From Candidatus Bathyarchaeia archaeon (GTDB lineage: Archaea > Thermoproteota > Bathyarchaeia > Bathyarchaeales > Bathycorpusculaceae): a stretch of 64,000 nucleotides of DNA. A program made the translations under genes and the position numbers. The notes beneath the pieces were generated by a model, which saw only the letters and a program-made list of their open reading frames with translations, was not told the DNA's origin and ran no database searches. Where the stretch lies: positions 121,625 through 185,624 of the forward strand of contig JAVZLQ010000002.1 of NCBI GenBank assembly GCA_038883655.1. The letters are read 5' to 3'. Of the stretch, positions 1-64,000 are shown in pieces; position 1 is the first letter of the stretch, and every line of letters begins with the position of its first letter.

Positions 1-423
1 ACGGACTCGTCTGGTTATGGTATTGTCAGCATAACCTTCTCTTTTCATCCACCATGCAAATTCGACAAGTTTGCCCTTAATTTCTGCCTCTCGTTGCGAT
101 GTTTGGTTCTGGTCTGTTGTTGTGGCTCCCGCAACCCGCTTTTCATCTTCTTTTTCTACTGTGACCAAGGTTTGCACCGCCGCCAAGGCGGTGGATTCTC
201 CCCCTTGAGGGTCATTGTTCCCTTGGCAACTATGGTCTAAGCTGCTTTCAAGATTTAAGCTAAATGGAGGATTCTTCCATTGCCTCCGCTTTTTATGGTT
301 TGGATCTGTGAAGCGGTAGCTACAGTCTCTGCAAAGCCAACGCTGGACACTTGTCCCATCAGCCAAGTAACGTAGTCCATCTCTGTAAAGCCTTTGGGAG
401 CCGCATTGGGGGCACCGGGTCAT
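1..423 (-). CDS. Probable tyrosine recombinase/integrase, N-terminal part only (runs off the left edge)
   Basis: Manual translation from ATG at 423 gives 141 open codons: MTRCPQCGSQRLYRDGLRYLADGTSVQRWLCRDCSYRFT (Zn ribbon), a linker, then IKGKLVEFAWWMKREGYADNTITRRVR, which resembles an integrase core-binding (SAM-like) domain start. The catalytic domain lies outside the window. Confidence 0.7.
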   Translation of the reverse strand, partial: MTRCPQCGSQRLYRDGLRYLADGTSVQRWLCRDCSYRFTDPNHKKRRQWKNPPFSLNLESSLDHSCQGNNDPQGGESTALAAVQTLVTVEKEDEKRVAGATTTDQNQTSQREAEIKGKLVEFAWWMKREGYADNTITRRVR

Positions 424-545
424 ATCTTCAACCTTTCAGCCTCTTTCAAAAACAGAAAAAGGGGGGAGGTGAGGGGTGGACGTTGAGGAGGCTTTTTGGC
501 ACCTTCGCCAGCAGCGGCATTCCATGCATATCACTGCCGATGGCA

Positions 546-1022
546 TTAGGAAGCTTCCGTAGCAGCTGGGCTTTCGTTCAACGCTTCCAGTAACGCCTTT
601 TTCTGCTCCAGTGGCAAAGCCTTCACCTTCGCCATCAAATCGGCGTCTAAAGGGCTTTCAGGCTGCTGATCCACCGACAGCTTCTGCTGGGGCTCACGAT
701 ATGGAACGCCGAAGATTATCTGCTTTTCTTCGCCTCGCACTGTCTGCGTTTCAATTTTGACTTTGACCTTTTTGCCCTTCCACAAGGCGCTGTCGTCGCC
801 AAACGCGTCTATTAGGCGGTCCCACGTGGTGCTGTTGAAACCCCAAGTGTAAAGCTCGCCTGTTCTTAGCAGTCGGACAACAGCGTAGCCGCGCGGCTTC
901 TCGAAACGGCTTTCCTCAGCACTGCGCACATAAGGCTCCTCAACTATCTCCACCACGTCGTCCTGGCGGACATGCTGCGGCTTCAAGTACGGCGGCTTAC
1001 TCATCCTCGGAAGTCTAACCAT
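546..1022 (-). CDS. Element protein, possible OB-fold ssDNA-binding protein
   Basis: YLK...FNSTTWDRLIDAFGDDSALWKGKKVKVK pattern resembles virus-encoded SSB-like proteins; overlaps the upstream gene. Confidence 0.5.
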   Translation of the reverse strand: MVRLPRMSKPPYLKPQHVRQDDVVEIVEEPYVRSAEESRFEKPRGYAVVRLLRTGELYTWGFNSTTWDRLIDAFGDDSALWKGKKVKVKIETQTVRGEEKQIIFGVPYREPQQKLSVDQQPESPLDADLMAKVKALPLEQKKALLEALNESPAATEAS

Positions 1023-1533
1023 CTTGACCTTTTCCTCTCTTCAATTTTGTTTTATCACGAAGTTGCCTTCGTGACCGTGAACCGCGCAAATCAGGCTTAA
1101 GGCGAAAAGGCTTAACACCACACAAAAGCTGCTCCTGAATTTCCGCTATTTCACGGGCAATCTGCTCCCGCCTAGCCGCAATCTTACGGAAAACACGCTC
1201 CTCACGAGGATTAAGCGCCTTCAAAGGACGCTGAGCATCCAGAACATGCACTAAAGGTCTTCCTGGCTCACGTAAAACTTTAGCGACATAGCTTGGTAAG
1301 TAGCTACCGCTCCTTAACATGGCATTACAAACACGCCTAAGCTCCGCCTCCTCACGCAACAAAACCGCCAAACGCGCCCTCAAACGCAACTCCTCAACAT
1401 CACACCCAACCAAAAAACCCGAAAGAGCACGATTAACAACCTCATTAAAACAAACCCCACACTCCCTACAAAAACGCAAAACCAAAGGCTCCAAACCACG
1501 CCAAACATAAACACTTCTACGCATGTCACTCAA
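1015..1533 (-). CDS. Hypothetical protein with RHH-like N-terminus and coiled coil
   Basis: RRSVYV...VLRFCRECG..FNEVVNRAL beta-helix-helix pattern; overlaps both neighbours. Confidence 0.55.
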   Translation of the reverse strand: MSDMRRSVYVWRGLEPLVLRFCRECGVCFNEVVNRALSGFLVGCDVEELRLRARLAVLLREEAELRRVCNAMLRSGSYLPSYVAKVLREPGRPLVHVLDAQRPLKALNPREERVFRKIAARREQIAREIAEIQEQLLCGVKPFRLKPDLRGSRSRRQLRDKTKLKRGKGQDG

Positions 1534-1783
1534 CCTCTACGGCTTCTATGGCGAAATGTAACACATTTTTTGAAGCGGCAACTGAGCTTTCCACGGGGCG
1601 TTTTCGGCGAAAACAGCTTGAAACAGGCTTATCGGCGGATGTGTTACATTCACGCTTAGAAGCGGAAGATGCAGCCTTATATCCATACGGGCATGGTGTT
1701 TGGCATAGTCCTATGTGGCTGTCGCCTTTGGTGCAGTTGGTGTAGCCTTTGTCGTCTGTTTTTTGGCGTGTGCAGTTTTTCAT
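1526..1783 (-). CDS. Small Cys-rich hypothetical protein
   Basis: Co-oriented and overlaps the next gene; no recognised motif. Confidence 0.35.
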   Translation of the reverse strand: MKNCTRQKTDDKGYTNCTKGDSHIGLCQTPCPYGYKAASSASKRECNTSADKPVSSCFRRKRPVESSVAASKNVLHFAIEAVEVE

Positions 1784-1799
1784 GTTTTATCGCCTATCA

Positions 1800-1961
1800 T
1801 TATTGGTGCTGGGTGCGTTGTTGGAGTAGTTGGCGTATGCGTACGAGTTCGTCGGTTATTAGGCAGAGTATGCAGTTTTGGAAGCGAGTTTCTGTGGGGT
1901 TGCATTGGTTTTGGCAGTTTTTGCAAAATATTTCTTGGTAAAGCAAAATTGGTGATGGCAA
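1800..1961 (-). CDS. Small Cys-rich protein (CKNC..C...CILC), below the ORF-track cutoff
   Basis: Manual translation PSPILLYQEIFCKNCQNQCNPTETRFQNCILCLITDELVRIRQLLQQRTQHQ; fills the operon gap. Confidence 0.4.
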   Translation of the reverse strand: MPSPILLYQEIFCKNCQNQCNPTETRFQNCILCLITDELVRIRQLLQQRTQHQ

Positions 1962-1998
1962 GTTCTTTCTTGTCTTTGATCGTGTGAAAACTTGGGTT

Positions 1999-2220
1999 TC
2001 AGTCGTGGTTTTTGTCCTCCTTGTTGTGTTTTACAAGAATATGCATGTTTTCTATGGGTTCAACATGGTTGATTCCAAGTTTTCTTAGTTTTTCTCTGAC
2101 TGCATCGCGTATGAACTCGGTTTTGGTGTAATGCCAATTTTTTGCGACTGCTTCATTTACGGCTTTGTCCAATGCTTCGGGAACTCGTATATTCCATGTT
2201 GCACTTTCTCTCTTTCTCAT
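1999..2220 (-). CDS. CopG/RHH family DNA-binding protein
   Basis: TWNIRVPEALDKAVNEAV...TKTEFIRDAVREKL is a classic RHH pattern; start moved to ATG 2220. Confidence 0.8.
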   Translation of the reverse strand: MRKRESATWNIRVPEALDKAVNEAVAKNWHYTKTEFIRDAVREKLRKLGINHVEPIENMHILVKHNKEDKNHD

Positions 2221-2275
2221 AATAAATTCCTTCATTTTTTGTAGCAAATTTTTTAAACTGTCCTTGTATAAAGAA

Positions 2276-2737
2276 ATGGCGGACAACAGTTGTCCACCCA
2301 TATTAAGTTGGTGGACAGATATGTACAAGCCAAAACCAAATATTTCATATGCAAGCAGACCAACACCAAGTATTTCACATTCAAGCAAGCGGTTTCGTTA
2401 TAAACAAGCTATTTTTCAAAGACTTATAAACGCCGCAGCTTCAGAAAGGGAACTCATGAAGGACATAAATGTCCCCGGCTCTGAGAGAAAGACTTTCGAT
2501 AGAGCAGTTAAGGACCTTGTGGGCATCGGAGTATTGACAAAAGATGAGAAATCTGGGAAGTTATATGCATATGGGCATGAGCCTCCCGAAACAGTTGAAA
2601 TAAACGTAGGTTCATCAAACCTAAAATTGACGTTTCCAGTTAATAGAGAACAAGCCAAGAAGATCGTTAAAAAATGCCCATCACTAAGGAAGGATAAAGA
2701 GACTTCAACCGTACTAAAAGAAACAGAAATACTCTAA
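2276..2737 (+). CDS. Winged-helix DNA-binding protein, divergent from the RHH gene
   Basis: AIFQRL..ASERELMKDI...FDRAVKDLVGIGVLTK..SGKLY wHTH pattern; start uncertain. Confidence 0.6.
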   Translation: MADNSCPPILSWWTDMYKPKPNISYASRPTPSISHSSKRFRYKQAIFQRLINAAASERELMKDINVPGSERKTFDRAVKDLVGIGVLTKDEKSGKLYAYGHEPPETVEINVGSSNLKLTFPVNREQAKKIVKKCPSLRKDKETSTVLKETEIL

Positions 2738-2793
2738 GAGAAACAAACGAAAAATGACAACATTCACCTTCACAAGTCTATTCGATTTTTTCG

Positions 2794-2821
2794 ATTTTTA
2801 TTAAGTAAACCTAACATGAAG
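2794..2821 (+). repeat. Degenerate copy of the 11-6-11 site (site D)
   Basis: atttttattaa-gtaaac-ctaacatgaag. Confidence 0.35.
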
Positions 2822-2928
2822 TGTTCTTTATTATCTCAAAAATGCTCAAATACAGTTGCAAAAATGGCAACAGCGACCTAATATCCACAATGCTCTCGAT
2901 TATTCTATTGCTCCCATGTTTTCAACAC

Positions 2929-2956
2929 ATCTCCATTAACTGCAACTAACAGAAGG
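2929..2956 (+). repeat. 11-6-11 dif-like putative recombination site A
   Basis: atctccattaa-ctgcaa-ctaacagaagg; 19/23 identical to site B over the core. Confidence 0.65.
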
Positions 2957-3016
2957 TGCTTGTTCTTTAAAGTTTTAATTAGTGTTTATGTGCAAATAAT
3001 TTGTGTAGAGTGATGC

Positions 3017-3838
3017 GTGAATCCCGTTGTGGGAGTGAGTGGGTTGCCTGTTGATGTTGGTTTGGAGCTGTATGGTGAAAAGGGTGTTGTTTTGCCGTTT
3101 TTTACGGGGCATGTGGCTAGGGGTGTGTTTTTGCATATTGTGAGGCAGGTGGATCCTAAGGCGGCTGGCGTTTTGCATGAGTTGGATGTTTCTAAGCCTT
3201 ACAGCGTTACGCCATTGCGTTTCAAGAGTATTTCACGGGTTGAGAATGGTCTTGTTTTGGATCCTGCTCATCCTTGTCGTGTAGGTTTTAGGTTTTTGAG
3301 GGATGATTTGGCGGGTTACGTGTTGAGGTTTTTTGAACGGCAGAATATTGTTATGATTTTTGACACTGTTTTTCGCATAGCTTCTTTAAGTATTAAGAGC
3401 AAAAGCTATGGGGATTTGGAGCGTGAAGCTGAAGCTGTTGAGCGTTTTAGGCTTGTTTTTCAGACGCCTACTTATTTGCCTTGTTTGGGTAGCAGTTATC
3501 GTTGGATGTTCCCCGATGCGGTAAGAGTATTTTCTGGGCTGATGCGTATTTGGAACAAGTTTAGTGACGGTAGACATTTTGGTAAAAAGGAGTTTTTGGC
3601 TTATAAGGAGTGGTTGGCGAAAAATGTTGGCATTTGTGGATATAGGCTTTGGACGAAGTTGGCGGTTATGCGGGACAAGAAGGCTGTTGGGTTTGTAGGA
3701 TGGTGCTCATATGAGATGGGGGATTTGGAAAGTGAGTGGAATAGGGTGACGGTTATGCTGGCTAAATATGCGGAATACTCAAACATAGGAGGAAACAAAA
3801 CAGCAGGATACGGCGTAACAAAAACAAATATAATGTAG
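3017..3838 (+). CDS. cas6: CRISPR endoribonuclease Cas6
   Basis: KPYSVTPL, F.TPT and C-terminal G-loop IGGNKTAGYG; first gene of the cas operon. Confidence 0.92.
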   Translation: MNPVVGVSGLPVDVGLELYGEKGVVLPFFTGHVARGVFLHIVRQVDPKAAGVLHELDVSKPYSVTPLRFKSISRVENGLVLDPAHPCRVGFRFLRDDLAGYVLRFFERQNIVMIFDTVFRIASLSIKSKSYGDLEREAEAVERFRLVFQTPTYLPCLGSSYRWMFPDAVRVFSGLMRIWNKFSDGRHFGKKEFLAYKEWLAKNVGICGYRLWTKLAVMRDKKAVGFVGWCSYEMGDLESEWNRVTVMLAKYAEYSNIGGNKTAGYGVTKTNIM

Positions 3839-3848
3839 GCGATACTAT

Positions 3849-6113
3849 ATGGTAAGCGAATTGAAGGAAGTTTTCTATAAAATTCTTGACGGGAAGGAAC
3901 CTTATCCTCACCAATTGAGGACCGCTGAAAACCTAGTTTATGGGAAGTCGGTTATATTACGGGCTCCATGCGGATCTGGTAAAACAGAAGCAGCCTATGT
4001 GCCTATACTTCTTGGCTTGAAGGGCATGTCGTCATGCAGGTTAGTCTATTCATTGCCGACTCGCGCCTTAGTTGAGGATGTTGCTGAACGTATAATGAAG
4101 GGCGTTGCTAAAACCGGGGGTAGGTTTACTGTTTCACCTCAACATGGAGCAAACTCGAAAGATCCATTTTTTAGGAGTAACATTATAGTTGCAACGATTG
4201 ACCAGACTGTCGGTGCTTATTGTTGCACTCCATTAAGCCTGCCAGTGCATTTTGGGAATATTCCTGCGGGAGCTGCTGTTTCCTCTTTTCTATGTTTTGA
4301 TGAAGCGCATGTTTATGATTATGAGTTAGGTCTTCAAAGTATGCTTGTTCTTTTAGAGAGAGCAACGAGGTTGGGGCTGCCTTTTCTAGTTATGTCTGCT
4401 ACCTTGCCAGAGTCTTTTATGGAGTGGTTCGTGAACAATCCCATTTTCGCCGACAAAGTTGCGGTTATCGAGGGAGATGAAAGCGATATACCTAAGAGAC
4501 GAGATCGGTGTGTCGTCTTAAAGTGGTGTGACAAGGTTCTCGAGGCAAAAGATGTTTTTGACGCTGCAGAAATTTATGGTAAAATCATGGTTGTTTGTAA
4601 CACAGTAGATCGCGCACAGAAACTTTATGAATGTGTTGAAAAACAGCTTAGAACGCAGAATTTTAGCGTCTATCTATTACATTCTAGATTCTTAAATGAA
4701 GATAGGGAAAGAATTGAAAAAGATATGAAGGCATCCGTCAGAGACAAGAATGCTAAAACGCTCATAGTGACAACACAGGTGTGTGAAGTGGGGATGGATA
4801 TTTCTTGTGATTTATTATTGACTGAGCTTGCACCACCCGATGCGCTTGTGCAAAGAATTGGCCGGTGTGCACGCTATGGCGGGCACGGTGAAGTCATGGT
4901 TTATGATGTGGCTTCTCATGTACCCTATGGCGAAGCAGAGATTGCGCAAAGTAGAAACTATATTGTGGAAAACCTTGACGGAAAGAGAATCGGCTGGAAA
5001 GAGGAACTTGAATTTGTGAACAGCATTTTAAACGAAACTTTTAAGACGATAATAAATGATTATCGGCGAAGATGCAGAGTATTGCTTGGTTTAGGTGATG
5101 CCGCATTTAAGGGAGACAGGTATGGTATAGAAAGGAATGTCCGTGAGATTTTAACGGCAAATTTAACGGTACACGATAACCCTGGAACATTAAAATATAA
5201 AGAACTTTTATGCATGCCCTGGCTTAATGTTGACATTAGAGTCTTAAGCAGATATTTAAGCGGTGTAAGATACTGGGAGGTTATTTTTGGACACGATGAA
5301 CACGGAAAGCCACAGTTCGATATCAAAGTCCACGGTAAACTATACCCATATGGATTTTACATAATACATCCAGATTATGCAAAATATGACAAGAACATAG
5401 GTTTAATTTTTGGCGAAAAGGGTTCGACTCTTACACCAGTAGAGGATAAGATGCGGGATCAGATGGCATTAAGCTATGATTACAGGAAGGAAATGTGGAT
5501 TGAGCATTCAACAAAATGCCTTCTTGCATTTAAAAAACTCCGAGAAAAAGAGATACACTCCATCCATTTGTTGGCAGACATTATAGATCTTGACGATTAC
5601 ACAACAGAAGCGTTGTTAGCAATAAGTGTTGCCCTTCACGATTTAGGGAAGCTTAATACACGATGGCAAAAAAGTATAGGAATCCATGAGAATGATATCC
5701 CACTCGCTCACACAACTTATCAACAGAAAGTTCCACCTCATGCGACAATATCTGCAGATGCGGTTTACCCTTTTTTCAAGACTATGCTTCCAAATGTACA
5801 TTTTGCACTGGCATTTAAATTCGCCATAGCTCACCACCACCATACAAGAGCAGAAGAAATATTGCCTTATGAACTTAGATGGAAAAGTCATTACGAAAGC
5901 GTAATCAAAGATGTATGCAGAGAATACTCAATAGACGTGAACCCAGCAGAAATAAAAACATCAGAAAACACATATAAAAAGTTAGAAACTCCCATGTTTA
6001 ACTTAGAGTCTTTAAAGCCCTACACGGCGTACTGCATAATATCGCGAATAATACGTTTAAGCGATAGAGAATCCTTCACAGTAAATATGGAAAGCTATTT
6101 AAAAAATAGTTGA
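3849..6113 (+). CDS. cas3: Cas3 helicase with C-terminal HD nuclease domain
   Basis: APCGSGKT, DEAH, MSAT, LHSRF, QRIGRCAR, followed by H..HDLGK...H..H...HHH...LSD at the C-terminus. Confidence 0.95.
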   Translation: MVSELKEVFYKILDGKEPYPHQLRTAENLVYGKSVILRAPCGSGKTEAAYVPILLGLKGMSSCRLVYSLPTRALVEDVAERIMKGVAKTGGRFTVSPQHGANSKDPFFRSNIIVATIDQTVGAYCCTPLSLPVHFGNIPAGAAVSSFLCFDEAHVYDYELGLQSMLVLLERATRLGLPFLVMSATLPESFMEWFVNNPIFADKVAVIEGDESDIPKRRDRCVVLKWCDKVLEAKDVFDAAEIYGKIMVVCNTVDRAQKLYECVEKQLRTQNFSVYLLHSRFLNEDRERIEKDMKASVRDKNAKTLIVTTQVCEVGMDISCDLLLTELAPPDALVQRIGRCARYGGHGEVMVYDVASHVPYGEAEIAQSRNYIVENLDGKRIGWKEELEFVNSILNETFKTIINDYRRRCRVLLGLGDAAFKGDRYGIERNVREILTANLTVHDNPGTLKYKELLCMPWLNVDIRVLSRYLSGVRYWEVIFGHDEHGKPQFDIKVHGKLYPYGFYIIHPDYAKYDKNIGLIFGEKGSTLTPVEDKMRDQMALSYDYRKEMWIEHSTKCLLAFKKLREKEIHSIHLLADIIDLDDYTTEALLAISVALHDLGKLNTRWQKSIGIHENDIPLAHTTYQQKVPPHATISADAVYPFFKTMLPNVHFALAFKFAIAHHHHTRAEEILPYELRWKSHYESVIKDVCREYSIDVNPAEIKTSENTYKKLETPMFNLESLKPYTAYCIISRIIRLSDRESFTVNMESYLKNS

Positions 6114-6128
6114 TAGTAATAAGGTATT

Positions 6129-7184
6129 ATGAATGGTAGGCTCTTTGTTAACAAAACTGGATTTGAAATGTTTGATTGCTTTAGAGCATATGGCTTGGCT
6201 TTTTTAATAGGCGGCCTCGAGAACTACCCAGTAGCATACATTCGTGACAGCGGTTCAGCTTATGTTATCGATGTAGAAGGTGAACTCCCACGATATCCAA
6301 ATGTAGAAATTTTTGAAAAAACGGAAAGTAACTCGTGGTCTATGGTTTTTCAAACGTTTAAGGAACGTAAAGATTTGAAAGGCAAACCTCCTTTGGAAGA
6401 TGTAAGAGAAATAGCAACACAGGATTATGGTAAGATACTTAATCTTCACAGTAGGCGCGATTTTGTACCTGAAATAGGTACTAAAGTTAAAGATGGGAAA
6501 ACACTATACCAAACAATCGACGTATCAGCCTCTAAAGGGTACAGAGAAGAAAAGAGGATAACTTACCATGAAGGTAGCCAGCTCCAAGTGGATAAGTTCT
6601 CTTGGTGTATCGCGGCTATTGGCGCCGCTTGGTTTGGTGTTTGGCCTCGAAACTTGATGAGAAGAGATGTAAGTTTCTCGGTTTGTATAGCCCCTAACCC
6701 TGAGAAAGTTCTACTACTAACTCATAGAGGAATCCACCAAAATGTTGAGAAGCAACTCTGCCCAATATCGGCAAACACAGCGATTATTCATTATTCAATA
6801 AAACTTGTAAAGATCGCCATCGTAAAATCTGATGAGGTGAATTATAACGAAGTGATTTTCAACGTAATGCAAAAAACTGGACAGCAGCCAAAACCAGGAG
6901 GAGGCGGTAGATATAACCTTAAATTTTTAACAGACTTAGTCAAAACTCCTACAGGCCACAAGGCTCTTGACCACATTGATAAATATCTTCTACCGACAAA
7001 CCCCAATATAAAGGGAATAAAGCAAGATGTTGCTTTAGCTCTATCAGATTTTCTACTACATCCTACTTTAAATAACTTCAAAAGGTTTGAAAGCTTATAT
7101 ATACGTGGAGAGCTCAACAAAGAATTATATCCTTGGGAAAAACCACAGTTAGAGGAGTTGTTAAGGTATGTCGAATTTGCATGA
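6129..7184 (+). CDS. cas8a: Type I-A large subunit, Cas8a-like
   Basis: N-terminal KTG..FD...AYGLA pattern; size and position between cas3 and csa5/cas7. Confidence 0.7.
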   Translation: MNGRLFVNKTGFEMFDCFRAYGLAFLIGGLENYPVAYIRDSGSAYVIDVEGELPRYPNVEIFEKTESNSWSMVFQTFKERKDLKGKPPLEDVREIATQDYGKILNLHSRRDFVPEIGTKVKDGKTLYQTIDVSASKGYREEKRITYHEGSQLQVDKFSWCIAAIGAAWFGVWPRNLMRRDVSFSVCIAPNPEKVLLLTHRGIHQNVEKQLCPISANTAIIHYSIKLVKIAIVKSDEVNYNEVIFNVMQKTGQQPKPGGGGRYNLKFLTDLVKTPTGHKALDHIDKYLLPTNPNIKGIKQDVALALSDFLLHPTLNNFKRFESLYIRGELNKELYPWEKPQLEELLRYVEFA

Positions 7185-7503
7185 TTTGTTTAATCATCCC
7201 GCCGTCGAAAGTTTCGGTAAGGCCCTACGTATCGCTATTGGAATAAACGAAGATTACGCATCACTTGTGGAGTTGGACTATGCAGAGAGAAAGGAGGAAC
7301 TTGTCCTTGCGTTAAAGAAGTTTCTTCGGAGGCTAAATGCAAACGCAAGAAAATATGAACGTGAGCATCCGGGGAAGATTGCATTTAAACCTAATGAAAA
7401 GGATCTTGACGAAGTTGTAGGTTTGGCAGAGCAGCATGGAGCCCGTTTAGTATGTGCAGCAATAATATCTCACGCTCTTGTAAGAGCTGAAAAGGAGGAA
7501 TAG
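7168..7503 (+). CDS. csa5: Small subunit Csa5/Cas11
   Basis: 111 aa, predicted all-helical, directly upstream of cas7. Confidence 0.7.
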   Translation: MSNLHDLFNHPAVESFGKALRIAIGINEDYASLVELDYAERKEELVLALKKFLRRLNANARKYEREHPGKIAFKPNEKDLDEVVGLAEQHGARLVCAAIISHALVRAEKEE

Positions 7504-7507
7504 AAAG

Positions 7508-8401
7508 TTGAGTGAAAAGGTGTATGAAATAGGTTTTATAGGAAGGATTCGCATAGATGCCCATTCATTAAACAACGAAGGAACAGTCGGCAATGTAACA
7601 GAGCCAAGAACAATCATTCTAGCTGACGGGCAAAAAACTGACGGAATCAGCGGAGAAATGCTTAAACACATGCATGCAGAGGCACTCTGGCAGTTGACAA
7701 AAGAAAGGGAACCAAAGAGCCTTTGCCCAGCATGTCAAGTTCTAAGCCCCATGAAGGCAGACGCTAACGAGAATGTGAAGAAGCATAAAGACGTAAAGTC
7801 AGCACTTGATGAAGCGTTAAACTGTACAATCTGCGATGTACACGGTTTTCTTGTGCAAAAGCCAACATTTAGCCGCAAATCCACTGTAGAATTTGGATGG
7901 GCTTTCGCTTTACCAAATAAATTTCACAGAGACATTCATGTTCATACGCGTGTTGCAGCTGGCGAAAAAGAAGCAACCACAGAAACTACGGAACAAATGA
8001 TTTATAATAGGCCAACCCGCTCTGGAGTTTACGCTTTTGTCTCGGTTTTTCAGCCATGGCGTATAGGACTTAATGAAGTTGACTACACTTACAAGATTGA
8101 TGACGCTGCAAGAAAAGCCCGTTATGATTTAGTGCTAGAAGCTTATAAGGCTATGATGACTCGTCTCGAAGGGGCTATGACTTCAACGCGATTACCACAC
8201 CTTGGAGACTTTACAGGTCTAATTGTCAAAACAGTCAACGCCTTTCCAGTTCCAATAATAAGCCCGTTAAAGGATGACTATATGCACCAGATTGAAACGG
8301 TCGTGAGCCCAAGAAATATGCACAAATTTGATTCATTGACTTCAATGTTACAAGTAATAGACAAGCTGAAAGATGCATCACCATACAAGCTTGGGGCATA
8401 G
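7508..8401 (+). CDS. cas7: Cas7 (DevR/Csa2 family)
   Basis: AHSLNNEG..GN, ISGEMLKH, CPAC/CTICDVHGF, RKS.VEF. Confidence 0.92.
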   Translation: MSEKVYEIGFIGRIRIDAHSLNNEGTVGNVTEPRTIILADGQKTDGISGEMLKHMHAEALWQLTKEREPKSLCPACQVLSPMKADANENVKKHKDVKSALDEALNCTICDVHGFLVQKPTFSRKSTVEFGWAFALPNKFHRDIHVHTRVAAGEKEATTETTEQMIYNRPTRSGVYAFVSVFQPWRIGLNEVDYTYKIDDAARKARYDLVLEAYKAMMTRLEGAMTSTRLPHLGDFTGLIVKTVNAFPVPIISPLKDDYMHQIETVVSPRNMHKFDSLTSMLQVIDKLKDASPYKLGA

Positions 8402-8407
8402 TAACTC

Positions 8408-9124
8408 ATGGTATGGACATGTGCAAAATACACTTTTCCAAGCACATTCTCCTATAGAATTCCATATTTTTCTTCAAGTTATGCCTTGTCAGCTCCTGTG
8501 CCAAGCCCATCAACTGTGAAGTTAGCCTTAGTTTCTTCAGTAATAAATAGAAACGGAAATGTGGAAACTGGGAAGAAACTTTTTGAAAAAATTCGTTGCT
8601 CTATGGTCACTATGGAATTGCCTGAAAAAATGATAATGTTGAAGGCCTTCATGAAAAGACTCAAACAAAAAAGGAAAGGACATGAAACGACAATCAAAAC
8701 ATCCTTTGGCGAACTTGTTGAGCGATTCGAGCCGACTTTTGGAATAAGGGAATATGTCATTTACTGCGGCCCCCTACATATTTATGTGGACGCGCCAGAT
8801 GATTCCGTTCAAGATGTACTAAAAGGCTTTAAACTAGTTCAATATTTCGGATCATCAGACTCGCTATGCACCTGCCTTGAGACAAACACATCAGAACCCA
8901 ACTGGCAAAAGTGTATTAGGCCAGTAGACTCTGGAAATGAAAAGTTTGACACCCAAGGAATGGTTTTCTTGCTAACAGATTTTACTGAAAAGGTAGCGTT
9001 CGAGTCTGTGAACCCGTTCTCAGGTAAAAAGTTGAAGAAGGGAGAACTTTTGCAAAAGCCCTACTTTTTCCCATTAAAAATCATTAAAAAAGAGAAAAAT
9101 TGCACCATATATAAATGCTTATAG
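8408..9124 (+). CDS. cas5: Cas5 (type I-A)
   Basis: FSYRIP...PSPSTVK.AL, REY, YFGSSDSL. Confidence 0.88.
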   Translation: MVWTCAKYTFPSTFSYRIPYFSSSYALSAPVPSPSTVKLALVSSVINRNGNVETGKKLFEKIRCSMVTMELPEKMIMLKAFMKRLKQKRKGHETTIKTSFGELVERFEPTFGIREYVIYCGPLHIYVDAPDDSVQDVLKGFKLVQYFGSSDSLCTCLETNTSEPNWQKCIRPVDSGNEKFDTQGMVFLLTDFTEKVAFESVNPFSGKKLKKGELLQKPYFFPLKIIKKEKNCTIYKCL

Positions 9125-9763
9125 CCCATGGCATGTTTGTTTGTGTCCGCATCCTCCTTGGCATTTGTTTGGGGCTACTCTTATGGGTGGAAGTCTCTCT
9201 TCTCTAATTATTCTTTTAATGTGTCCAACAATCCTTTTCACATAACTTTTCATCGTAGGCGTTATCTCAAACTTTAAAATTAGCTGTTCAGGAATATAAT
9301 TCACAAAACCCCGCTTAACCACAGTGCCAAAGTTTTCCTCCACAAGCAAGGCATAAGCCACAAGCTGGTACTTATGGTCCATGTAGGCTTTTCCCCTATC
9401 AGAGTTCATGTTCTTATACTCGACTGGAACATACTCGCCCTTAACCGTCCTTATTATACAGTCTACTACGCCATGAAGCTGAAGGCTTTTTGAAATAAGT
9501 GGAACGAAAAGAAGCTTCTCAGCGCCAACAAATTCAGGCGAATAATAAACCGCATCCTTTCGCCTAAGCTCTTTGCGCACGTACTCCATATGCAGTTCTT
9601 GGCTTTCCTCCTGCTGAGAACCAAAAACAGGCTGAGCATGCAAAACCCGATCAAAATACACAAGCCGTGGACAATAAACATAATGCTTAACATCAGTAAC
9701 CGAAACCAAAGGCTCAGCGATATCTGAGATTGGCAAATTCTGCCGTTTTTCAGTCTCGCTCAT
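9119..9763 (-). CDS. cas4: Cas4
   Basis: YCPR, G.VD, PVEYK, QL.AY, C..GC....C Fe-S motif. Confidence 0.93.
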   Translation of the reverse strand: MSETEKRQNLPISDIAEPLVSVTDVKHYVYCPRLVYFDRVLHAQPVFGSQQEESQELHMEYVRKELRRKDAVYYSPEFVGAEKLLFVPLISKSLQLHGVVDCIIRTVKGEYVPVEYKNMNSDRGKAYMDHKYQLVAYALLVEENFGTVVKRGFVNYIPEQLILKFEITPTMKSYVKRIVGHIKRIIREERLPPIRVAPNKCQGGCGHKQTCHGL

Positions 9764-10280
9764 TCTTTCCCATCTTTTCTAGACTTTCCATAATTTTCGC
9801 ATAAGTTTCAACGCTACATCTCCACCCAGCAAAAATCATATCGTTTATTGCTTGTTTCGCCTTTTCCTTTGTAATGAGCCCTTGAGAAAACGCCTTAACC
9901 AAAACATATGGTGTTCCTGCGTAGGTTATCCCATAGATTTTAGCTGTTTTCCTTGCAACTTCATCATCGATTATGGCGATTCCGTCGCGTTCCTTCGCTA
10001 TGACTAAAACTTCAGCGTCAGTCACATGAAGCCCCCTTGTTTGCAAAAAAGTCTCTAGGAGACTTGTGTCTTTAGGTTTTACAACTTTGAAAACGTCTTT
10101 TTGAAATAACCTTTCTAAAACCATGGCGTCTGCAACGCCTTTGCGCTTGCCTTCATCCACAACCTCACGTTTAACACTTGGAGAAGTTAATTTCTCTCCT
10201 TTTAACTCTTCAAAAATTCGGCTTAATCCAATTTTCGTTATGTAAATTAACGGAGTGGAATTGAACACAAGCAACTTCAT
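9750..10280 (-). CDS. PIN-domain (DUF3368/VapC-like) toxin
   Basis: VFNSTPLI, V.REV, DAEVL..A, IIDD..AR..A...G....GT. Confidence 0.88.
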   Translation of the reverse strand: MKLLVFNSTPLIYITKIGLSRIFEELKGEKLTSPSVKREVVDEGKRKGVADAMVLERLFQKDVFKVVKPKDTSLLETFLQTRGLHVTDAEVLVIAKERDGIAIIDDEVARKTAKIYGITYAGTPYVLVKAFSQGLITKEKAKQAINDMIFAGWRCSVETYAKIMESLEKMGKNERD

Positions 10281-10282
10281 TT

Positions 10283-10600
10283 CTACTTTGCCGCCGCAGA
10301 CGCTTCCTTAAACTCTCTCTCAATTTCCTGGGGCGAATATCTAACCCATTCGATGTTGCGCTGCTTTAGTAGGTCGGCGAACTCCCAAAGCGAAAGCTTA
10401 GCCATTTCAGCAGCCTTAGCAAAGGTCACCTTCCCATCACGCAGCAGCTCAAGGGCTGTTTGCTTACGCCATTCACCAATACCCAACTCAAGAAGAGTCC
10501 TAACAACAGTGGCCTTATCCAAACCCTCCTGCTCAACCACCTCCTGAATTTCCCTCTCTATCTTCTCTGGAATTCTCACAGCTAAAGGCTTAAGAGCCAA
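10283..10600 (-). CDS. UPF0175-family antitoxin (RHH plus HTH)
   Basis: LAVRIP...DKATVVR and ALELL..GKVTFAKAAEMA.LS.WEF; start moved to TTG 10600 behind an SD-like GGTGA. Confidence 0.85.
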   Translation of the reverse strand: MALKPLAVRIPEKIEREIQEVVEQEGLDKATVVRTLLELGIGEWRKQTALELLRDGKVTFAKAAEMAKLSLWEFADLLKQRNIEWVRYSPQEIEREFKEASAAAK

Positions 10601-10652
10601 CCTCGTCACCGTAAACAAAAGATACCAAACGCATACATAAGAGTTGCGCATT

Positions 10653-10943
10653 TCAAAAATAAGCCACCTTCTCTTTCTCTTCCTTTAATTCGTACTTTTT
10701 AGGTTTACCAACTTCCAGTCTTCCCTTAAAACAAGTGTCGCAGAGGGGATAAAGCTGAACATTTTCAACCAAATCCTTAATCAGATTCTTTAAGTCCACA
10801 ATAAGGCTGTTTAATTCGTCGCGGCGCAGACTACCAATGAATGCGCTGTATTGAATACGTTGCAACCCATAATCCTTCAGCGTTTCAGCAATTAAAGCCC
10901 GCAAATTATCATCCGTAATGTCATAAATCACCAAGTAGCGCAT
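10653..10943 (-). CDS. cas2: Cas2
   Basis: YLVIYDI, L..YGL.RIQYSAF, C..C. Confidence 0.95.
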   Translation of the reverse strand: MRYLVIYDITDDNLRALIAETLKDYGLQRIQYSAFIGSLRRDELNSLIVDLKNLIKDLVENVQLYPLCDTCFKGRLEVGKPKKYELKEEKEKVAYF

Positions 10944-10949
10944 TTCGTT

Positions 10950-11984
10950 TCACCATCCCAGAGTAAACGGTGCGTAATCAGCCTCACGTAAAAGAAAACG
11001 TGCCACACGCCGTGCCTGATGGTGAATAAAGCCTTTGATGGAGCTCCTTTGCCCGTCAAACATAACCTCTGTATCCAAGCGTTCCTGAAAACTCGTAAGC
11101 AAAGTTTTAATCGCCTCTCTGCTTAAAACTCTGTCCTCTTTAAAAGCCTCGGCAACAACAATCTCGCCAGGCTTAATCACATTCTTCGTTATCAAACCAA
11201 TAAGAGTTCTATCCACAACCTGTTGCCGAAACTCCTCCATTAAATCCAAAACAAGCGAGGGCTTACCCGGCCTATCAGCATGTAAATAACCTGCATAAAA
11301 GTCTAAGCCAGCATAGCTTACAGCCTTCCAAACTTCCGGAAAAAGAATTGTTTGATAGCCAAAATTTAACATGGCATTAAATGGATCGCGGGCACCCCTT
11401 GTTTCGCGTCCCGTAAAGCCCAACTCGGCTGGCAGAATCTGGCGCACAGCCTCCCAATAGAAACGTGCGGCTTCAGCCTCCAAATTCATCAAATCTTGAC
11501 GTTTATCATCAATCCTTAAACCATGCTCCTCATCAACTTTCATGTTTATTTGGTCAATAGCCTTACCTGCTTCGTAAAGCCTTTCAGAAAGCGTGGGGTC
11601 TGTCTGGCGCCTGTTTTTCGCCATCAACTTCAACAAGTTCGCTTGATTGGTAAGCTTCCCAGAAACAAACCTTTTGGCTAAAATGAAGCCTCTTTCATCG
11701 TTGTAGGCTATGAACTGTTCTCTTCGGGCTCTAACAGAACCCGTCATTGAAGCAGGCATTAAAACGGCGTATGGCCAACCGCTGTAACGGGCGAAGACCA
11801 CTTGAATATTGTTTTGGACGGCTAAAGCCAAAGCGCTTGCTGAAAATGCTACACCGGACGAGCAACAAATTATAGAGTCAACGTCATCTGCGACTATTTC
11901 CTTAACTTCTCCCTCCTTTTTTACAATAAAGCGGTTTCTTTTCCTTCCCAGGAAAATGCCAAAATCATCCAAGAAAATCCTCAT
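10950..11984 (-). CDS. cas1: Cas1
   Basis: EAEAARFYW, DPFNAMLNFGY, GYLH, SLVLDLMEEFR..VD. Confidence 0.97.
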   Translation of the reverse strand: MRIFLDDFGIFLGRKRNRFIVKKEGEVKEIVADDVDSIICCSSGVAFSASALALAVQNNIQVVFARYSGWPYAVLMPASMTGSVRARREQFIAYNDERGFILAKRFVSGKLTNQANLLKLMAKNRRQTDPTLSERLYEAGKAIDQINMKVDEEHGLRIDDKRQDLMNLEAEAARFYWEAVRQILPAELGFTGRETRGARDPFNAMLNFGYQTILFPEVWKAVSYAGLDFYAGYLHADRPGKPSLVLDLMEEFRQQVVDRTLIGLITKNVIKPGEIVVAEAFKEDRVLSREAIKTLLTSFQERLDTEVMFDGQRSSIKGFIHHQARRVARFLLREADYAPFTLGW

Positions 11985-11999
11985 AAAACCACAGCCGCT

Positions 12000-12887
12000 T
12001 TATTCATAGCAAACTTTGAAGTATATGCAGTCTTCTGGACATTGAGAACGATTGGGTTTGCCTGGGTCTTTTCCTTCAGCTACAATCTCAAGCTTTTTGT
12101 CGCGCTCTTCGATCCACCATTGCCTCAACTCATCGCTTGCAAAAAACAAATCTCTACGCATCAAGACCTTTCCGTCTCTGACATCAAGGTAAACGTTGCA
12201 GCAAACGTCTATTGGAACCTCGTGGACACTTTCGAAGACAAGAGCGTAGCCTACTGGCGAAAGCCTATGCCATTCCTGCGGTTCACTTGCCACTTTTAAA
12301 TCGAACATTATCGCCTTCAAATAATCATAACAGTCCAAGCTGAGTATACCGCTTAATCCAAGCAATTCGCCAGAAATTTTGTGTTCAACCAGAAATGGAA
12401 CTGCAGACGCTATCAAGTCAAGTTCAGAGGCGTAGGGCTGTCTACTGGAAACCTCAGCTAAGCGTGCTTCACAGATTTTTTGTAGAAAATCCCAAACTTT
12501 TCTGGATGGTTCCTTCAAGTTTTCAGGCTTTTCATTGATTTCAGACCATCGAATAGTTTGCCACCAAGATTCAAAATCGACGCTGTGTCGTTGAGCAAAT
12601 GCTCTTAAACAGTCGCTGACAACTCCATGGAGAATTTTGCCCAAAGCCACCTTACTGCTGGGAACAGGTGAAATCTTCTCCACATAACGCAGATACACAT
12701 CACGGTTTGTGGGGCAATACTTTGAGCATACGGCGTACATGGGCAGCTTAACATTATCGTAATAGGGCTTTAAGGGAGGCTGATGCCAACTCCAGCCCCG
12801 CAACTCTTTGCTGACGCCAACCTCGCGGACAGTGGGCAAAAGCTGATAAAGCAAATACTTGTGCTCAACATCAGACAGGAAATACAA
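12000..12887 (-). CDS. csa1: Csa1 (Cas4-like, type I-A)
   Basis: ELRGWSW, YCPT.RDVYL, D.K, C..DC.Y..VC. True start is TTG at 12887; the ORF-track extension to 13196 reads through the leader and array. Confidence 0.9.
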   Translation of the reverse strand: MYFLSDVEHKYLLYQLLPTVREVGVSKELRGWSWHQPPLKPYYDNVKLPMYAVCSKYCPTNRDVYLRYVEKISPVPSSKVALGKILHGVVSDCLRAFAQRHSVDFESWWQTIRWSEINEKPENLKEPSRKVWDFLQKICEARLAEVSSRQPYASELDLIASAVPFLVEHKISGELLGLSGILSLDCYDYLKAIMFDLKVASEPQEWHRLSPVGYALVFESVHEVPIDVCCNVYLDVRDGKVLMRRDLFFASDELRQWWIEERDKKLEIVAEGKDPGKPNRSQCPEDCIYFKVCYE

Positions 12888-13022
12888 CCTTATCCAACCA
12901 TTAAAAAGCCTATTTCGATTATCTTTATAAATCAAATTGCATCCTAATAATAATCGAAAATACATATTAAAACTAAACCTAAAAACAGCCTCAAGCAACA
13001 AAACCGCCAAAATAAGCCTGCA
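12888..13022 (+). promoter_or_regulatory. CRISPR leader and divergent csa1 promoter
   Basis: AT-rich 135 nt with TTTATAAA at about 12924-12931, directly before repeat 1. Confidence 0.75.
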
Positions 13023-14585
13023 GATGCAGAATAAAAATCCCAATAAAGGGAATTGAAAGGTTAAAGCTATTGTTGTTTTCTCTTCGCCTCCTGTTTTCTG
13101 ATGCAGAATAAAAATCCCAATAAAGGGAATTGAAAGAGGATTTAATTCATTTTTTGCCACATGTGCCTTTTTTAGGATGCAGAATAAAAATCCCAATAAA
13201 GGGAATTGAAAGGTTTAAGCGTTAAAGCATGGAACCAAATTGCAACGTGATGCAGAATAAAAATCCCAATAAAGGGAATTGAAAGTATTTACCATGCCCC
13301 CTTGGCTTAGCCATATAGATATGGATGCAGAATAAAAATCCCAATAAAGGGAATTGAAAGGGGCAACTCCACGTCCCACTTTTTAGTCCACTAGTGCTAC
13401 GATGCAGAATAAAAATCCCAATAAAGGGAATTGAAAGCTTGAGAAGGCATGAGCGATTCCGAAAACTGATTCATGATGCAGAATAAAAATCCCAATAAAG
13501 GGAATTGAAAGTCGCCCAATAGAAGGCCCTTGGACGGTAGCTGCGGATGGGATGCAGAATAAAAATCCCAATAAAGGGAATTGAAAGTTTTGCCGTAGAG
13601 GCTCTTGTAGGCGTTCGGGAAACACTCGATGCAGAATAAAAATCCCAATAAAGGGAATTGAAAGACTCGCCACCCCCCAGCTTCATGTAAACTTTAACTT
13701 TGAGATGCAGAATAAAAATCCCAATAAAGGGAATTGAAAGCAGTCATCATCAACGGTGGCACAGGGCGTAGCAGTGCGTGGGATGCAGAATAAAAATCCC
13801 AATAAAGGGAATTGAAAGTTTTTTAAACCACCTCCAACGTTTATTCTTATAATATAATGATGCAGAATAAAAATCCCAATAAAGGGAATTGAAAGCGTGA
13901 CATGAGATAGTCAGCCAAGCTGAATAGGCGTTCCAGATGCAGAATAAAAATCCCAATAAAGGGAATTGAAAGGCATTAACGCACCCGCACCACAGAATAC
14001 CCCAGCTACTACAGATGCAGAATAAAAATCCCAATAAAGGGAATTGAAAGACTATGCTTCTACCGACTTCTGCGATTCCCATAACTATGATGCAGAATAA
14101 AAATCCCAATAAAGGGAATTGAAAGATGGGCTGTAACAGTTACGAAGGTTACAGTGACAGCATCAGATGCAGAATAAAAATCCCAATAAAGGGAATTGAA
14201 AGCGCTTTTTGGGGGAGCAGGTGGAATAGTGACACTTTTGATTGATGCAGAATAAAAATCCCAATAAAGGGAATTGAAAGGTTTAACGTTGTAACTTTCA
14301 ATTATGAGGGCTATGCTGTGATGCAGAATAAAAATCCCAATAAAGGGAATTGAAAGTCGAGTGCAATCTCTTTGACTTTCTCCCGCATATATTCGATGCA
14401 GAATAAAAATCCCAATAAAGGGAATTGAAAGAATATAAGCATATTGGAAAGCTGTGGTTTGGGATGCGCCGATGCAGAATAAAAATCCCAATAAAGGGAA
14501 TTGAAAGTCACAATAATCTGGTATAGTAATCCATATTCTGTCCTTGAAGATGCAGAATAAAAATCCCAATAAAGGGAATTGAAAG
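13023..14585 (+). CRISPR. CRISPR array: 21 identical 37-bp repeats, 20 spacers of 36-41 bp
   Basis: Repeat GATGCAGAATAAAAATCCCAATAAAGGGAATTGAAAG; ATTGAAAG 3' handle and TCCC/GGGA stem give the + orientation. Confidence 0.99.
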
Positions 14586-14600
14586 AAATTTAATTGACAT

Positions 14601-14628
14601 TGTTCCGTTAGCAGCGACTAACAGAACC
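14601..14628 (+). repeat. 11-6-11 dif-like putative recombination site B
   Basis: tgttccgttag-cagcga-ctaacagaacc; arms 9/11 inverted; 15 nt after the last repeat. Confidence 0.65.
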
Positions 14629-14762
14629 TGAAATAAGTCATAAAGAGCGCTTGTGCTTCTATCTGTTAACTTTTGGGCTTTGTTTTTAATGCATTTTTCT
14701 TTGATGAGAAAATTTTTATAGCTTTACGAATATACTTTGTTTCCGTTAAATTGGAGCAACTG

Positions 14763-15911
14763 ATGATGAAAACTATCTGTGGGTTTGTGTTTACGTTGTT
14801 TGTAATAGGCGTAATTTCAACTCTTAGCATTCAAACAATAACTTTGAAATTTGAGGGAACCCACGAAGTTAAAGCGGAAAGTTCCTCCAATTATTACGTA
14901 TTTACGATGGAGATTATGGGGGAGAATTACACTATCGCTATTGAAACAGACGGAACTGTTGGCAGTTTCCATTATTCGAACTTTACTTTTGGCTGGGTTG
15001 GCGTGGGTAATAGCTATTACAATATCACCATTCCTAAATCGCTTAATAACACGCAGATACTCGCAAGGAGTAGCTCATATCAGGGTGCCTTCGAACCAGA
15101 TGAAATATCAATGAACGCAACACATTATTTTGTTTATTACTCAGATTGGTGGGTAAACACACTTTCCGATATTTTCTTCGGCGCTCCCTACGTTAGGCTA
15201 TCTATAGGTTCTTCTACAACCTATGTCGGATTTACGGTGAACATAGAGGCTGATGTAACATATCGAGGGAAACCATTAGCTAATTGGCCAGTAATTATAG
15301 TGGCATATACTGCGCCTTTAAGAGGAGATGTTTGGGCTTGGCAATGGATGAGCCTTCCACTAACTTTAATAGGCACTGGAAACACGACTCAGGATGGAGT
15401 ATATTCAGTTGTTTGGATGCCCACGGCAAGTGGGACATGGTGGATTTCAGCTGGGCTGGCAAACCCGTGGCCTCCAACCAATGGAGATTATCCAGAAGAA
15501 GCCTCTGACTCATTAAGCTTAAATGTTATTCCCCATGCTGACGCTGTGTTTTCTGTCGTATCTAACGCAACAGTTTCAGGGCTGACGTTCAACTCCACAA
15601 CTATGGAGTTAAGCTTCACCGTTGAGGGATCGAGTGAAACTATGGGATTCATTGATGTATTCATCTCAAAAACCTTACTCGAAGATCCAAGCGTCTTAGA
15701 GGTGTATCTTAACGTCACTCGATTAAGTTCAGAGCAGTTTACAGTAAGCTCAATGGACGAGTCATGGCGCCTACACTTAGAGATAACCTTCTCCAGCAAA
15801 TACTATGTTTCCATAGTAATTCCAGAATTCCCTTCAACCATACTCATTTTAGCGCTTTTAATCCTTACAGCATCTACTATTATCCTCTACAAAAACTACC
15901 ACAAAGGTTGA
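14763..15911 (+). CDS. Secreted surface protein with PEF-CTERM-type anchor
   Basis: N-terminal signal helix, beta-rich body with many N-x-S/T sequons, C-terminal IPEFPS plus TM helix plus basic tail; start moved to ATG 14763. Confidence 0.8.
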   Translation: MMKTICGFVFTLFVIGVISTLSIQTITLKFEGTHEVKAESSSNYYVFTMEIMGENYTIAIETDGTVGSFHYSNFTFGWVGVGNSYYNITIPKSLNNTQILARSSSYQGAFEPDEISMNATHYFVYYSDWWVNTLSDIFFGAPYVRLSIGSSTTYVGFTVNIEADVTYRGKPLANWPVIIVAYTAPLRGDVWAWQWMSLPLTLIGTGNTTQDGVYSVVWMPTASGTWWISAGLANPWPPTNGDYPEEASDSLSLNVIPHADAVFSVVSNATVSGLTFNSTTMELSFTVEGSSETMGFIDVFISKTLLEDPSVLEVYLNVTRLSSEQFTVSSMDESWRLHLEITFSSKYYVSIVIPEFPSTILILALLILTASTIILYKNYHKG

Positions 15912-15933
15912 AAATCCTAATTGGCATATTCGC

Positions 15934-15961
15934 TTTTCCATTAGCGATGATTAAAAGAACA
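15934..15961 (+). repeat. 11-6-11 dif-like putative recombination site C
   Basis: ttttccattag-cgatga-ttaaaagaaca; arms 9/11 and 8/11 identical to site B; lies between convergent genes. Confidence 0.6.
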
Positions 15962-16004
15962 TTCTGTAAACATAAGATGCCCAATATAGAGTGTTAATGA
16001 ATTG

Positions 16005-16025
16005 CATAGAAAATAGATTTCTATG
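16005..16025. terminator. Hairpin between convergent genes, possible terminator
   Basis: catagaaa-ataga-tttctatg, perfect 8-bp inverted repeat. Confidence 0.35.
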
Positions 16026-16037
16026 TCTTGCAACCTT

Positions 16038-16967
16038 TCAAAACTGGCGAATGCAACCAATCAGATGCTCAGCATTCTCGAATCTCTCTGAAAGCTCAAA
16101 TTCTAAATAAGCGCCGTAAGCGTTAAAGTATGGTGCTCCTTTCCGTGAGAATAGCGTTAAAATCATGCCTTCGTGGTCTATTTTGTAGCCTTCGTGGCAT
16201 GGTTCGTGTCCCCTAATCAAGAATTTCACATTGAACTTTTCGAGGATTTCTTTTGTTACTTTTTTGCCGAAGAGTTTTCCAGCTCCGCGGGGCGAGGCGC
16301 ATGATTCGCTTATCACGTCGTTTGGGTCGCTCCATAGCATTTCTTCAAGAAAGGTTTGTTTTGGGTGGTTTTTGTGGGCATAAGCCAAGTCCAGCAAGGT
16401 TTTGGCTGTTGTTGGCAAGCCTCCGTGAATAATTAAGCAGCGTTCTTCAACAAAAACTGCGGTGTAAAGGCAGTTGAAAAGCTCTCGGATTTTTGTGTAG
16501 GCTTCTTCCCATTTCTCGCCAAATTTCATCTGAAACTCTAGTGGCAGGTCATGCGGCGAAGCGAGAAGGTCTTCTGGTCCCTCATGGTTTCCACGCATAA
16601 GAATAACTTGCTTTGGAAATAGAATTTTTAGTTTCAATACTGTGTAGTAGACTTCCTTTGAGTATTCACCTCTATCGCCATAATCTCCGAGAAAGATTAG
16701 GGTTGCCTTGCTCCTCTGACGCATTTTTTCAAGGAATTTGCTCTGCCTAAATATGTCAAGGCAGCTTTCTATGTCGCCATGCAAGTCACCAATAACAAGC
16801 GCTTCGCCTTCTGGCTTGAGTTGAACAAGTCGTCCAATAACTTTGAAGTTTCCTAAATCGCCGTTCTCGCTGCAGATTAGGCTTTTTGCCTCATCAACAG
16901 TTTTTGCAAATTCTTCATATTTGGCTTCCAAAGCCTCTTTTATTAAGTGCGCGATGTCAATTTGCAA
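16038..16967 (-). CDS. PPP-family Ser/Thr protein phosphatase
   Basis: GDLHG, GDYGDRG, RGNHE, HGG, LWSDP, IRGHE, TLFS. Confidence 0.92.
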   Translation of the reverse strand: MQIDIAHLIKEALEAKYEEFAKTVDEAKSLICSENGDLGNFKVIGRLVQLKPEGEALVIGDLHGDIESCLDIFRQSKFLEKMRQRSKATLIFLGDYGDRGEYSKEVYYTVLKLKILFPKQVILMRGNHEGPEDLLASPHDLPLEFQMKFGEKWEEAYTKIRELFNCLYTAVFVEERCLIIHGGLPTTAKTLLDLAYAHKNHPKQTFLEEMLWSDPNDVISESCASPRGAGKLFGKKVTKEILEKFNVKFLIRGHEPCHEGYKIDHEGMILTLFSRKGAPYFNAYGAYLEFELSERFENAEHLIGCIRQF

Positions 16968-16969
16968 TT

Positions 16970-18274
16970 TTAAGCCTCAAATTTTTCTATAATCACGGTT
17001 TTTCCTAGAAAACTGTAAATGTTCTTCTCTATTTTCTCCCTACAGTTTTGGATTTTCTCAACCGTTTCTTTTATGGCTCTCTCTAGCGCTTTTTCTTCGG
17101 ATTCTATGGCGTTTCTTTTTCTCTCCATGTTTTCGATGACTGTTTGGAGTTTGGATAGACTGCTTTGGCTTTCCGCAAGTCCAGTGGATGCTGAAATGCT
17201 TCTTTTTCGTGTTAGCGCATTAACGCATTTTTTGTGCGTGTCTGCCAACAAGTTTCTTTTTAGGATATTTTCTATTGCTTGTTCCGCCTTTCTCATTTTA
17301 TCTGTTTTAAGCATTAACTTTCCATCGCGCATCAAAACAGCAAGCTTTTGAAGTATTTGCCTCAAAATTGGATAGCCATCCTCTTCTGTGGCTAACGCCT
17401 CAAATGGATTTTCCAAATACTGCGTTAACTTTTTAAGCGCGTCTTGTGTTAGGCCGCTTCCACCTCCGCGGAGGCTTAGGGCTTGCATTTTTATGAATGG
17501 TTTTTGGAGGTGATGTAGGCTATGCTTTAGTTCGGCGTTTAATGCCTCTATTTCGGCGTTGATTTGGTTTAGTTGGCTTATTTCTCCATAGCTTTTTAGT
17601 TCAGCCATTTTTTGCTGTGCGTTAGCAATTTCCCTAAGAACAGTTGCCTTTTCATTTTCAACCTTTAGCTTTTGTTCCTTAAAGTTTGCAAGTTCGCTTT
17701 CTAGGCTTTGCAGCTTATCAATAAGCTGAAATGTTTCTTCCAAGGTTTTGGTTTTAACATACTCTCTTGCTAAGAAGTTCTGCAACTCTTTTAGCGAGGC
17801 TTTCGCCTTTTCAAAAATCACTAGAAACTTTCTTCTGTCCATTATGAAGAATGGAGAAATTCTCGGAAACCACATGCGGATATCTACTTCAGTAACGGCA
17901 AGCGCTTTCTGCGCATCTTGTATAAACGTGTTTAGGCTGTCATAGGAAACGTGCTCTGGAACTTTAATTTGCTTTATCCTATCGAGAAATATGCGTGAAA
18001 GCTTGCTTAGGGCTCTTGCACGCTTGTAGGTTTTCATGTTCCGCCTTTCAATTTCCCTCTCACTATTGTCCATAAGCACTTTGCTTGCATCAGCCAAATC
18101 ATTCAAGGCCCTACGCATTTCGCCAAGAAACTTTTCAGCACGGGAGTGAACTGGAACAAAAATGGAGCTTGTCTCACCTTCAAGCCAACCTTTAAGAGTT
18201 TTCGAGGAGAGTTTTAGGGTTTCGGACAAGCAATTCCCCATAGAATATACGCTTAAGCCATATTTATTTTTCAA
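16970..18274 (-). CDS. Long coiled-coil hypothetical protein
   Basis: Heptad-rich helical sequence; coupled to the phosphatase gene. Confidence 0.75.
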   Translation of the reverse strand: MKNKYGLSVYSMGNCLSETLKLSSKTLKGWLEGETSSIFVPVHSRAEKFLGEMRRALNDLADASKVLMDNSEREIERRNMKTYKRARALSKLSRIFLDRIKQIKVPEHVSYDSLNTFIQDAQKALAVTEVDIRMWFPRISPFFIMDRRKFLVIFEKAKASLKELQNFLAREYVKTKTLEETFQLIDKLQSLESELANFKEQKLKVENEKATVLREIANAQQKMAELKSYGEISQLNQINAEIEALNAELKHSLHHLQKPFIKMQALSLRGGGSGLTQDALKKLTQYLENPFEALATEEDGYPILRQILQKLAVLMRDGKLMLKTDKMRKAEQAIENILKRNLLADTHKKCVNALTRKRSISASTGLAESQSSLSKLQTVIENMERKRNAIESEEKALERAIKETVEKIQNCREKIEKNIYSFLGKTVIIEKFEA

Positions 18275-18352
18275 TGTGCATCAACTCTTTACTCTTTTTT
18301 AAGTAGCTACTCTTAAATAATAAGCAAATTTAATTCAAACTTCGGGATAAAA

Positions 18353-18949
18353 ATGGACGCAAAGCAAATAGCGTTTATAGCAACAATGAGCGCTTTAGGC
18401 GCTTCCCTTTCAATAATTTCGCTGCATATGGCGCCGATATCAATAGTTGTTCCTGGACAGGGAGGAGTCGCTTTAGACTTGTCGCATCTTGCCACTTTTG
18501 TTGCTGCGGTTTTCGGCGGACCTTATGTAGGCGCAATTGTAGGCTTCTTTAGCGGTGTCTATGCGGGCTATTATTTTGGTTATGTGCTGGGCAACCTTGG
18601 AGTTATTTCGCTTATAGGGGTGCCTTTTGGAAAAGCTTTGACAGGCTTAACAGCGGGCTTCCTTTACAAAAAACTACGAATAAACAATAGCTCACGTCCT
18701 TCAACATTAACCGTTCCAGTATTAATCGTCTCATATGTCCCAGAATGCATCTACACAATTGCCTACTTCCTATATATCGTTCAGATTGTCTATGGAGGGG
18801 GAATGGGTTTTATGATACCTGCAGTTATTCCAAAGGCGTGGATAGAGATAGTCATAATGAGCCTTCTTATGGGAATGCTTGTTGGAAATGTCGGCTTTAA
18901 AGAATTCATTTTCAAGTTCTTTTATGCACCCGAAATGGAAAAATCATAA
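18353..18949 (+). CDS. ECF transporter S-component
   Basis: KQIAFIA.MSAL, LDLSH, GP.VGAIVG; multiple TM helices. Confidence 0.8.
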   Translation: MDAKQIAFIATMSALGASLSIISLHMAPISIVVPGQGGVALDLSHLATFVAAVFGGPYVGAIVGFFSGVYAGYYFGYVLGNLGVISLIGVPFGKALTGLTAGFLYKKLRINNSSRPSTLTVPVLIVSYVPECIYTIAYFLYIVQIVYGGGMGFMIPAVIPKAWIEIVIMSLLMGMLVGNVGFKEFIFKFFYAPEMEKS

Positions 18950-19921
18950 GCCAAACGATTCTTTTAGCGCTTTAATGTTTATTTCTCCATTCTGGAAAGT
19001 GTTCCCAGTTTTTACATTGTTAATTGTTATGACCGCAGGTGCGAAGAGTTCTGGGTCTATTTTGTAAAAGTCATAGTTTGCCGCTTTGAATATTTCTATG
19101 AATGTTTTTCCATAGTCTTTTGAGGCTTTTGACGGAGCCTTTTCCACTATGGCTTCTAGTTCTTCCTCGTTCTCATAATCGACTACGTAGTAGGCTGTTC
19201 CGCCGTAGAGTATGGCGTCGTTTGTTCTCGCCATGGCTTTAACGAATTTTGAGTGTGTTGGCGGTATAGGCGCTGTTCCACAAGCATATAAAACCACGTT
19301 TGGGCTCAATCCAAGTCTGCTTAGCTTGTGCATTCCAGTCTCGACTATCCTTCCAGAGACTTGTGTTGCACCTGCAATGCTCGCTGTTGGCGTTAGGATT
19401 ATTGCGAGGTCTTCTGGTTTGACGTGGCAGTCTCGGACAAAGCGTTCTGTGAGCTTTTCTGGCGGATATTTATCGGTTTCTAAAACGATTACTGCCTTTT
19501 CGTAATCGTCTCTATAGCCGATTTTCTCGTAGATTTCTTTTGGTTTCTGGGCTAGGGCTCTTGCTGGTCCAGAACCAATTGCAAAATAGTCATTTTCTTT
19601 GATTTGCCAGCCAGCAAACTGCGAGCCAAAAGTGGCTATTGCAGGATAATCCGTGTAAACGAATATCGATGGAAGTTCAAGTTCGCCGTATCTCTGTGAA
19701 ATTATATTCGCCTTTGCGAGTCCGCCCATGCAAATTTCTGTTATAATTTTCCCAGCTTTAAATCCGCCTTTGGCTTTTATTCCAGCATCAACAATTGTGG
19801 CACCAGAGGCTAACTTTTCAACGTTTACGCCGTAAAGCTCATGTTCTGCACATAATTTTTCTAAAAGTTTCCACGCTAGCTTGTTCACGCTTATGGTTTT
19901 GCCCAATCTTTCATCTCCCAC
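18944..19921 (-). CDS. mch: Methenyl-H4MPT cyclohydrolase
   Basis: SQFAGW, GSGPARAL, PTAS.AG.TQVSGR, TNDAILYGG, DFYKID..LFAPA. Confidence 0.96.
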   Translation of the reverse strand: MGDERLGKTISVNKLAWKLLEKLCAEHELYGVNVEKLASGATIVDAGIKAKGGFKAGKIITEICMGGLAKANIISQRYGELELPSIFVYTDYPAIATFGSQFAGWQIKENDYFAIGSGPARALAQKPKEIYEKIGYRDDYEKAVIVLETDKYPPEKLTERFVRDCHVKPEDLAIILTPTASIAGATQVSGRIVETGMHKLSRLGLSPNVVLYACGTAPIPPTHSKFVKAMARTNDAILYGGTAYYVVDYENEEELEAIVEKAPSKASKDYGKTFIEIFKAANYDFYKIDPELFAPAVITINNVKTGNTFQNGEINIKALKESFGL

Positions 19922-20733
19922 TAAAGGAATTTTTCGTAAAAGCTCAGATGAGGGTTCTTATCCTTTGAAATGTAAAGTTTGCCATCACCATGCTCGACGA
20001 GGTCGCCAACAAAAAGGTAAAAAGGTCCAATAGCTGTTTCGCCTTCTTCAACCTTAACCTTCTCCTTTACACCTTCAATTGTGAATGATGGCAAAACCGA
20101 CTCGATTCGTCCACCAACAATTATTTTTCCGCCTTTCATGCACGCGCCAGCTCTTGTTCCAGCATCATTTTGAATGTAGATTGTGCCGTCTTTCATGCGG
20201 AGTCCAGCAAACTGTCCAGCACAACCATAAACTTTTATTGTTCCATCTCTCATGTAGGCACCTGCCTCGTTGCCAACATCCCCGTGGACGATTATTTTTC
20301 CGCCTTTCATGCCCTCACTATATCCGCGGTAGGGCGCGCCTAGATAGTTGCCTGCGTTTCCGTGAATTTCTATGATGCCGCCCCTCATCATCGAGCCAGT
20401 CCATCCGCCGACATTTCCATAAACAGTGATTTTTCCGCCTTGCATTTCCTCGCCTAGGTGCATTCCAACGTTTCCATGGATTGTTATTTCTCCATTCTTC
20501 ATTCCTGCGCCTATCTTTCGAACCTTGCTTAGGTTGCCTTGAATTGTTATGTTTCCGTCGTTGTCGCCCGCCACTTCAACTTTGAAGAGTTCGCCGAGTT
20601 TTCGCTGTTTGTTTCCTTCCCACACCTTTAGAGTTTCTATTTCGTCAAGCGTTTTGCCTAGAATTACGTCGGGGTTTATGCATTCCGCAAAAATCGGAAA
20701 GCGGAACTCCTTGGATGGATAAAGCTTTATCAT
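19921..20733 (-). CDS. fwdC: Formylmethanofuran dehydrogenase subunit C
   Basis: GXGXG beta-helix repeats (G..M.GG.I.V.G). Confidence 0.95.
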   Translation of the reverse strand: MIKLYPSKEFRFPIFAECINPDVILGKTLDEIETLKVWEGNKQRKLGELFKVEVAGDNDGNITIQGNLSKVRKIGAGMKNGEITIHGNVGMHLGEEMQGGKITVYGNVGGWTGSMMRGGIIEIHGNAGNYLGAPYRGYSEGMKGGKIIVHGDVGNEAGAYMRDGTIKVYGCAGQFAGLRMKDGTIYIQNDAGTRAGACMKGGKIIVGGRIESVLPSFTIEGVKEKVKVEEGETAIGPFYLFVGDLVEHGDGKLYISKDKNPHLSFYEKFL

Positions 20734-22424
20734 TAAACGTTTGCCCTCACATCGATTGGGTTCGAAATTGCAAGATAATCTTCACTAACGGGGTAATTTT
20801 CATACTCAACGGTCCAGTATTCCTTGAACCGCCTCTTCATATCCTCGGAAATTTCAACTTGCTCGGAAACTTGCACGTCTAACCACATTGTGGCGCCGTC
20901 CATGTGCCTCACTATTTCGCCATTTTTCGCAACAATTTTTCCGTTCTTAATTGTGTATGCGGCTTTTTTGAAGGCTTTTCTTACACGTTTGTACTTGCGT
21001 GAAGGGTCTGTTTCTTCTGGATTTACGTTGTATATGGCTATGTCGGCGTCTGCTCCGACGCCCAAATGCCCCTTATTTTTTAGTCCAAGCGCCTTTGCTT
21101 GTCCAGCCCTTGTCATTATTGCAATTTCGTAAAAGCCCAATTCTCTATCTATTGATGGGAGTAGGCTTCTGCTCCGCGCTCTTGGGTTGATTCGCTTTAA
21201 TGTTGCGTTTCTCGCTTTTCGGCTCATGAGCCAAGCAATTATTTTTGGATAAGCAGTGAACGGGCCGCCGTTTGGGTGGTCCGTCGTCAAAAATATTTTC
21301 CATGGATCTTTAATTAGTAGGGCTAGTTCCAAACCTATCGACCATTGGATTGCGTGGACATAACTTTTTCTACGGTAGCGGAAAGGCACAATGCCAGCGC
21401 TCGTCTCTGTTTCCACATCGTGGTTAACCCACTTATTGCCGCTTAACTCGTAAAGCGTGTACTGGAACGGTCCGTCAGCAGTCATTGTGGTTGTATCTGT
21501 GAAGATGACTTGTCCCATGTCCATGGTCACATGCGAGTGGGCATTAACATAGTTTGCAATTTCCTCGGCTCCAGACTCAAGCGTAGCCCAGCTGTCCCCT
21601 TTAAAGGCGCTAAATTGGCAATGCGTTATATGGATCGCCGGTTTGCCGTTATCTGCTAAATCTTCAACGCACCGCATTGTTTCAATTGCCGTTTGATAGT
21701 TTCCTGGTTTTCCAAGGTTGTTTGTGTGAACGTGGATTGTGTGTGGCAAGTTCAAGAGCCTATTTACCTTGCATAGTCCGCGTATTATCTCGCGTGGGGT
21801 GATACGGAAAAACGGAACTTGGTCGTCTAGGCTTTTCACGTTTTGTCCAAAACCCCAAGCTTCAAGTCCGCCTGGGTTAACGATTTTTATTGCGTAACCC
21901 TTTGTTGAGCTTATCATCCAAGCCACATATCTTGCGCACTCTTCGATTTTTTTATCTTTCAAGTATTCTAGGACAAACCACCAGTCACCTAAGAGCGGAT
22001 AACTAGCCTTGTCCACAACTGGAGTGTCGCTTAACTCCTCATGCGTGTGTTTTGCCTCCAAAGGAGGCATTGAAGGATTCATTATTGTAGTGTAGCCCAT
22101 CCGCGCATAACGATAACCAGTTGTAAACGTGGAGGGAATCGAATAGCCAACCCCAGAACGGGTTATAGGAGTCTTAGGCTCAAAATCCTTAAAGTGGTCC
22201 TCTGGACGCAAAAGCCTTCCAGTATTTACTTCTGAACCAGCAATGTGGCAATGTATATCCACTCCGCCTGGCATGACAATCATTCCAGAAGCATCGATTT
22301 TTCTTGCCCTACGTTCATTCACCTTCTCAACAATTTTTCCATCCTTAATTGCGATGTCCATCTTTTCGCCTTTAACGCCGTTGATAGGGTCGTAAACGAA
22401 CCCATTTCTTACCAAAAGCTCCAA
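20733..22424 (-). CDS. fwdA: Formylmethanofuran dehydrogenase subunit A
   Basis: DIHCH, KIVNPGG, TTTMTADGP, TTDHPNGGPF. Confidence 0.97.
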   Translation of the reverse strand: MELLVRNGFVYDPINGVKGEKMDIAIKDGKIVEKVNERRARKIDASGMIVMPGGVDIHCHIAGSEVNTGRLLRPEDHFKDFEPKTPITRSGVGYSIPSTFTTGYRYARMGYTTIMNPSMPPLEAKHTHEELSDTPVVDKASYPLLGDWWFVLEYLKDKKIEECARYVAWMISSTKGYAIKIVNPGGLEAWGFGQNVKSLDDQVPFFRITPREIIRGLCKVNRLLNLPHTIHVHTNNLGKPGNYQTAIETMRCVEDLADNGKPAIHITHCQFSAFKGDSWATLESGAEEIANYVNAHSHVTMDMGQVIFTDTTTMTADGPFQYTLYELSGNKWVNHDVETETSAGIVPFRYRRKSYVHAIQWSIGLELALLIKDPWKIFLTTDHPNGGPFTAYPKIIAWLMSRKARNATLKRINPRARSRSLLPSIDRELGFYEIAIMTRAGQAKALGLKNKGHLGVGADADIAIYNVNPEETDPSRKYKRVRKAFKKAAYTIKNGKIVAKNGEIVRHMDGATMWLDVQVSEQVEISEDMKRRFKEYWTVEYENYPVSEDYLAISNPIDVRANV

Positions 22425-22427
22425 CCT

Positions 22428-23897
22428 TTAAGCCTCCTCCGCTTTTCCTTCACGCCTTCTTATTTTCCTAACCTCCGCTAGAATTCTTCGCAAAATCTCC
22501 TCATCTGGAAGCACGCCTCTAGGCGGGTCCACAACCTTTTTCAGTGGAAGTGGGACGTGGTCCATGCGGTACGCTGTTCCGCTGGCTTCTATGCCGACGA
22601 AGGCTGACGGGATAACGACATCAGCTACCTGTGCTGTTGCATTCATGTGCGGATCAATCACGACGAGGGGGTTCTTAGTTAAATGTTCAACCGCCTTTCT
22701 TGGAAAGTTTGCAGCAGGGTCCGATGCAACAACAAGTGCGGCGTCTGAATCTCCACGTAGGAGAACGTCGACAGCGGATGTTTCGCCTGGATTGTATCTT
22801 GGATAACCAAGCGAAAAGTCCACGGCGTACGGATAGCCAGTCTGCCACGTGAAAACCGTGTTCGCGCCCGTAACGTTGAAGTGTCCACGCATTGGCATTA
22901 TCACAAATTTTGTTCGCATGTTTAAGTCGCGAGTCAACGAAAGTGCAGCGTCAATGTTTCTAAGCTTTCCACTGCTCATTGTGAGCCCAAGACCAAAGAA
23001 GAGTATTCCAAAGTTGCAGTTAACCATGACGTCGGCGACTTCCTCCAAGTACTCAACAGGGACTCCGGCGACGCTGTCAACGTCCAATTCTTGGTCGCGG
23101 ACAAGAGCCCTAAAAGCTTGGAGAAGCTCGTAATCCTTGTTAGGCTCCACTTGGATGAAGTAGTCAGCCATCTCCGCTGACTTTGTTCGTCTAACGTCTA
23201 TTACTATTAATTTTCTTCCCTCTTTCCAGAGTGTTGGCGGAGGCTCCATCGCGACTTTAGGCGTTGAAACAAGTTTTTGTTTTAGGAAGAGCCTGCGAAC
23301 AGCGCTTTCAAGTTTCTTCCTAACGTTCAAAGCTTTAATTTTGGTTAGGTAGCCCTTCCACGCGCTTTTCTCAAATCTTCCATGCGCAAAAGCTGTGTAC
23401 CGCTCTATGTGTCTTGGATGCGCACTCCAAGGGTTACTTCCCCAATAAACAATTAGGTCGGCTCTATGCCTAATCTGTCCCAAAGTGCATGATGGGATGC
23501 CAATCTCCTGTATGCTCAATATTGATGGTCCATGGCATATTACCGCCGTGTTGTCGATTACTCCTCCAACCTCTTCTGCGAGTTCAATTCCGACGCGTAT
23601 GGCTTCGCAGCTTGTTGAGCTCCAACCATAAAGTAGTGGATAATTGGCTTCGGCAAGTATCTCTGCAGCTCTTTTTATGGCTTCTTTTAGCGTTGTTTTC
23701 ACGAGTTCGCCGTTCTTTCTTATGAGCGGCTTCAGAACCCTATGTTCACTATTGTAGTGTAGGAATTTTGCTTCACACATTGCACAGCCATTCTTAACCT
23801 TAACAACCCTTCCATCCTTAACTGTTAGCTCTATGTCGTCGCATAAGCTTCCACAAACTGGGCAAGTAACAGCCTTAACAGCAGACACGCTTAACAC
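22428..23897 (-). CDS. fwdB: Formylmethanofuran dehydrogenase subunit B
   Basis: CPVCGSLCDD, CHGPS, HPRH, PMRGHFNV, GTAYRMD. Confidence 0.96.
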   Translation of the reverse strand: MLSVSAVKAVTCPVCGSLCDDIELTVKDGRVVKVKNGCAMCEAKFLHYNSEHRVLKPLIRKNGELVKTTLKEAIKRAAEILAEANYPLLYGWSSTSCEAIRVGIELAEEVGGVIDNTAVICHGPSILSIQEIGIPSCTLGQIRHRADLIVYWGSNPWSAHPRHIERYTAFAHGRFEKSAWKGYLTKIKALNVRKKLESAVRRLFLKQKLVSTPKVAMEPPPTLWKEGRKLIVIDVRRTKSAEMADYFIQVEPNKDYELLQAFRALVRDQELDVDSVAGVPVEYLEEVADVMVNCNFGILFFGLGLTMSSGKLRNIDAALSLTRDLNMRTKFVIMPMRGHFNVTGANTVFTWQTGYPYAVDFSLGYPRYNPGETSAVDVLLRGDSDAALVVASDPAANFPRKAVEHLTKNPLVVIDPHMNATAQVADVVIPSAFVGIEASGTAYRMDHVPLPLKKVVDPPRGVLPDEEILRRILAEVRKIRRREGKAEEA

Positions 23898-24298
23898 TTC
23901 CCAAAACTCTGTTTTAAAAGCTCTTGGAGACTCATAATGGGCTTATCTGGTGCTGGCTCGACGTAGGCTTGGATTCCCTTCAAAGAGGGCATGCCAATCC
24001 CGTTCGTTTCGGGGTTTACAACGACGTTTGCCCATGGACCGTAAGGAACAAAAATTACACTTGGATGTGGAGCCCTTTTAGATTTTAGGGCTGTAACTAC
24101 TACTGTGCCATAATCTGTTGAAACTTGAACGTTGGTTCCCTCTTTTATCCCAAGCCTTTTCAAGTCTTCTGGATCCATGTAGCAAACAGAAACGCTTTCA
24201 ACATACTCTTTAGAGGATTTCCCACACTCCTTTCCAACGCCCTGCTCAATTGTTCTTCCAGTAAGCAATGTCACCCTAAGCCTTTGTTTTTCTCCCAT
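23891..24298 (-). CDS. fwdD: Formylmethanofuran dehydrogenase subunit D
   Basis: TGRTIEQG, FVPYGPWAN, GMPSLKG. Confidence 0.95.
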   Translation of the reverse strand: MGEKQRLRVTLLTGRTIEQGVGKECGKSSKEYVESVSVCYMDPEDLKRLGIKEGTNVQVSTDYGTVVVTALKSKRAPHPSVIFVPYGPWANVVVNPETNGIGMPSLKGIQAYVEPAPDKPIMSLQELLKQSFGKC

Positions 24299-24488
24299 TC
24301 ACCAACCTCATTAAACCAGAACTCTTTGGAAACTAAAAATGTACAATTTTATTTAATTAACTTTTATGCCAACATCAATTCAAGACAAGAAAAACAATAA
24401 TGGTTTGAAGAGCCGCGAATTAACTAATTTGCATTGCGAAATCCTTTTAAACAGATGCTGTGTAATTTTGTAGCGTCTGGTGTAAAAA

Positions 24489-25352
24489 ATGACACAAGAT
24501 AAAAGGCCCTACAAGCCTAAACTATCCACACTGGAAATTGCCCTAATAGTCGTCTTCGCCGCCTTAATCGCCATAATAACGAGACTTCCTGGAATCCCAA
24601 TCTCGCTTGGCATCAGAACCGGATCAATTGAATTTTCGGTCCCGTTGTATCCTTTGGCGGGAATTCTTCTCGGTCCATGGGTCGGCGCTTTAGCTGTTTT
24701 AATCGGGAACTTTATTGCGTGGATAATTCCAACTTCAAGTGTTATGGGGTTGTTGCTTATACCTGCTGGAGCCTTAGCTGCTTTGTGTGCTGGTTTTCTT
24801 GTGCGACGGAGCAGATGGGCAAATTGGAAAAGCTCCGCCGTTTTGCTTGCGGTTTTAATTGCACTTTGGTATGCTACGCCCATCGGGTTTGAAGCGCCCT
24901 TTTATCCCTTCTTCCTACACATACCCGCCTTAATACTAATCTTAATTTTCAGAGGCAAAATTTTCGATTTTATAAATAGTGCTTCAAGAAGGCTTGTAAC
25001 TTTGGGTGTTGGCATTGCCAGCTTTGTGGGCGTAATGGCAGACCACATGTGCGGTGGCATAATCTATATAACGGCTTTACAGTTCGTTGTCGATTTGAAG
25101 GCCTTTAGAGACTTTTTGAGAGGTGTGGGTATGCAAATAACTTTGGGTTTTTCAGCAAGCAAACCAATGGATCCATGGGTTTACGAAATGATTCCAAATC
25201 CCACGCTTGGCGACTGGTTTATGCTTTCAATTCCAATAGCCGCAATTGAACGTGTAGTATTCACGATAATTGCTACAGTTGTTGGCGTCGGCGTCATAAT
25301 GGCAATTGGAAAAATGCTTTTTAGATGGTCAAAGGTTCAAAAAGTGAATTAG
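24489..25352 (+). CDS. ECF S-component-like membrane protein
   Basis: PLAGILLGPWVG, ADH, ER motifs; multiple TM helices. Confidence 0.7.
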   Translation: MTQDKRPYKPKLSTLEIALIVVFAALIAIITRLPGIPISLGIRTGSIEFSVPLYPLAGILLGPWVGALAVLIGNFIAWIIPTSSVMGLLLIPAGALAALCAGFLVRRSRWANWKSSAVLLAVLIALWYATPIGFEAPFYPFFLHIPALILILIFRGKIFDFINSASRRLVTLGVGIASFVGVMADHMCGGIIYITALQFVVDLKAFRDFLRGVGMQITLGFSASKPMDPWVYEMIPNPTLGDWFMLSIPIAAIERVVFTIIATVVGVGVIMAIGKMLFRWSKVQKVN

Positions 25353-25358
25353 CAAATT

Positions 25359-25700
25359 TCAGTTCTTTTTTAGTAGGTGTGGTGGTGGAATTTTTACGTT
25401 GTTTTTGTTGTTTTCGTTTTCTCCTGCCTTGAGAAGCTGCGTTATTTCGCGGTAGCGCTGAAGAAAGTTTAACCCCTTCTCAGTCGCTTTGTACTTTTCC
25501 TTGTCGTCCTCCACTATCTTGTCTAACAATTTTATTTTTAACATGAGCTTGAGGTAGTCGTTCAATTGCGTGAAGCTTAGGTTTGCTCTATACATTATCT
25601 GCGTCTTTAGTGTTCCATCCTTTGCTATTTCCAAAATTTCAGCTATTATGTAGAGCTTATCTCGCCGTTTCAGGTTTACGCCGGGGCTCCATGAATTCAC
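25359..25700 (-). CDS. Winged-helix transcriptional regulator
   Basis: RRDKL.IIAEIL..KTQIMYRANLS...TEKG. Confidence 0.88.
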   Translation of the reverse strand: MNSWSPGVNLKRRDKLYIIAEILEIAKDGTLKTQIMYRANLSFTQLNDYLKLMLKIKLLDKIVEDDKEKYKATEKGLNFLQRYREITQLLKAGENENNKNNVKIPPPHLLKKN

Positions 25701-25875
25701 TTCTATATTCCTCTTTTAGAACATTTTTCTATAACTTAAAATCGCATAGCACATTTTAAGTGGTGCTTCGCTTGGAAAATTATTACAATAAGCGAAATAT
25801 TCTCTAGAACAAAATTCTATAAGCGAAAATGGAAATCCTTTATCTTGTGTCGTGTAGAAATCTGAAAAGTGGTGC

Positions 25876-26379
25876 ATGAAAATGTTGGTGGGCTTAATAG
25901 CCGACACGCATGATAGGCTCCCAATTATTGAAAGTGCCGTGAAAAGATTTAACGCTGAAAAAGTTGAGCTTGTACTCCATGCTGGAGATTACGTGGCGCC
26001 ATTTGTCATCCCAAAATTTAAGGATTTAAACGCGAAGCTAATAGGAGTTTTCGGCAACAATGACGGCGACCATGAACTTCTACGGAAGCGGTTCAGCGAG
26101 TACAACAACATGGAAATCCGAGGAGCTTTCGCAATAATCGCTGTTGATGGCTTGAAAATTGCGTTGATACATGGCACTGAAGATGAACTTTTGAAGGCTT
26201 TAATCAATAGTGAAAGCCTCGACGTCGTGGTTCACGGGCATACGCACAAGGCTGAAGCGTATAGGAAGGGGAAGACGCTTGTTATTAATCCAGGTGAGGC
26301 ATGCGGATATTTAACGGGCAAATCAACAATAGCGCTGCTTGAAACTGTCAAGCGGGAAGCAAAAATCATTGAGCTTTAA
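25876..26379 (+). CDS. Metallophosphoesterase, MJ0936/YfcE family
   Basis: DTH, HAGD, GNND, HG, GHTH, NPG. Confidence 0.92.
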   Translation: MKMLVGLIADTHDRLPIIESAVKRFNAEKVELVLHAGDYVAPFVIPKFKDLNAKLIGVFGNNDGDHELLRKRFSEYNNMEIRGAFAIIAVDGLKIALIHGTEDELLKALINSESLDVVVHGHTHKAEAYRKGKTLVINPGEACGYLTGKSTIALLETVKREAKIIEL

Positions 26380-27298
26380 CTTGGTTGTATGGCTGCCTCA
26401 ACTGGTTTGCATGTTTAAAGATTTCCGTTAACTCGTCATCTGTTGCGCCGTTCCGCATGGGCGTCAAAATGTCAACCAAATTATCATTCCGCATTAAACA
26501 TGGCTTAAGCTTTCCATCACTTGTCAAGCGAAGGCGTGTACAGTTCGCGCAGAAACTCGTGTTTTCGATTGGATGCACTATTTCTACAGTTACGTCTGGC
26601 AAGTAGTATACGCGACGATTTTGCATGTACCGTCTAGTTTCAATTTTAACGGCTTTTTCCCTTAACATCTCTTCATATTTATCCAAGGGTTTATGGTGCA
26701 TCTTATAGTATGCCATATCCACGTTTAGTGGTTCAAGCTCAATCAACTGCAAAACCGCGCCAACTTTACCCGCAAAATCCATCATCTTAAGCACATCGCC
26801 TTCGTTGATACCCCTTAAAACAAGCATGTTAATTTTAACTGGGGCAAAACCAGCTTCAACGGCAGCCCTAACACCGTCTAAGGCGTCTTCCAGCTTTCCT
26901 CCAGTTAAAACGCTGTAAACCTTTTCATTTAACGTTGGGAGGCTTATGTTTACACGCTTTAAGCCATTTTCATGTAGCTTTTTGGCTAAACCGGCAAGCC
27001 TAATTCCATTAGTTGTCATAGAAAGCTCAGTTAAGCCCGGCGTCGCAGCAATTTTTTGAACTATTCCCGTTATGTCTCTGCGCATTAGGGGTTCTCCGCC
27101 AGTGATTTTTATCCTTGAAACGCCCAGCTTGACGGCGATTCTTACAATGCGCGCGATTTCTTCTGCGCTCATTCCTTTATTGCTATTTATAGTTGTTTCG
27201 CCTTCCATGTGGCAATATGGACAGCGCAAGTTGCATGTTCGTGTTACTGCTATGCGCAGGTTTAGGAGCGGCCGACCACAGCTGTCGTATAAAACCAT
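26366..27298 (-). CDS. moaA: GTP 3',8-cyclase
   Basis: CNLRCPYC, TGGEP, C..C.RLRLTSDG.LKPCL. Confidence 0.96.
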   Translation of the reverse strand: MVLYDSCGRPLLNLRIAVTRTCNLRCPYCHMEGETTINSNKGMSAEEIARIVRIAVKLGVSRIKITGGEPLMRRDITGIVQKIAATPGLTELSMTTNGIRLAGLAKKLHENGLKRVNISLPTLNEKVYSVLTGGKLEDALDGVRAAVEAGFAPVKINMLVLRGINEGDVLKMMDFAGKVGAVLQLIELEPLNVDMAYYKMHHKPLDKYEEMLREKAVKIETRRYMQNRRVYYLPDVTVEIVHPIENTSFCANCTRLRLTSDGKLKPCLMRNDNLVDILTPMRNGATDDELTEIFKHANQLRQPYNQVKAQ

Positions 27299-27356
27299 CG
27301 TTATTCCTGCATGTGCTTATCGGTATTCATAAAATTCCATCACATTAGATATAAGA

Positions 27357-27384
27357 CTTACCTTTAGCTGCGACAAAAATAAAT
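27357..27384 (+). repeat. Weak copy of the 11-6-11 site (site E)
   Basis: cttacctttag-ctgcga-caaaaataaat; spacer 5/6 identical to those of A and B. Confidence 0.25.
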
Positions 27385-27775
27385 GTTCAAAACAACAATT
27401 AAACTATTGGTGGAGCGTTTGATTGAAGTTTTTGTACGCTCCTCAACCCCATACTTGGATGTGGGCTACTATAGAGAAATGTCCCACCATGTATGCTGTG
27501 CCCCTGAACTAGCAGGATGGGCGATTAATGTACCGGAAAAATTTAAAGGACGCATCTTACCCGAAAAGGATCGAACAGTTTTAGAGAATGCCTTGCGTTT
27601 TGCCAGCGAAACTGGTAAGCAAATTGTTGTGTTTGATATTTCACGTGTTAGTGATAGGTTAAAGGCAATTAAACGTGGAGTTAAAAGCACACCCGCAGTC
27701 ATAATCGATGGAAAAAAGTATGACGATGCAGATGAAATTCTGCGTGTCTTACAAGCGCCTTCTAGTAAGCATTAA
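27383..27775 (+). CDS. Hypothetical thioredoxin-like-fold protein
   Basis: GVKSTPAVIIDG C-terminal motif; start may be GTG near 27410. Confidence 0.6.
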   Translation: MFKTTIKLLVERLIEVFVRSSTPYLDVGYYREMSHHVCCAPELAGWAINVPEKFKGRILPEKDRTVLENALRFASETGKQIVVFDISRVSDRLKAIKRGVKSTPAVIIDGKKYDDADEILRVLQAPSSKH

Positions 27776-27838
27776 TCAACTAATCGATTAGGTGAAACAA
27801 ATAATACATAACTAATGATGTGGAGCTAACGAATACCT

Positions 27839-29011
27839 ATGCAAATTAAAGAAGATTATGCCAGGCAATATGTTCTCCATAAGCACCATCTCCTAGAAGG
27901 TTCACAAGTAGAAAACATCCTTCAAGTTGTGAATGATGTCATTGCCTTACATGCCACAAGCGTCGGAACACCATATCTTTCCTTGTTCGCTCGAATGAAG
28001 AGATTTCAAAGAGATCAGCTAGATGAAGAATTCTATGTTAAAAGAAATTTAATTCGACTGGAGTTGATGAGGGGCACCCTCTTCATTGTTTCAACCGAAT
28101 TGGCGCCCATGCTTTTTCAAGCAACAAAAACTTCGGAACGCCAGCTTGCATATTTTATTCGGAAATGGGGAATAAACGCAAGAGAATGTGAAGAGCTTGT
28201 CGAGAGGTTATGTGAAGTCTTAAAGGGTGGCGAGAAGACGCTCCAAGAGATTAAGAGAAGTCTACCAAGAGAAATTGTTAGATCCGTTACGTTTAAGGCT
28301 GGCAATCAAGTGTATAGAGCTACTAACGTTAGCGTGGTCTTGCAAGTTTTAACTCGGAAAGGCATAGTAATTAGTGAAAAAAGTCCTGGAAAGCTTGGTA
28401 TTACGAGGGGCAACAGGTTCGCCCTTTTAAAAGAGAAGTATCCTAGGCTTAATCTTGACTCTGTTGGAGAGGAAGAGGCTAAAGTGATGTTACTCAGAAG
28501 CTATGTTAGGGCTTTCGGGCCGGTCACAGAGGAAGATGTTGCGTGGTGGACTGGTTTTGGCAGAGCTGAAGTTAGGAATGCTCTTGCAGATATTGCCGAG
28601 GAGCTAGTAACAGTTAAAATTTGTGGTTTTAAAGGAAACTACATGATGTTAAAAGGGGATTATGAAGAATTTGTTAAATTTAAGCCTCTAGTCAAATGCT
28701 CACTTGTGCTGCTTCCCTACGAAGACCCTTACACGAAAGGTTACAAGATAAGGAATAGGCTTGTCGATTCAACGCTTGAGAAAAGGGTGTATGTTGGGGG
28801 TGGAGTTTTACCCACGATACTTTTAAATGGTGAGATTATAGGCGTATGGAACAGAAGTATAGAAGAAGGCAAAGGACCAATCAAACTAAACCTTTTTTCA
28901 AGCGTTGACAAAAATATTGAAAGAAAGCTTATTGAAAAGGCGGAGGAAATAGGAAAACTTATGGCTAATCATAAAGTTGATGTAGAAGCTGAGAATATCG
29001 ATTCTCACTGA
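27839..29011 (+). CDS. AlkZ/YcaQ-like (HTH_42) DNA glycosylase family protein
   Basis: LHAT...YLSL.AR, MRGTL, FGPVT.ED..WWTG, LLPYEDPY, G.IIG.W. Confidence 0.85.
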   Translation: MQIKEDYARQYVLHKHHLLEGSQVENILQVVNDVIALHATSVGTPYLSLFARMKRFQRDQLDEEFYVKRNLIRLELMRGTLFIVSTELAPMLFQATKTSERQLAYFIRKWGINARECEELVERLCEVLKGGEKTLQEIKRSLPREIVRSVTFKAGNQVYRATNVSVVLQVLTRKGIVISEKSPGKLGITRGNRFALLKEKYPRLNLDSVGEEEAKVMLLRSYVRAFGPVTEEDVAWWTGFGRAEVRNALADIAEELVTVKICGFKGNYMMLKGDYEEFVKFKPLVKCSLVLLPYEDPYTKGYKIRNRLVDSTLEKRVYVGGGVLPTILLNGEIIGVWNRSIEEGKGPIKLNLFSSVDKNIERKLIEKAEEIGKLMANHKVDVEAENIDSH

Positions 29012-29028
29012 AATCACAAATAAATCCG

Positions 29029-29556
29029 CTATTCACGTGCATGCTTTAATATGTGCGGCGCTTCGGGTAAAATCAGTTCCTTAAGGCATGTTTTCACGGC
29101 GTCTGGTGAGCCTGGAATGCAAAAGAATGCTTTTCCTTTTGCTACGCCGGCAAGCGCGCGTGATAGGATTGCTGCTGAACCGATTTTTTTAAAGCTTAAA
29201 TGCCTGAAAATTTCGCCGAAACCGTCCAATGTTTTTTCTAGGAACCGCGAAACCGTTTCTATAGTTATGTCTGATTTCGCTATGCCTGTCCCACCGCAGA
29301 ATATGGCTGCGTCTAAATTAGAGTGTAATATTTGGCGTACACATTCTTCTATTTTGGTTTTTTCATCTGGAATTATTTTTCGCAGGGCAACAACGTGACC
29401 CATGTTTTTTATGAGTTCTTCTATTAGGTCTCCGGATTCATCTTCGATTTTTTCGCCGCTTTCAAGCCTTTTGTAACGTGAGGTGCTACATACAAAAATG
29501 GCGAAGTTCAGCTTTTTTGGTGCTTCTGCTTTATGTCTTTTTGTGCTTTCACTCAT
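29029..29556 (-). CDS. moaB: MoaB/MogA molybdopterin adenylyltransferase
   Basis: D.SG, GGTG...D.T.E, GFGE.FR, SRA, PGSP. Confidence 0.94.
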   Translation of the reverse strand: MSESTKRHKAEAPKKLNFAIFVCSTSRYKRLESGEKIEDESGDLIEELIKNMGHVVALRKIIPDEKTKIEECVRQILHSNLDAAIFCGGTGIAKSDITIETVSRFLEKTLDGFGEIFRHLSFKKIGSAAILSRALAGVAKGKAFFCIPGSPDAVKTCLKELILPEAPHILKHARE

Positions 29557-30005
29557 GGCTTTCTGCTCTCGCTCTCTTTAACCTTTTTTACTACGCGGAT
29601 TTTCTCTATTGCAGTTGTCGGATACCGTCCTTCCGCGTCCTTTTCGTATTGTTTAACCATATCCCAGATTGTCAGAAGACTGGTAGCAGTTGCAACCAAC
29701 GCTTCCATTTCAACGCCCGTCTGCGCTTTAGTTTTGACTGTCGATGTTACTTCAACGCGTGTTTCATCAGCAATCTTAATTTTTATGTCCACGTTTGTTA
29801 TTGGAAGCGGATGGCAGAGCGGTATCAGCTCGCTTGTTTTTTTGGCGGCTAAAATTCCGGCAATTTTGGCGGCGTATAATGGGTCTCCTTTGGCAATTTT
29901 TCCTTCTTGAATCAGCGTTATAGTTTCTGGCTTTAGCCTAATTGTTCCAGTGGCTGTTGCTTCACGAAAGATTTCCGGCTTTTCAGAGATGTCAACCATC
30001 GACAT
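29553..30005 (-). CDS. moaC: Cyclic pyranopterin monophosphate synthase
   Basis: MVDISEK, LIPLCH, TGVEMEAL, WDMVK. Confidence 0.96.
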   Translation of the reverse strand: MSMVDISEKPEIFREATATGTIRLKPETITLIQEGKIAKGDPLYAAKIAGILAAKKTSELIPLCHPLPITNVDIKIKIADETRVEVTSTVKTKAQTGVEMEALVATATSLLTIWDMVKQYEKDAEGRYPTTAIEKIRVVKKVKESESRKP

Positions 30006-30006
30006 T

Positions 30007-30711
30007 TTATTCTCGCTCCATGTTGTTTGCTCGGTTAAAGTTTGATAAGGAAAGCTGTTTTCTCTGTGCTTTGTTTTCTATGTTCTCTGTTTTTGCTGGT
30101 TTTCTGCTTGCGAGGATTTTTAGGCTTTCCTCTTGAAGTTCCCTCATAATCTGTTTCATTTCGCCAACCTTTCCTTCCAAGTCTATTAGCACAGCCCTAA
30201 AAGTGTCTATTCGGCTTAAAATATACTTGATAAGTGGCTCCACATCCTCCTTGGCGTGTATGCTTATAACTGAGGCTTTAGCCTCAGAAGCCTTCTTAAA
30301 ATTTAGGATTGCATCCATAAGCGGGGAGGGATTATCCCTGATTTCGCGCATGAGGAAGAGCATGTCCGAACCATCTGTCAACGCCTTTCTTAGCTGTTCG
30401 AAGGCTAGACGGGAATTTGCAAGCGGGTCAACCGTGTTTTGGAGTAGGATTTCCTTGAAGTTGGCTAGTGTTTGCCTTAGCCTTTTACACATTGATTTCA
30501 TTGTTGGAGCTTTTTCTGGCTTTAGTATGAGCATGAGTTCCTCGCTTTTTTCGGTTAAGCTGCCTAGGCGCGTTATGTAGATTTCTGCTTTGTTTAGAAG
30601 CTCTTGTGGTGGAAGCTTTTCGTATATGGTTCCGCTTGCTATTTCGCTTGCCATTTTCTGCAATAAAGCCTCAAACTCCTTTATGTTCTCGTTAAACGCG
30701 TCTTTCACCAA
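30007..30711 (-). CDS. Helical hypothetical protein
   Basis: In a co-oriented run with cdc6 and moaC. Confidence 0.7.
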   Translation of the reverse strand: MVKDAFNENIKEFEALLQKMASEIASGTIYEKLPPQELLNKAEIYITRLGSLTEKSEELMLILKPEKAPTMKSMCKRLRQTLANFKEILLQNTVDPLANSRLAFEQLRKALTDGSDMLFLMREIRDNPSPLMDAILNFKKASEAKASVISIHAKEDVEPLIKYILSRIDTFRAVLIDLEGKVGEMKQIMRELQEESLKILASRKPAKTENIENKAQRKQLSLSNFNRANNMERE

Positions 30712-30748
30712 AACTTTTCAACTCCAAACATGCAATTTCGCTTTTCCA

Positions 30749-31027
30749 CTATTTATTTTGGTGCTCCCAAACTTCAATAAGGTTTTGCAAAGCCCTAACC
30801 CTAGGCGACTGCTCATTAAGCCTATACAAGCGTATCTTCCCAAAAGTTTTCTGTTTAATCATGCCCGCGTCTTCCAAGATTTGGAGATGTTGTCTTGCAG
30901 TGCTATAATTTATGTTAAGTCTGCGGGCAAGTTCAGAAATGTTAAGCTCGCCCATGCTCATGAGAATTTTCAAAATTTTAATTCTCACCCTTGAGGAAAG
31001 AATATTCTCTATGCTCATGAACTTCAC
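30749..31027 (-). CDS. ArsR-like wHTH regulator
   Basis: R.KILK.L..GELNISELARRL..NYS...HL..LE..G. Confidence 0.88.
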   Translation of the reverse strand: MKFMSIENILSSRVRIKILKILMSMGELNISELARRLNINYSTARQHLQILEDAGMIKQKTFGKIRLYRLNEQSPRVRALQNLIEVWEHQNK

Positions 31028-32205
31028 CTACTATTTTCCAAAATGTCTGAAAGCTCTTTTTCCAGTTCGGCTGCCGGGATTCTCGGCAAATAAATAATTG
31101 TTGACCTCCCACGGTTGCCCAAAGTTGAAACCTCGGTTTTTGTAATGCCCATCGCCGCAAAGTTTTGTAGGTACTTCCACAGTTGTGTGTGGCTGTGCGG
31201 TTTTTCGCCTAGTTCCTCGCAGATAATTGCGTATGCATGTTCAGCCTCGCTGAAGGGGACGTAAGCCGCTTTGCTTGTTTTGAAGAGCCTTGCAATGCCG
31301 AGCAGAAAGATTTTTTCATGTAAGCCTAAACTTGCGATTTCGCTTTTGCGCAATGTTGGGATTATGCTTGAAGCTGCTTTTCGAACGTGCTCTGGAGTGA
31401 CAGCACCGAAGCCTTCAGCATCAGCGTATTTTCCAGCCCTCCAGAGAAGTTCTATGCCAAAGCGGGCGTTTCCGCTTTCCGAGAAGGCGAGTTCGGCAAC
31501 CAAATCCAAGGTCTCATCGGAAACTGTTGAAGGCTTGAAGGCTAGGTTAACGCGGTCGTTCAATATGTCTACGAGCTGTTCCTTCGAGTATTTTTCGAGA
31601 CTTATAATGTTTGATTGCAATGTGCTTCTTGTGCTGGTGTCCAGATGCTCAAGAACTTTCAAATCGCGGACTATACATATTAAAGAAAGCCTTTGAAACT
31701 TTCCATGCCTAATTTCTTGCAGTCGCGTAAGCTTGTAAACGGCTTCTGACCCCTCCTCATCAACGAGACTTTCAAACTCGTCTAAAGCCAAGATTACATG
31801 AGCGTTTTCTCCGTCTAAAATTTCGAATAGTATGTTGATTAGTTCTTCGGCTGAGTAGCCTCTTCTTGGAAAGTTTGGATGGAAACGTGTAACCGCCTGA
31901 TGTAGTATTAGAAAGAGGCTTCCACGGTATTCACGGCAGTTCACATGAATGTAACACAATTTTATTCCAAGTTTCTTCGCCTCATTTGTAATGTCTGTCC
32001 CGAAGCGCTGTGAAAGCACGGTTTTGCCCGTTCCAACATCACCAGTTATTATTATTCTCTGAGCCATTTTCCCCGGAAATTGCAGTAAAAAGCTAAAGAA
32101 ATGTCTCAAAAGCCGCAGTTCATTTTCTCTGTGGGGAAGCCTAATTGGCACGTAGCTTATGTCAAGTTTTGTTTCATCCTTGAACACACTGCTTTGCCAA
32201 TACAA
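31024..32205 (-). CDS. cdc6: Orc1/Cdc6 replication initiator
   Basis: LPHRE, GDVGTGKT, VNC, LDEFE, GNAR, C-terminal WH with RGR. Confidence 0.95.
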   Translation of the reverse strand: MYWQSSVFKDETKLDISYVPIRLPHRENELRLLRHFFSFLLQFPGKMAQRIIITGDVGTGKTVLSQRFGTDITNEAKKLGIKLCYIHVNCREYRGSLFLILHQAVTRFHPNFPRRGYSAEELINILFEILDGENAHVILALDEFESLVDEEGSEAVYKLTRLQEIRHGKFQRLSLICIVRDLKVLEHLDTSTRSTLQSNIISLEKYSKEQLVDILNDRVNLAFKPSTVSDETLDLVAELAFSESGNARFGIELLWRAGKYADAEGFGAVTPEHVRKAASSIIPTLRKSEIASLGLHEKIFLLGIARLFKTSKAAYVPFSEAEHAYAIICEELGEKPHSHTQLWKYLQNFAAMGITKTEVSTLGNRGRSTIIYLPRIPAAELEKELSDILENSR

Positions 32206-32528
32206 ACTTGCGCAAGCCCCAAAAATATTATGTGCACGCTTTGTTATCTTTTTCCCCAGCCGAACATTACATCAACAACAAAGAACCAAAAATCTAGAGG
32301 GGCTATCTACTTTAGCGGTCTCGAACAGCCCAAAATTGACGTTGGAAAAACAGAAATTTTAGACGCTGACATTATGGGATAATGGCGTTTAATCCTTATT
32401 TTACAGTTCAGGCTTTAATTTAGGCTTTTTATGGAAAAATAGATGAGAAAGAAGGGCGACCTTGCAGAGCATTCTTAAGAGGAAAGATTTTTAAGCAAAA
32501 CTTGTTAATTTCATTTCGATACTGAGAA

Positions 32529-33083
32529 ATGATTCCCAAATACTTCTTCCTAACAAAGGGTGTCGGAAAACACAAGGAGCAACTCCAATCCTTCGAGTTG
32601 GCATTGAGAAACGCGGGAATACACCACTGCAATATAGTAAATGTTTCAAGCATAATACCGCCAGGATGCAAACTAATCCCGAGAGAAAAAGGACTGAAAA
32701 TGTTGAAGCCTGGAGAAATAACCTTCGTTGTTTTGGCTAGAAACTCGACGAATGAGCCGCATAGGCTGATTGCGGCATCCATAGGCGTAGCCATACCTTC
32801 TGGCAAAAACAATTATGGCTATCTCTCCGAACATCACTCTTTCGGGCAGACGGACGAGGTAGCGGGTGAATATGCGGAGGATTTAGCTGCAACTATGTTG
32901 GCTACAACAATGGGAATACCATTTGACCCAGAAAAGGCTTGGGATGAAAGAAAACAGCTGTTCAAAACAACTGGCATGATAATTAAGACAACGAACATTA
33001 CGCAGTCCGCAACTGGCGACAAGAACGGCTTGTGGACAACGGCAATAGCCGCGGCAGTTTTTGTTCCGGAGAAAAGGCGCTAA
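32529..33083 (+). CDS. pdaD: Pyruvoyl-dependent arginine decarboxylase
   Basis: [18 protein letters not shown] self-cleavage site. Confidence 0.93.
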
Positions 33084-33106
33084 AGCGGACCATAACAATC
33101 CATTTT

Positions 33107-33592
33107 TTATTTTAGCTTTCTTATGAGCCGCCCTTCTCTGTCTATCTCTCCCCTGCGGATTCTTGTTGTGGAGATTGGCGCATGATTTTCCGAAGGAACC
33201 ATGTCAATAACAACGATTTCAAGCGGTTTTAAGCCTCTTCTTTCCCGTTCAACGTTAATCCTACGCGCCATAGGCTCGGTTTCACGACTAACAATAAGCG
33301 CTTCAATACAACCTTCCGAAAGCGTCACGCCAAACGGGTCATTTAGCGGTATAACTTCAGCCCTTTCCAGAAAACCCATCTTACGCAAAAATTCCTTAAG
33401 CTCACGTAGCCTCTCGTTGTATGGAGCTGTAAAATGAGGTTTCATTAAACTTTCAACAAGTTTATCAGAGCATAAGCCAATCAAAACGCGCTCGCCAACC
33501 TCAAAGGCTTTCATAAGCAAGGCGCGATGTCCCTTATGAAGCTCGTCAAAAGTGCCGCCGACAGCCACCACCTTAAATTTTTGTTTCAACAT
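33107..33592 (-). CDS. coaD: Archaeal phosphopantetheine adenylyltransferase
   Basis: GGTFD.LH.GH, VS.ET, ISTTRIR.GEID..G. Confidence 0.93.
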   Translation of the reverse strand: MLKQKFKVVAVGGTFDELHKGHRALLMKAFEVGERVLIGLCSDKLVESLMKPHFTAPYNERLRELKEFLRKMGFLERAEVIPLNDPFGVTLSEGCIEALIVSRETEPMARRINVERERRGLKPLEIVVIDMVPSENHAPISTTRIRRGEIDREGRLIRKLK

Positions 33593-33599
33593 GCCTTCC

Positions 33600-34535
33600 T
33601 CATTTCACTAGTCTTGCGCCTTGAAAGTCAATCTCAGCGACTAGAATCTTTTCTGGTGGCAGAACCTTCTTAAAAGCTTGAGCTACATGCTCCGCGTTTT
33701 CCAACGTTGCAATTGCATGTACTGCTTCGCCAACCATGTTCTGCGCTACGCCGATAGCCCCAGCTTCCTCTGCGATTTCAATCAATTTTCGTACACGCTC
33801 TGTCATAAACCCCGTTTTCTCTGCAAACTCGCGGCAACACGCCAAAAAATTTTCAATCGAAGGATCGGCAAGGATTTTCTCCAAGGTTTTCTTTCCCCAC
33901 TTGTTAACAGCCAAACGCCTTTCAGGCGAAGATAGCACTTCCTTCGTGGGTATTGGTCCAAAAACTCCAGCCACAACAACGTAATCCTCAACAATTGGTA
34001 TGCGGTCTATTGTAGCTGTTCCAGGCGCGCCAGGCTCTACTGTTAGGACGCAACCGCCAATCATCAGCGGTCCAACAGTACCCAAACCAGTTTTACACTT
34101 AACTTCTGCTACGTGTGCTATCCTGCCCAGTTGATTGTAAGTCATTTTCAAGCGTAGAGCTTCTGCTAGAGCCAAAGCTGTTGTTAGGGCTCCTCCAGCG
34201 CTTGAGCCGAAGCCAGCGCCAATTGGAACATCAATTTTATGTCTAACCTCAACAGCGTAATTGCCATTCGCCTTTTCCAAGAGCATTTGCACAACAGACC
34301 TTGTTGTTTCAGCTTCAGGCGCCAAACGGTCATTGATAAAAATTTCAATGCTATTTTTTTCAGCTTCTTTCACTTTCACTCTTGTCAAAACTCCCTTTTT
34401 GAAAGCGAAGCCTCCTCCACGTGCCCCGACGCATTCAAGGTCCAGAATTGGATTGCCATTGGGCGAGGTGTCGCATATTTCGAAGAAGCTTGAAATTCCA
34501 GCCGGAGAGAAAGCCTTTGAAGTGTTTTTTGTCAA
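33600..34535 (-). CDS. pok: Pantoate kinase (GHMP family)
   Basis: PIGAGFGSSAG, AHVAEV...TGLG, PGAPG. Confidence 0.88.
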   Translation of the reverse strand: MTKNTSKAFSPAGISSFFEICDTSPNGNPILDLECVGARGGGFAFKKGVLTRVKVKEAEKNSIEIFINDRLAPEAETTRSVVQMLLEKANGNYAVEVRHKIDVPIGAGFGSSAGGALTTALALAEALRLKMTYNQLGRIAHVAEVKCKTGLGTVGPLMIGGCVLTVEPGAPGTATIDRIPIVEDYVVVAGVFGPIPTKEVLSSPERRLAVNKWGKKTLEKILADPSIENFLACCREFAEKTGFMTERVRKLIEIAEEAGAIGVAQNMVGEAVHAIATLENAEHVAQAFKKVLPPEKILVAEIDFQGARLVK

Positions 34536-34544
34536 TTGTTTCCC

Positions 34545-35306
34545 CTATTGTTCGGTTTTTTGCGCAGTTTTTAATGAGGGGTAAGCCTTGTAGCATGCTT
34601 TTATGATTGGTGGTCCTAGGAGGAGGATGAATGGAATTTCTGTGGCGAAAGTCCAGACAAATATTATTGGTATAAACGATGATGGTATTGGATTTTTGAA
34701 GTAACCCTGGGGAGAGAAGAATATTTGGCTGTAAGCCCAAACTACGAGGGCTATTATTGCGCTTCCTACGCCAAGTCCCGTGACGGAGCCTACACCGTAA
34801 TTTTTCCATTCAGGCCACAGCTTTGCAATTATAATCATGATTGCGAGGCTTGCGATAACCGTTAAGACGAATAGGAGGATAATTTCGGAAGTGGATAATG
34901 TAAATGAGAAGTAAGCGGCGGATTCTGTTGGCAGAAGAACTGTTGGCAGTAAGAGACCAGCGGCTATAATTAGGCTTCCCATAACCGCGCTTGAACTTGT
35001 CTTCTTCCAGTCAAGTGTTGAACGGAAAAGATAGCCCAAAATGTAGAATCCAGCAAAATTGGCTGTGACACCAGCTGACAAACTAAGCAAGGCATCTCCA
35101 TGAAATAGCATGTCCCTTATAAAAATGCCGATTGCGGCGCCCACAGCCCCAGTTAATGGTCCGAAGAGGACGGCGAATACTGCAGGTATAACTGCTGCTG
35201 GCCAGAAAGCTACTCCGCCGACGGTTATGCCCAAATCTGTTAAGCGTCCAATTACGGCGTATAGGGCTGCGCATACGCCCATCATGGCTATGTTGAAGGC
35301 TTTCAT
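34545..35306 (-). CDS. ECF S-component-like membrane protein
   Basis: AALYAV, FWPAAVIP..F.VLFGP..GA.GAAIG; start moved to ATG 35306. Confidence 0.75.
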   Translation of the reverse strand: MKAFNIAMMGVCAALYAVIGRLTDLGITVGGVAFWPAAVIPAVFAVLFGPLTGAVGAAIGIFIRDMLFHGDALLSLSAGVTANFAGFYILGYLFRSTLDWKKTSSSAVMGSLIIAAGLLLPTVLLPTESAAYFSFTLSTSEIILLFVLTVIASLAIMIIIAKLWPEWKNYGVGSVTGLGVGSAIIALVVWAYSQIFFSPQGYFKNPIPSSFIPIIFVWTFATEIPFILLLGPPIIKACYKAYPSLKTAQKTEQ

Positions 35307-35425
35307 TTTGCTTTTTCTCCTTTCTGGGGTTTTCGGAGTTTTGCTTTCTAGATAAGAGTTTCCTATGAATTGTTTAAACATGTTTAAACTAGACGTTAAG
35401 GCGATTTGTTGAACTGTTGTACGGT

Positions 35426-35450
35426 TATGTGTAGTTTTGTTCTACGCACA
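35426..35450 (+). promoter_or_regulatory. Palindromic operator-like site 1 of the pilus locus
   Basis: tatgtgtagttttgttctacgcaca; 24/25 identical to the copy at 36148. Confidence 0.65.
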
Positions 35451-35480
35451 AACCATCATATTTCTAGGCGAGGTGATTTT

Positions 35481-36059
35481 GTGGCACGGAGAGAAAATAG
35501 AATGAAGATGTTAAGGAATAAGAAAGCTTTAAGCACGGTGGTTACTACACTGATAATCCTCGTAGTTTCAGTGCTTCTAGCAACTGTGGTGACGTTCTAC
35601 GCCATAAACGTAACGACAACGCGAGTACAAGAAGAAAGCCTACAAGTATTCAAACTACACATATGGCATGACGGATCGAGTGCCGTAGCTGCATTCCTAA
35701 TAATCAACACTGGCGGACGTGACGTTGTAATAGACAAAATTGCTGTTAGGGGTCAAGAATGCGACTGGAATGGCTCGCTAACCAAGGTGTATTACAATAA
35801 GACGCAAGACACGATAAACGTTGACTTGCCCTACGCGAAGCCATCAGAAGCCTCTATGCAAATAACGATTGGTACGAAAAGTTACACTTTCACCGTGGCG
35901 GAAGATGACTTAATTTTGAAGTCAGGCTGGAGCATGATTGTGTACATACTTAACCCAGATCACATTTCCGTCAACGACATCGGTGTCACTGTGGGCGTAA
36001 CGATTTTCACTGCTAATGCTCAGTATTACAAGGAAGCCAATGTTGAAGCTGCAAGTTAA
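35481..36059 (+). CDS. Archaeal type IV pilin (probable major pilin)
   Basis: Class III signal KKA/LSTVVTTLIILVV; GTG start behind GAGGTGA; followed by a T-rich terminator-like tract. Confidence 0.88.
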   Translation: MARRENRMKMLRNKKALSTVVTTLIILVVSVLLATVVTFYAINVTTTRVQEESLQVFKLHIWHDGSSAVAAFLIINTGGRDVVIDKIAVRGQECDWNGSLTKVYYNKTQDTINVDLPYAKPSEASMQITIGTKSYTFTVAEDDLILKSGWSMIVYILNPDHISVNDIGVTVGVTIFTANAQYYKEANVEAAS

Positions 36060-36147
36060 GCGTTAAAGGCGTAGCCCCTCGCTTTTTCTTTTCCCCTATT
36101 TTGTTTTGAATATGTTTTCTGAAGCTTGATTTTAGATATTGACGCTC

Positions 36148-36172
36148 TATGTGTAGTTTTGTTCTACACACA
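36148..36172 (+). promoter_or_regulatory. Palindromic operator-like site 2 of the pilus locus
   Basis: TGTGTAG-N7-CTACACA perfect inverted repeat. Confidence 0.65.
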
Positions 36173-36235
36173 CTATCTTATCTTAAGAATAGGCGAAACG
36201 TGTTTTAGGCGTTAAGAGAGGAGGCTATAACACAA

Positions 36236-37063
36236 GTGCACAAAAAGCATCTGAAGCGTTTGTTAGCTTCGAATAGGGCTTTGGCAATACCAGTAACATA
36301 CCTTATACTCTTTGTTTCGCTTACGGCAATAATCTCCATAACATACAGTTTCGCAATAATCAAAATAGGCTCCAGAACCGCAGCGCTCAAAACTTCAATC
36401 GCAAAACAGAACATGCAGGCGCTTGACAACGCAATACTGTCAGTTGCGTGGAGCTTCGGAGCTTCAGAAACAGTTTACATGGAAGACTGCGGAGGCACAT
36501 TCAAAACAGATCCCACAGCCAAAAGCCTAACCATAAACATAACTGACGAGCTGGCATTTTCTGAAACCGTGTTCAACAGCACAATTGGAAAAGCCTACTA
36601 CGAGCTTGAGCCTTCGGAAAACTATTACGATGGACTTTACGTTAGAGGCGACAGCAGAACAATAGTGAACGAAAGCGCGCTCACTTTAACGCAACTCTAC
36701 TTTGGAGCAAGCGCAAACGCAAAAGAACTAACATTGTGCTATCGTCCATTTGCAACATCCACCAACATAGGCACAGAAAACGGAAAACCACTAAACCTGA
36801 TACGCATTTACATAATAAACCTAAACGCCCCGCAGGCGCTTACTCTAAAAGGAAAATTCTACCTAAAAGTAACATCAACAAACGTCACAACAACAGTGCG
36901 CCAGTACACTTTTGAAAACGCATTTTCTCATTTGGCGCTTAAAGCGGAAATGGACGGTACAGCAACAACCATTAGGCTTCCAGTTTCTAGAAACGCTGAA
37001 GGCGCGGTGGTAAACTTGGAAATAGTTGTCTGCAACATTGAAGTTCAAAGGGCGGGGGTTTAA
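36236..37063 (+). CDS. Pilin-like protein
   Basis: NRA/LAIPVTYLILF class III-like signal. Confidence 0.75.
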   Translation: MHKKHLKRLLASNRALAIPVTYLILFVSLTAIISITYSFAIIKIGSRTAALKTSIAKQNMQALDNAILSVAWSFGASETVYMEDCGGTFKTDPTAKSLTINITDELAFSETVFNSTIGKAYYELEPSENYYDGLYVRGDSRTIVNESALTLTQLYFGASANAKELTLCYRPFATSTNIGTENGKPLNLIRIYIINLNAPQALTLKGKFYLKVTSTNVTTTVRQYTFENAFSHLALKAEMDGTATTIRLPVSRNAEGAVVNLEIVVCNIEVQRAGV

Positions 37064-37513
37064 ATGCCAACAATAGCTGCAAGCCACCTATACACCTTCG
37101 CCGCTCTAATCGCTGTGGGCAGCCTCCTCACAACATCCTTCATGGTTTACGCGAACACCATACGCGAAACATCAGAAAACAAAAAACTGGAAGCTATAAT
37201 GAATCTTGTAGCCGCAAAGAGCATAAGACTAATAACGCTTACGCTTTCCACAAATGCTTCAACGGAAACTTTTCTCCAACTGCCAACCAAAATAGGCGAT
37301 AAGGATTATTGGCTTAAACTTGAAAACGGCACGTCAAAGGCTTGGCTTGAAGGCGGATTTGGAAGTACTCCAACGGAAAGCGCAATTCGAATTAGCGTAG
37401 CGAAGAATGTTTTGGCTACGGGCGTTTACATAAGCGGTTATGGCGCTGCACGGTTAAAGTGCTTTTTCGCTTCTAATATCGTTCAAATTCAAATTTCAAA
37501 CGGAGGAGAATAA
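37064..37513 (+). CDS. Pilus-associated small protein
   Basis: N-terminal hydrophobic helix; in the pilus operon. Confidence 0.7.
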   Translation: MPTIAASHLYTFAALIAVGSLLTTSFMVYANTIRETSENKKLEAIMNLVAAKSIRLITLTLSTNASTETFLQLPTKIGDKDYWLKLENGTSKAWLEGGFGSTPTESAIRISVAKNVLATGVYISGYGAARLKCFFASNIVQIQISNGGE

Positions 37514-37514
37514 A

Positions 37515-39113
37515 GTGAAATTTAACCTTAAACCAATAAAGAAGAAGGCGGAAGCGGAAGCCTTCCAAGAAATGATGCGCGAAGAAGGCGGAATAGTTGA
37601 CGTTTTAGAAACAAAAAAATGGAGCGTTCCAGAAGGCTACGTTGAAGTTGAATATTATCCGTTAAAGCCTCCATTCTCTTACGCCGCAATAATCCAAAAC
37701 GAAGAAACACTTGAGTACCTCTATATCCTTGACGAGTTACCGCTGACAAAGGCTGAACGTGAAAGCTACTTTAGGCTCAGAAACATACTCGAATACGAAC
37801 TGCAAGCCCCCGAAGGCGAAGAAACGCTGGCGGAATCATTTAGAAGACAGATTCCCCAAATACTGGCTAAACACCAAAAAGCGTTTGTCGGCATCTCGCC
37901 TGTTGGAATGCGCAAAGTCATCTACTACCTTGAAAGGGACATAGTTGGTTATGGAAAAATAGATCCGCTAATGTATGATGACTATGTTGAGGACATTGGC
38001 TGCGGCGGTGTCAACAAGCCGATTTTTCTTTGGCATAGAAAGTACGAGAATATAAAGACAAACATTGTTTTCAGAGACGAGCAGGAACTAGACGACTTTA
38101 TAATGCGCGTAGTTCACAAAGCTGGAAAACACGTTAGCATAGCCTTCCCGATAGTTGACGTGACGCTGCCAGAAAAGCATAGACTTGCAGTTTCATTTGG
38201 AAAGGAAACAACACCCTCTGGTACATCTTTTACAATAAGGAAGTTCCGCAAAGACCCATTCACAATAATAGACCTAATAGAAAACGAAACAATAGACGAG
38301 AGCATAGCCGCCTACCTTTGGCTCCTAATGGAAAACAAGATGTCATTGATGATTATTGGAGCTACTGGCGCTGGAAAAACAACAGCCCTAAACGCAATAG
38401 CTTGCCTCATAAAACCAAATCATAAAATAATATCCGTTGAAGAAGTTGCGGAGATAAACCTTCCACATGAAAACTGGACATCAACAATTGCCCGTTCAGG
38501 ATTCGGCGTTGAAAGCGAAGGAGAAATCACGCTCTACGACTTGATCAAGTCTGCTGTTAGGCATCGTCCAGACCTTATAATCGTAGGCGAAATTAGGGGA
38601 GAAGAAGCCTACGTGCTCTTTCAAGCTTTAGCAACTGGACACGGTGGACTATGCACACTACACGCTGAAGACGTGAACACGGCAATTAAAAGGCTTACAC
38701 AACCGCCAATGAACATTCCGCCGTCGATAATTCCATTGATGAACTGTGTAATAACAGTAAAACACGTTAGAACGCCGGTTTTCCTAGAATCTGGAAAGCG
38801 CCTTTCAAGCAGAAAGTTCATAAGCATTTCAGAAATAAAGGATGCGAACAACTTTCAAGAAGTTTTCAGCTGGAACCCGTCCACAGACACCTTTCAAGAG
38901 AGGCTTGCTGAAAGCTACCTGCTGAAGAAGATGGCTACAAGCTTAGACATTCCAGTTGAGAAGCTCGTAGATGAACTTGAGTACCGCAAACGCGTTTTGG
39001 TGCACATGGTTGAGCATAACATTCGCGATTACAGAAGCGTCAACAAAGTCCTAAGCAAATATTACAACAACCCGCAGCTATTCCAAAAGGAGTTTCTAGA
39101 AAAGGGCAGGTGA
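37515..39113 (+). CDS. Type IV pilus assembly ATPase (PilB/ArlI/VirB11 family)
   Basis: TIRKF, GATGAGKTT, RHRPD.IIVGEIRG.EA, TGH, TLHA. Confidence 0.95.
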   Translation: MKFNLKPIKKKAEAEAFQEMMREEGGIVDVLETKKWSVPEGYVEVEYYPLKPPFSYAAIIQNEETLEYLYILDELPLTKAERESYFRLRNILEYELQAPEGEETLAESFRRQIPQILAKHQKAFVGISPVGMRKVIYYLERDIVGYGKIDPLMYDDYVEDIGCGGVNKPIFLWHRKYENIKTNIVFRDEQELDDFIMRVVHKAGKHVSIAFPIVDVTLPEKHRLAVSFGKETTPSGTSFTIRKFRKDPFTIIDLIENETIDESIAAYLWLLMENKMSLMIIGATGAGKTTALNAIACLIKPNHKIISVEEVAEINLPHENWTSTIARSGFGVESEGEITLYDLIKSAVRHRPDLIIVGEIRGEEAYVLFQALATGHGGLCTLHAEDVNTAIKRLTQPPMNIPPSIIPLMNCVITVKHVRTPVFLESGKRLSSRKFISISEIKDANNFQEVFSWNPSTDTFQERLAESYLLKKMATSLDIPVEKLVDELEYRKRVLVHMVEHNIRDYRSVNKVLSKYYNNPQLFQKEFLEKGR

Positions 39114-40627
39114 CCAGTTTGCAAGTGTCAATAAAAAAGCCTAAAATCCTCGGATGGATCTTCAACCTACTTGGCGGAGAAGACGCAAGTGAAATAAACC
39201 GTGAACTTCCGTTCGCTGCCTTGCTCTTCACGCTTTTGGCTGCGAGTGGTGTAACAATTTATGAGAGTTGGAAGAAACTCCGCGACATAGACTTGTTGCC
39301 AATGTTCCGCAAAGAGGCAAAAGAAATTGTTAGACAAGTGGAGGTTTTAGGCTACGATCCACTAACGGTTATGCATAGGAGGGCGGAAAAAACAAAGTCG
39401 AAGAACTATCGTGAATTCCTCTTGGGCTATGTTTCATCGGTTAGAAGTGGAGGAAACATCGTAAACTATCTTAAGAGCAAATTGCGTTCGATTTTTGAAG
39501 TTCAAAGTGCAGCAGCAATACGTTCAATTGAACGATTAGGCACGCTTGTTGAAGCCTACGCAGTAATGTTAATCGTAACATTATGCTCATACATACTCTT
39601 CATAATATTTGCAACAACATCCGTCTTCGAGCCGATGAAGGTAAGTGGCACACCTGGAGTCTCTGCAGAAATCGTTTGCATACTAATATTCTTCGTCACG
39701 CCTACGATTTCCATAATTTTTATGGCATTAGCTCACACAGAAAGAAAAAGCAACCTTATGGAAGTCAAACGGCCGTACTACGCCACAATAATTCCAGTTA
39801 TAGCCGCCTCAAGCCTAATAGCCGCCATACACTTTTTGCCGCAACTCCAATTCTTGGAAAGCCCACAAACTTTTCCCGCTGTTGTAACAGCTTGCCTATT
39901 GGCTGTTTCGATTCCGCCAGCGCTCGTTTACATGGGAATAGCAAAAATGAACTCAGACGCTGAAAACGCCATGCCAAACTTCCTAAGAGACATAACTGAG
40001 TCAAGAAAAATCGGGCTTTCTCCAGAAAAGAGCATAATACACGCTGCAAAACGCAAGGGCTACGGCAAATTCTCAGAAGTGCTAACGCTAATAAGAAGCC
40101 AAATGGAGTGGGGAGTCTCCCTCAAAAAAGTCTTCACAAACATTAAAAAGAAAATCCAAAACTGGCCTGTCCTCGTCAACTTCCTAATCCTCGTCGAAAC
40201 AATAAAGATTGGCGGGGGTTCGGCTGCAGCCCTAGAAATACTGACGGACTATAGCGAAAAGCAGAAGGATGTTGAGGTTAACAAGAAGTCAATGCTTAGA
40301 CCATACGTTTTCCTTGCTTTCATCTGGAGCGTTCTAATCGCCCTAACAACAACAATGGTTGCGTTAACGGTTTATGCGTTAACGCAGATATCTCTTCCAG
40401 GCTCAACAGCCATGCCGCTTGAGGCGATGCAGGAGCAGCTGAACATATTTTCGGTAGGCATAATCTTGCAGTGCTGGCTTTCAGGGTTCTTTGTCGGCAA
40501 GGTTAATGAAGGCACATGTGCCGCTGGGTTCAAATATTCAGCCATGCTTGTGCTGACAGCTTATGTTTCGCTTTTGCTATCGCAGAACCTTCTAGGCGGA
40601 CTGTTCGGAATTGTGCCTGCTGGTTAG
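39110..40627 (+). CDS. Pilus platform protein (PilC/ArlJ/TadC)
   Basis: Two T2SSF-like repeats (ELPFA; MPNFLRD) plus TM helices. Confidence 0.9.
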   Translation: MTSLQVSIKKPKILGWIFNLLGGEDASEINRELPFAALLFTLLAASGVTIYESWKKLRDIDLLPMFRKEAKEIVRQVEVLGYDPLTVMHRRAEKTKSKNYREFLLGYVSSVRSGGNIVNYLKSKLRSIFEVQSAAAIRSIERLGTLVEAYAVMLIVTLCSYILFIIFATTSVFEPMKVSGTPGVSAEIVCILIFFVTPTISIIFMALAHTERKSNLMEVKRPYYATIIPVIAASSLIAAIHFLPQLQFLESPQTFPAVVTACLLAVSIPPALVYMGIAKMNSDAENAMPNFLRDITESRKIGLSPEKSIIHAAKRKGYGKFSEVLTLIRSQMEWGVSLKKVFTNIKKKIQNWPVLVNFLILVETIKIGGGSAAALEILTDYSEKQKDVEVNKKSMLRPYVFLAFIWSVLIALTTTMVALTVYALTQISLPGSTAMPLEAMQEQLNIFSVGIILQCWLSGFFVGKVNEGTCAAGFKYSAMLVLTAYVSLLLSQNLLGGLFGIVPAG

Positions 40628-40652
40628 CTTTAAACCCCAAGGTGATGTTTGA

Positions 40653-41720
40653 ATGCCTACAGCTTCCATCGACACGTTCATCGCATGTTCACTTATGGTT
40701 CTATTAGTGTTGACTGCCATGGCTAACACTTCAAAGCTTCTTTACCCGCACGTGAATGGTGATGACACGGAAAACATAGCTGAAAAGTACAGACAAATTT
40801 CAGAGTACATTCTATTAAGTGCTGGAGAACCATCAGAGTGGGGTAAAAGTGCATTAGTAATTCCGGAAAATTTCGGATTAGCCAAAAGTGATTCAAGCGT
40901 TGCGTTTGATTTGGATGTGGACAAGGTTTCAAGGCTAAACAGCGAGAACGCATACGCATTAAGCTATGCACAAGCCTTTTCAGCCCTCGGCATGCCAGAA
41001 ATCTCATTTAAACTAGAAATTACGCCGATATTTAATACGGCCATAAACCTAACGACAACTTATTCAGCGGCAGATGAAACAACATACCAATTCACTATAG
41101 TAACTGAAAAAAACGGCTTACCAGTTGGGACAGAGCTAAACTATTACGTAATTGCGAGAGACTATTTGGACTCTGGTTTTGCTACAATCGCCAATGGCGA
41201 AGCACAATTAAACATCACAATTCCAAACAGCGTTGAAGGACCAGCCATTCTGGTGGTGTTTGCAAGCGCAATATCATACTCTAGAATCGTCTCTTTTAAG
41301 GTGTACGCGTTTGCGCATAATTCGCTTGAACCGCATCAGAAAGGCACATTTTTGAAACTTAGTCCACTGAACCAAAGCTTATACGTTGCACTCTTAAACC
41401 AGGAAACCAGTTTGTCAGAAGCCTATGCTTTGGCACCCAGCCACTACTCGGTTTTGACGCAGACCTCAAGCGAAAACCAGTTCGCCACATATGCCATTCC
41501 ACAATTTGTAAATGCAAGTCCAATAATCCTCGTTGTCTTAGGATGGAACGCAACAACGTTCTTCGTAGAGTGGACAGTCTACCCGCAGCTGCCACTTCAA
41601 TTTGGCGTGAACTTCCAAAACCCAAGTACGCTTTCTGATGTCTTTGCGTACACGTACATTGTTACTGTAAATTCGGCACTTTACGAGTGTAAGGTCTGGC
41701 TTGGAGGACCAAGGGATTGA
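40653..41720 (+). CDS. Pilus-associated secreted protein
   Basis: SIDTFIA plus hydrophobic helix; G.P.EW motif. Confidence 0.7.
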   Translation: MPTASIDTFIACSLMVLLVLTAMANTSKLLYPHVNGDDTENIAEKYRQISEYILLSAGEPSEWGKSALVIPENFGLAKSDSSVAFDLDVDKVSRLNSENAYALSYAQAFSALGMPEISFKLEITPIFNTAINLTTTYSAADETTYQFTIVTEKNGLPVGTELNYYVIARDYLDSGFATIANGEAQLNITIPNSVEGPAILVVFASAISYSRIVSFKVYAFAHNSLEPHQKGTFLKLSPLNQSLYVALLNQETSLSEAYALAPSHYSVLTQTSSENQFATYAIPQFVNASPIILVVLGWNATTFFVEWTVYPQLPLQFGVNFQNPSTLSDVFAYTYIVTVNSALYECKVWLGGPRD

Positions 41721-42139
41721 GAAGAGCGAACAAGGGGCAGATAAGAATAATTGAGGCGTTCCTAGCCGTAATTATAGTTTTTTCTGCTTTTGCTGTTTCC
41801 GGAAATCTTCCACAAAACCAGAAAGTGACAAGAAAAGAGGATTTAGTTTCGGTTGGGCTTAACGCGCTGTTGCAATTGGATTCCGACGGCTTTTTGGGCA
41901 GATGTATCGACAACGCTGAATGGTCTAGACTTCGAGAAGCCTTAGGCTTACTATTGCCAAGTGGTGTTGCATTCAATTTGACGGTATACAACGGCACAAT
42001 GCAAAAGGTTAACTCTGAAACGATTGCCAACAGCGGGCTGAACAGCCAAAAAACAACATTCGTCGAATACATATGCGCAAGCCAAAACGTAACCTTCCAT
42101 TGTTACATTTTACACTTGTATTTGGCGGTGGTTGCATGA
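41717..42139 (+). CDS. Minor pilin
   Basis: KG/QIRIIEAFLA class III signal. Confidence 0.8.
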   Translation: MRRANKGQIRIIEAFLAVIIVFSAFAVSGNLPQNQKVTRKEDLVSVGLNALLQLDSDGFLGRCIDNAEWSRLREALGLLLPSGVAFNLTVYNGTMQKVNSETIANSGLNSQKTTFVEYICASQNVTFHCYILHLYLAVVA

Positions 42140-42903
42140 AGGCACATAGACGCAATTTTAGAGAAAACAAGTCTGGACAGCTACTCATAGTTGCTGCTTT
42201 GGCAATAGCCATGCTAATCGCATCCGCTTCAATCTACGTTTACGAGTTGAACGTTGAACAAAACGGTCAAAGCTATTATCAAATAGCAAACTTTGTTCCA
42301 GTTATAAAGCAGTGCACAAAAAATGCCTTGATAAGTTCGCTTGCAAACGTTTCCAATGGCGGCGCAAAAACAGTTTTAGCAACAAACCTCGAGCGGCTCG
42401 CAGGGACCATCAGAGGCCTAAGGCACCAAGCAATTTTCCAGCTTACCTTCAGCTTATATAACAATTCAGATTACGAGTCTGGCGTTAGGCTTCTTTGGGG
42501 CGCCGAAAACTTTGGATTATCAAGCGCCTACGCAAGCTTTACGTTAAACGTTCAAGGCATAGAAAACGTGGAGTTAGACTACACAATAAACGTGACGACA
42601 GCCATACTTGTTGAAGGCTTTTACACGGGAGATGGCAGCGAGAAGAATGTTACAGTGATGTGCCACATTTATAACGAGGGAAAACCAGCCCAAGCAAAGA
42701 ACATAAACCTATTCTATGAAGTGGGCGATGCTTGGGTTCCAGTGGACTCGTTAAACAACATTTTAATGGTGGATTTTGAAAACGGCACATACGCCATATC
42801 ATTTTCAGCCACAATCCCATCGGATGTAGTCCGCGTTTCAACACACATAACAGACATGCGCGATATACTCGTTTACGCCAATGCTACGTGTACCAATGCA
42901 TGA
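42136..42903 (+). CDS. Minor pilin
   Basis: KSG/QLLIVAALAIA; start moved to ATG 42136. Confidence 0.8.
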   Translation: MKAHRRNFRENKSGQLLIVAALAIAMLIASASIYVYELNVEQNGQSYYQIANFVPVIKQCTKNALISSLANVSNGGAKTVLATNLERLAGTIRGLRHQAIFQLTFSLYNNSDYESGVRLLWGAENFGLSSAYASFTLNVQGIENVELDYTINVTTAILVEGFYTGDGSEKNVTVMCHIYNEGKPAQAKNINLFYEVGDAWVPVDSLNNILMVDFENGTYAISFSATIPSDVVRVSTHITDMRDILVYANATCTNA

Positions 42904-42976
42904 ACGCGTAGCCAGGCATTTTCGAGTTCCTTAAATATTTACGGCAACTTATTCTAAACTGCGTGAAGGCTTCGAA

Positions 42977-43663
42977 ATGACAATGCAAGAGTGGCGGAAC
43001 ATCTGCACACTTTTAAAATTGGCTGAAATGGGCGCGCATCGAAGAACAGCAAAAATTTCAACAGAGTACTTAGCCGAAAAACTCGGCACATCCCAGCAAA
43101 CAGCATCAAGATATCTAATAGATTTAGAGCGTAAGGGACTAATCAAAAGAACCATAACACCTGAGGGCTGCCTCATAAAAATGACAGAAAATGGCATAAA
43201 AGAGCTTAAAAAACTATACTCAAACCTACGCTTCCTAATGGAAGCGGCATACCCGCCATCAATAACCTTGGAAGGCGTGCTTTTCACTGGTTTGGGCGAA
43301 GGCGCCTACTACACATCAATAGATCAATATAGAAAACAGTTCATCGAAAAGCTTGGTTTCGACCCATACCCAGGAACGCTCAACCTAAAGCTTACAACAG
43401 ATTACGACATCAAGGCACGTGCCGAACTTGAAGCTTACCCAGCAATTGAAATTGAAGGATTTAAAGATGAAAACCGCACCTATGGACCAGTTAAATGCTA
43501 TCCAGCAATAATACAGAACAAGGTGAAGGGTGCCTTGGTTTCTGCTTTGCGCAGCCATTATGATTCTTCGGTTATAGAAGTTATAGCTCCAGTATTTTTG
43601 AGGAAACACTTAAACCTTAAGGATGGACACAAGGTTAAGGTTGAAATATTAACACTCCCATAG
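42977..43663 (+). CDS. ribK: CTP-dependent riboflavin kinase with N-terminal HTH (RbkR type)
   Basis: SQQTASR HTH; GLGEGAYY, PYPGTLN. Confidence 0.93.
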   Translation: MTMQEWRNICTLLKLAEMGAHRRTAKISTEYLAEKLGTSQQTASRYLIDLERKGLIKRTITPEGCLIKMTENGIKELKKLYSNLRFLMEAAYPPSITLEGVLFTGLGEGAYYTSIDQYRKQFIEKLGFDPYPGTLNLKLTTDYDIKARAELEAYPAIEIEGFKDENRTYGPVKCYPAIIQNKVKGALVSALRSHYDSSVIEVIAPVFLRKHLNLKDGHKVKVEILTLP

Positions 43664-43824
43664 CTGCCAATAGCCTGCTTACTCGGTACATATTAGTTAA
43701 ACTGCCCATGCTGTTTGAGATTTGGTAGCTGTTCCGGCGGAAATCCGCTAAGTTGCCGTGTAAACAATTGCATTTAACGCTAGTGCTTATAGTGTTAATG
43801 TAAGTTCCTTTACTCGAAAGGCGG

Positions 43825-44295
43825 TTATCTCCCATAGTTTTCAATAATTTTTTGTTTAATTTTAGATGAACTGTCCAATTCGCCATCTCCAAACTTGCCA
43901 ATTTTCACAATTTTTATGTTCAGACCCTTCTCCGCCACATATTTTCTTACAGCTTGCTCCATACCAGTAACGTGGCTGTCATGACCAACAGCTATTACAT
44001 CCGGCTTAATTTTTTCAATAACCTTTCCAATATCAAACTCTTCATACCCAAGGATTGCTTCATCAACAACCTTTAAGGATTCAACCAATGCACGACGCTG
44101 GCTTTCGGGCATTATTGGTTTTTTGCCCTTGCGCTTTTCCACGGTGCTGTCTCTTGCGACAATAACTATGAGTTCAGCGTTTTCGCCTCCAGCCTTCTTT
44201 GCCTCTTCAAGAAACCTCACATGGCCTAGATGAAGTAAATCGAATACTCCAGAAGCTAAAACTATTTTCCGCTTTCCCCTGTTCTTGTTTGCCAT
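43825..44295 (-). CDS. ribL: Archaeal FAD synthase
   Basis: GVFDLLHLGH, VARD, SSSKIK. Confidence 0.88.
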   Translation of the reverse strand: MANKNRGKRKIVLASGVFDLLHLGHVRFLEEAKKAGGENAELIVIVARDSTVEKRKGKKPIMPESQRRALVESLKVVDEAILGYEEFDIGKVIEKIKPDVIAVGHDSHVTGMEQAVRKYVAEKGLNIKIVKIGKFGDGELDSSSKIKQKIIENYGR

Positions 44296-44546
44296 TCGAA
44301 TTTCACCGCTCCTAACAGTTTTAACGCGTCAAGCAAGCCTTCACAATAGGCGATAGAAGCTAGGCTTACCTCAAATTTCTTTCTATCTCTATAATACTTT
44401 GCGTCTTCTAAATAGGCTTTGGCAAAATCCAAAACCTTCCTAACACTACTCGCATCAAGATTTACAATATTCTTCGCAACTTCTATCCCGCAGAAAACAT
44501 GCTCAGCGGAAGCAATATACTTAGAAACAAGCTCCTCAAGGCTCAT
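44262..44546 (-). CDS. DUF357 family protein
   Basis: AYLEDAKYY...YCEGLLDA; follows dph5. Confidence 0.88.
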   Translation of the reverse strand: MSLEELVSKYIASAEHVFCGIEVAKNIVNLDASSVRKVLDFAKAYLEDAKYYRDRKKFEVSLASIAYCEGLLDALKLLGAVKFEWQTRTGESGK

Positions 44547-45346
44547 TCAACAAGCCCCCTTACCTCCTCTGGAGCATCAGCCAAGACAATGAGCGCCTCA
44601 GCCTCCATAAAGTGAAGCTTTCCTGGGAAAATAAGGCTGTGCGGCGGTCTTCCAAAATCATAATTTATAATTTCCTTCAAGAAGCCAGCCTTTACAACTG
44701 GATCATCACTTCCAGCCCTTGCCACGCCAACAACAAGTGTATCGCCAACAATTACTCCTAGATCTCGCTTCTTTTCGATTTTCAAGAGTAAACTTAATGC
44801 TTCGTTTATGCTTAGGTAACGCTCATCCTCAACGTTTATATCAAGTAAGCAGAGCGTATGTAGCCCCAACCCTTTATTTTGGTTTATAACTTCATATGGC
44901 GTTTCGGAAATCGTCTCGCTCGGGAAGGGTATTGTGACGCTTTTCCCAAACTTGTAATTGTGCAAGCCAGACAAGCCAATAACCGCGGAAATTATTGACG
45001 CACCATGTATTATGCGTGTGCTTATTCCTAACTTTTCAGCATGAATTCTCAAAGTAACATGTGTAGTAGCTATAAGCGGGTCACCAGGAACAAGAAGAAC
45101 AACCTTGCCATCTCTTGCAGCCTTCAAAATTTTTTCTCCACTTTCATCTTCAAGCTCCTTTCGGGAAACAACATGAAGGTTCTTTCCAGAAATTTCTTCA
45201 AGACGCCTAATGGAAAAGTTCGGCATAATACTCGTGTAAAGCTCTATGAAGACCTTATCCGCCATCCTAACCTCTTCCAAACCGCGTAGGCTTATGCCCA
45301 ACTCGTCATTTAAACCAAGTCCAACAAAGACTATTTCGCCAACCAA
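44543..45346 (-). CDS. dph5: Diphthine synthase
   Basis: GDPLIATTH, YKFGKSVTI, GLHTLCLLDI, PPHSLI. Confidence 0.95.
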   Translation of the reverse strand: MVGEIVFVGLGLNDELGISLRGLEEVRMADKVFIELYTSIMPNFSIRRLEEISGKNLHVVSRKELEDESGEKILKAARDGKVVLLVPGDPLIATTHVTLRIHAEKLGISTRIIHGASIISAVIGLSGLHNYKFGKSVTIPFPSETISETPYEVINQNKGLGLHTLCLLDINVEDERYLSINEALSLLLKIEKKRDLGVIVGDTLVVGVARAGSDDPVVKAGFLKEIINYDFGRPPHSLIFPGKLHFMEAEALIVLADAPEEVRGLVE

Positions 45347-45436
45347 GCTAACTCCTTCCCAAACACCATTAAAGCAACAATTAAACTTAAAACCATTAAC
45401 GTTCTAAACTTAAAAGACATAAACAGAGGGAGTGAA

Positions 45437-46258
45437 ATGAAAGTTTTTATATCCGCCGACATGGAAGGCGTTGCCGGCGTAGTTCACGAAGAGCATGTCA
45501 TGCGTGACGGAAAAGAACATGAAAGGGCGAGAAGACTTATGACGCAAGAGGTCAACGCTGCAATTGAAGGCGCGCTGGAAGCTGGAGCAAAGGCAATAGT
45601 TGTAAACGATTCTCACGGCACAATGCGAAACATAATACCAGAAGAACTCCACGAAGCAGCAGAACTTGTCACAGGCTCGCCAAAGCCCTTATCCATGATG
45701 CAAGGCATAGACGAAACATTCAACGCAGCATTCTTCATAGGCTATCATGCCATGGCAAGCGGCTTTCCAACAATAATGGGACACACATATCACGGAAGGG
45801 TCGTCTACAATGTTAAAGTCAACAACAGAGTAATGGGCGAAACTGGCATAAACGCGGCTGTAGCTGGCTACTACAACGTTCCATTGGTCCTTGTAACAGG
45901 CGACGAAACAGTGACGAAGGAAGCAGCAGAAATCCTTGGAAAGGTTAAAACAGTAGCTGTGAAAAAGGCTTATGGAAGATTTGCAGCCCAATGTTTATCC
46001 CCAACCAAAGCGCGAAAACTAATCAAAGAAGCAGCTTGCCAAAGCCTAAAAAACCTAGGCGAATCTAAACCCTTCAAAATAAAGCCGCCAATAACATTCG
46101 AAATAGACCTCATAAACACTGGAATGACCGAAATGGCACTGCTAATCCCAGGAGTAAAACAGGCAGCAAGCCGAACAGTAACCTACACATCAAACGACCT
46201 AATAGAAGCCTTCAAAGCCTTCAGAGCCATAACAACACTAGCAGCCACAACCATCTAA
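45437..46258 (+). CDS. dppA: M55 D-aminopeptidase
   Basis: ISADMEG, DSH, GYH, HT, GE. Confidence 0.93.
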   Translation: MKVFISADMEGVAGVVHEEHVMRDGKEHERARRLMTQEVNAAIEGALEAGAKAIVVNDSHGTMRNIIPEELHEAAELVTGSPKPLSMMQGIDETFNAAFFIGYHAMASGFPTIMGHTYHGRVVYNVKVNNRVMGETGINAAVAGYYNVPLVLVTGDETVTKEAAEILGKVKTVAVKKAYGRFAAQCLSPTKARKLIKEAACQSLKNLGESKPFKIKPPITFEIDLINTGMTEMALLIPGVKQAASRTVTYTSNDLIEAFKAFRAITTLAATTI

Positions 46259-46322
46259 AAGCACAAACCAAAGGCTAAACTTATTAACAACCCCATAAAT
46301 GCATATTCTAGAAAATCCAAAC

Positions 46323-46460
46323 GGGCCCGTAGCTCAGTAAGGTTAGAGCGGCGGACCAAACCGCTGCACGGGATGGGTTGAGGCTCTTAACCCGTAGGTC
46401 CCGGGTTCAAACTTGAAAAGGCAAAGCGCCATCAAGGAACAATTCCCGGCGGGCCCGCCA
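46323..46460 (+). tRNA. tRNA-Lys(CTT) with two non-canonical introns (46355-46382 at 30/31; 46411-46442 at 58/59) and encoded CCA
   Basis: Spliced sequence folds into a full cloverleaf (GGGCCCG acceptor, GCGGG-CTCTTAA-CCCGT, CCGGG-TTCAATT-CCCGG); both introns form BHB-type junctions. Confidence 0.93.
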
Positions 46461-46743
46461 TCTCAAAATTATTTTTCGATTCTGATAGAATTTGGAAATG
46501 TTGTTTATCAGTCATATTTCGTTGTCCGAAAATATTGTTGATATATCTTGCTGAGGTGCGTGTTTTCGGAGAGGGCTTTGAGAGACAAGGAGAGTTTAAG
46601 AAGGAATGATGGTGCCAGAGATTTATCTTCTTTTTCAGAACGTTACACATCTTTCATGCGCTATTTGAAGTTTTGAAGGAAACGGACAAAAAGTATAAGA
46701 AGAAAAGTTGAAGGCAGCAGAATTCCTGCTGTCTTGTTTCATT

Positions 46744-47775
46744 TTATGTGGAACTTGCATATTTTGCGGCGTTCACTGTTTTTTTTAGGAGCAGTTGCGC
46801 AGCTTCTTGTGTTGGCCACCCGCCCAGTCCGCAGTCTGGTCCAGTGAAAGTCATTGTTTCTCCAAATTTTTCCTTTGCTTTCTGAAATCGTTTTTTTATG
46901 TTTTCTTCGCTTTCAACAAGCTGTTCGGCAGCTGGCTTAGTTACGCCTCTCTCGTATAGTTCTGCTATGATGTTGTTTATGTCTGTTCTTGATATGCCAA
47001 CTCTTATTTGTTTGCCAGCGTTTTCCAAAAGCCTCTTTGAAACTGCTTCGATGTTTTTTGGTGAAGCAGCATACTCAAGCGAAACGACATCCAAATTTTT
47101 TACTTCAAGCATGTCCGTAATTCTTGAAGGCGAGTGTAAGTGTATCTGCTTTATAGCACCAGTAAAATCAAATGTTTTTTCCATAACCTCCAAGATTATG
47201 TTCTTATCTGCTGAAATTTCCTGAAAGCCAAAACTTGGTTCATCGATTGAGACAACTTCTGTCTTTACGTATTTAGCGTCCAGCATAGCGTTTTTTGCGA
47301 AGCGTTTAACGGTTTCGGCGAACATTAAGAGTATGTCCCTATAAGCCGTTTTTCCAACTATTCTTAGGTATAGCTCCATTGGACCAGTTATGCACACACG
47401 TAACGGTATTTTTCTTCCAAATTCTTCAGAAAGCGCCTTAGCTTCCTCGTTTATTACGTGCACTTCTGGTATTATTGCGTTTTTCACTTCTACCTCGTAA
47501 GTGCCAATCGTCATAGCCTCTATGATAACTTCTGCAAATTGATTGTAGATGTCATAATGTTGAGGATAGTTAATAACATCCAAACCAGTTTGGCACTTTA
47601 TTCTAAAAGAGTCAACTATTACATTATAGAAGTTTTCTCGCAGAAATTCATCCCTTTTTATGTCTTTTCCTTCGCTTATGTCTTTTCTTGCGAGCCTGTA
47701 TGCCCTTTCAAACTGTTCTCTGCTTGTTGTGGATGGAAGCGGAAAGCTTCCTATATCATCAATAAGGGTTTCCAT
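46744..47775 (-). CDS. Single-domain MetE-like methionine synthase (core-MetE family)
   Basis: IGSFP, ITGP, IDEPS, H.H, GPDCGL. Confidence 0.75.
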   Translation of the reverse strand: METLIDDIGSFPLPSTTSREQFERAYRLARKDISEGKDIKRDEFLRENFYNVIVDSFRIKCQTGLDVINYPQHYDIYNQFAEVIIEAMTIGTYEVEVKNAIIPEVHVINEEAKALSEEFGRKIPLRVCITGPMELYLRIVGKTAYRDILLMFAETVKRFAKNAMLDAKYVKTEVVSIDEPSFGFQEISADKNIILEVMEKTFDFTGAIKQIHLHSPSRITDMLEVKNLDVVSLEYAASPKNIEAVSKRLLENAGKQIRVGISRTDINNIIAELYERGVTKPAAEQLVESEENIKKRFQKAKEKFGETMTFTGPDCGLGGWPTQEAAQLLLKKTVNAAKYASST

Positions 47776-47893
47776 GGGTAAATGAGTGTTTGCAAGCCTA
47801 ATTTAAAACTAACTTTTTATGCAAATATGCGGGGCGCTTTAAAGCGTAAGAAATATAAGTTAGCTTTGTTCAGTGAGCACATGATGATGTGAA

Positions 47894-48853
47894 ATGAATG
47901 TTTGGAAACTTCGTGCCTCAATGATTGGAACCTTGGCCATAATAATAGGCTTGTCCACGTTAGTCTTTACAGTTATCCTTAGCCTTATCGGTTCATTTAG
48001 CCTTATAACTCTAGGCGTTCTTGTTGTTGCCTTCAACATCCTTCAGTGGCTGATATCGCCATACATTATTGATGCGCTTTACGGTACGCGTGAATTGCCT
48101 GAAAGCGAAAACCCGAAGCTGCATGAAATAATTGAGAAGTTAAGCGCGAAAAGCGGGATTAGGAAGCCAAAGCTTATGCTTGCACAGATTCCAATTCCAA
48201 ACGCTTTTGCCTACGGTTCGCCCATAACTGGAAACCGCGTTGCAGTCACAAGTGGTTTGCTAAAAACTTTGGAGACAGAGGAAGTCGAAGCTGTCATTGG
48301 ACATGAGCTTGGACACTTGAAGCATAGAGATGTGCAATTAATGATGTTTGTTTCGCTTTTGCCCGCTTTGCTTTATTACATTGGCTACTCGCTTATACTC
48401 TCATCCATGTATCGCGGACAGAGAGAACAAGGCAGCGGCGGAGCAGTTTTAGGTTTTGGCTTTATGGCTTTCTCGTGGATACTTAACATGTTCATACTCT
48501 ACTTGAGTCGTCTCCGCGAGTATTATGCTGACAACCACAGCGTCCAAATAGTTGATGATGGAGCGCGGAAACTTTCAGAAGGCTTGGCAAAGATAGTTCA
48601 TGCGACACGAAACATGCGCAGAATGCGCAGGGACGCGCAGCACCTAAACGCGTTCAAAGCCCTCTTCATCACAGACCCAGACCGCGCTGAAAACGATGCA
48701 ATGGAAATGTCTGCTGTGGCTGGTGGAAGCGACCAAAAGCTTGTTCAGGAAATTCTATCCCAAAGGGTTACAACCATTGATAGGATAGTTGAAATTTTCT
48801 CGACGCATCCCAACATTGTGAAGAGGCTTAAGGCGCTACAACAGCAAGCATAA
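47894..48853 (+). CDS. htpX: Zn metalloprotease HtpX
   Basis: PNAFA, HELGH, SRLREYYAD, STHP. Confidence 0.94.
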   Translation: MNVWKLRASMIGTLAIIIGLSTLVFTVILSLIGSFSLITLGVLVVAFNILQWLISPYIIDALYGTRELPESENPKLHEIIEKLSAKSGIRKPKLMLAQIPIPNAFAYGSPITGNRVAVTSGLLKTLETEEVEAVIGHELGHLKHRDVQLMMFVSLLPALLYYIGYSLILSSMYRGQREQGSGGAVLGFGFMAFSWILNMFILYLSRLREYYADNHSVQIVDDGARKLSEGLAKIVHATRNMRRMRRDAQHLNAFKALFITDPDRAENDAMEMSAVAGGSDQKLVQEILSQRVTTIDRIVEIFSTHPNIVKRLKALQQQA

Positions 48854-48933
48854 GCCATTTTTCACCTTATTTTTGAAAAAGTTAAAACATGTAAGCGTTA
48901 TTCTCTACTAGGCAATAAAAGCATGAGAAGTGG

Positions 48934-50163
48934 TTGGATATGCAGTCTCAAGTATTCCATGAGATTGATAAAGCCAAAAACGACATGATACAAGCATTAA
49001 TGGAGCTTATTCGTGTCCCTGCGATTGCGCCAGAAAATGGTGGGGAAGGCGAAACCAGAAAGGCTGAAAAACTGCTTGAAATTCTTGACAGCGTCGGCTT
49101 TGACAAGATAGAGCGTTATGATGCCGTGGATGAAAGGGTTCCATCCAAAAGGAGACCAAACATAGTAGCATACTGTCATGGCGAAAATGTTGCCGAAAAA
49201 CTTTGGATAATAACGCACATGGACGTTGTACCGCCCGGGGAGGAATCGCTGTGGACTGTTACAAAGCCTTTTGAACCGCTTTTTAGCGAAGGCAAAATCT
49301 ATGGGCGTGGAAGTGAGGACAACGGACAATCAATGGTTGCTTCGATTTTCGCGGTTAAAGCCTTAAGAAAACTGGGCTTAAAGCCAAAAAGAACGGTTGC
49401 GTTGGCTTTTGTTGCCGACGAGGAGCAGGGAAGCAAATACGGCATACAACACCTTATAGGGCAAGGGCTCTTCGAAAAAGATGATTTGATAATTGTTCCA
49501 GACGGCGGAAGCGAAGATGGGAGCTTCATCGAAATAGCTGAAAAAAGCGCCTTGTGGTTTAGGATACGCACAACTGGACAGCAAGTGCACGCAAGCAGAC
49601 CGCACAAAGGGTTAAACGCGCACCGTGTGGGAATAGAATACACCATAGCCCTTGACAAGATGCTTCACGAGAGGTATTCGCTTAAAGACGCGTATTTCGA
49701 CCCTCCGGAAAGCACCTTTGAGCCTACAAAGAAGGAGAAGAACGTTGACGCGGTTAACATAGTTCCAGGCGAAGACATAACATATTTTGACTGTCGAATA
49801 CTGCCAAACTATGATTTGGACGAAATCTTGCAGAACATTCGCGCTTTGGCTGAGGAATTCCAAAAGAAAACTGGAGCAAAAATAAGCGTTGAAGTTGTGA
49901 GCAAAAGCGTTGCGCCTAAGCCAACAGACCCCAACTCAAAAGTTGTAACAATGTTAAAGAAAGCGTTAAGGAAAATTAGAGGAATAGAGCCAAAAGTTGG
50001 AGGAATAGGCGGGGGAACATGCGCCGCCTTCTTCAGAAGAATAGGTGTGCCAGCAGTCGTCTGGTGCACAATTGATGAGACGGCGCATCAGCCAAACGAA
50101 TACGCAAAAATAGAGAACATGGTAAACGACGCAAAAACGTTCGCGTTAATGGCAATTTCATAG
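48934..50163 (+). CDS. M20 metallohydrolase (DapE/ArgE-like)
   Basis: HMDVVP, GRGSEDN, DEE, AHQPNE. Confidence 0.92.
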   Translation: MDMQSQVFHEIDKAKNDMIQALMELIRVPAIAPENGGEGETRKAEKLLEILDSVGFDKIERYDAVDERVPSKRRPNIVAYCHGENVAEKLWIITHMDVVPPGEESLWTVTKPFEPLFSEGKIYGRGSEDNGQSMVASIFAVKALRKLGLKPKRTVALAFVADEEQGSKYGIQHLIGQGLFEKDDLIIVPDGGSEDGSFIEIAEKSALWFRIRTTGQQVHASRPHKGLNAHRVGIEYTIALDKMLHERYSLKDAYFDPPESTFEPTKKEKNVDAVNIVPGEDITYFDCRILPNYDLDEILQNIRALAEEFQKKTGAKISVEVVSKSVAPKPTDPNSKVVTMLKKALRKIRGIEPKVGGIGGGTCAAFFRRIGVPAVVWCTIDETAHQPNEYAKIENMVNDAKTFALMAIS

Positions 50164-50207
50164 AGAGTGGGAAAAATTTATATGGTTGGATAATCCATCC
50201 AATAACT

Positions 50208-50762
50208 ATGGAGAACAGTAGGACTTCCCAACTTGCCTTTTTCAGCATCCTAACAGCAATCTGCCTTGCCTTGCAGTTATCACCTAGACCCCCGAACGTC
50301 GAATTCACATCCCTTTTCACGTTCATCATCGGCTTTATTTATGGGTGTCTTGCTGGAATGCTTTTTGGTGGTTTTGTTATGTTTGTCAACGGATTTTTCT
50401 CTCCATGGGGATTTGCTGGTCCAAATATGCCTTTTCAAATGGTCGGCATGTCCTTAATTGGTTTAGCCGGAGGCGTATACCAAAAGTTTTCGAAAGACTA
50501 TAATTCGAAAAGTTTTTGCCTTGAAGCTGCAGTTTTAGGTGCCTTTTTCACAACACTTTACGACCTTATAACAAATCTCGGAGTTGCTCTCCAATTTGCC
50601 CTTTCCGGCACGCCACCCAATTTAGCAGTGTTAACCGCCCTAGCTTACGGGACTTCCTTATCTCTAATTCATGTAGCATCCAACACAGCCTTGTTTGGAG
50701 TTGCCCTCCTACCGCTAATTAAAGCCTTGCACAACGTCATGGTGGTTAAAAAATTTGGTTGA
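50208..50762 (+). CDS. ECF S-component (CbrT-like)
   Basis: PNVE motif; multiple TM helices. Confidence 0.75.
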   Translation: MENSRTSQLAFFSILTAICLALQLSPRPPNVEFTSLFTFIIGFIYGCLAGMLFGGFVMFVNGFFSPWGFAGPNMPFQMVGMSLIGLAGGVYQKFSKDYNSKSFCLEAAVLGAFFTTLYDLITNLGVALQFALSGTPPNLAVLTALAYGTSLSLIHVASNTALFGVALLPLIKALHNVMVVKKFG

Positions 50763-51546
50763 AAAAAGAACATTAACATTTGCAATCTTAGCCGTGATTG
50801 TTTGGGCGTTTTTAGCTACAAGTATCGCAACATACTATTACATTCAACAGTTAACGGTAAAAAACCAACTTGATGAGAAACAACAATTGCTGACCGATTT
50901 ATCAGAAAGCTATGAGGAGTCTGTTGTAAAGCGAAACTTACTGTTTGCCGAGTATGGCGCGTTGCTTGGGGAATATCAATGGTTTCAAGGCGATAATTAC
51001 TCCTTGTTCATGAGTACTTACGCACGACTGCTTCTAAATCTAAAAGAAAATTATACGGTTATACTTAACGAGTTTCCAGAATTAAACGAAACCTACAATC
51101 TTTTACTAAACAAATCCCAAGAACTAAGTACAAAAAGCGAAGTGACAAAGGAAGAATTCGGTGCGTTACTGGAAGGCTTCTATAAATTGTTCACCGCCTT
51201 GTCGCTGAAAGAATTAGAGAACACTATTGGCAAGGCAAGTCGGATACAAGTAAGCCTATGCATAAACTACACCCTATTAGGCGGAACCATAGAATGGCAC
51301 AACATCTCCATCTCATCCCACGCCACCCTATTTGATTTAACGCGAGAAGTAGCCAACGTTACATATGAGTATTGGGCAACAATAGAACCAGGCCATATAA
51401 TTATAAAATCAATTAATAATCAAACGGCTTGGTGGCTTTGGTACTACTGGGATGAAAACATAAACAATTGGGTATGGGGACCCGTTGGCTGTGACGCTTG
51501 GACTTTGAAGAACAACGGAATCTACAAATGGGATGTCTACTCATAA
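50755..51546 (+). CDS. Membrane-anchored coiled-coil protein with DUF4430-like C-terminal domain
   Basis: TLFDL...IKSIN..W.WY..GPVGCD..L. Confidence 0.65.
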   Translation: MVEKRTLTFAILAVIVWAFLATSIATYYYIQQLTVKNQLDEKQQLLTDLSESYEESVVKRNLLFAEYGALLGEYQWFQGDNYSLFMSTYARLLLNLKENYTVILNEFPELNETYNLLLNKSQELSTKSEVTKEEFGALLEGFYKLFTALSLKELENTIGKASRIQVSLCINYTLLGGTIEWHNISISSHATLFDLTREVANVTYEYWATIEPGHIIIKSINNQTAWWLWYYWDENINNWVWGPVGCDAWTLKNNGIYKWDVYS

Positions 51547-51610
51547 AAACCTAAGCAAATAAACCAAAAGGATTTTAATTTGAAAAAAGAACTGAACGTT
51601 ACAAGAAAAT

Positions 51611-52321
51611 ATGAGGGAACAAATCTTGAACAAAATAGAAACTATATTTGATAAAGCTCGCAAGGCTGGAAGAAAATATCTCCTTGAAACAGAAGCCAAA
51701 AGCGTCTGTATCGAATATGACATTCCAGTCACTAAGTTTAAGCTAGCTAAAAATGAGGCTGAAGCTGTTAAATTTGCAGAAGAAATAGGTTATCCGGTTG
51801 TTCTAAAAATCGTCTCACCTGACATTATTCACAAGTCTGATATTGGCGGGGTTATGGTCAACTTGAAAGATGCAAAAGATGTTCGAGGCGCCTACAAACG
51901 GATTTTGGAAAACGTGAAAAAGAATAAAGCCGACGCGAGAATAGAGGGCGTACTTGTTCAGGAGATGGCTCCGCCTTCAACTGAGATCATAGTTGGCGCT
52001 GTTAAAGACCCGCAGTTTGGTCCAGCCTTGATGTTTGGTCTTGGCGGAATTTTCGTTGAGGTTTTACGGGACGTCGCCTTCCGGATTGCGCCTATAAGTG
52101 AGGATGAAGCTCGCGAGATGATTGGCGAGATTAAGGCTTACCCGTTATTAAAGGGTTATCGCGGCTTGCCCCCAGCAGATATCGAAGCCATAGTCAAGAT
52201 TCTCGTCAACACTTCAAGGCTTGTTATGGAGCATCAAGAGATCAAGGAGCTTGATTTGAATCCAATAATGGTTTATGAGAAAGGCGCAAAAACGGTTGAT
52301 GCGAGAATCATCCTTGAATGA
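51611..52321 (+). CDS. acdB: ADP-forming acyl-CoA synthetase beta subunit
   Basis: KIVSPDIIHKSD.GGV, DPQFGP..MFGLGG, ELDLNP, VDAR. Confidence 0.93.
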   Translation: MREQILNKIETIFDKARKAGRKYLLETEAKSVCIEYDIPVTKFKLAKNEAEAVKFAEEIGYPVVLKIVSPDIIHKSDIGGVMVNLKDAKDVRGAYKRILENVKKNKADARIEGVLVQEMAPPSTEIIVGAVKDPQFGPALMFGLGGIFVEVLRDVAFRIAPISEDEAREMIGEIKAYPLLKGYRGLPPADIEAIVKILVNTSRLVMEHQEIKELDLNPIMVYEKGAKTVDARIILE

Positions 52322-53159
52322 TTATGCAACTATGCCAAAAAGCGAAGTTTTCGCGAATATCTGCATACCACCCGAAACGCCCTTCTTTTTGAGAATTGAT
52401 GGATGGAGGTTCCAAAAGCTATCAGAAGACATAGGCGCCAAAAAACCATTCGACGAGAAATTTGCAAAATGCCTAGTATATTCTGCAGAAACAATTTTTA
52501 AAGCGGGCTTCGACCCAACTTTGGTTTATGTTGCAAGCGACGAACTGAACATACTTTTTCTAGAGGAATCACCATTCAACCGACGCGTTGAAAAGATCGA
52601 TTCCGTAATTCCAAGTCTAGCTTCAACAGCATTTGCGCTATGCGTGGAAAAACTGTTTAAGAAAAAGCCCACTGTAGCTTTCGACTCCCGCATAGTAGTG
52701 GTTTCAAGCGAAGATAGGATAATCAAGTATTTGGCTTGGAGACAAAGCGACCTATGGAGAAACCACAATAACGCTTATGCCTACTGGCTCTTGCGTAAAA
52801 ATGGATGTAAGCCGTCAGAAGCCTCGAGAAAGCTTAGGGGGCTAAAAACAGAGGAGCTCCATGAAATAGCGTTTAAACACGGCTTAAATTTGGCTGAAAC
52901 ACCCGCGTGGCAGAGAAGGGGCATCCTCATTTACAAGGAACCCTATACCAAATGGATCGAAAACCACGTTGCTGGACGATGGAGGCTAAAGGCGGAGTGG
53001 AACACGCCACTTTTTACGTCTGATGATGGAGTAAAGCTAATCAAACAGATTATAGAATGGAAAAAGCGAAAGAGGAAAAAGGTTGTCAGAGCAACAGAAA
53101 ACCCAGCAAATATCAGAGCTAAGCCAAAAACTCTCCGTTTTAAAAGAGCAGAGGGATAA
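52314..53159 (+). CDS. thg1: tRNA-His guanylyltransferase (Thg1-like)
   Basis: RIDGW.F, SDE, FDSR, Y..WRQ.D..RN, RRG; start approximate. Confidence 0.92.
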   Translation: MNDYATMPKSEVFANICIPPETPFFLRIDGWRFQKLSEDIGAKKPFDEKFAKCLVYSAETIFKAGFDPTLVYVASDELNILFLEESPFNRRVEKIDSVIPSLASTAFALCVEKLFKKKPTVAFDSRIVVVSSEDRIIKYLAWRQSDLWRNHNNAYAYWLLRKNGCKPSEASRKLRGLKTEELHEIAFKHGLNLAETPAWQRRGILIYKEPYTKWIENHVAGRWRLKAEWNTPLFTSDDGVKLIKQIIEWKKRKRKKVVRATENPANIRAKPKTLRFKRAEG

Positions 53160-53946
53160 GCTTAAAGCTGAGGCTGAAGCTTGGGCTGAAAAAAGAGACA
53201 AGCTAAACGAGCAGATCAGGCGCTTACGCGCAGAAATTTTTGAACTAAAGAATGAAAGGAACAAGCTAAACGAGGATGTCAAGCAACTCAAACAGAAAAG
53301 AAACGGAATACTAGAGAAAATACGCGCAAAAATAGAAGATGCAAAAAGCCTCAACGAAGAGCTAAAAGAACTGAACAAGAAAAAGCCACGCAAGAACATA
53401 AGCGCAGTTCAAAAAGAAATTGATGCCATCGAATGGAGAATCCAAACAAACCCACTAAATCTCCAAGAGGAAAAAATGCTTGTTGAAAGGATAAAGAATC
53501 TAGAAACTCAACTTGCGATGCTCAAGAAAATCGAGCAGACAAGCCAAAAGCTGCTCGAGCTGCGCGCTGAGATCAAAGCTCTTGAAACCGAAGGACGGAC
53601 TTGCCATGAAAGGCTAACTGAACTGGCTAAGAAAAGCCAAGAACTGCATGAAAAAATGCTTGCGAAGATAGAAGAACTTGGCAAGGTTAAGACAGAGGCT
53701 GATGAGTTTCACAAGCAGTTTTTGGATGTTAAAGAGAAGATTGCGCCAATTAACGAGGAGATTCAAGGTCTTCTAAGCCAAATGAGGACATTGAAAGGCG
53801 AACTGTTAAAAGAGAAAATGGAAAAAGCCAAGGAAAATGAGCGAGTTCTCCGCGAGAAACTTAAACAGCAAGTTAAGGAAAAACTCAGATGTGGAGAAAA
53901 GCTGACATGGGAGGAATTCCAACTCCTCGAGGACGAGGATTTATGA
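53083..53946 (+). CDS. Archaeal coiled-coil protein (COG1340-like)
   Basis: KRDKLN, EW.IQT..L..EK, GEKLT.EE. Confidence 0.85.
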   Translation: MSEQQKTQQISELSQKLSVLKEQRDKLKAEAEAWAEKRDKLNEQIRRLRAEIFELKNERNKLNEDVKQLKQKRNGILEKIRAKIEDAKSLNEELKELNKKKPRKNISAVQKEIDAIEWRIQTNPLNLQEEKMLVERIKNLETQLAMLKKIEQTSQKLLELRAEIKALETEGRTCHERLTELAKKSQELHEKMLAKIEELGKVKTEADEFHKQFLDVKEKIAPINEEIQGLLSQMRTLKGELLKEKMEKAKENERVLREKLKQQVKEKLRCGEKLTWEEFQLLEDEDL

Positions 53947-53997
53947 CACAAAATTAAAGTGTGGCAACTATAAAGTAAATTGAGGAACAGGTAAATA

Positions 53998-55188
53998 ATG
54001 GCTGAAGAGAAGAAAGAAGCTAAAAAAGAGCAAAAACGCACTCTAATTTTGTGTGTTGATAGAGACGGCGATTTAAGTGTAAAGGCTGGAATAAAAACAC
54101 CAGTTGTGGGCAGAGATGTAAACCTAAACGCAGCGGTGGCTCTTGCCCTTAAAGATCCAGAAGAGCCAGATGCAAACGCCATGTTTGAAGCCATACGCAT
54201 ATACGACAAACTTAGGGAGGAAAATCAAAACGAAATTTTCGAAATAGCCACAATCGCGGGTTCTGAGCTTGGCGACGTTAGCGCTGACAGAAAAATCGTC
54301 AACGAGTTAAACAGTGTGTTAAGCACTTTTCCAGCAAACGAGGTCATACTCGTGACCGATGGTTATTCTGACCAGGCGGTTTTGCCACTCGTGGAATCTA
54401 GGGTTCCAGTTTCATCCGTGAATCGCATAGTCGTGAGGCACAGCGAATCCATAGAAGAGACAGCCGCCCTTTTCACACGGTACTTGAAAATTTTATTGGA
54501 AAACCCGCGTTATTCGCGAATAGCCCTAGGTCTCCCTGGTCTTCTAATTTTAATTTTGGGCATACTCTCAATCTTCAACTTGCTCTACTATTATTGGATA
54601 GCCTTCGTCTTTGTCATAAGCGCTTATATGCTGATCAAGGGCTTTGGAGTGGACAAAGCAGCTAAAAGTGCTTATGAATGGGTTAAGGAGTATACTCCAC
54701 CGCCAATGCATGTGCAAATTTCGAATTACTCCATGATTGCTGGAGGACTGTGTATAGCCATTGGCAGCTATCTTGGATGGACAAGCGCAGCGAACTATGT
54801 AGCAAGCATCACTCCGCCACCAGATCCAACTGGATGGTTTGGCTTTTTACCGCGGATAATTGCCTACTTCATTAAAGGCGCAATGGACTTGATCATTGTC
54901 GGTATCTGCGTGACACTTTCTGGTAGAGCTGTGCGATGGTACATAGAACGCGATGTCCGCCTTCTTCGAAACGCCGTACTAATAGTTTTAATAGCTTGGT
55001 CAAGGTGGATTTTAGAGGGAACAGCAAACGTTTTAATAGAAGAGGGCTATGGTAAGCTTATCTTCGCGATAATTGTTGGAATTTTGATTGGGATAGCCTC
55101 AAGCATGGTTGCATTTGTTATACATAGGTCTGCTAAAGGATTTTTCATGGAATCTAAAGAGGGTGAAGAGGAGCTTGGAGAAAGCTGA
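53998..55188 (+). CDS. DUF373 membrane protein
   Basis: LCVDRDGD...TPVVG, DPEE.DAN, DG..D. Confidence 0.9.
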   Translation: MAEEKKEAKKEQKRTLILCVDRDGDLSVKAGIKTPVVGRDVNLNAAVALALKDPEEPDANAMFEAIRIYDKLREENQNEIFEIATIAGSELGDVSADRKIVNELNSVLSTFPANEVILVTDGYSDQAVLPLVESRVPVSSVNRIVVRHSESIEETAALFTRYLKILLENPRYSRIALGLPGLLILILGILSIFNLLYYYWIAFVFVISAYMLIKGFGVDKAAKSAYEWVKEYTPPPMHVQISNYSMIAGGLCIAIGSYLGWTSAANYVASITPPPDPTGWFGFLPRIIAYFIKGAMDLIIVGICVTLSGRAVRWYIERDVRLLRNAVLIVLIAWSRWILEGTANVLIEEGYGKLIFAIIVGILIGIASSMVAFVIHRSAKGFFMESKEGEEELGES

Positions 55189-55963
55189 AATTGGGGTTAT
55201 AGGCGGAACAGGCTTTGAAAGCTTATTTGAAGGCGCCGAACAGCTGCGCGTTGGAACACCTTATGGTGTTGCTCCACCACTTTCTATTGGAAATCTAGGC
55301 GGTAAGAAAGTTGTTTTTCTCCCAAGGCATGGTCCAAACCACTCTTTGCCTCCGCATAAGGTGAATTATAGGGCGAACATTTACGCTTTGCACAGCCTTG
55401 GCGTAAAGCGGATTATTGCAATAAACGCTGTGGGCGCAATAAATCGTAATTTTAAGCCTTCAGACATTGTGCTTCCACACGATTTTGTTGATTTCACAAA
55501 ACTTCGTCCAACAACCTTCTACGACGAGGCCCCAGTAACGCATATCGACGTTTCACAGCCATATTGCCCAGAAATACGGAAAGTCATCATTGAAACCGCG
55601 AAGAAACTTGGAGTAGATTTGTGGAGCGAAGCGATACTCGTTTGCACTGAAGGCCCAAGATTTGAGACCGCTGCTGAAATTGAGATTTTTAGGCGTTTGG
55701 GATGCGACGTGGTTGGGATGACCGGTGTTCCAGAGGTTGTTCTTGCTAGGGAGCTTGAAATTTGCTATGCCGCCCTATGTTTCGTGTCGAATATGGCTGC
55801 TGGCATCCAAGCGCGTCTAACACCAATGGAAGTTAGGGAAGTCTCAGCAAAAGTCATGCCAAAACTTAATCAACTTTTAACCAAAACAATAAAGGCTTTA
55901 CCAAGCACGCGTGAAGGCAAATGTATATGTGCTGATGCCCTTAAAAATGCGAGGTTCAAGTGA
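55175..55963 (+). CDS. mtnP: 5'-methylthioadenosine phosphorylase
   Basis: GVIGGTG, RHG, NYRANI, EGPRFET, GMT; start moved to TTG 55175. Confidence 0.9.
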   Translation: MEKAEIGVIGGTGFESLFEGAEQLRVGTPYGVAPPLSIGNLGGKKVVFLPRHGPNHSLPPHKVNYRANIYALHSLGVKRIIAINAVGAINRNFKPSDIVLPHDFVDFTKLRPTTFYDEAPVTHIDVSQPYCPEIRKVIIETAKKLGVDLWSEAILVCTEGPRFETAAEIEIFRRLGCDVVGMTGVPEVVLARELEICYAALCFVSNMAAGIQARLTPMEVREVSAKVMPKLNQLLTKTIKALPSTREGKCICADALKNARFK

Positions 55964-56745
55964 TGTTTAAGACTCTGCTTTCAACAATCGGCGCCTATAA
56001 GCTATATGAGAAATGGCTTTGGCATCAAGTCAAAAATGGCAACAAACCCGAACACATAGCAATAATTCTGGATGGAAACAGACGGTGGGCTTCCGAGAAA
56101 GACCTTAACCCATGGATTGGACACGCAAAGGGCGCGGAAAAAGTGGAACAACTCCTCGGCTGGTGCTTGAAACTTAAGGTTAAGTCCATAACGCTTTACG
56201 CTTTTTCTACCGAAAACTTTCGACGAACAAAAAGCGAAGTTGAAGAAATTATGCGCATAGCGGAAGAGGAATTTAGAAAAATCCTAACGGATGAACGCAT
56301 ACACAAAAACAAGGTTCGCGTGAAAGTGATAGGCAGACTAAACTTGCTTCCAGAAGACTTGAGACGCCTAATAAAGGATGTCGAAAACGCAACACAAAAT
56401 TATGACCAGTACTTCCTAAACATAGCCTTCGCCTACGGCGGAAGAGCAGAGATCGTCGACGCCGCCAGAAAAATAGCTGAAAAGGTCAAGGCTGGCGAGC
56501 TAAAGCCAGAAAATGTTGACGAAGAAACATTTGAAAAACACCTTTACACCGCACACATGCCAAAACAGGATCCAGACCTTATCATTAGAACTTCTGGCGA
56601 AGAAAGGCTAAGCGGCTTCCTCCTTTGGCAGTCAGCTTACAGCGAACTATGCTTTTTAGATGTTTATTGGCCCGATTTCCGATTCATAGACCTTTTAAGG
56701 GCTGTAAGAACATTCCAGAAACGCAAGAGGCGTTTTGGAGCCTAA
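55960..56745 (+). CDS. uppS: cis-prenyltransferase
   Basis: ILDGNRRWA, FSTENF, YGGR, RTSGEERLSGFLLWQ. Confidence 0.96.
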   Translation: MMFKTLLSTIGAYKLYEKWLWHQVKNGNKPEHIAIILDGNRRWASEKDLNPWIGHAKGAEKVEQLLGWCLKLKVKSITLYAFSTENFRRTKSEVEEIMRIAEEEFRKILTDERIHKNKVRVKVIGRLNLLPEDLRRLIKDVENATQNYDQYFLNIAFAYGGRAEIVDAARKIAEKVKAGELKPENVDEETFEKHLYTAHMPKQDPDLIIRTSGEERLSGFLLWQSAYSELCFLDVYWPDFRFIDLLRAVRTFQKRKRRFGA

Positions 56746-56752
56746 AAGCCTT

Positions 56753-57976
56753 TTAAGCTCTCTTTTTGGCGCTCACTATGGATATTACGTCCCTATCTTT
56801 TAAAACGTAGTCTTCGCCTACGCGTTTACGCTCTCTTGCCTCAATAGCGTATATGAAGCTCTCGCCCAATTCGGTGTGTATTAGATAAGCGAGTTGGCGT
56901 GCAGTTGTCCCGTAAGGAACGAGGTAGGCGTCTGGCAGAACTCTGCCGTTATGGTCTGAGAGGTGTTCCAAATCTTCTACTGGGTAAACTGTTATCATGT
57001 TTAAGAGTTTGAAGTAAGCCATGTTTATTGCTTCCTGAACTCCAGTGGACCCATATTTTAGGAGTATCTTCTCCCTTATGGTTTCCAAGGCTTTAACTTG
57101 GTTTGGGGTCAGCTTTTCTTGGTCTGTTATGCGGAAGTTGCAATCTCCAGGTCTATAGTCTATTAACTTTTTTTCTGCTGCTCTTCGCAGGGCTAGTTCT
57201 GCTTCTGCACAGCATGGAACCACAATGTAGTTGAGCTTCTTTAATCTTTCAAGGTTCTGTTCTGCCGTTGGAAGGTCTATTTTGTTTGCGGCTATAAGCA
57301 TAGGCTTGGCTATTTGCCTTAAAGTGTCGACGAATTTTATGAATTCCTCCTCGCTCCAACTTGTTGGCTTGTCAGCGTTTAACCCCGCTTTCCTAACAGC
57401 CTCGAAAATGTGGACACGCTTAATTGCGAGTCCGCTGAGTCTCTCCTCAAGCATAGAGTAGAGGTCTTTGGCTTCAGCCTCAACCGTTCTTGCAATTTTC
57501 GGCCAATCACGTTTTAGGATGTTTGCCATCCACATCGTAATTTCATGTTCAAGAAACTTTACGTCTTCAAGCGGGTCGTGTTCGCCTGGCTTGCACATTC
57601 TCCCTTCGCAGTCTGTTCCTCCAGAAGCATCTATTATGTGTATAAGTGCGTCAGCCTTCCTAATCTCATCCAAAAACTGGTTGCCCAAACCCCTTCCTTG
57701 CCACGCTCCGGGCACAAGCCCCGCACAGTCTATGAACTCAACTGGAATAAGCCTAACACCATCAAGGCATAGGGAATTCACAGGCGTGTCCTTAACCCCG
57801 AATTCTTCGTGGACGCATGGTGTTCGCACATAGCCTACTCCCCGGTTCGGCTTTATTGTTGTAAATGGATAGTTGGCGATTTCGGCTGGTGCAAGAGTGG
57901 CAGCGCTAAAAAAAGTGGATTTGCCAGTGTTGGGCTTACCAACAATGCCCAACAATCGTGAATAGGATTTCTGCAT
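56753..57976 (-). CDS. ychF: OBG-family GTPase/ATPase (archaeal YchF-like) with TGS domain
   Basis: GKPNTGKST, YPFTTI, D.AG, NKID. Confidence 0.9.
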   Translation of the reverse strand: MQKSYSRLLGIVGKPNTGKSTFFSAATLAPAEIANYPFTTIKPNRGVGYVRTPCVHEEFGVKDTPVNSLCLDGVRLIPVEFIDCAGLVPGAWQGRGLGNQFLDEIRKADALIHIIDASGGTDCEGRMCKPGEHDPLEDVKFLEHEITMWMANILKRDWPKIARTVEAEAKDLYSMLEERLSGLAIKRVHIFEAVRKAGLNADKPTSWSEEEFIKFVDTLRQIAKPMLIAANKIDLPTAEQNLERLKKLNYIVVPCCAEAELALRRAAEKKLIDYRPGDCNFRITDQEKLTPNQVKALETIREKILLKYGSTGVQEAINMAYFKLLNMITVYPVEDLEHLSDHNGRVLPDAYLVPYGTTARQLAYLIHTELGESFIYAIEARERKRVGEDYVLKDRDVISIVSAKKRA

Positions 57977-58062
57977 TCCAAATTCCTAGCAGATATTTGT
58001 GGCGAATGGTTGTATATGATTTGCGTTTCGCCTGATCTGTCGCTGCCAAGATTTTTGATTTT

Positions 58063-58428
58063 CTAGAGTATAGGTAATTTTCTAGAGCATAGGTAAATTA
58101 GGGATATTGCTGGCACAACGAAACCCAATGCTGCAGTGTACTGTATTGTTAAACCCCATAAATCAAAAGCTATGGTTGCAACGCTTGCGAAGATTGTGCC
58201 CCAAAACCCCCATTTTCGCCTCATCAACAAGCCAAAAGCGGCTATGAATCCACAAATTCCCAGAAAAACGAACATTACAAATATCACTAGAGACGTTGCA
58301 TACGTGATGGGCACGTCTAAAAACTGGCCCATCCCTTCTGGTCTGCCGAGGAATGCGAATAAAAGTCTGCCAACAGATTGAAGTAGCCATAAAACGCATA
58401 TGAATAGGATTCCTTTGCTTTCCGCCAT
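58063..58428 (-). CDS. Small membrane protein
   Basis: About four TM segments. Confidence 0.65.
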   Translation of the reverse strand: MAESKGILFICVLWLLQSVGRLLFAFLGRPEGMGQFLDVPITYATSLVIFVMFVFLGICGFIAAFGLLMRRKWGFWGTIFASVATIAFDLWGLTIQYTAALGFVVPAISLIYLCSRKLPIL

Positions 58429-58434
58429 GTCACA

Positions 58435-58899
58435 TCAGCCTTTATTGAGTTGAGCGGCTATGGCCTTTCCAAATTCCTTGCACTTTGAAAGTTCATTCTC
58501 CACAATTGGTCCCTTTATTCCTTAAACTTTTATTGATAAGCCGCTTGCTATTTGCTTTAGTTCTGGAGCTTTTTCGCTTATACGTTTCTCCATCTTCTTA
58601 ACAGCCTTTTCAAAGTCTTTTCCCATGTACGTGTCGAAAACAGCGAACATTTTCCCCTTCAACTGCAGTCCACTGAGCTTGTCAATGAAGCCCTTAATCC
58701 CTCTGGTGGGTCCACCAATGTGATTTGGAGAACCTATGAGAATGACATCGTAATCAGCAACTTTTCCAAGGTCAACCTCCTTAAGCTCCTTGATTGAGGC
58801 TTCTATTCCGCCAGTCTCCTTCATGCCTTCAACAATTGTTTCTGCCACGCGTTTGGTGTTGCCATACTTTGACTCGTAAACTATAAGCACTTTTACCAT
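58435..58899 (-). pseudogene. Flavodoxin-family gene with in-frame TAA at 58522-58524
   Basis: YESKYGNT, GSP, FDTY; the frame continues after the stop as GIKGPIVENELSKCKEFGKAIA, the terminal flavodoxin helix. Confidence 0.8.
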
Positions 58900-59033
58900 A
58901 AAACAGCCCATCAATTATCTCTCTTGTTAGAGCTTTAAGACTTGTGTACGCTATCTTCTTAAATAAATGGCGCCTAATGCTTCAGTAACAAAATAATATA
59001 AGCGCTGCATGTCCTATAAAAGAGGGAAACCAA

Positions 59034-59999
59034 TTGACATTAAACACAACAAAAGATAAACTTGCTTACATGTTTAGGAAGATGGTTGAAATCCGCCTTT
59101 TCGAAGAGAAAGTTTTTGACCTTTACGCGCAAAACCTTGTTCCAGGCACAATCCACCTTTACGCTGGAGAAGAAGCCGTCGCCGTAGGCGTCTGCAGCAA
59201 CCTCCGAAAAGACGATTACATTACAAGCACTCATAGGGGTCATGGACACTGCATCGCAAAAGGCGCAGACCTAAAGCGTACAATGGCAGAAATTTTGGGC
59301 AAGAGAACTGGCTACTGCAAGGGCAAAGGCGGTTCGATGCATATCGCCGACTTCAGCATTGGCATGCTTGGCGCGACAGCCGTGGTGGGAGCTGGAATAC
59401 CAATAGCCGTCGGCGCTGGGCTGTCAATAGCACTTAGAAAAACAGACCAAGTCGTAGCGTGTTTCTTTGGTGAGGGCGCCTCAAACCAGGGAACATTCCA
59501 CGAAGGCATCAACATGGCTGCTGTCTGGCGGCTTCCAGTAATATTCGTCTGCGAAAATAACCTCTACGCCATGGGAACACGCCAATCAAGAGTCATGCTT
59601 ATAGAGAACATCGCGGACAGAGCGGCAGCTTATGGCATCCCAGGCGTGGTTGTTGACGGGAACGATGTTTTGGCTGTTTATGAGGCTGCGCAGAAGGCTG
59701 TTGAGAGGGCGAGGAAAGGCGGGGGACCCACACTTATTGAGTGTAAAACTTATAGGCATAAGGGACATTCCCGTGTGGACCCTGCGCGGTATAGGCCAAA
59801 AGAAGAGGTTGAGGAGTGGCTAGCAAAGGACCCGATTAAGCGCTTTAAGGAGAGGCTTCTGCAGGATGGCGTTTTAACAGCAGAAGAGATTAGAAAAATC
59901 GAGGAGGATGTTGCGGCTGAGATTGAGGAAGCTGTTCGATTTGCTATGGAAAGTCCGTATCCAGCGCCAGAAGAAGCTTTGGAGGACGTTTACGCCTAA
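59034..59999 (+). CDS. pdhA: 2-oxoacid/acetoin dehydrogenase E1 alpha
   Basis: HRGH, GGSMH, GEGA...ENN TPP motif, YR..GH. Confidence 0.9.
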   Translation: MTLNTTKDKLAYMFRKMVEIRLFEEKVFDLYAQNLVPGTIHLYAGEEAVAVGVCSNLRKDDYITSTHRGHGHCIAKGADLKRTMAEILGKRTGYCKGKGGSMHIADFSIGMLGATAVVGAGIPIAVGAGLSIALRKTDQVVACFFGEGASNQGTFHEGINMAAVWRLPVIFVCENNLYAMGTRQSRVMLIENIADRAAAYGIPGVVVDGNDVLAVYEAAQKAVERARKGGGPTLIECKTYRHKGHSRVDPARYRPKEEVEEWLAKDPIKRFKERLLQDGVLTAEEIRKIEEDVAAEIEEAVRFAMESPYPAPEEALEDVYA

Positions 60000-60989
60000 T
60001 TGGAGGCTGAGACAATGCGCAAGATAACTTATAGGGAAGCGCTGCGTGAGGCTTTACGCGAAGAGATGCAACGAGACCCAACAGTTTTTCTTTTAGGCGA
60101 GGATATTGGCAAGTATTGGGGAGGAGCATTCAAAGTTACAGAAGGCTTGGCTGAGGAATTCGGTGAGGAAAGGGTTAGGGACACACCGATCTCTGAATCA
60201 GCAATTATTGGAACTGGTGTGGGCGCGGCGATAACGGGCATGCGTCCAGTTGCAGAAATAATGTTCGGCGACTTAACTGCTTTAGCCATGGACCAAATTG
60301 CAAATCAAGCAGCAAAGATTCGGTACATGTTCGGCGGACAAGCCAAATGCCCACTTGTCATTCGAACACCGTTCGGAGCTGGTGTAAACATCGCTTCCCA
60401 TCATTCGCAGAGTCTAGAGGCATGGTTCATGCACGTTCCAGGCTTGTACGTGGCTGTACCTTCCACGCCATACGATGTGAAGGGGCTTTTGAAGTCTGCA
60501 ATTAGGGGCAACAATCCAGTCATGTTCTGTGAGCACAAGCTGCTTTATCCAGTTGAGGGTGAAGTTCCAGAAGGGGAGTACACAATTCCATTTGGGGTTG
60601 CGGACGTGAAACGTGAAGGCGCAGACGCGACGATAGTGGCTACGCTTTACATGGTGCACAAAGCACTTAATGCAGCAAAAAAGCTGGAAAGCGAGGGGAT
60701 AAGTGTTGAAATAGTTGACCCGCGAACATTGACGCCGCTTGACAAGCAGACAATTATAAAGTCTGTCAAGAAGACTGGACGCCTAGTCATTGTATCTGAA
60801 GATTGTAAGACGGCAGGCGTAAGCGCGGAAATAGCTGCAGTGGTGGCTGAAGAAGCCATAGACTATTTGGACGCGCCCATAAAGCGTGTTGCCGAACCAG
60901 ACACGCCCATACCATTCAGCCCACCGCTGGAACAGTACGTAATTCCAGACGAAAAGGCGATAATAAAAGCAGTGAAAGAAGTGGTATAA
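60000..60989 (+). CDS. pdhB: 2-oxoacid/acetoin dehydrogenase E1 beta
   Basis: GEDIG, DTPISE, HSQ, EHK. Confidence 0.9.
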   Translation: MEAETMRKITYREALREALREEMQRDPTVFLLGEDIGKYWGGAFKVTEGLAEEFGEERVRDTPISESAIIGTGVGAAITGMRPVAEIMFGDLTALAMDQIANQAAKIRYMFGGQAKCPLVIRTPFGAGVNIASHHSQSLEAWFMHVPGLYVAVPSTPYDVKGLLKSAIRGNNPVMFCEHKLLYPVEGEVPEGEYTIPFGVADVKREGADATIVATLYMVHKALNAAKKLESEGISVEIVDPRTLTPLDKQTIIKSVKKTGRLVIVSEDCKTAGVSAEIAAVVAEEAIDYLDAPIKRVAEPDTPIPFSPPLEQYVIPDEKAIIKAVKEVV

Positions 60990-60996
60990 ACAAACG

Positions 60997-61539
60997 TTAA
61001 TTCTCGTCGCGCCCGAGGTGCAGTTGATATATTACAATGTTTAACTTTTTGCCCCATGGCGCTTCAACCGTTTCCTCTTTTACCATCTTGAAGCCGTTCT
61101 TCTCGTAAAACCTTCTAGCGTGAGTTTCCTCCCTCCCAGTAACCACAAACACATTTTTTATGCCTTTATGTTCTAAGTTTGAAAGGGCGAACTGCAACAG
61201 TTGAGTGCCTATTCCTCTTCGTTCATGCGGCGGAAAGATTATGATTCTGTCTAACTCAGCTGTGCTTGCATTTTTTTGTATGGTTTGGGCGAATCCTATT
61301 ATATTGCTGTTTTCGAGCGCAAGGTAAAATGTTGCTTTGCCTTCTTTAACTGCTTTTTGAAGCGTTTCTTCTGCAAAAGCTTTTTTAACATAATTGTCTG
61401 GAATGCCAAACTTAACAACATTGTCAACGTATATTTTGCTCTTTTTATCTTCTAAAATTGAAAGAAGCTTCATGCCAAGAGCTTTAATATCTTTGTCATC
61501 TGCTTTTCTAATAGTCACCATGTTTATTGGCAACTCCAA
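60997..61539 (-). CDS. GNAT acetyltransferase
   Basis: RRGIGTQLL, ARRFYEKNGF. Confidence 0.88.
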   Translation of the reverse strand: MELPINMVTIRKADDKDIKALGMKLLSILEDKKSKIYVDNVVKFGIPDNYVKKAFAEETLQKAVKEGKATFYLALENSNIIGFAQTIQKNASTAELDRIIIFPPHERRGIGTQLLQFALSNLEHKGIKNVFVVTGREETHARRFYEKNGFKMVKEETVEAPWGKKLNIVIYQLHLGRDEN

Positions 61540-61644
61540 TAATTGGTAAAAGGAAATGTAAAAATGAAATGCCCTTTATAAAAGATTTTGCACAAGCGAA
61601 AATGAAATAAAAGGGCAAAACGACATGACAACGGCGGAATCACC

Positions 61645-62730
61645 ATGGTATCAAAGGTTGTTATGCCAAAGCTCAGCTTAACAATGAAGGAGGGCACCGT
61701 TGGCAAGTGGTATAAGCGTGAAGGCGAGAAAGTGGAAAAAGGCGAGCCAATAGTCGAAATTATCTCTGAAAAAGCCACCTACGACCTTGAAGCCCCAGCT
61801 TCGGGCATACTACGCAAAATACTTGTAGGAGAGGGCAGCGATGCCCCAGTTGACGCTGTCCTCGCCTTTATCGCAGATCAAGACGAGCCGCTGCCAGAAG
61901 CAGAAATCCAAACAGAGAAGCCAGCGGAAAAGGAAATTTTGGCTTCACCAGCCGCCAAACGGCTTGCAAGAGAACATGGAATAGACTTATCTCTCATTAA
62001 AGGTAGTGGTCCAGAGGGCAGAATCGTCGAGGAGGATGTTAGAAGGTTTATTGCGGAATCTTTGGGCCTCGCGCCGAAGGTTAAGGAGGTTGTTCCTCTA
62101 ACTGGCTTTAGAAAGACATCGGCCGAGCGTGTAGCATCAAGCTTTAGAACTGCACCACATAGCACATTGATGATGGAAGTCGACGTTTCGAAAGCTATTG
62201 AGCTCCACGAGAAGCTTAATGTTTCCTATACGGCCATAATTGTTGGGGCAGCCGCGAAGACTCTCCGCGATTATCCGCTTGTGAACTCAACGTTGGAAGG
62301 CGAGAAAATAAAAATTTTTGAAGACATAAACATTGGAGTGGCAACAGCCACCGAACACGGTCTAGCAGTTCCAGTTATTCGCGACGCCGACAAAAGGTCT
62401 GTTGAGGAGCTAGACAAAGTTATAAGAGAGTTAACAGAAAAGGCAAGGCAAGGGAAACTCTCAAAAGAAGACGTGAGCGGTGGAACGTTCACCATCACAA
62501 ATCTTGGCATGTACAACGTTGACTTTTTCACACCCATAATTAATCCACCAGAAGCCGCCATACTTGGAGTCGGAAAAATAACTCAAAAACCGGCCGTTGT
62601 CGATGGAAAGGTTGAGGTCAAACCATTGATGATGCTTAGCCTCTCCTACGACCACAGAATTATCGACGGCGCACCAGCAGCGGAATTCTTAGGCAAAGTT
62701 AAAGAAAGAATTGAGAAAGGCTTGGTTTAA
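61645..62730 (+). CDS. pdhC: Dihydrolipoamide acyltransferase E2
   Basis: Lipoyl domain SEKA, ASPAAKRLA...GSGPEGRI, DHRIIDG. Confidence 0.93.
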   Translation: MVSKVVMPKLSLTMKEGTVGKWYKREGEKVEKGEPIVEIISEKATYDLEAPASGILRKILVGEGSDAPVDAVLAFIADQDEPLPEAEIQTEKPAEKEILASPAAKRLAREHGIDLSLIKGSGPEGRIVEEDVRRFIAESLGLAPKVKEVVPLTGFRKTSAERVASSFRTAPHSTLMMEVDVSKAIELHEKLNVSYTAIIVGAAAKTLRDYPLVNSTLEGEKIKIFEDINIGVATATEHGLAVPVIRDADKRSVEELDKVIRELTEKARQGKLSKEDVSGGTFTITNLGMYNVDFFTPIINPPEAAILGVGKITQKPAVVDGKVEVKPLMMLSLSYDHRIIDGAPAAEFLGKVKERIEKGLV

Positions 62731-62733
62731 ACT

Positions 62734-63075
62734 TTAGGCTTCTTTAACCTTTTCAGCTGTTTCAACCGCTTCTTTTAGACTTTTGCTGACAAGCTTCAAT
62801 CTAACCTCCTTAATCATCGACACACCGCGACTAGTGATTATTGAGCCAGCCCAAACAATAATAATGAAGATGAAGAAGAAAACAAGGGCGTTACCAAAAA
62901 CAGCCATAGCCTCAACAAAATCGCCTGCGCCCACTGGAGTTTGGATAAACTGAGGAATCTTCGATTGACTTATAAGTGTTATAATTGCGAGAATTGCTGG
63001 AATCACAATTAAGACTAAGCCTAAAGCAAGCAACACGTAACCGACAATCTTCTCAGCTTTCTTTTCCGTCTTCAT
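62734..63075 (-). CDS. Two-TM membrane protein
   Basis: Two hydrophobic helices. Confidence 0.65.
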   Translation of the reverse strand: MKTEKKAEKIVGYVLLALGLVLIVIPAILAIITLISQSKIPQFIQTPVGAGDFVEAMAVFGNALVFFFIFIIIVWAGSIITSRGVSMIKEVRLKLVSKSLKEAVETAEKVKEA

Positions 63076-63210
63076 AAAAGCGAATACGCCACTAGTTAAT
63101 AAAAACCTTATTCCAAAAATAAGTATGTTAAGCGCTTTGTTTCCGCATGTACGACGGAATAATCTTGTAGATGCATCAAAAGTGTTTTATTTTGAATAAT
63201 TAAAGATTGG

Positions 63211-63699
63211 ATGCCAGGTGAAAATGTGGATGGTACATTAATCGCCGGCAAAACGCTTGCTAGGATTGGCGGAGCACTTCTTATAGTCGGATTACTAATA
63301 TCCTTCATCGTTGTTGCCTCCCTTTTAAGTTCATTAGCAATATATGTGCTCCTTTATCCTCTTGTGTTTATAGGCGCTCTTCTGAACCTAATTTCAGCAA
63401 TAATGCTCCTCGCAACAGATAACGGAGTGATCATGATTGTTGCTGGTACTCTTGGTGCAACCTTCTCGATACTGTCGATTGGGGGGATTGTGGGGTTGAT
63501 AGGTGGAATATCGGGTTTAATTGGAGGAATTTTGGTTCTAGTTGCACAACCAGCACCTGCGCCAGCACCAGCATTTACACCACCAATACCTCCACCAACG
63601 CAACCTCAAGCAGCAGTATGTCCAACATGTGGGGGGCCACTCGTGTATGTTCAACAGTATCAAAGATGGTATTGTAACAAATGCCAACGATATGTATAG
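63211..63699 (+). CDS. Membrane protein with Pro-rich linker and C-terminal Zn ribbon
   Basis: TM helices, (PA)n/PP tract, CPTC...WYCNKC. Confidence 0.75.
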   Translation: MPGENVDGTLIAGKTLARIGGALLIVGLLISFIVVASLLSSLAIYVLLYPLVFIGALLNLISAIMLLATDNGVIMIVAGTLGATFSILSIGGIVGLIGGISGLIGGILVLVAQPAPAPAPAFTPPIPPPTQPQAAVCPTCGGPLVYVQQYQRWYCNKCQRYV

Positions 63700-63843
63700 A
63701 CTTATGAAAAGTTAGCATAGCGTAGTCTTTGATAAACAGAATTAATTACTTTTCAGAAAATCTGGAAGAACAAACCACTGTTTTGATTAACTTCAATTTG
63801 GAAAATTTTAAGTGCTTAATCATCAAAAAAGTGTTGAGCTAAA

Positions 63844-64000
63844 ATGAAAGCTGCAGTATATTATAGCCAAAAGGACATTCGTGTCGAGAATTTGCCCATT
63901 CCAAAAATTGGTGAAGACGAAGCACTCGTGGAGATGAAGGCTTGTGGAATCTGCGGTTCAGACATGATGGAGTGGTACCTAAAAAGGCGTGCTCCACTTG
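63844..64000 (+). CDS. Zn-dependent (MDR) dehydrogenase, 5' part only
   Basis: MKAAVYY...P.P.IGEDEALV..KACGICGSD; runs off the right edge. Confidence 0.88.
   Translation, partial: MKAAVYYSQKDIRVENLPIPKIGEDEALVEMKACGICGSDMMEWYLKRRAPL

Follow-up and report, generated by a model that had tools for sequence, protein, structure and literature searches.

Spacer-typed sites of recombinase-core geometry bound a type I-A CRISPR–Cas module in Bathyarchaeia

Introduction

The attC sites of integrons are long imperfect palindromes specific to each cassette. IMEX elements (CTX-phi, TLC-phi and the gonococcal island) use the single chromosomal dif site and the Xer proteins of their host. Shufflons invert segments of one gene at sfx sites, which are acted on by Rci and in which the right arm is conserved and the left arm varies, and the conjugative transposon CTnDOT is integrated by IntDOT, an active tyrosine recombinase with a serine at the position of the first catalytic arginine. 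Among Acinetobacter Rep_3 plasmids, as set out in the available text of PMC13141974, dif modules have a 28-bp Xer-type site, with a spacer of 6 bp, at each boundary, and their exchange is proposed to proceed by cointegrate formation at one pair of identical-spacer sites and resolution at a second pair; in these pdif sites the XerC arm differs from the XerD arm, and orientation has to alternate from site to site. Integrons have also been reported in Archaea, according to the available part of 10.1101/2022.02.06.479319.

Here we describe a family of sites from Bathyarchaeia, three of which (A, B and C, letters that also serve for their spacer types) lie in a 64,000-nucleotide stretch of the genome of Candidatus Bathyarchaeia archaeon, the whole of which we refer to here as the window. 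Like Acinetobacter dif modules, the modules of Bathyarchaeia are bounded on both sides and are common to replicons with different flanks, and a two-step exchange logic is proposed for both. They differ in their archaeal host, in their tRNA-integrated carrier and in that one module is a whole CRISPR–Cas locus; unlike those of pdif, their arms are near-palindromic, their sites are in direct orientation along the arrays, and their spacer types form a small, ordered set that is exact across genera. As in integrons, cargo units are separated by sites in direct orientation, and in some loci a tyrosine recombinase is tied to the first site. Unlike attC, the sites measure 26–28 bp and the same B type follows unrelated cargo; also unlike integrons, the recombinase gene is co-oriented with the array and overlaps a site, the recombinases fall far below the cut-off of all integron-integrase models, and the cargo is multi-gene with its own promoters. 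The flanking of integrated cargo by dif-like sites in direct orientation is shared with IMEX, but here the sites are many, of ordered types and located inside the mobile element. A-type sites resemble sfx in having a conserved right arm and a variable left arm, and the candidate Xer-like recombinase resembles IntDOT in its serine at the first-arginine position, whereas neither shufflons nor CTnDOT form an array of exchangeable modules. No description of such an archaeal system appears in the literature searched, including the available text of PMC8371274, PMC2958812 and PMC10541130, supplements aside.

Results

Three sites and the genes around them

Read directly, the window holds three related sites, with exactly the letters and positions given for them by an earlier reading of the DNA (the sequence-only reading).

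2929–2956, plus strand: site A, ATCTCCATTAA-CTGCAA-CTAACAGAAGG, spacer type CTGCAA, left boundary of the CRISPR–Cas module
14601–14628, plus strand: site B, TGTTCCGTTAG-CAGCGA-CTAACAGAACC, spacer type CAGCGA, right boundary of the CRISPR–Cas module
15934–15961, plus strand: site C, TTTTCCATTAG-CGATGA-TTAAAAGAACA, spacer type CGATGA

The tyrosine-recombinase core geometry and the direct orientation proposed for all three are supported, and A and B are identical at 19 of 23 core positions, as had been claimed. The distances given earlier also hold: site A ends 60 nt before the GTG of cas6 (3017), site B starts 14 nt past the last CRISPR repeat, which ends at 14586 (15 nt in the sequence-only reading), and site C starts 22 nt past the stop at 15911, between convergent genes. 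A TATA-like box of cas6 lies 11 nt after site A. Direct reading rules out that site B is a degenerate terminal CRISPR repeat, and a fourth match to the search pattern in the window (18917–18939, minus strand, one mismatch) is put down to chance, being without the left-arm TTA and failing the arm model.

1–423, minus strand: tyrosine integrase, 5′ part (N-terminal Zn-ribbon region); the gene continues left of the window
546–1022, 1015–1533, 1526–1783 and 1999–2388, minus strand: four small genes (ORFs) between the integrase and site A
3017–3838, plus strand: cas6 (Pfam/NCBIfam)
3849–6113, plus strand: cas3, fused helicase–HD (Pfam/NCBIfam)
6129–7184 and 7168–7503, plus strand: two unrecognised genes, no family
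7508–8401, plus strand: cas7, DevR/Csa2 (Pfam/NCBIfam)
8408–9124, plus strand: cas5 (Pfam/NCBIfam)
9119–9763, minus strand: cas4 (Pfam)
9750–10651, minus strand: DUF3368 and UPF0175 pair (Pfam)
10653–10943, minus strand: cas2 (Pfam)
10950–11984, minus strand: cas1 (Pfam)
12000 to about 12902, minus strand: csa1 (Csa1 equivalog, 182.7 bits, cut-off 103.35)
13024–14586, plus strand: CRISPR array, 21 repeats of 37 nt ending in ATTGAAAG
14673–15911, plus strand: ORF of 412 aa, cargo of the B–C slot; its translation ends in IPEFPST, a hydrophobic stretch and KNYHKG
16038–16967, minus strand: calcineurin-like phosphoesterase (Pfam, 6.1e-25), the first conserved core gene right of the island

The 11.6-kb CRISPR–Cas locus belongs to type I-A, as had been read from its letters, with Csa1, a Csa2/DevR Cas7, cas1, cas2, cas4, cas6, cas3 and repeats ending in ATTGAAAG; no family match for cas8a or csa5 was recognised within it. 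From this repeat ending, we place the leader towards csa1 and take the end next to site B to be the trailer. The flank at the phosphoesterase gene is kept in 38 of 41 relatives. At the island's opposite side, the four small genes are not common to other loci and are probably mobile-element genes; 1999–2388 encodes a ribbon–helix–helix protein (RHH_1, 2.9e-4), and the other three match no family.

A site family with ordered spacer types

The search pattern of the sequence-only reading is circular as evidence, and independent controls were used instead, with all 19 contigs (1.42 Mb) of the source genome (G000) scanned. A 28-nt matrix built from 28 A-type sites of other genomes, the genome's own site being excluded, ranks site A first (39.5 bits) and site B second (27.6), the next match scoring 12.6; a matrix scan had been suggested earlier. 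With a symmetric model of the arms only, four matches are found (site B, 30.7; a D-like site, 26.1; an E site, 20.0; site C, 18.8), against 1, 0 and 0 in three shuffled controls. When the threshold was relaxed, a spacer within one mismatch of one of eight recurrent spacers was present in 8 of 12 matches, and in 0 of 1, 0 of 3 and 0 of 7 in the shuffled controls; the genome has eight typed sites altogether. The A core, TTAACTGCAAYTAACAGA, occurs 39 times in 27 of 151 family genomes (at most one mismatch), with one match for the reversed control. Positions outside the search pattern are also conserved among 29 A-type sites (T at −4 in 21, C at −3 in 24 and A at +19 in 25), which reveals a degenerate left arm in this type, and the consensus of the 29 is ttTCyrTTAA-N6-CTAACAGAA. 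Sites of the family are dyads of about 10-6-10 with the arms TTCYGTTAR and YTAACAGAA. Membership of the sites in this family is beyond chance. Of the three, site C is weakest, with arms that are borderline on their own (21.0 against shuffle maxima of 18.7–20.3), and the case for it comes from its exact spacer type and its place after B.

When the spacer was left free in the search, 105 of the 150 matches listed carried one of the eight exact spacer types (0.4% by chance; hand count) and 53 of the 150 a type defined from the window alone (0.15% by chance; hand count); CGATGA occurs 22 times among the 150 family sites listed. Along the strand, the types follow one order: CTGCAA, CAGCGA, CGATGA, GAGACA, TAACGT and CGTGAA. 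This order (A, B, C, D, F, G) is kept in G011:C1, G011:C2, G088:C6 and about 15 further loci, the exceptions being one C site that is inverted within its array (L074) and an array with a B-type site ahead of an E site and a recombinase gene (L091). The series lies within a conserved element backbone, and its order could be simple inheritance. The ordering of spacer types had not been noticed in the sequence-only reading. A viral collection yielded one exact match each for the A core and the B core; the viral A-core match is without a left arm and without a nearby recombinase, and viral carriers of the sites were rejected as an explanation.

Module boundaries and varying cargo

When 30 loci were compared all against all, 26 homology blocks touched a site; 22 of these start or stop at the site edge, and four run through. 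Two loci with different flanks (L070 and L074) share a stretch at 92% identity from −4 to +2768, positions that fall at A's left edge and B's right edge. Between the source genome and G011:C2, from another genus, homology has the same limits, A on the left and B on the right, both sites included, with the CRISPR module 89–92% identical and core DNA of the two genomes 69–72% identical. The comparison shows that the CRISPR–Cas cassette is mobile between genera. Among metagenome contigs, divergence sets in at 2935 and at 14627, the latter followed by either of two continuations, so that the A–B boundaries proposed earlier are supported by both homology and contig breaks. Conserved sites split mobile elements into swappable modules, and a whole immune system thus seems to move between genera as one cassette.

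Elsewhere the same A-then-B pair encloses other cargo, a variation among related genomes that the sequence-only reading had named as support for its proposal. The A–B slot (2.7 to 14.8 kb) there holds a restriction enzyme or surface proteins, and in 8 of 24 loci the pair surrounds unrelated cargo with no integrase inside; the B–C slot spans 464 to 2378 nt. Regulator sites specific to CRISPR (Csa3-type) were considered and rejected, as there is no csa3 gene and, of 10 A–B slots examined, 6 hold cargo other than CRISPR. The site of locus L038 looks recombinant by its sequence: its arm and flank are those of L027 on the left and those of L046 on the right. No recombination product or cointegrate was seen, and no circle or deletion junction joining A, B or C among the contigs of four runs; contigs drop rare forms, and this result weighs neither for nor against exchange.

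Synteny with a genome of the same genus (G001) starts at site C. The tRNA-Pro and phosphatase genes are not neighbours in G001, G002 or G003, and the ancestral left neighbour of the phosphatase gene (G002, G009 and G021) occurs in the source genome on contig C11 only, at 68% identity, a contig that probably stems from another organism; for these reasons, no empty site is demonstrable.

The adjacent integrase and a tRNA-integrated carrier in a relative

The integrase at the left edge of the window matches Phage_integrase (Pfam, 7.4e-22) in its C-terminal part and, weakly, Zn-ribbon families in its N-terminal part, and ends in a C-terminal FRKRK tail. Its gene ends 32 nt from tRNA-Pro(GGG) (G000:C2:120471–120571), the layout of a tRNA-integrating element, and the same layout is found at tRNA-Glu in G011. 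There, a 33-kb tRNA-integrated element on contig C1 holds the whole site series and this type of integrase, and copies of a 24-nt tRNA-Glu-derived direct repeat lie 33.3 kb apart at its two ends. Given this pairing in a relative, the Zn-ribbon integrase is more likely to integrate the whole element at a tRNA gene than to shuffle modules. A role for it in module exchange, as proposed in the sequence-only reading, is accordingly not supported, since it adjoins tRNA-Pro and its type pairs with tRNA-derived repeats. No tRNA-derived repeat was found at the far end of the window's own island, and the window's sites are inverted relative to the integrase when compared with G011 and G088. A conserved upstream motif was tried as an RNA gene; it matches no Rfam family and is the left terminal region of the element, beside a tRNA fragment.

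Candidate recombinases of the sites

An Xer-like recombinase of roughly 310 aa is encoded twice in the source genome (G000:C2:300292–301224 and C3:46–1002). Its sole match among solved structures is Pyrococcus abyssi XerA (E = 5.5e-9), and serine replaces the first catalytic arginine in 7 of 7 aligned family members. The stop codon of its gene lies inside a site in L040 and L046, in 5 of 11 loci a site of type A or B follows the end of the gene, and 14 of the 15 genomes with the gene also have sites. The gene is found in 15 of 101 family genomes and has internal stops in 8 of 21 places; G011, with its 16 sites, yielded no copy, and neither copy in the source genome has a good site at its 3′ end. 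Its overlap with sites makes this recombinase a better candidate than the adjacent integrase, and it may tentatively be put forward as the enzyme of the sites, a proposal from sequence to which we would give slightly less than an even chance.

A second gene (G000:C2:237664–238527) is XerA-like, with best matches to XerA structures (E = 6.5e-15), and its product scores 101.7 bits against a cut-off of 220. Integron-integrase models, which have a cut-off of 265 bits, score 54.5 and 83.8, and none matches the site-linked recombinase. A 318-aa ORF beside A′ in G011:C2 was considered as an integron-type recombinase; it has no recombinase-family match and looks acetyltransferase-like by eye, and thus no integron-like layout is seen at A′.

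Proposed exchange mechanism and alternative explanations

It is fairly probable that A, B and C are spacer-matched core-type sites of a tyrosine recombinase, bounding exchangeable modules and ordered along tRNA-integrating elements. Each site would consist of two roughly 10-bp inverted arms around a 6-bp spacer that serves as an address, with productive recombination taking place between same-spacer sites only, which would explain why spacer types stay exact and in one order. The series of addresses would run along the cargo region of tRNA-integrating mobile elements and, where two DNAs with such series meet, fusion at one address followed by resolution at the next would replace the segment between them. 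In the window, the 11.6-kb type I-A CRISPR–Cas occupies the first slot and the surface-protein gene the second. Strand exchange within the sites, and the identity of the enzyme, are what we infer here; the sequence-only reading had come to the same geometry, direct orientation and bounding of modules, all of which stand, but its choice of enzyme does not.

A regulatory role, though unlikely, is the most probable of the alternatives. The sites would be operators or stoperator-like sites for a regulator of the element, the ribbon–helix–helix or winged-helix protein beside the G site, modules would be swapped by homologous recombination at short conserved islands, and the order would reflect descent from one backbone. 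The site series does lie inside one element backbone, site A precedes the TATA-like box of cas6 by those 11 nt, and the F–G region, just upstream of the ribbon–helix–helix gene, is conserved over about 350 nt with TATA-like boxes and extra half sites (TTTTCTAACAGGAAA), so that arm-like half sites occur in a promoter region beside that gene. However, conservation is more exact in the spacers than in the outer left arm, whereas a dyad operator predicts the reverse; some sites are found between convergent genes (C), across the 3′ end of an ORF (the B site of L070) and across a recombinase stop codon; and 26–28 bp is very short for homologous exchange between otherwise unrelated DNAs. Chance likeness of AT-rich intergenic DNA, or of bidirectional terminators, is already refuted for A and B and has a negligible probability overall: site C does carry T- and A-runs between convergent genes, with arms borderline against shuffles, but the matrix, arm-model, spacer-type and core-count controls all speak against it.

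The two mechanisms proposed earlier are both less probable than the regulatory one. The sites might be variants of chromosomal dif, with modules exploiting host XerA as IMEX do in bacteria, and the 11-6-11 dyad geometry of archaeal dif (available text of PMC8371274) and the XerA-like gene at G000:C2:237664–238527 are in keeping with this. Yet no type behaves as a universal single-copy site: pattern matches number from 0 to 47 per genome, any match is found in only 71 of 151 family genomes, a search of 252 genomes from other Bathyarchaeia families gave no B-type site, and the XerA-like protein stays below its cut-off. In the genomes searched, the site family is confined to one family of Bathyarchaeia, and host XerA acting at dif-like sites is not supported as written and is, in our estimate, improbable. 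Less probable still, and very unlikely, is that A and B are attL and attR of one CRISPR–Cas element inserted by the adjacent integrase. That integrase lies 2.5 kb left of site A, and in 6 of 24 loci an integrase of its type is found no more than 6 kb from an A-type site; but the spacers of A and B differ (CTGCAA and CAGCGA), the pair surrounds unrelated cargo in the eight loci without an integrase inside, and the att site of this integrase type in G011 is the 24-nt tRNA-Glu repeat.

If spacer-matched exchange is correct, Archaea would have their first site-bounded module system, analogous to dif modules and integrons, and there would be a concrete mechanism by which surface proteins, restriction systems and complete CRISPR–Cas loci pass from genus to genus among uncultured hot-spring archaea. 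With their order and exactness, the spacer types are the natural counterpart of the heterospecific-site trick used by genetic engineers for cassette exchange. One may suggest, at slightly less than even odds, that the series is a natural cassette-exchange platform with at least six mutually incompatible addresses, any slot of which could be swapped by two spacer-matched crossovers made by an Xer-like enzyme without the first catalytic arginine; a slot, even one with a complete CRISPR–Cas, would then be replaced without disturbing its neighbours. A thermophilic recombinase with at least six orthogonal sites would, if true, be a useful tool.

The gene of the second slot

The product of 14673–15911 had been read as a PEF-CTERM surface protein; its C-terminal signal has this look by eye, but no family model matched it. 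Depth over this gene is 17 in run X1 and 0 in X2 and X4, and the stretch 14850–15917 of the window is without cover in runs X2, X4 and X6.

Sites bounding the CRISPR–Cas cassette

Three related dif-like sites of 11-6-11 layout surround the CRISPR–Cas locus, and their sequences, quoted in the earlier sequence-only reading, read back exactly.

Site A, 2929–2956: ends 60 nt upstream of cas6
Site B, 14601–14628: starts 14 nt past the last of 21 CRISPR repeats
Site C, 15934–15961: starts 22 nt past the stop codon of a 412-aa open reading frame; flanking genes convergent

Enclosed by sites A and B is a type I-A-like CRISPR–Cas system.

Plus strand: cas6, fused cas3 helicase–HD, two unrecognised genes, cas7 (DevR/Csa2), cas5
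Minus strand: cas4, DUF3368/UPF0175 pair, cas2, cas1, csa1; the array then follows

The array repeat ends in ATTGAAAG, which we take, by convention, to put the leader on the csa1 side, so that site B stands at the trailer end of the array. The DUF3368/UPF0175 pair between cas4 and cas2 (9750–10651, minus strand) looks like a toxin–antitoxin pair and is retained in the module copy of G011:C2, a contig from another genus. About 45 nt upstream of site A (~2865–2885) is a 9-nt match to the B-type core (AACAGCGAC, then CTAATA), which may be a remnant of a B-type site or chance.

The site family and its spacer types

As the search pattern of the sequence-only reading is circular as a test, independent controls were used; with up to one mismatch that pattern matches 5 distinct places genome-wide, near the ~3.6 estimated by chance. 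A search of 151 genomes of the window's family finds 39 copies of the A core, spread over 27 genomes and 19 of 70 genera; the reversed pattern gives a single match. Conservation in 29 aligned copies extends outside the searched pattern (T at −4 in 21, C at −3 in 24, A at +19 in 25), and the consensus of these A-type copies has a degenerate left arm, the spacer CTGCAA and a strong right arm. A genome-wide matrix scan had been proposed, and with a matrix built from 28 foreign copies it singles out site A (rank 1, 39.5 bits) and site B (rank 2, 27.6 bits), the third match reaching only 12.6 bits. Site C falls below threshold in this A-type matrix because its spacer differs. With a symmetric arm-only model it passes at 18.8, among 4 matches in the genome (1, 0 and 0 in shuffles), and at a looser threshold a recurrent spacer is present in 8 of 12 genome matches and in none of the 1, 3 and 7 shuffle matches. 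Chance similarity is a negligible explanation of the family.

A spacer-free pattern (TTAR-N6-YTAACAGAA) matches 71 of the 151 family genomes, with 367 matches against ~47 for the reversed control (hand count). Among the matches listed, 105 of 150 carry one of eight exact spacers in either orientation. Types D–H were defined after viewing such lists, so the count of the window-defined types A–C alone is the clean test: 53 of 150 among the matches listed (6 A, 25 B and 22 C).

Spacer types of the site family
A: CTGCAA
B: CAGCGA
C: CGATGA
D: GAGACA
E: CACCTC
F: TAACGT
G: CGTGAA
H: CAATGA

The types follow one order along a strand in G011:C1 (A, B, C, D, F and G at 903.6, 906.4, 908.8, 912.9, 928.0 and 931.2 kb), on the minus strand of G011:C2 (B, C, D, F, G) and in G088:C6 (A, CRISPR–Cas, B, D, F, G), and ordered pairs occur in ~15 more loci. 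Exceptions are a C site inverted within the array of locus L074, a B-type site ahead of an E site and recombinase gene in L091, and a CAATGA site ahead of an A site in L087. Of 301 genomes of the class, 7 were found to have B-type sites; all 7 belong to the window's own family, and none was found in the 252 genomes from other families. The exact 19-nt A core is found in 13 stretches of a 185,579-species collection, 11 of them Bathyarchaeia, Bathyarchaeota or uncultured-archaeon records and two bacterial, the latter in keeping with the ~4 estimated by chance.

Homology boundaries at site edges

All-against-all comparison of 30 loci, each covering 3 kb around an A-type site, yields 39 homology blocks. 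The right edge of the site (+17 to +23) is the end point of 15 blocks and the left edge (−6 to 0) the starting point of 7; another 4 cross the site and 13 lie clear of it. Across the loci, upstream blocks occur in free combination with downstream ones. In L038 the left arm and flank are those of L027 and the right arm and flank those of L046, a mosaic that would place a crossover within the site core. Loci L070 (G011:C1) and L074 (G081:C15) have exactly −4 to +2768 in common, at 92% identity and with both flanks different, and this block begins at the left edge of A and stops at the right edge of B. The window's CRISPR module likewise matches G011:C2 from −6 to the right edge of B at 89–92% identity, with core DNA of the two genera at 69–72%; the cassette has spread between genera recently. 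All three CRISPR cassettes with a readable far end (the window's, G011:C2 and G088:C6) have a B site just beyond the array. The expectation that synteny would break at the sites holds at the edges of A and B in these relatives. At site C, homology to G001, of the same genus, begins at 15941, within the site; G001 has there a site with good arms and another spacer, and a different gene to the left. No site is present at this position in G002, G009 and G021, which have a common, different left neighbour.

Within the cassette, the interference genes (cas3 to cas5, 3823–9129) form a second swappable block. Alignment of G011:C2 and G088:C6 to the window stops ~887 nt after A and resumes 6193 nt after it, and in contigs of metagenome runs X1 and X6 different DNA links 3823 to 9129. 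Neither end of this block (3823, 9129) has a site of the family.

Contents of the slots

Different cargo in relatives, also anticipated by the sequence-only reading, is found in both slots. The A–B slot holds CRISPR–Cas in four genomes, a 1003-aa type IIG restriction–modification enzyme in G003:C7, an 886-aa C39-peptidase protein in G011:C1 and G081:C15, a 1092-aa NosD/Big_7 protein in G003:C2, and genes without known family elsewhere. At its shortest (464 nt, G091:C30) the B–C slot is too small for a gene; the longest measures 2378 nt. Metagenome run data consist of contigs. Those from hot springs match the window until 14627, the right end of B, and then have two different continuations, one being the G011:C2-type flank; in one contig the match starts at 2935, the left arm being different. 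Depth over the B–C cargo is 17 in X1, possibly the source sample, and zero in X2 and X4, with the DNA right of C covered.

The carrier element

The site series of G011:C1 is inside a mobile element. An exact repeat of 24 nt, corresponding to the 5′ part of tRNA-Glu(CTC), has one copy 113 nt left of site A; the second, 33.3 kb on, is within an intact tRNA-Glu directly after the stop of a Zn-ribbon/FRKRK integrase. Between the repeats are, in order, a terminal motif, the series A to G, and genes for ribbon-helix-helix (RHH), winged-helix, prim-pol-like and P-loop proteins and the integrase, the winged-helix, prim-pol-like and P-loop genes being named by eye from sequence. The right half recurs in G088:C6 and a second G011:C1 locus. 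The motif, GGnGAtTTCTCCCGC..CCCCTCTTTTTCT, is conserved 30–66 nt upstream of A-type sites in ~10 of 31 loci (for example, L070 9540–9590), and follows the tRNA-Glu fragment in G011:C1, which marks it as the left terminal region of the element. Two further copies are in the window's genome, at C2:238954 and C3:1774 (both minus strand), one upstream of a XerA-like gene. Sites F and G are always 120–150 nt apart. The conserved stretch around them, ~350 nt long, also contains TATA-like boxes and two additional half sites (TTTTCTAACAGGAAA; L113 4428–4900, L112, L138) and lies upstream of the RHH gene, itself found in either orientation.

The window's island, ~17 kb from tRNA-Pro to site C, we read as a non-canonical relative of these elements. 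The integrase left of the window is of the tyrosine type, with a Zn-ribbon N terminus and a C-terminal ...FEYVC..FRKRK tail, and abuts the 3′ end of tRNA-Pro(GGG), ending 32 nt from it; this tRNA (C2:120471–120571, 22-nt intron) is missed by the default tRNA scan and found with the intron option. Relative to the integrase, the sites point the other way from those of G011; the island lacks the terminal motif, and no tRNA-derived repeat was found at its far end. In three other loci, too, the integrase is directed away from A and lies 2.5 to 4.4 kb upstream of it. The integrase gene contains an N run flanked by an exact 133-bp duplicate (C2:121398–121624 and window 1–133), which looks like a scaffolding gap, not biology. 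In contig C11 of the same assembly the phosphatase region and its ancestral neighbour occur a second time, only 68–70% identical, and G+C content is higher in the small contigs; C11 and other small contigs are probably another organism in the bin.

Proposed mechanism and alternatives

We consider it fairly likely that the sites are recombination sites, and infer strand exchange within them. The dyad arms would bind a recombinase dimer, strands would be exchanged across the 6-bp spacer, and exchange would require matching spacers. Each spacer type would thus be a separate address, which would explain why spacers are exact across genera while arms drift. Two DNAs carrying the series could fuse at one address and resolve at another, swapping the intervening DNA and keeping the order. 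A study of Acinetobacter dif modules (PMC13141974) proposes this two-step route via a cointegrate, and describes experimental rearrangements between pdif sites whose spacers are identical or near-identical.

The serious rival, to which we assign a minor share of the probability, is that the sites are operators of the element's regulator, and that these short islands of conservation are where homologous recombination brings about the exchange. Operators would fit the half sites that lie close to the RHH gene, in the promoter region, but not exact spacers beside drifting arms, nor sites over stop codons and between convergent genes. The sequence-only reading had ascribed the exchange to host XerA or the adjacent integrase, and neither is favoured here. 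XerA working on dif-like sites is improbable, as the sites are multi-copy and patchy; still more remote is the reading in which the adjacent integrase produced A and B as the attL and attR of a single element, since their spacers differ and integrases of this type are associated with tRNA repeats.

Modules bounded by Xer-type sites and integron-like arrays are already known in bacteria, and the recombination-site system proposed here is of the same kind. It differs from bacterial Xer-type modules in its archaeal host, in direct orientation with near-palindromic arms, in ordered and exact spacer types, and in that a whole CRISPR–Cas system is one module; these four features appear to be new. 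Literature searches found no description of such an archaeal module system, and the words IMEX, cassette and Bathyarchaeota are absent from the available text of a review of archaeal tyrosine recombinases (PMC8371274).

A candidate recombinase

The window's genome has seven tyrosine-recombinase genes: three Zn-ribbon, one XerA-like, two of a ~310-aa family and one other. The ~310-aa family, annotated in Bathyarchaeia only as 'site-specific integrase' (best 120 relatives at least 56% identical), is a tentative candidate for the enzyme acting on the sites, given rather less than an even chance because the evidence points both ways. In L040 and L046 the stop codon of its reading frame, ending ...F-N-S-N and ...F-S-C-N, is the TAA of the site's right arm; of the 11 places in which the match extends to the C terminus, 5 have a site after the end of the gene, the gene start is preceded at ~100 nt by an E-type site in G000:C2 (the window's own contig) and G104:C10, and 14 of 15 genomes with the gene also have sites. 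The sole match among solved structures is Pyrococcus abyssi XerA (E 5.5e-9), with 52.7 bits against the archaeal XerA model (cut-off 220). On the other side, the first catalytic Arg is replaced by Ser in 7 of 7 aligned members (His, Arg, His and Tyr are kept), and only 15 of the 101 genomes gave the gene, in many cases broken or located at the end of a contig, with none found in site-rich G011.

At the end of C2 (301318–302036, minus strand) an F-type site, an E-type site and a 310-aa recombinase gene stand in succession, and a paralogue ~84% identical is at the start of C3. That both contigs break off at this gene suggests that the region is repeated or variable.
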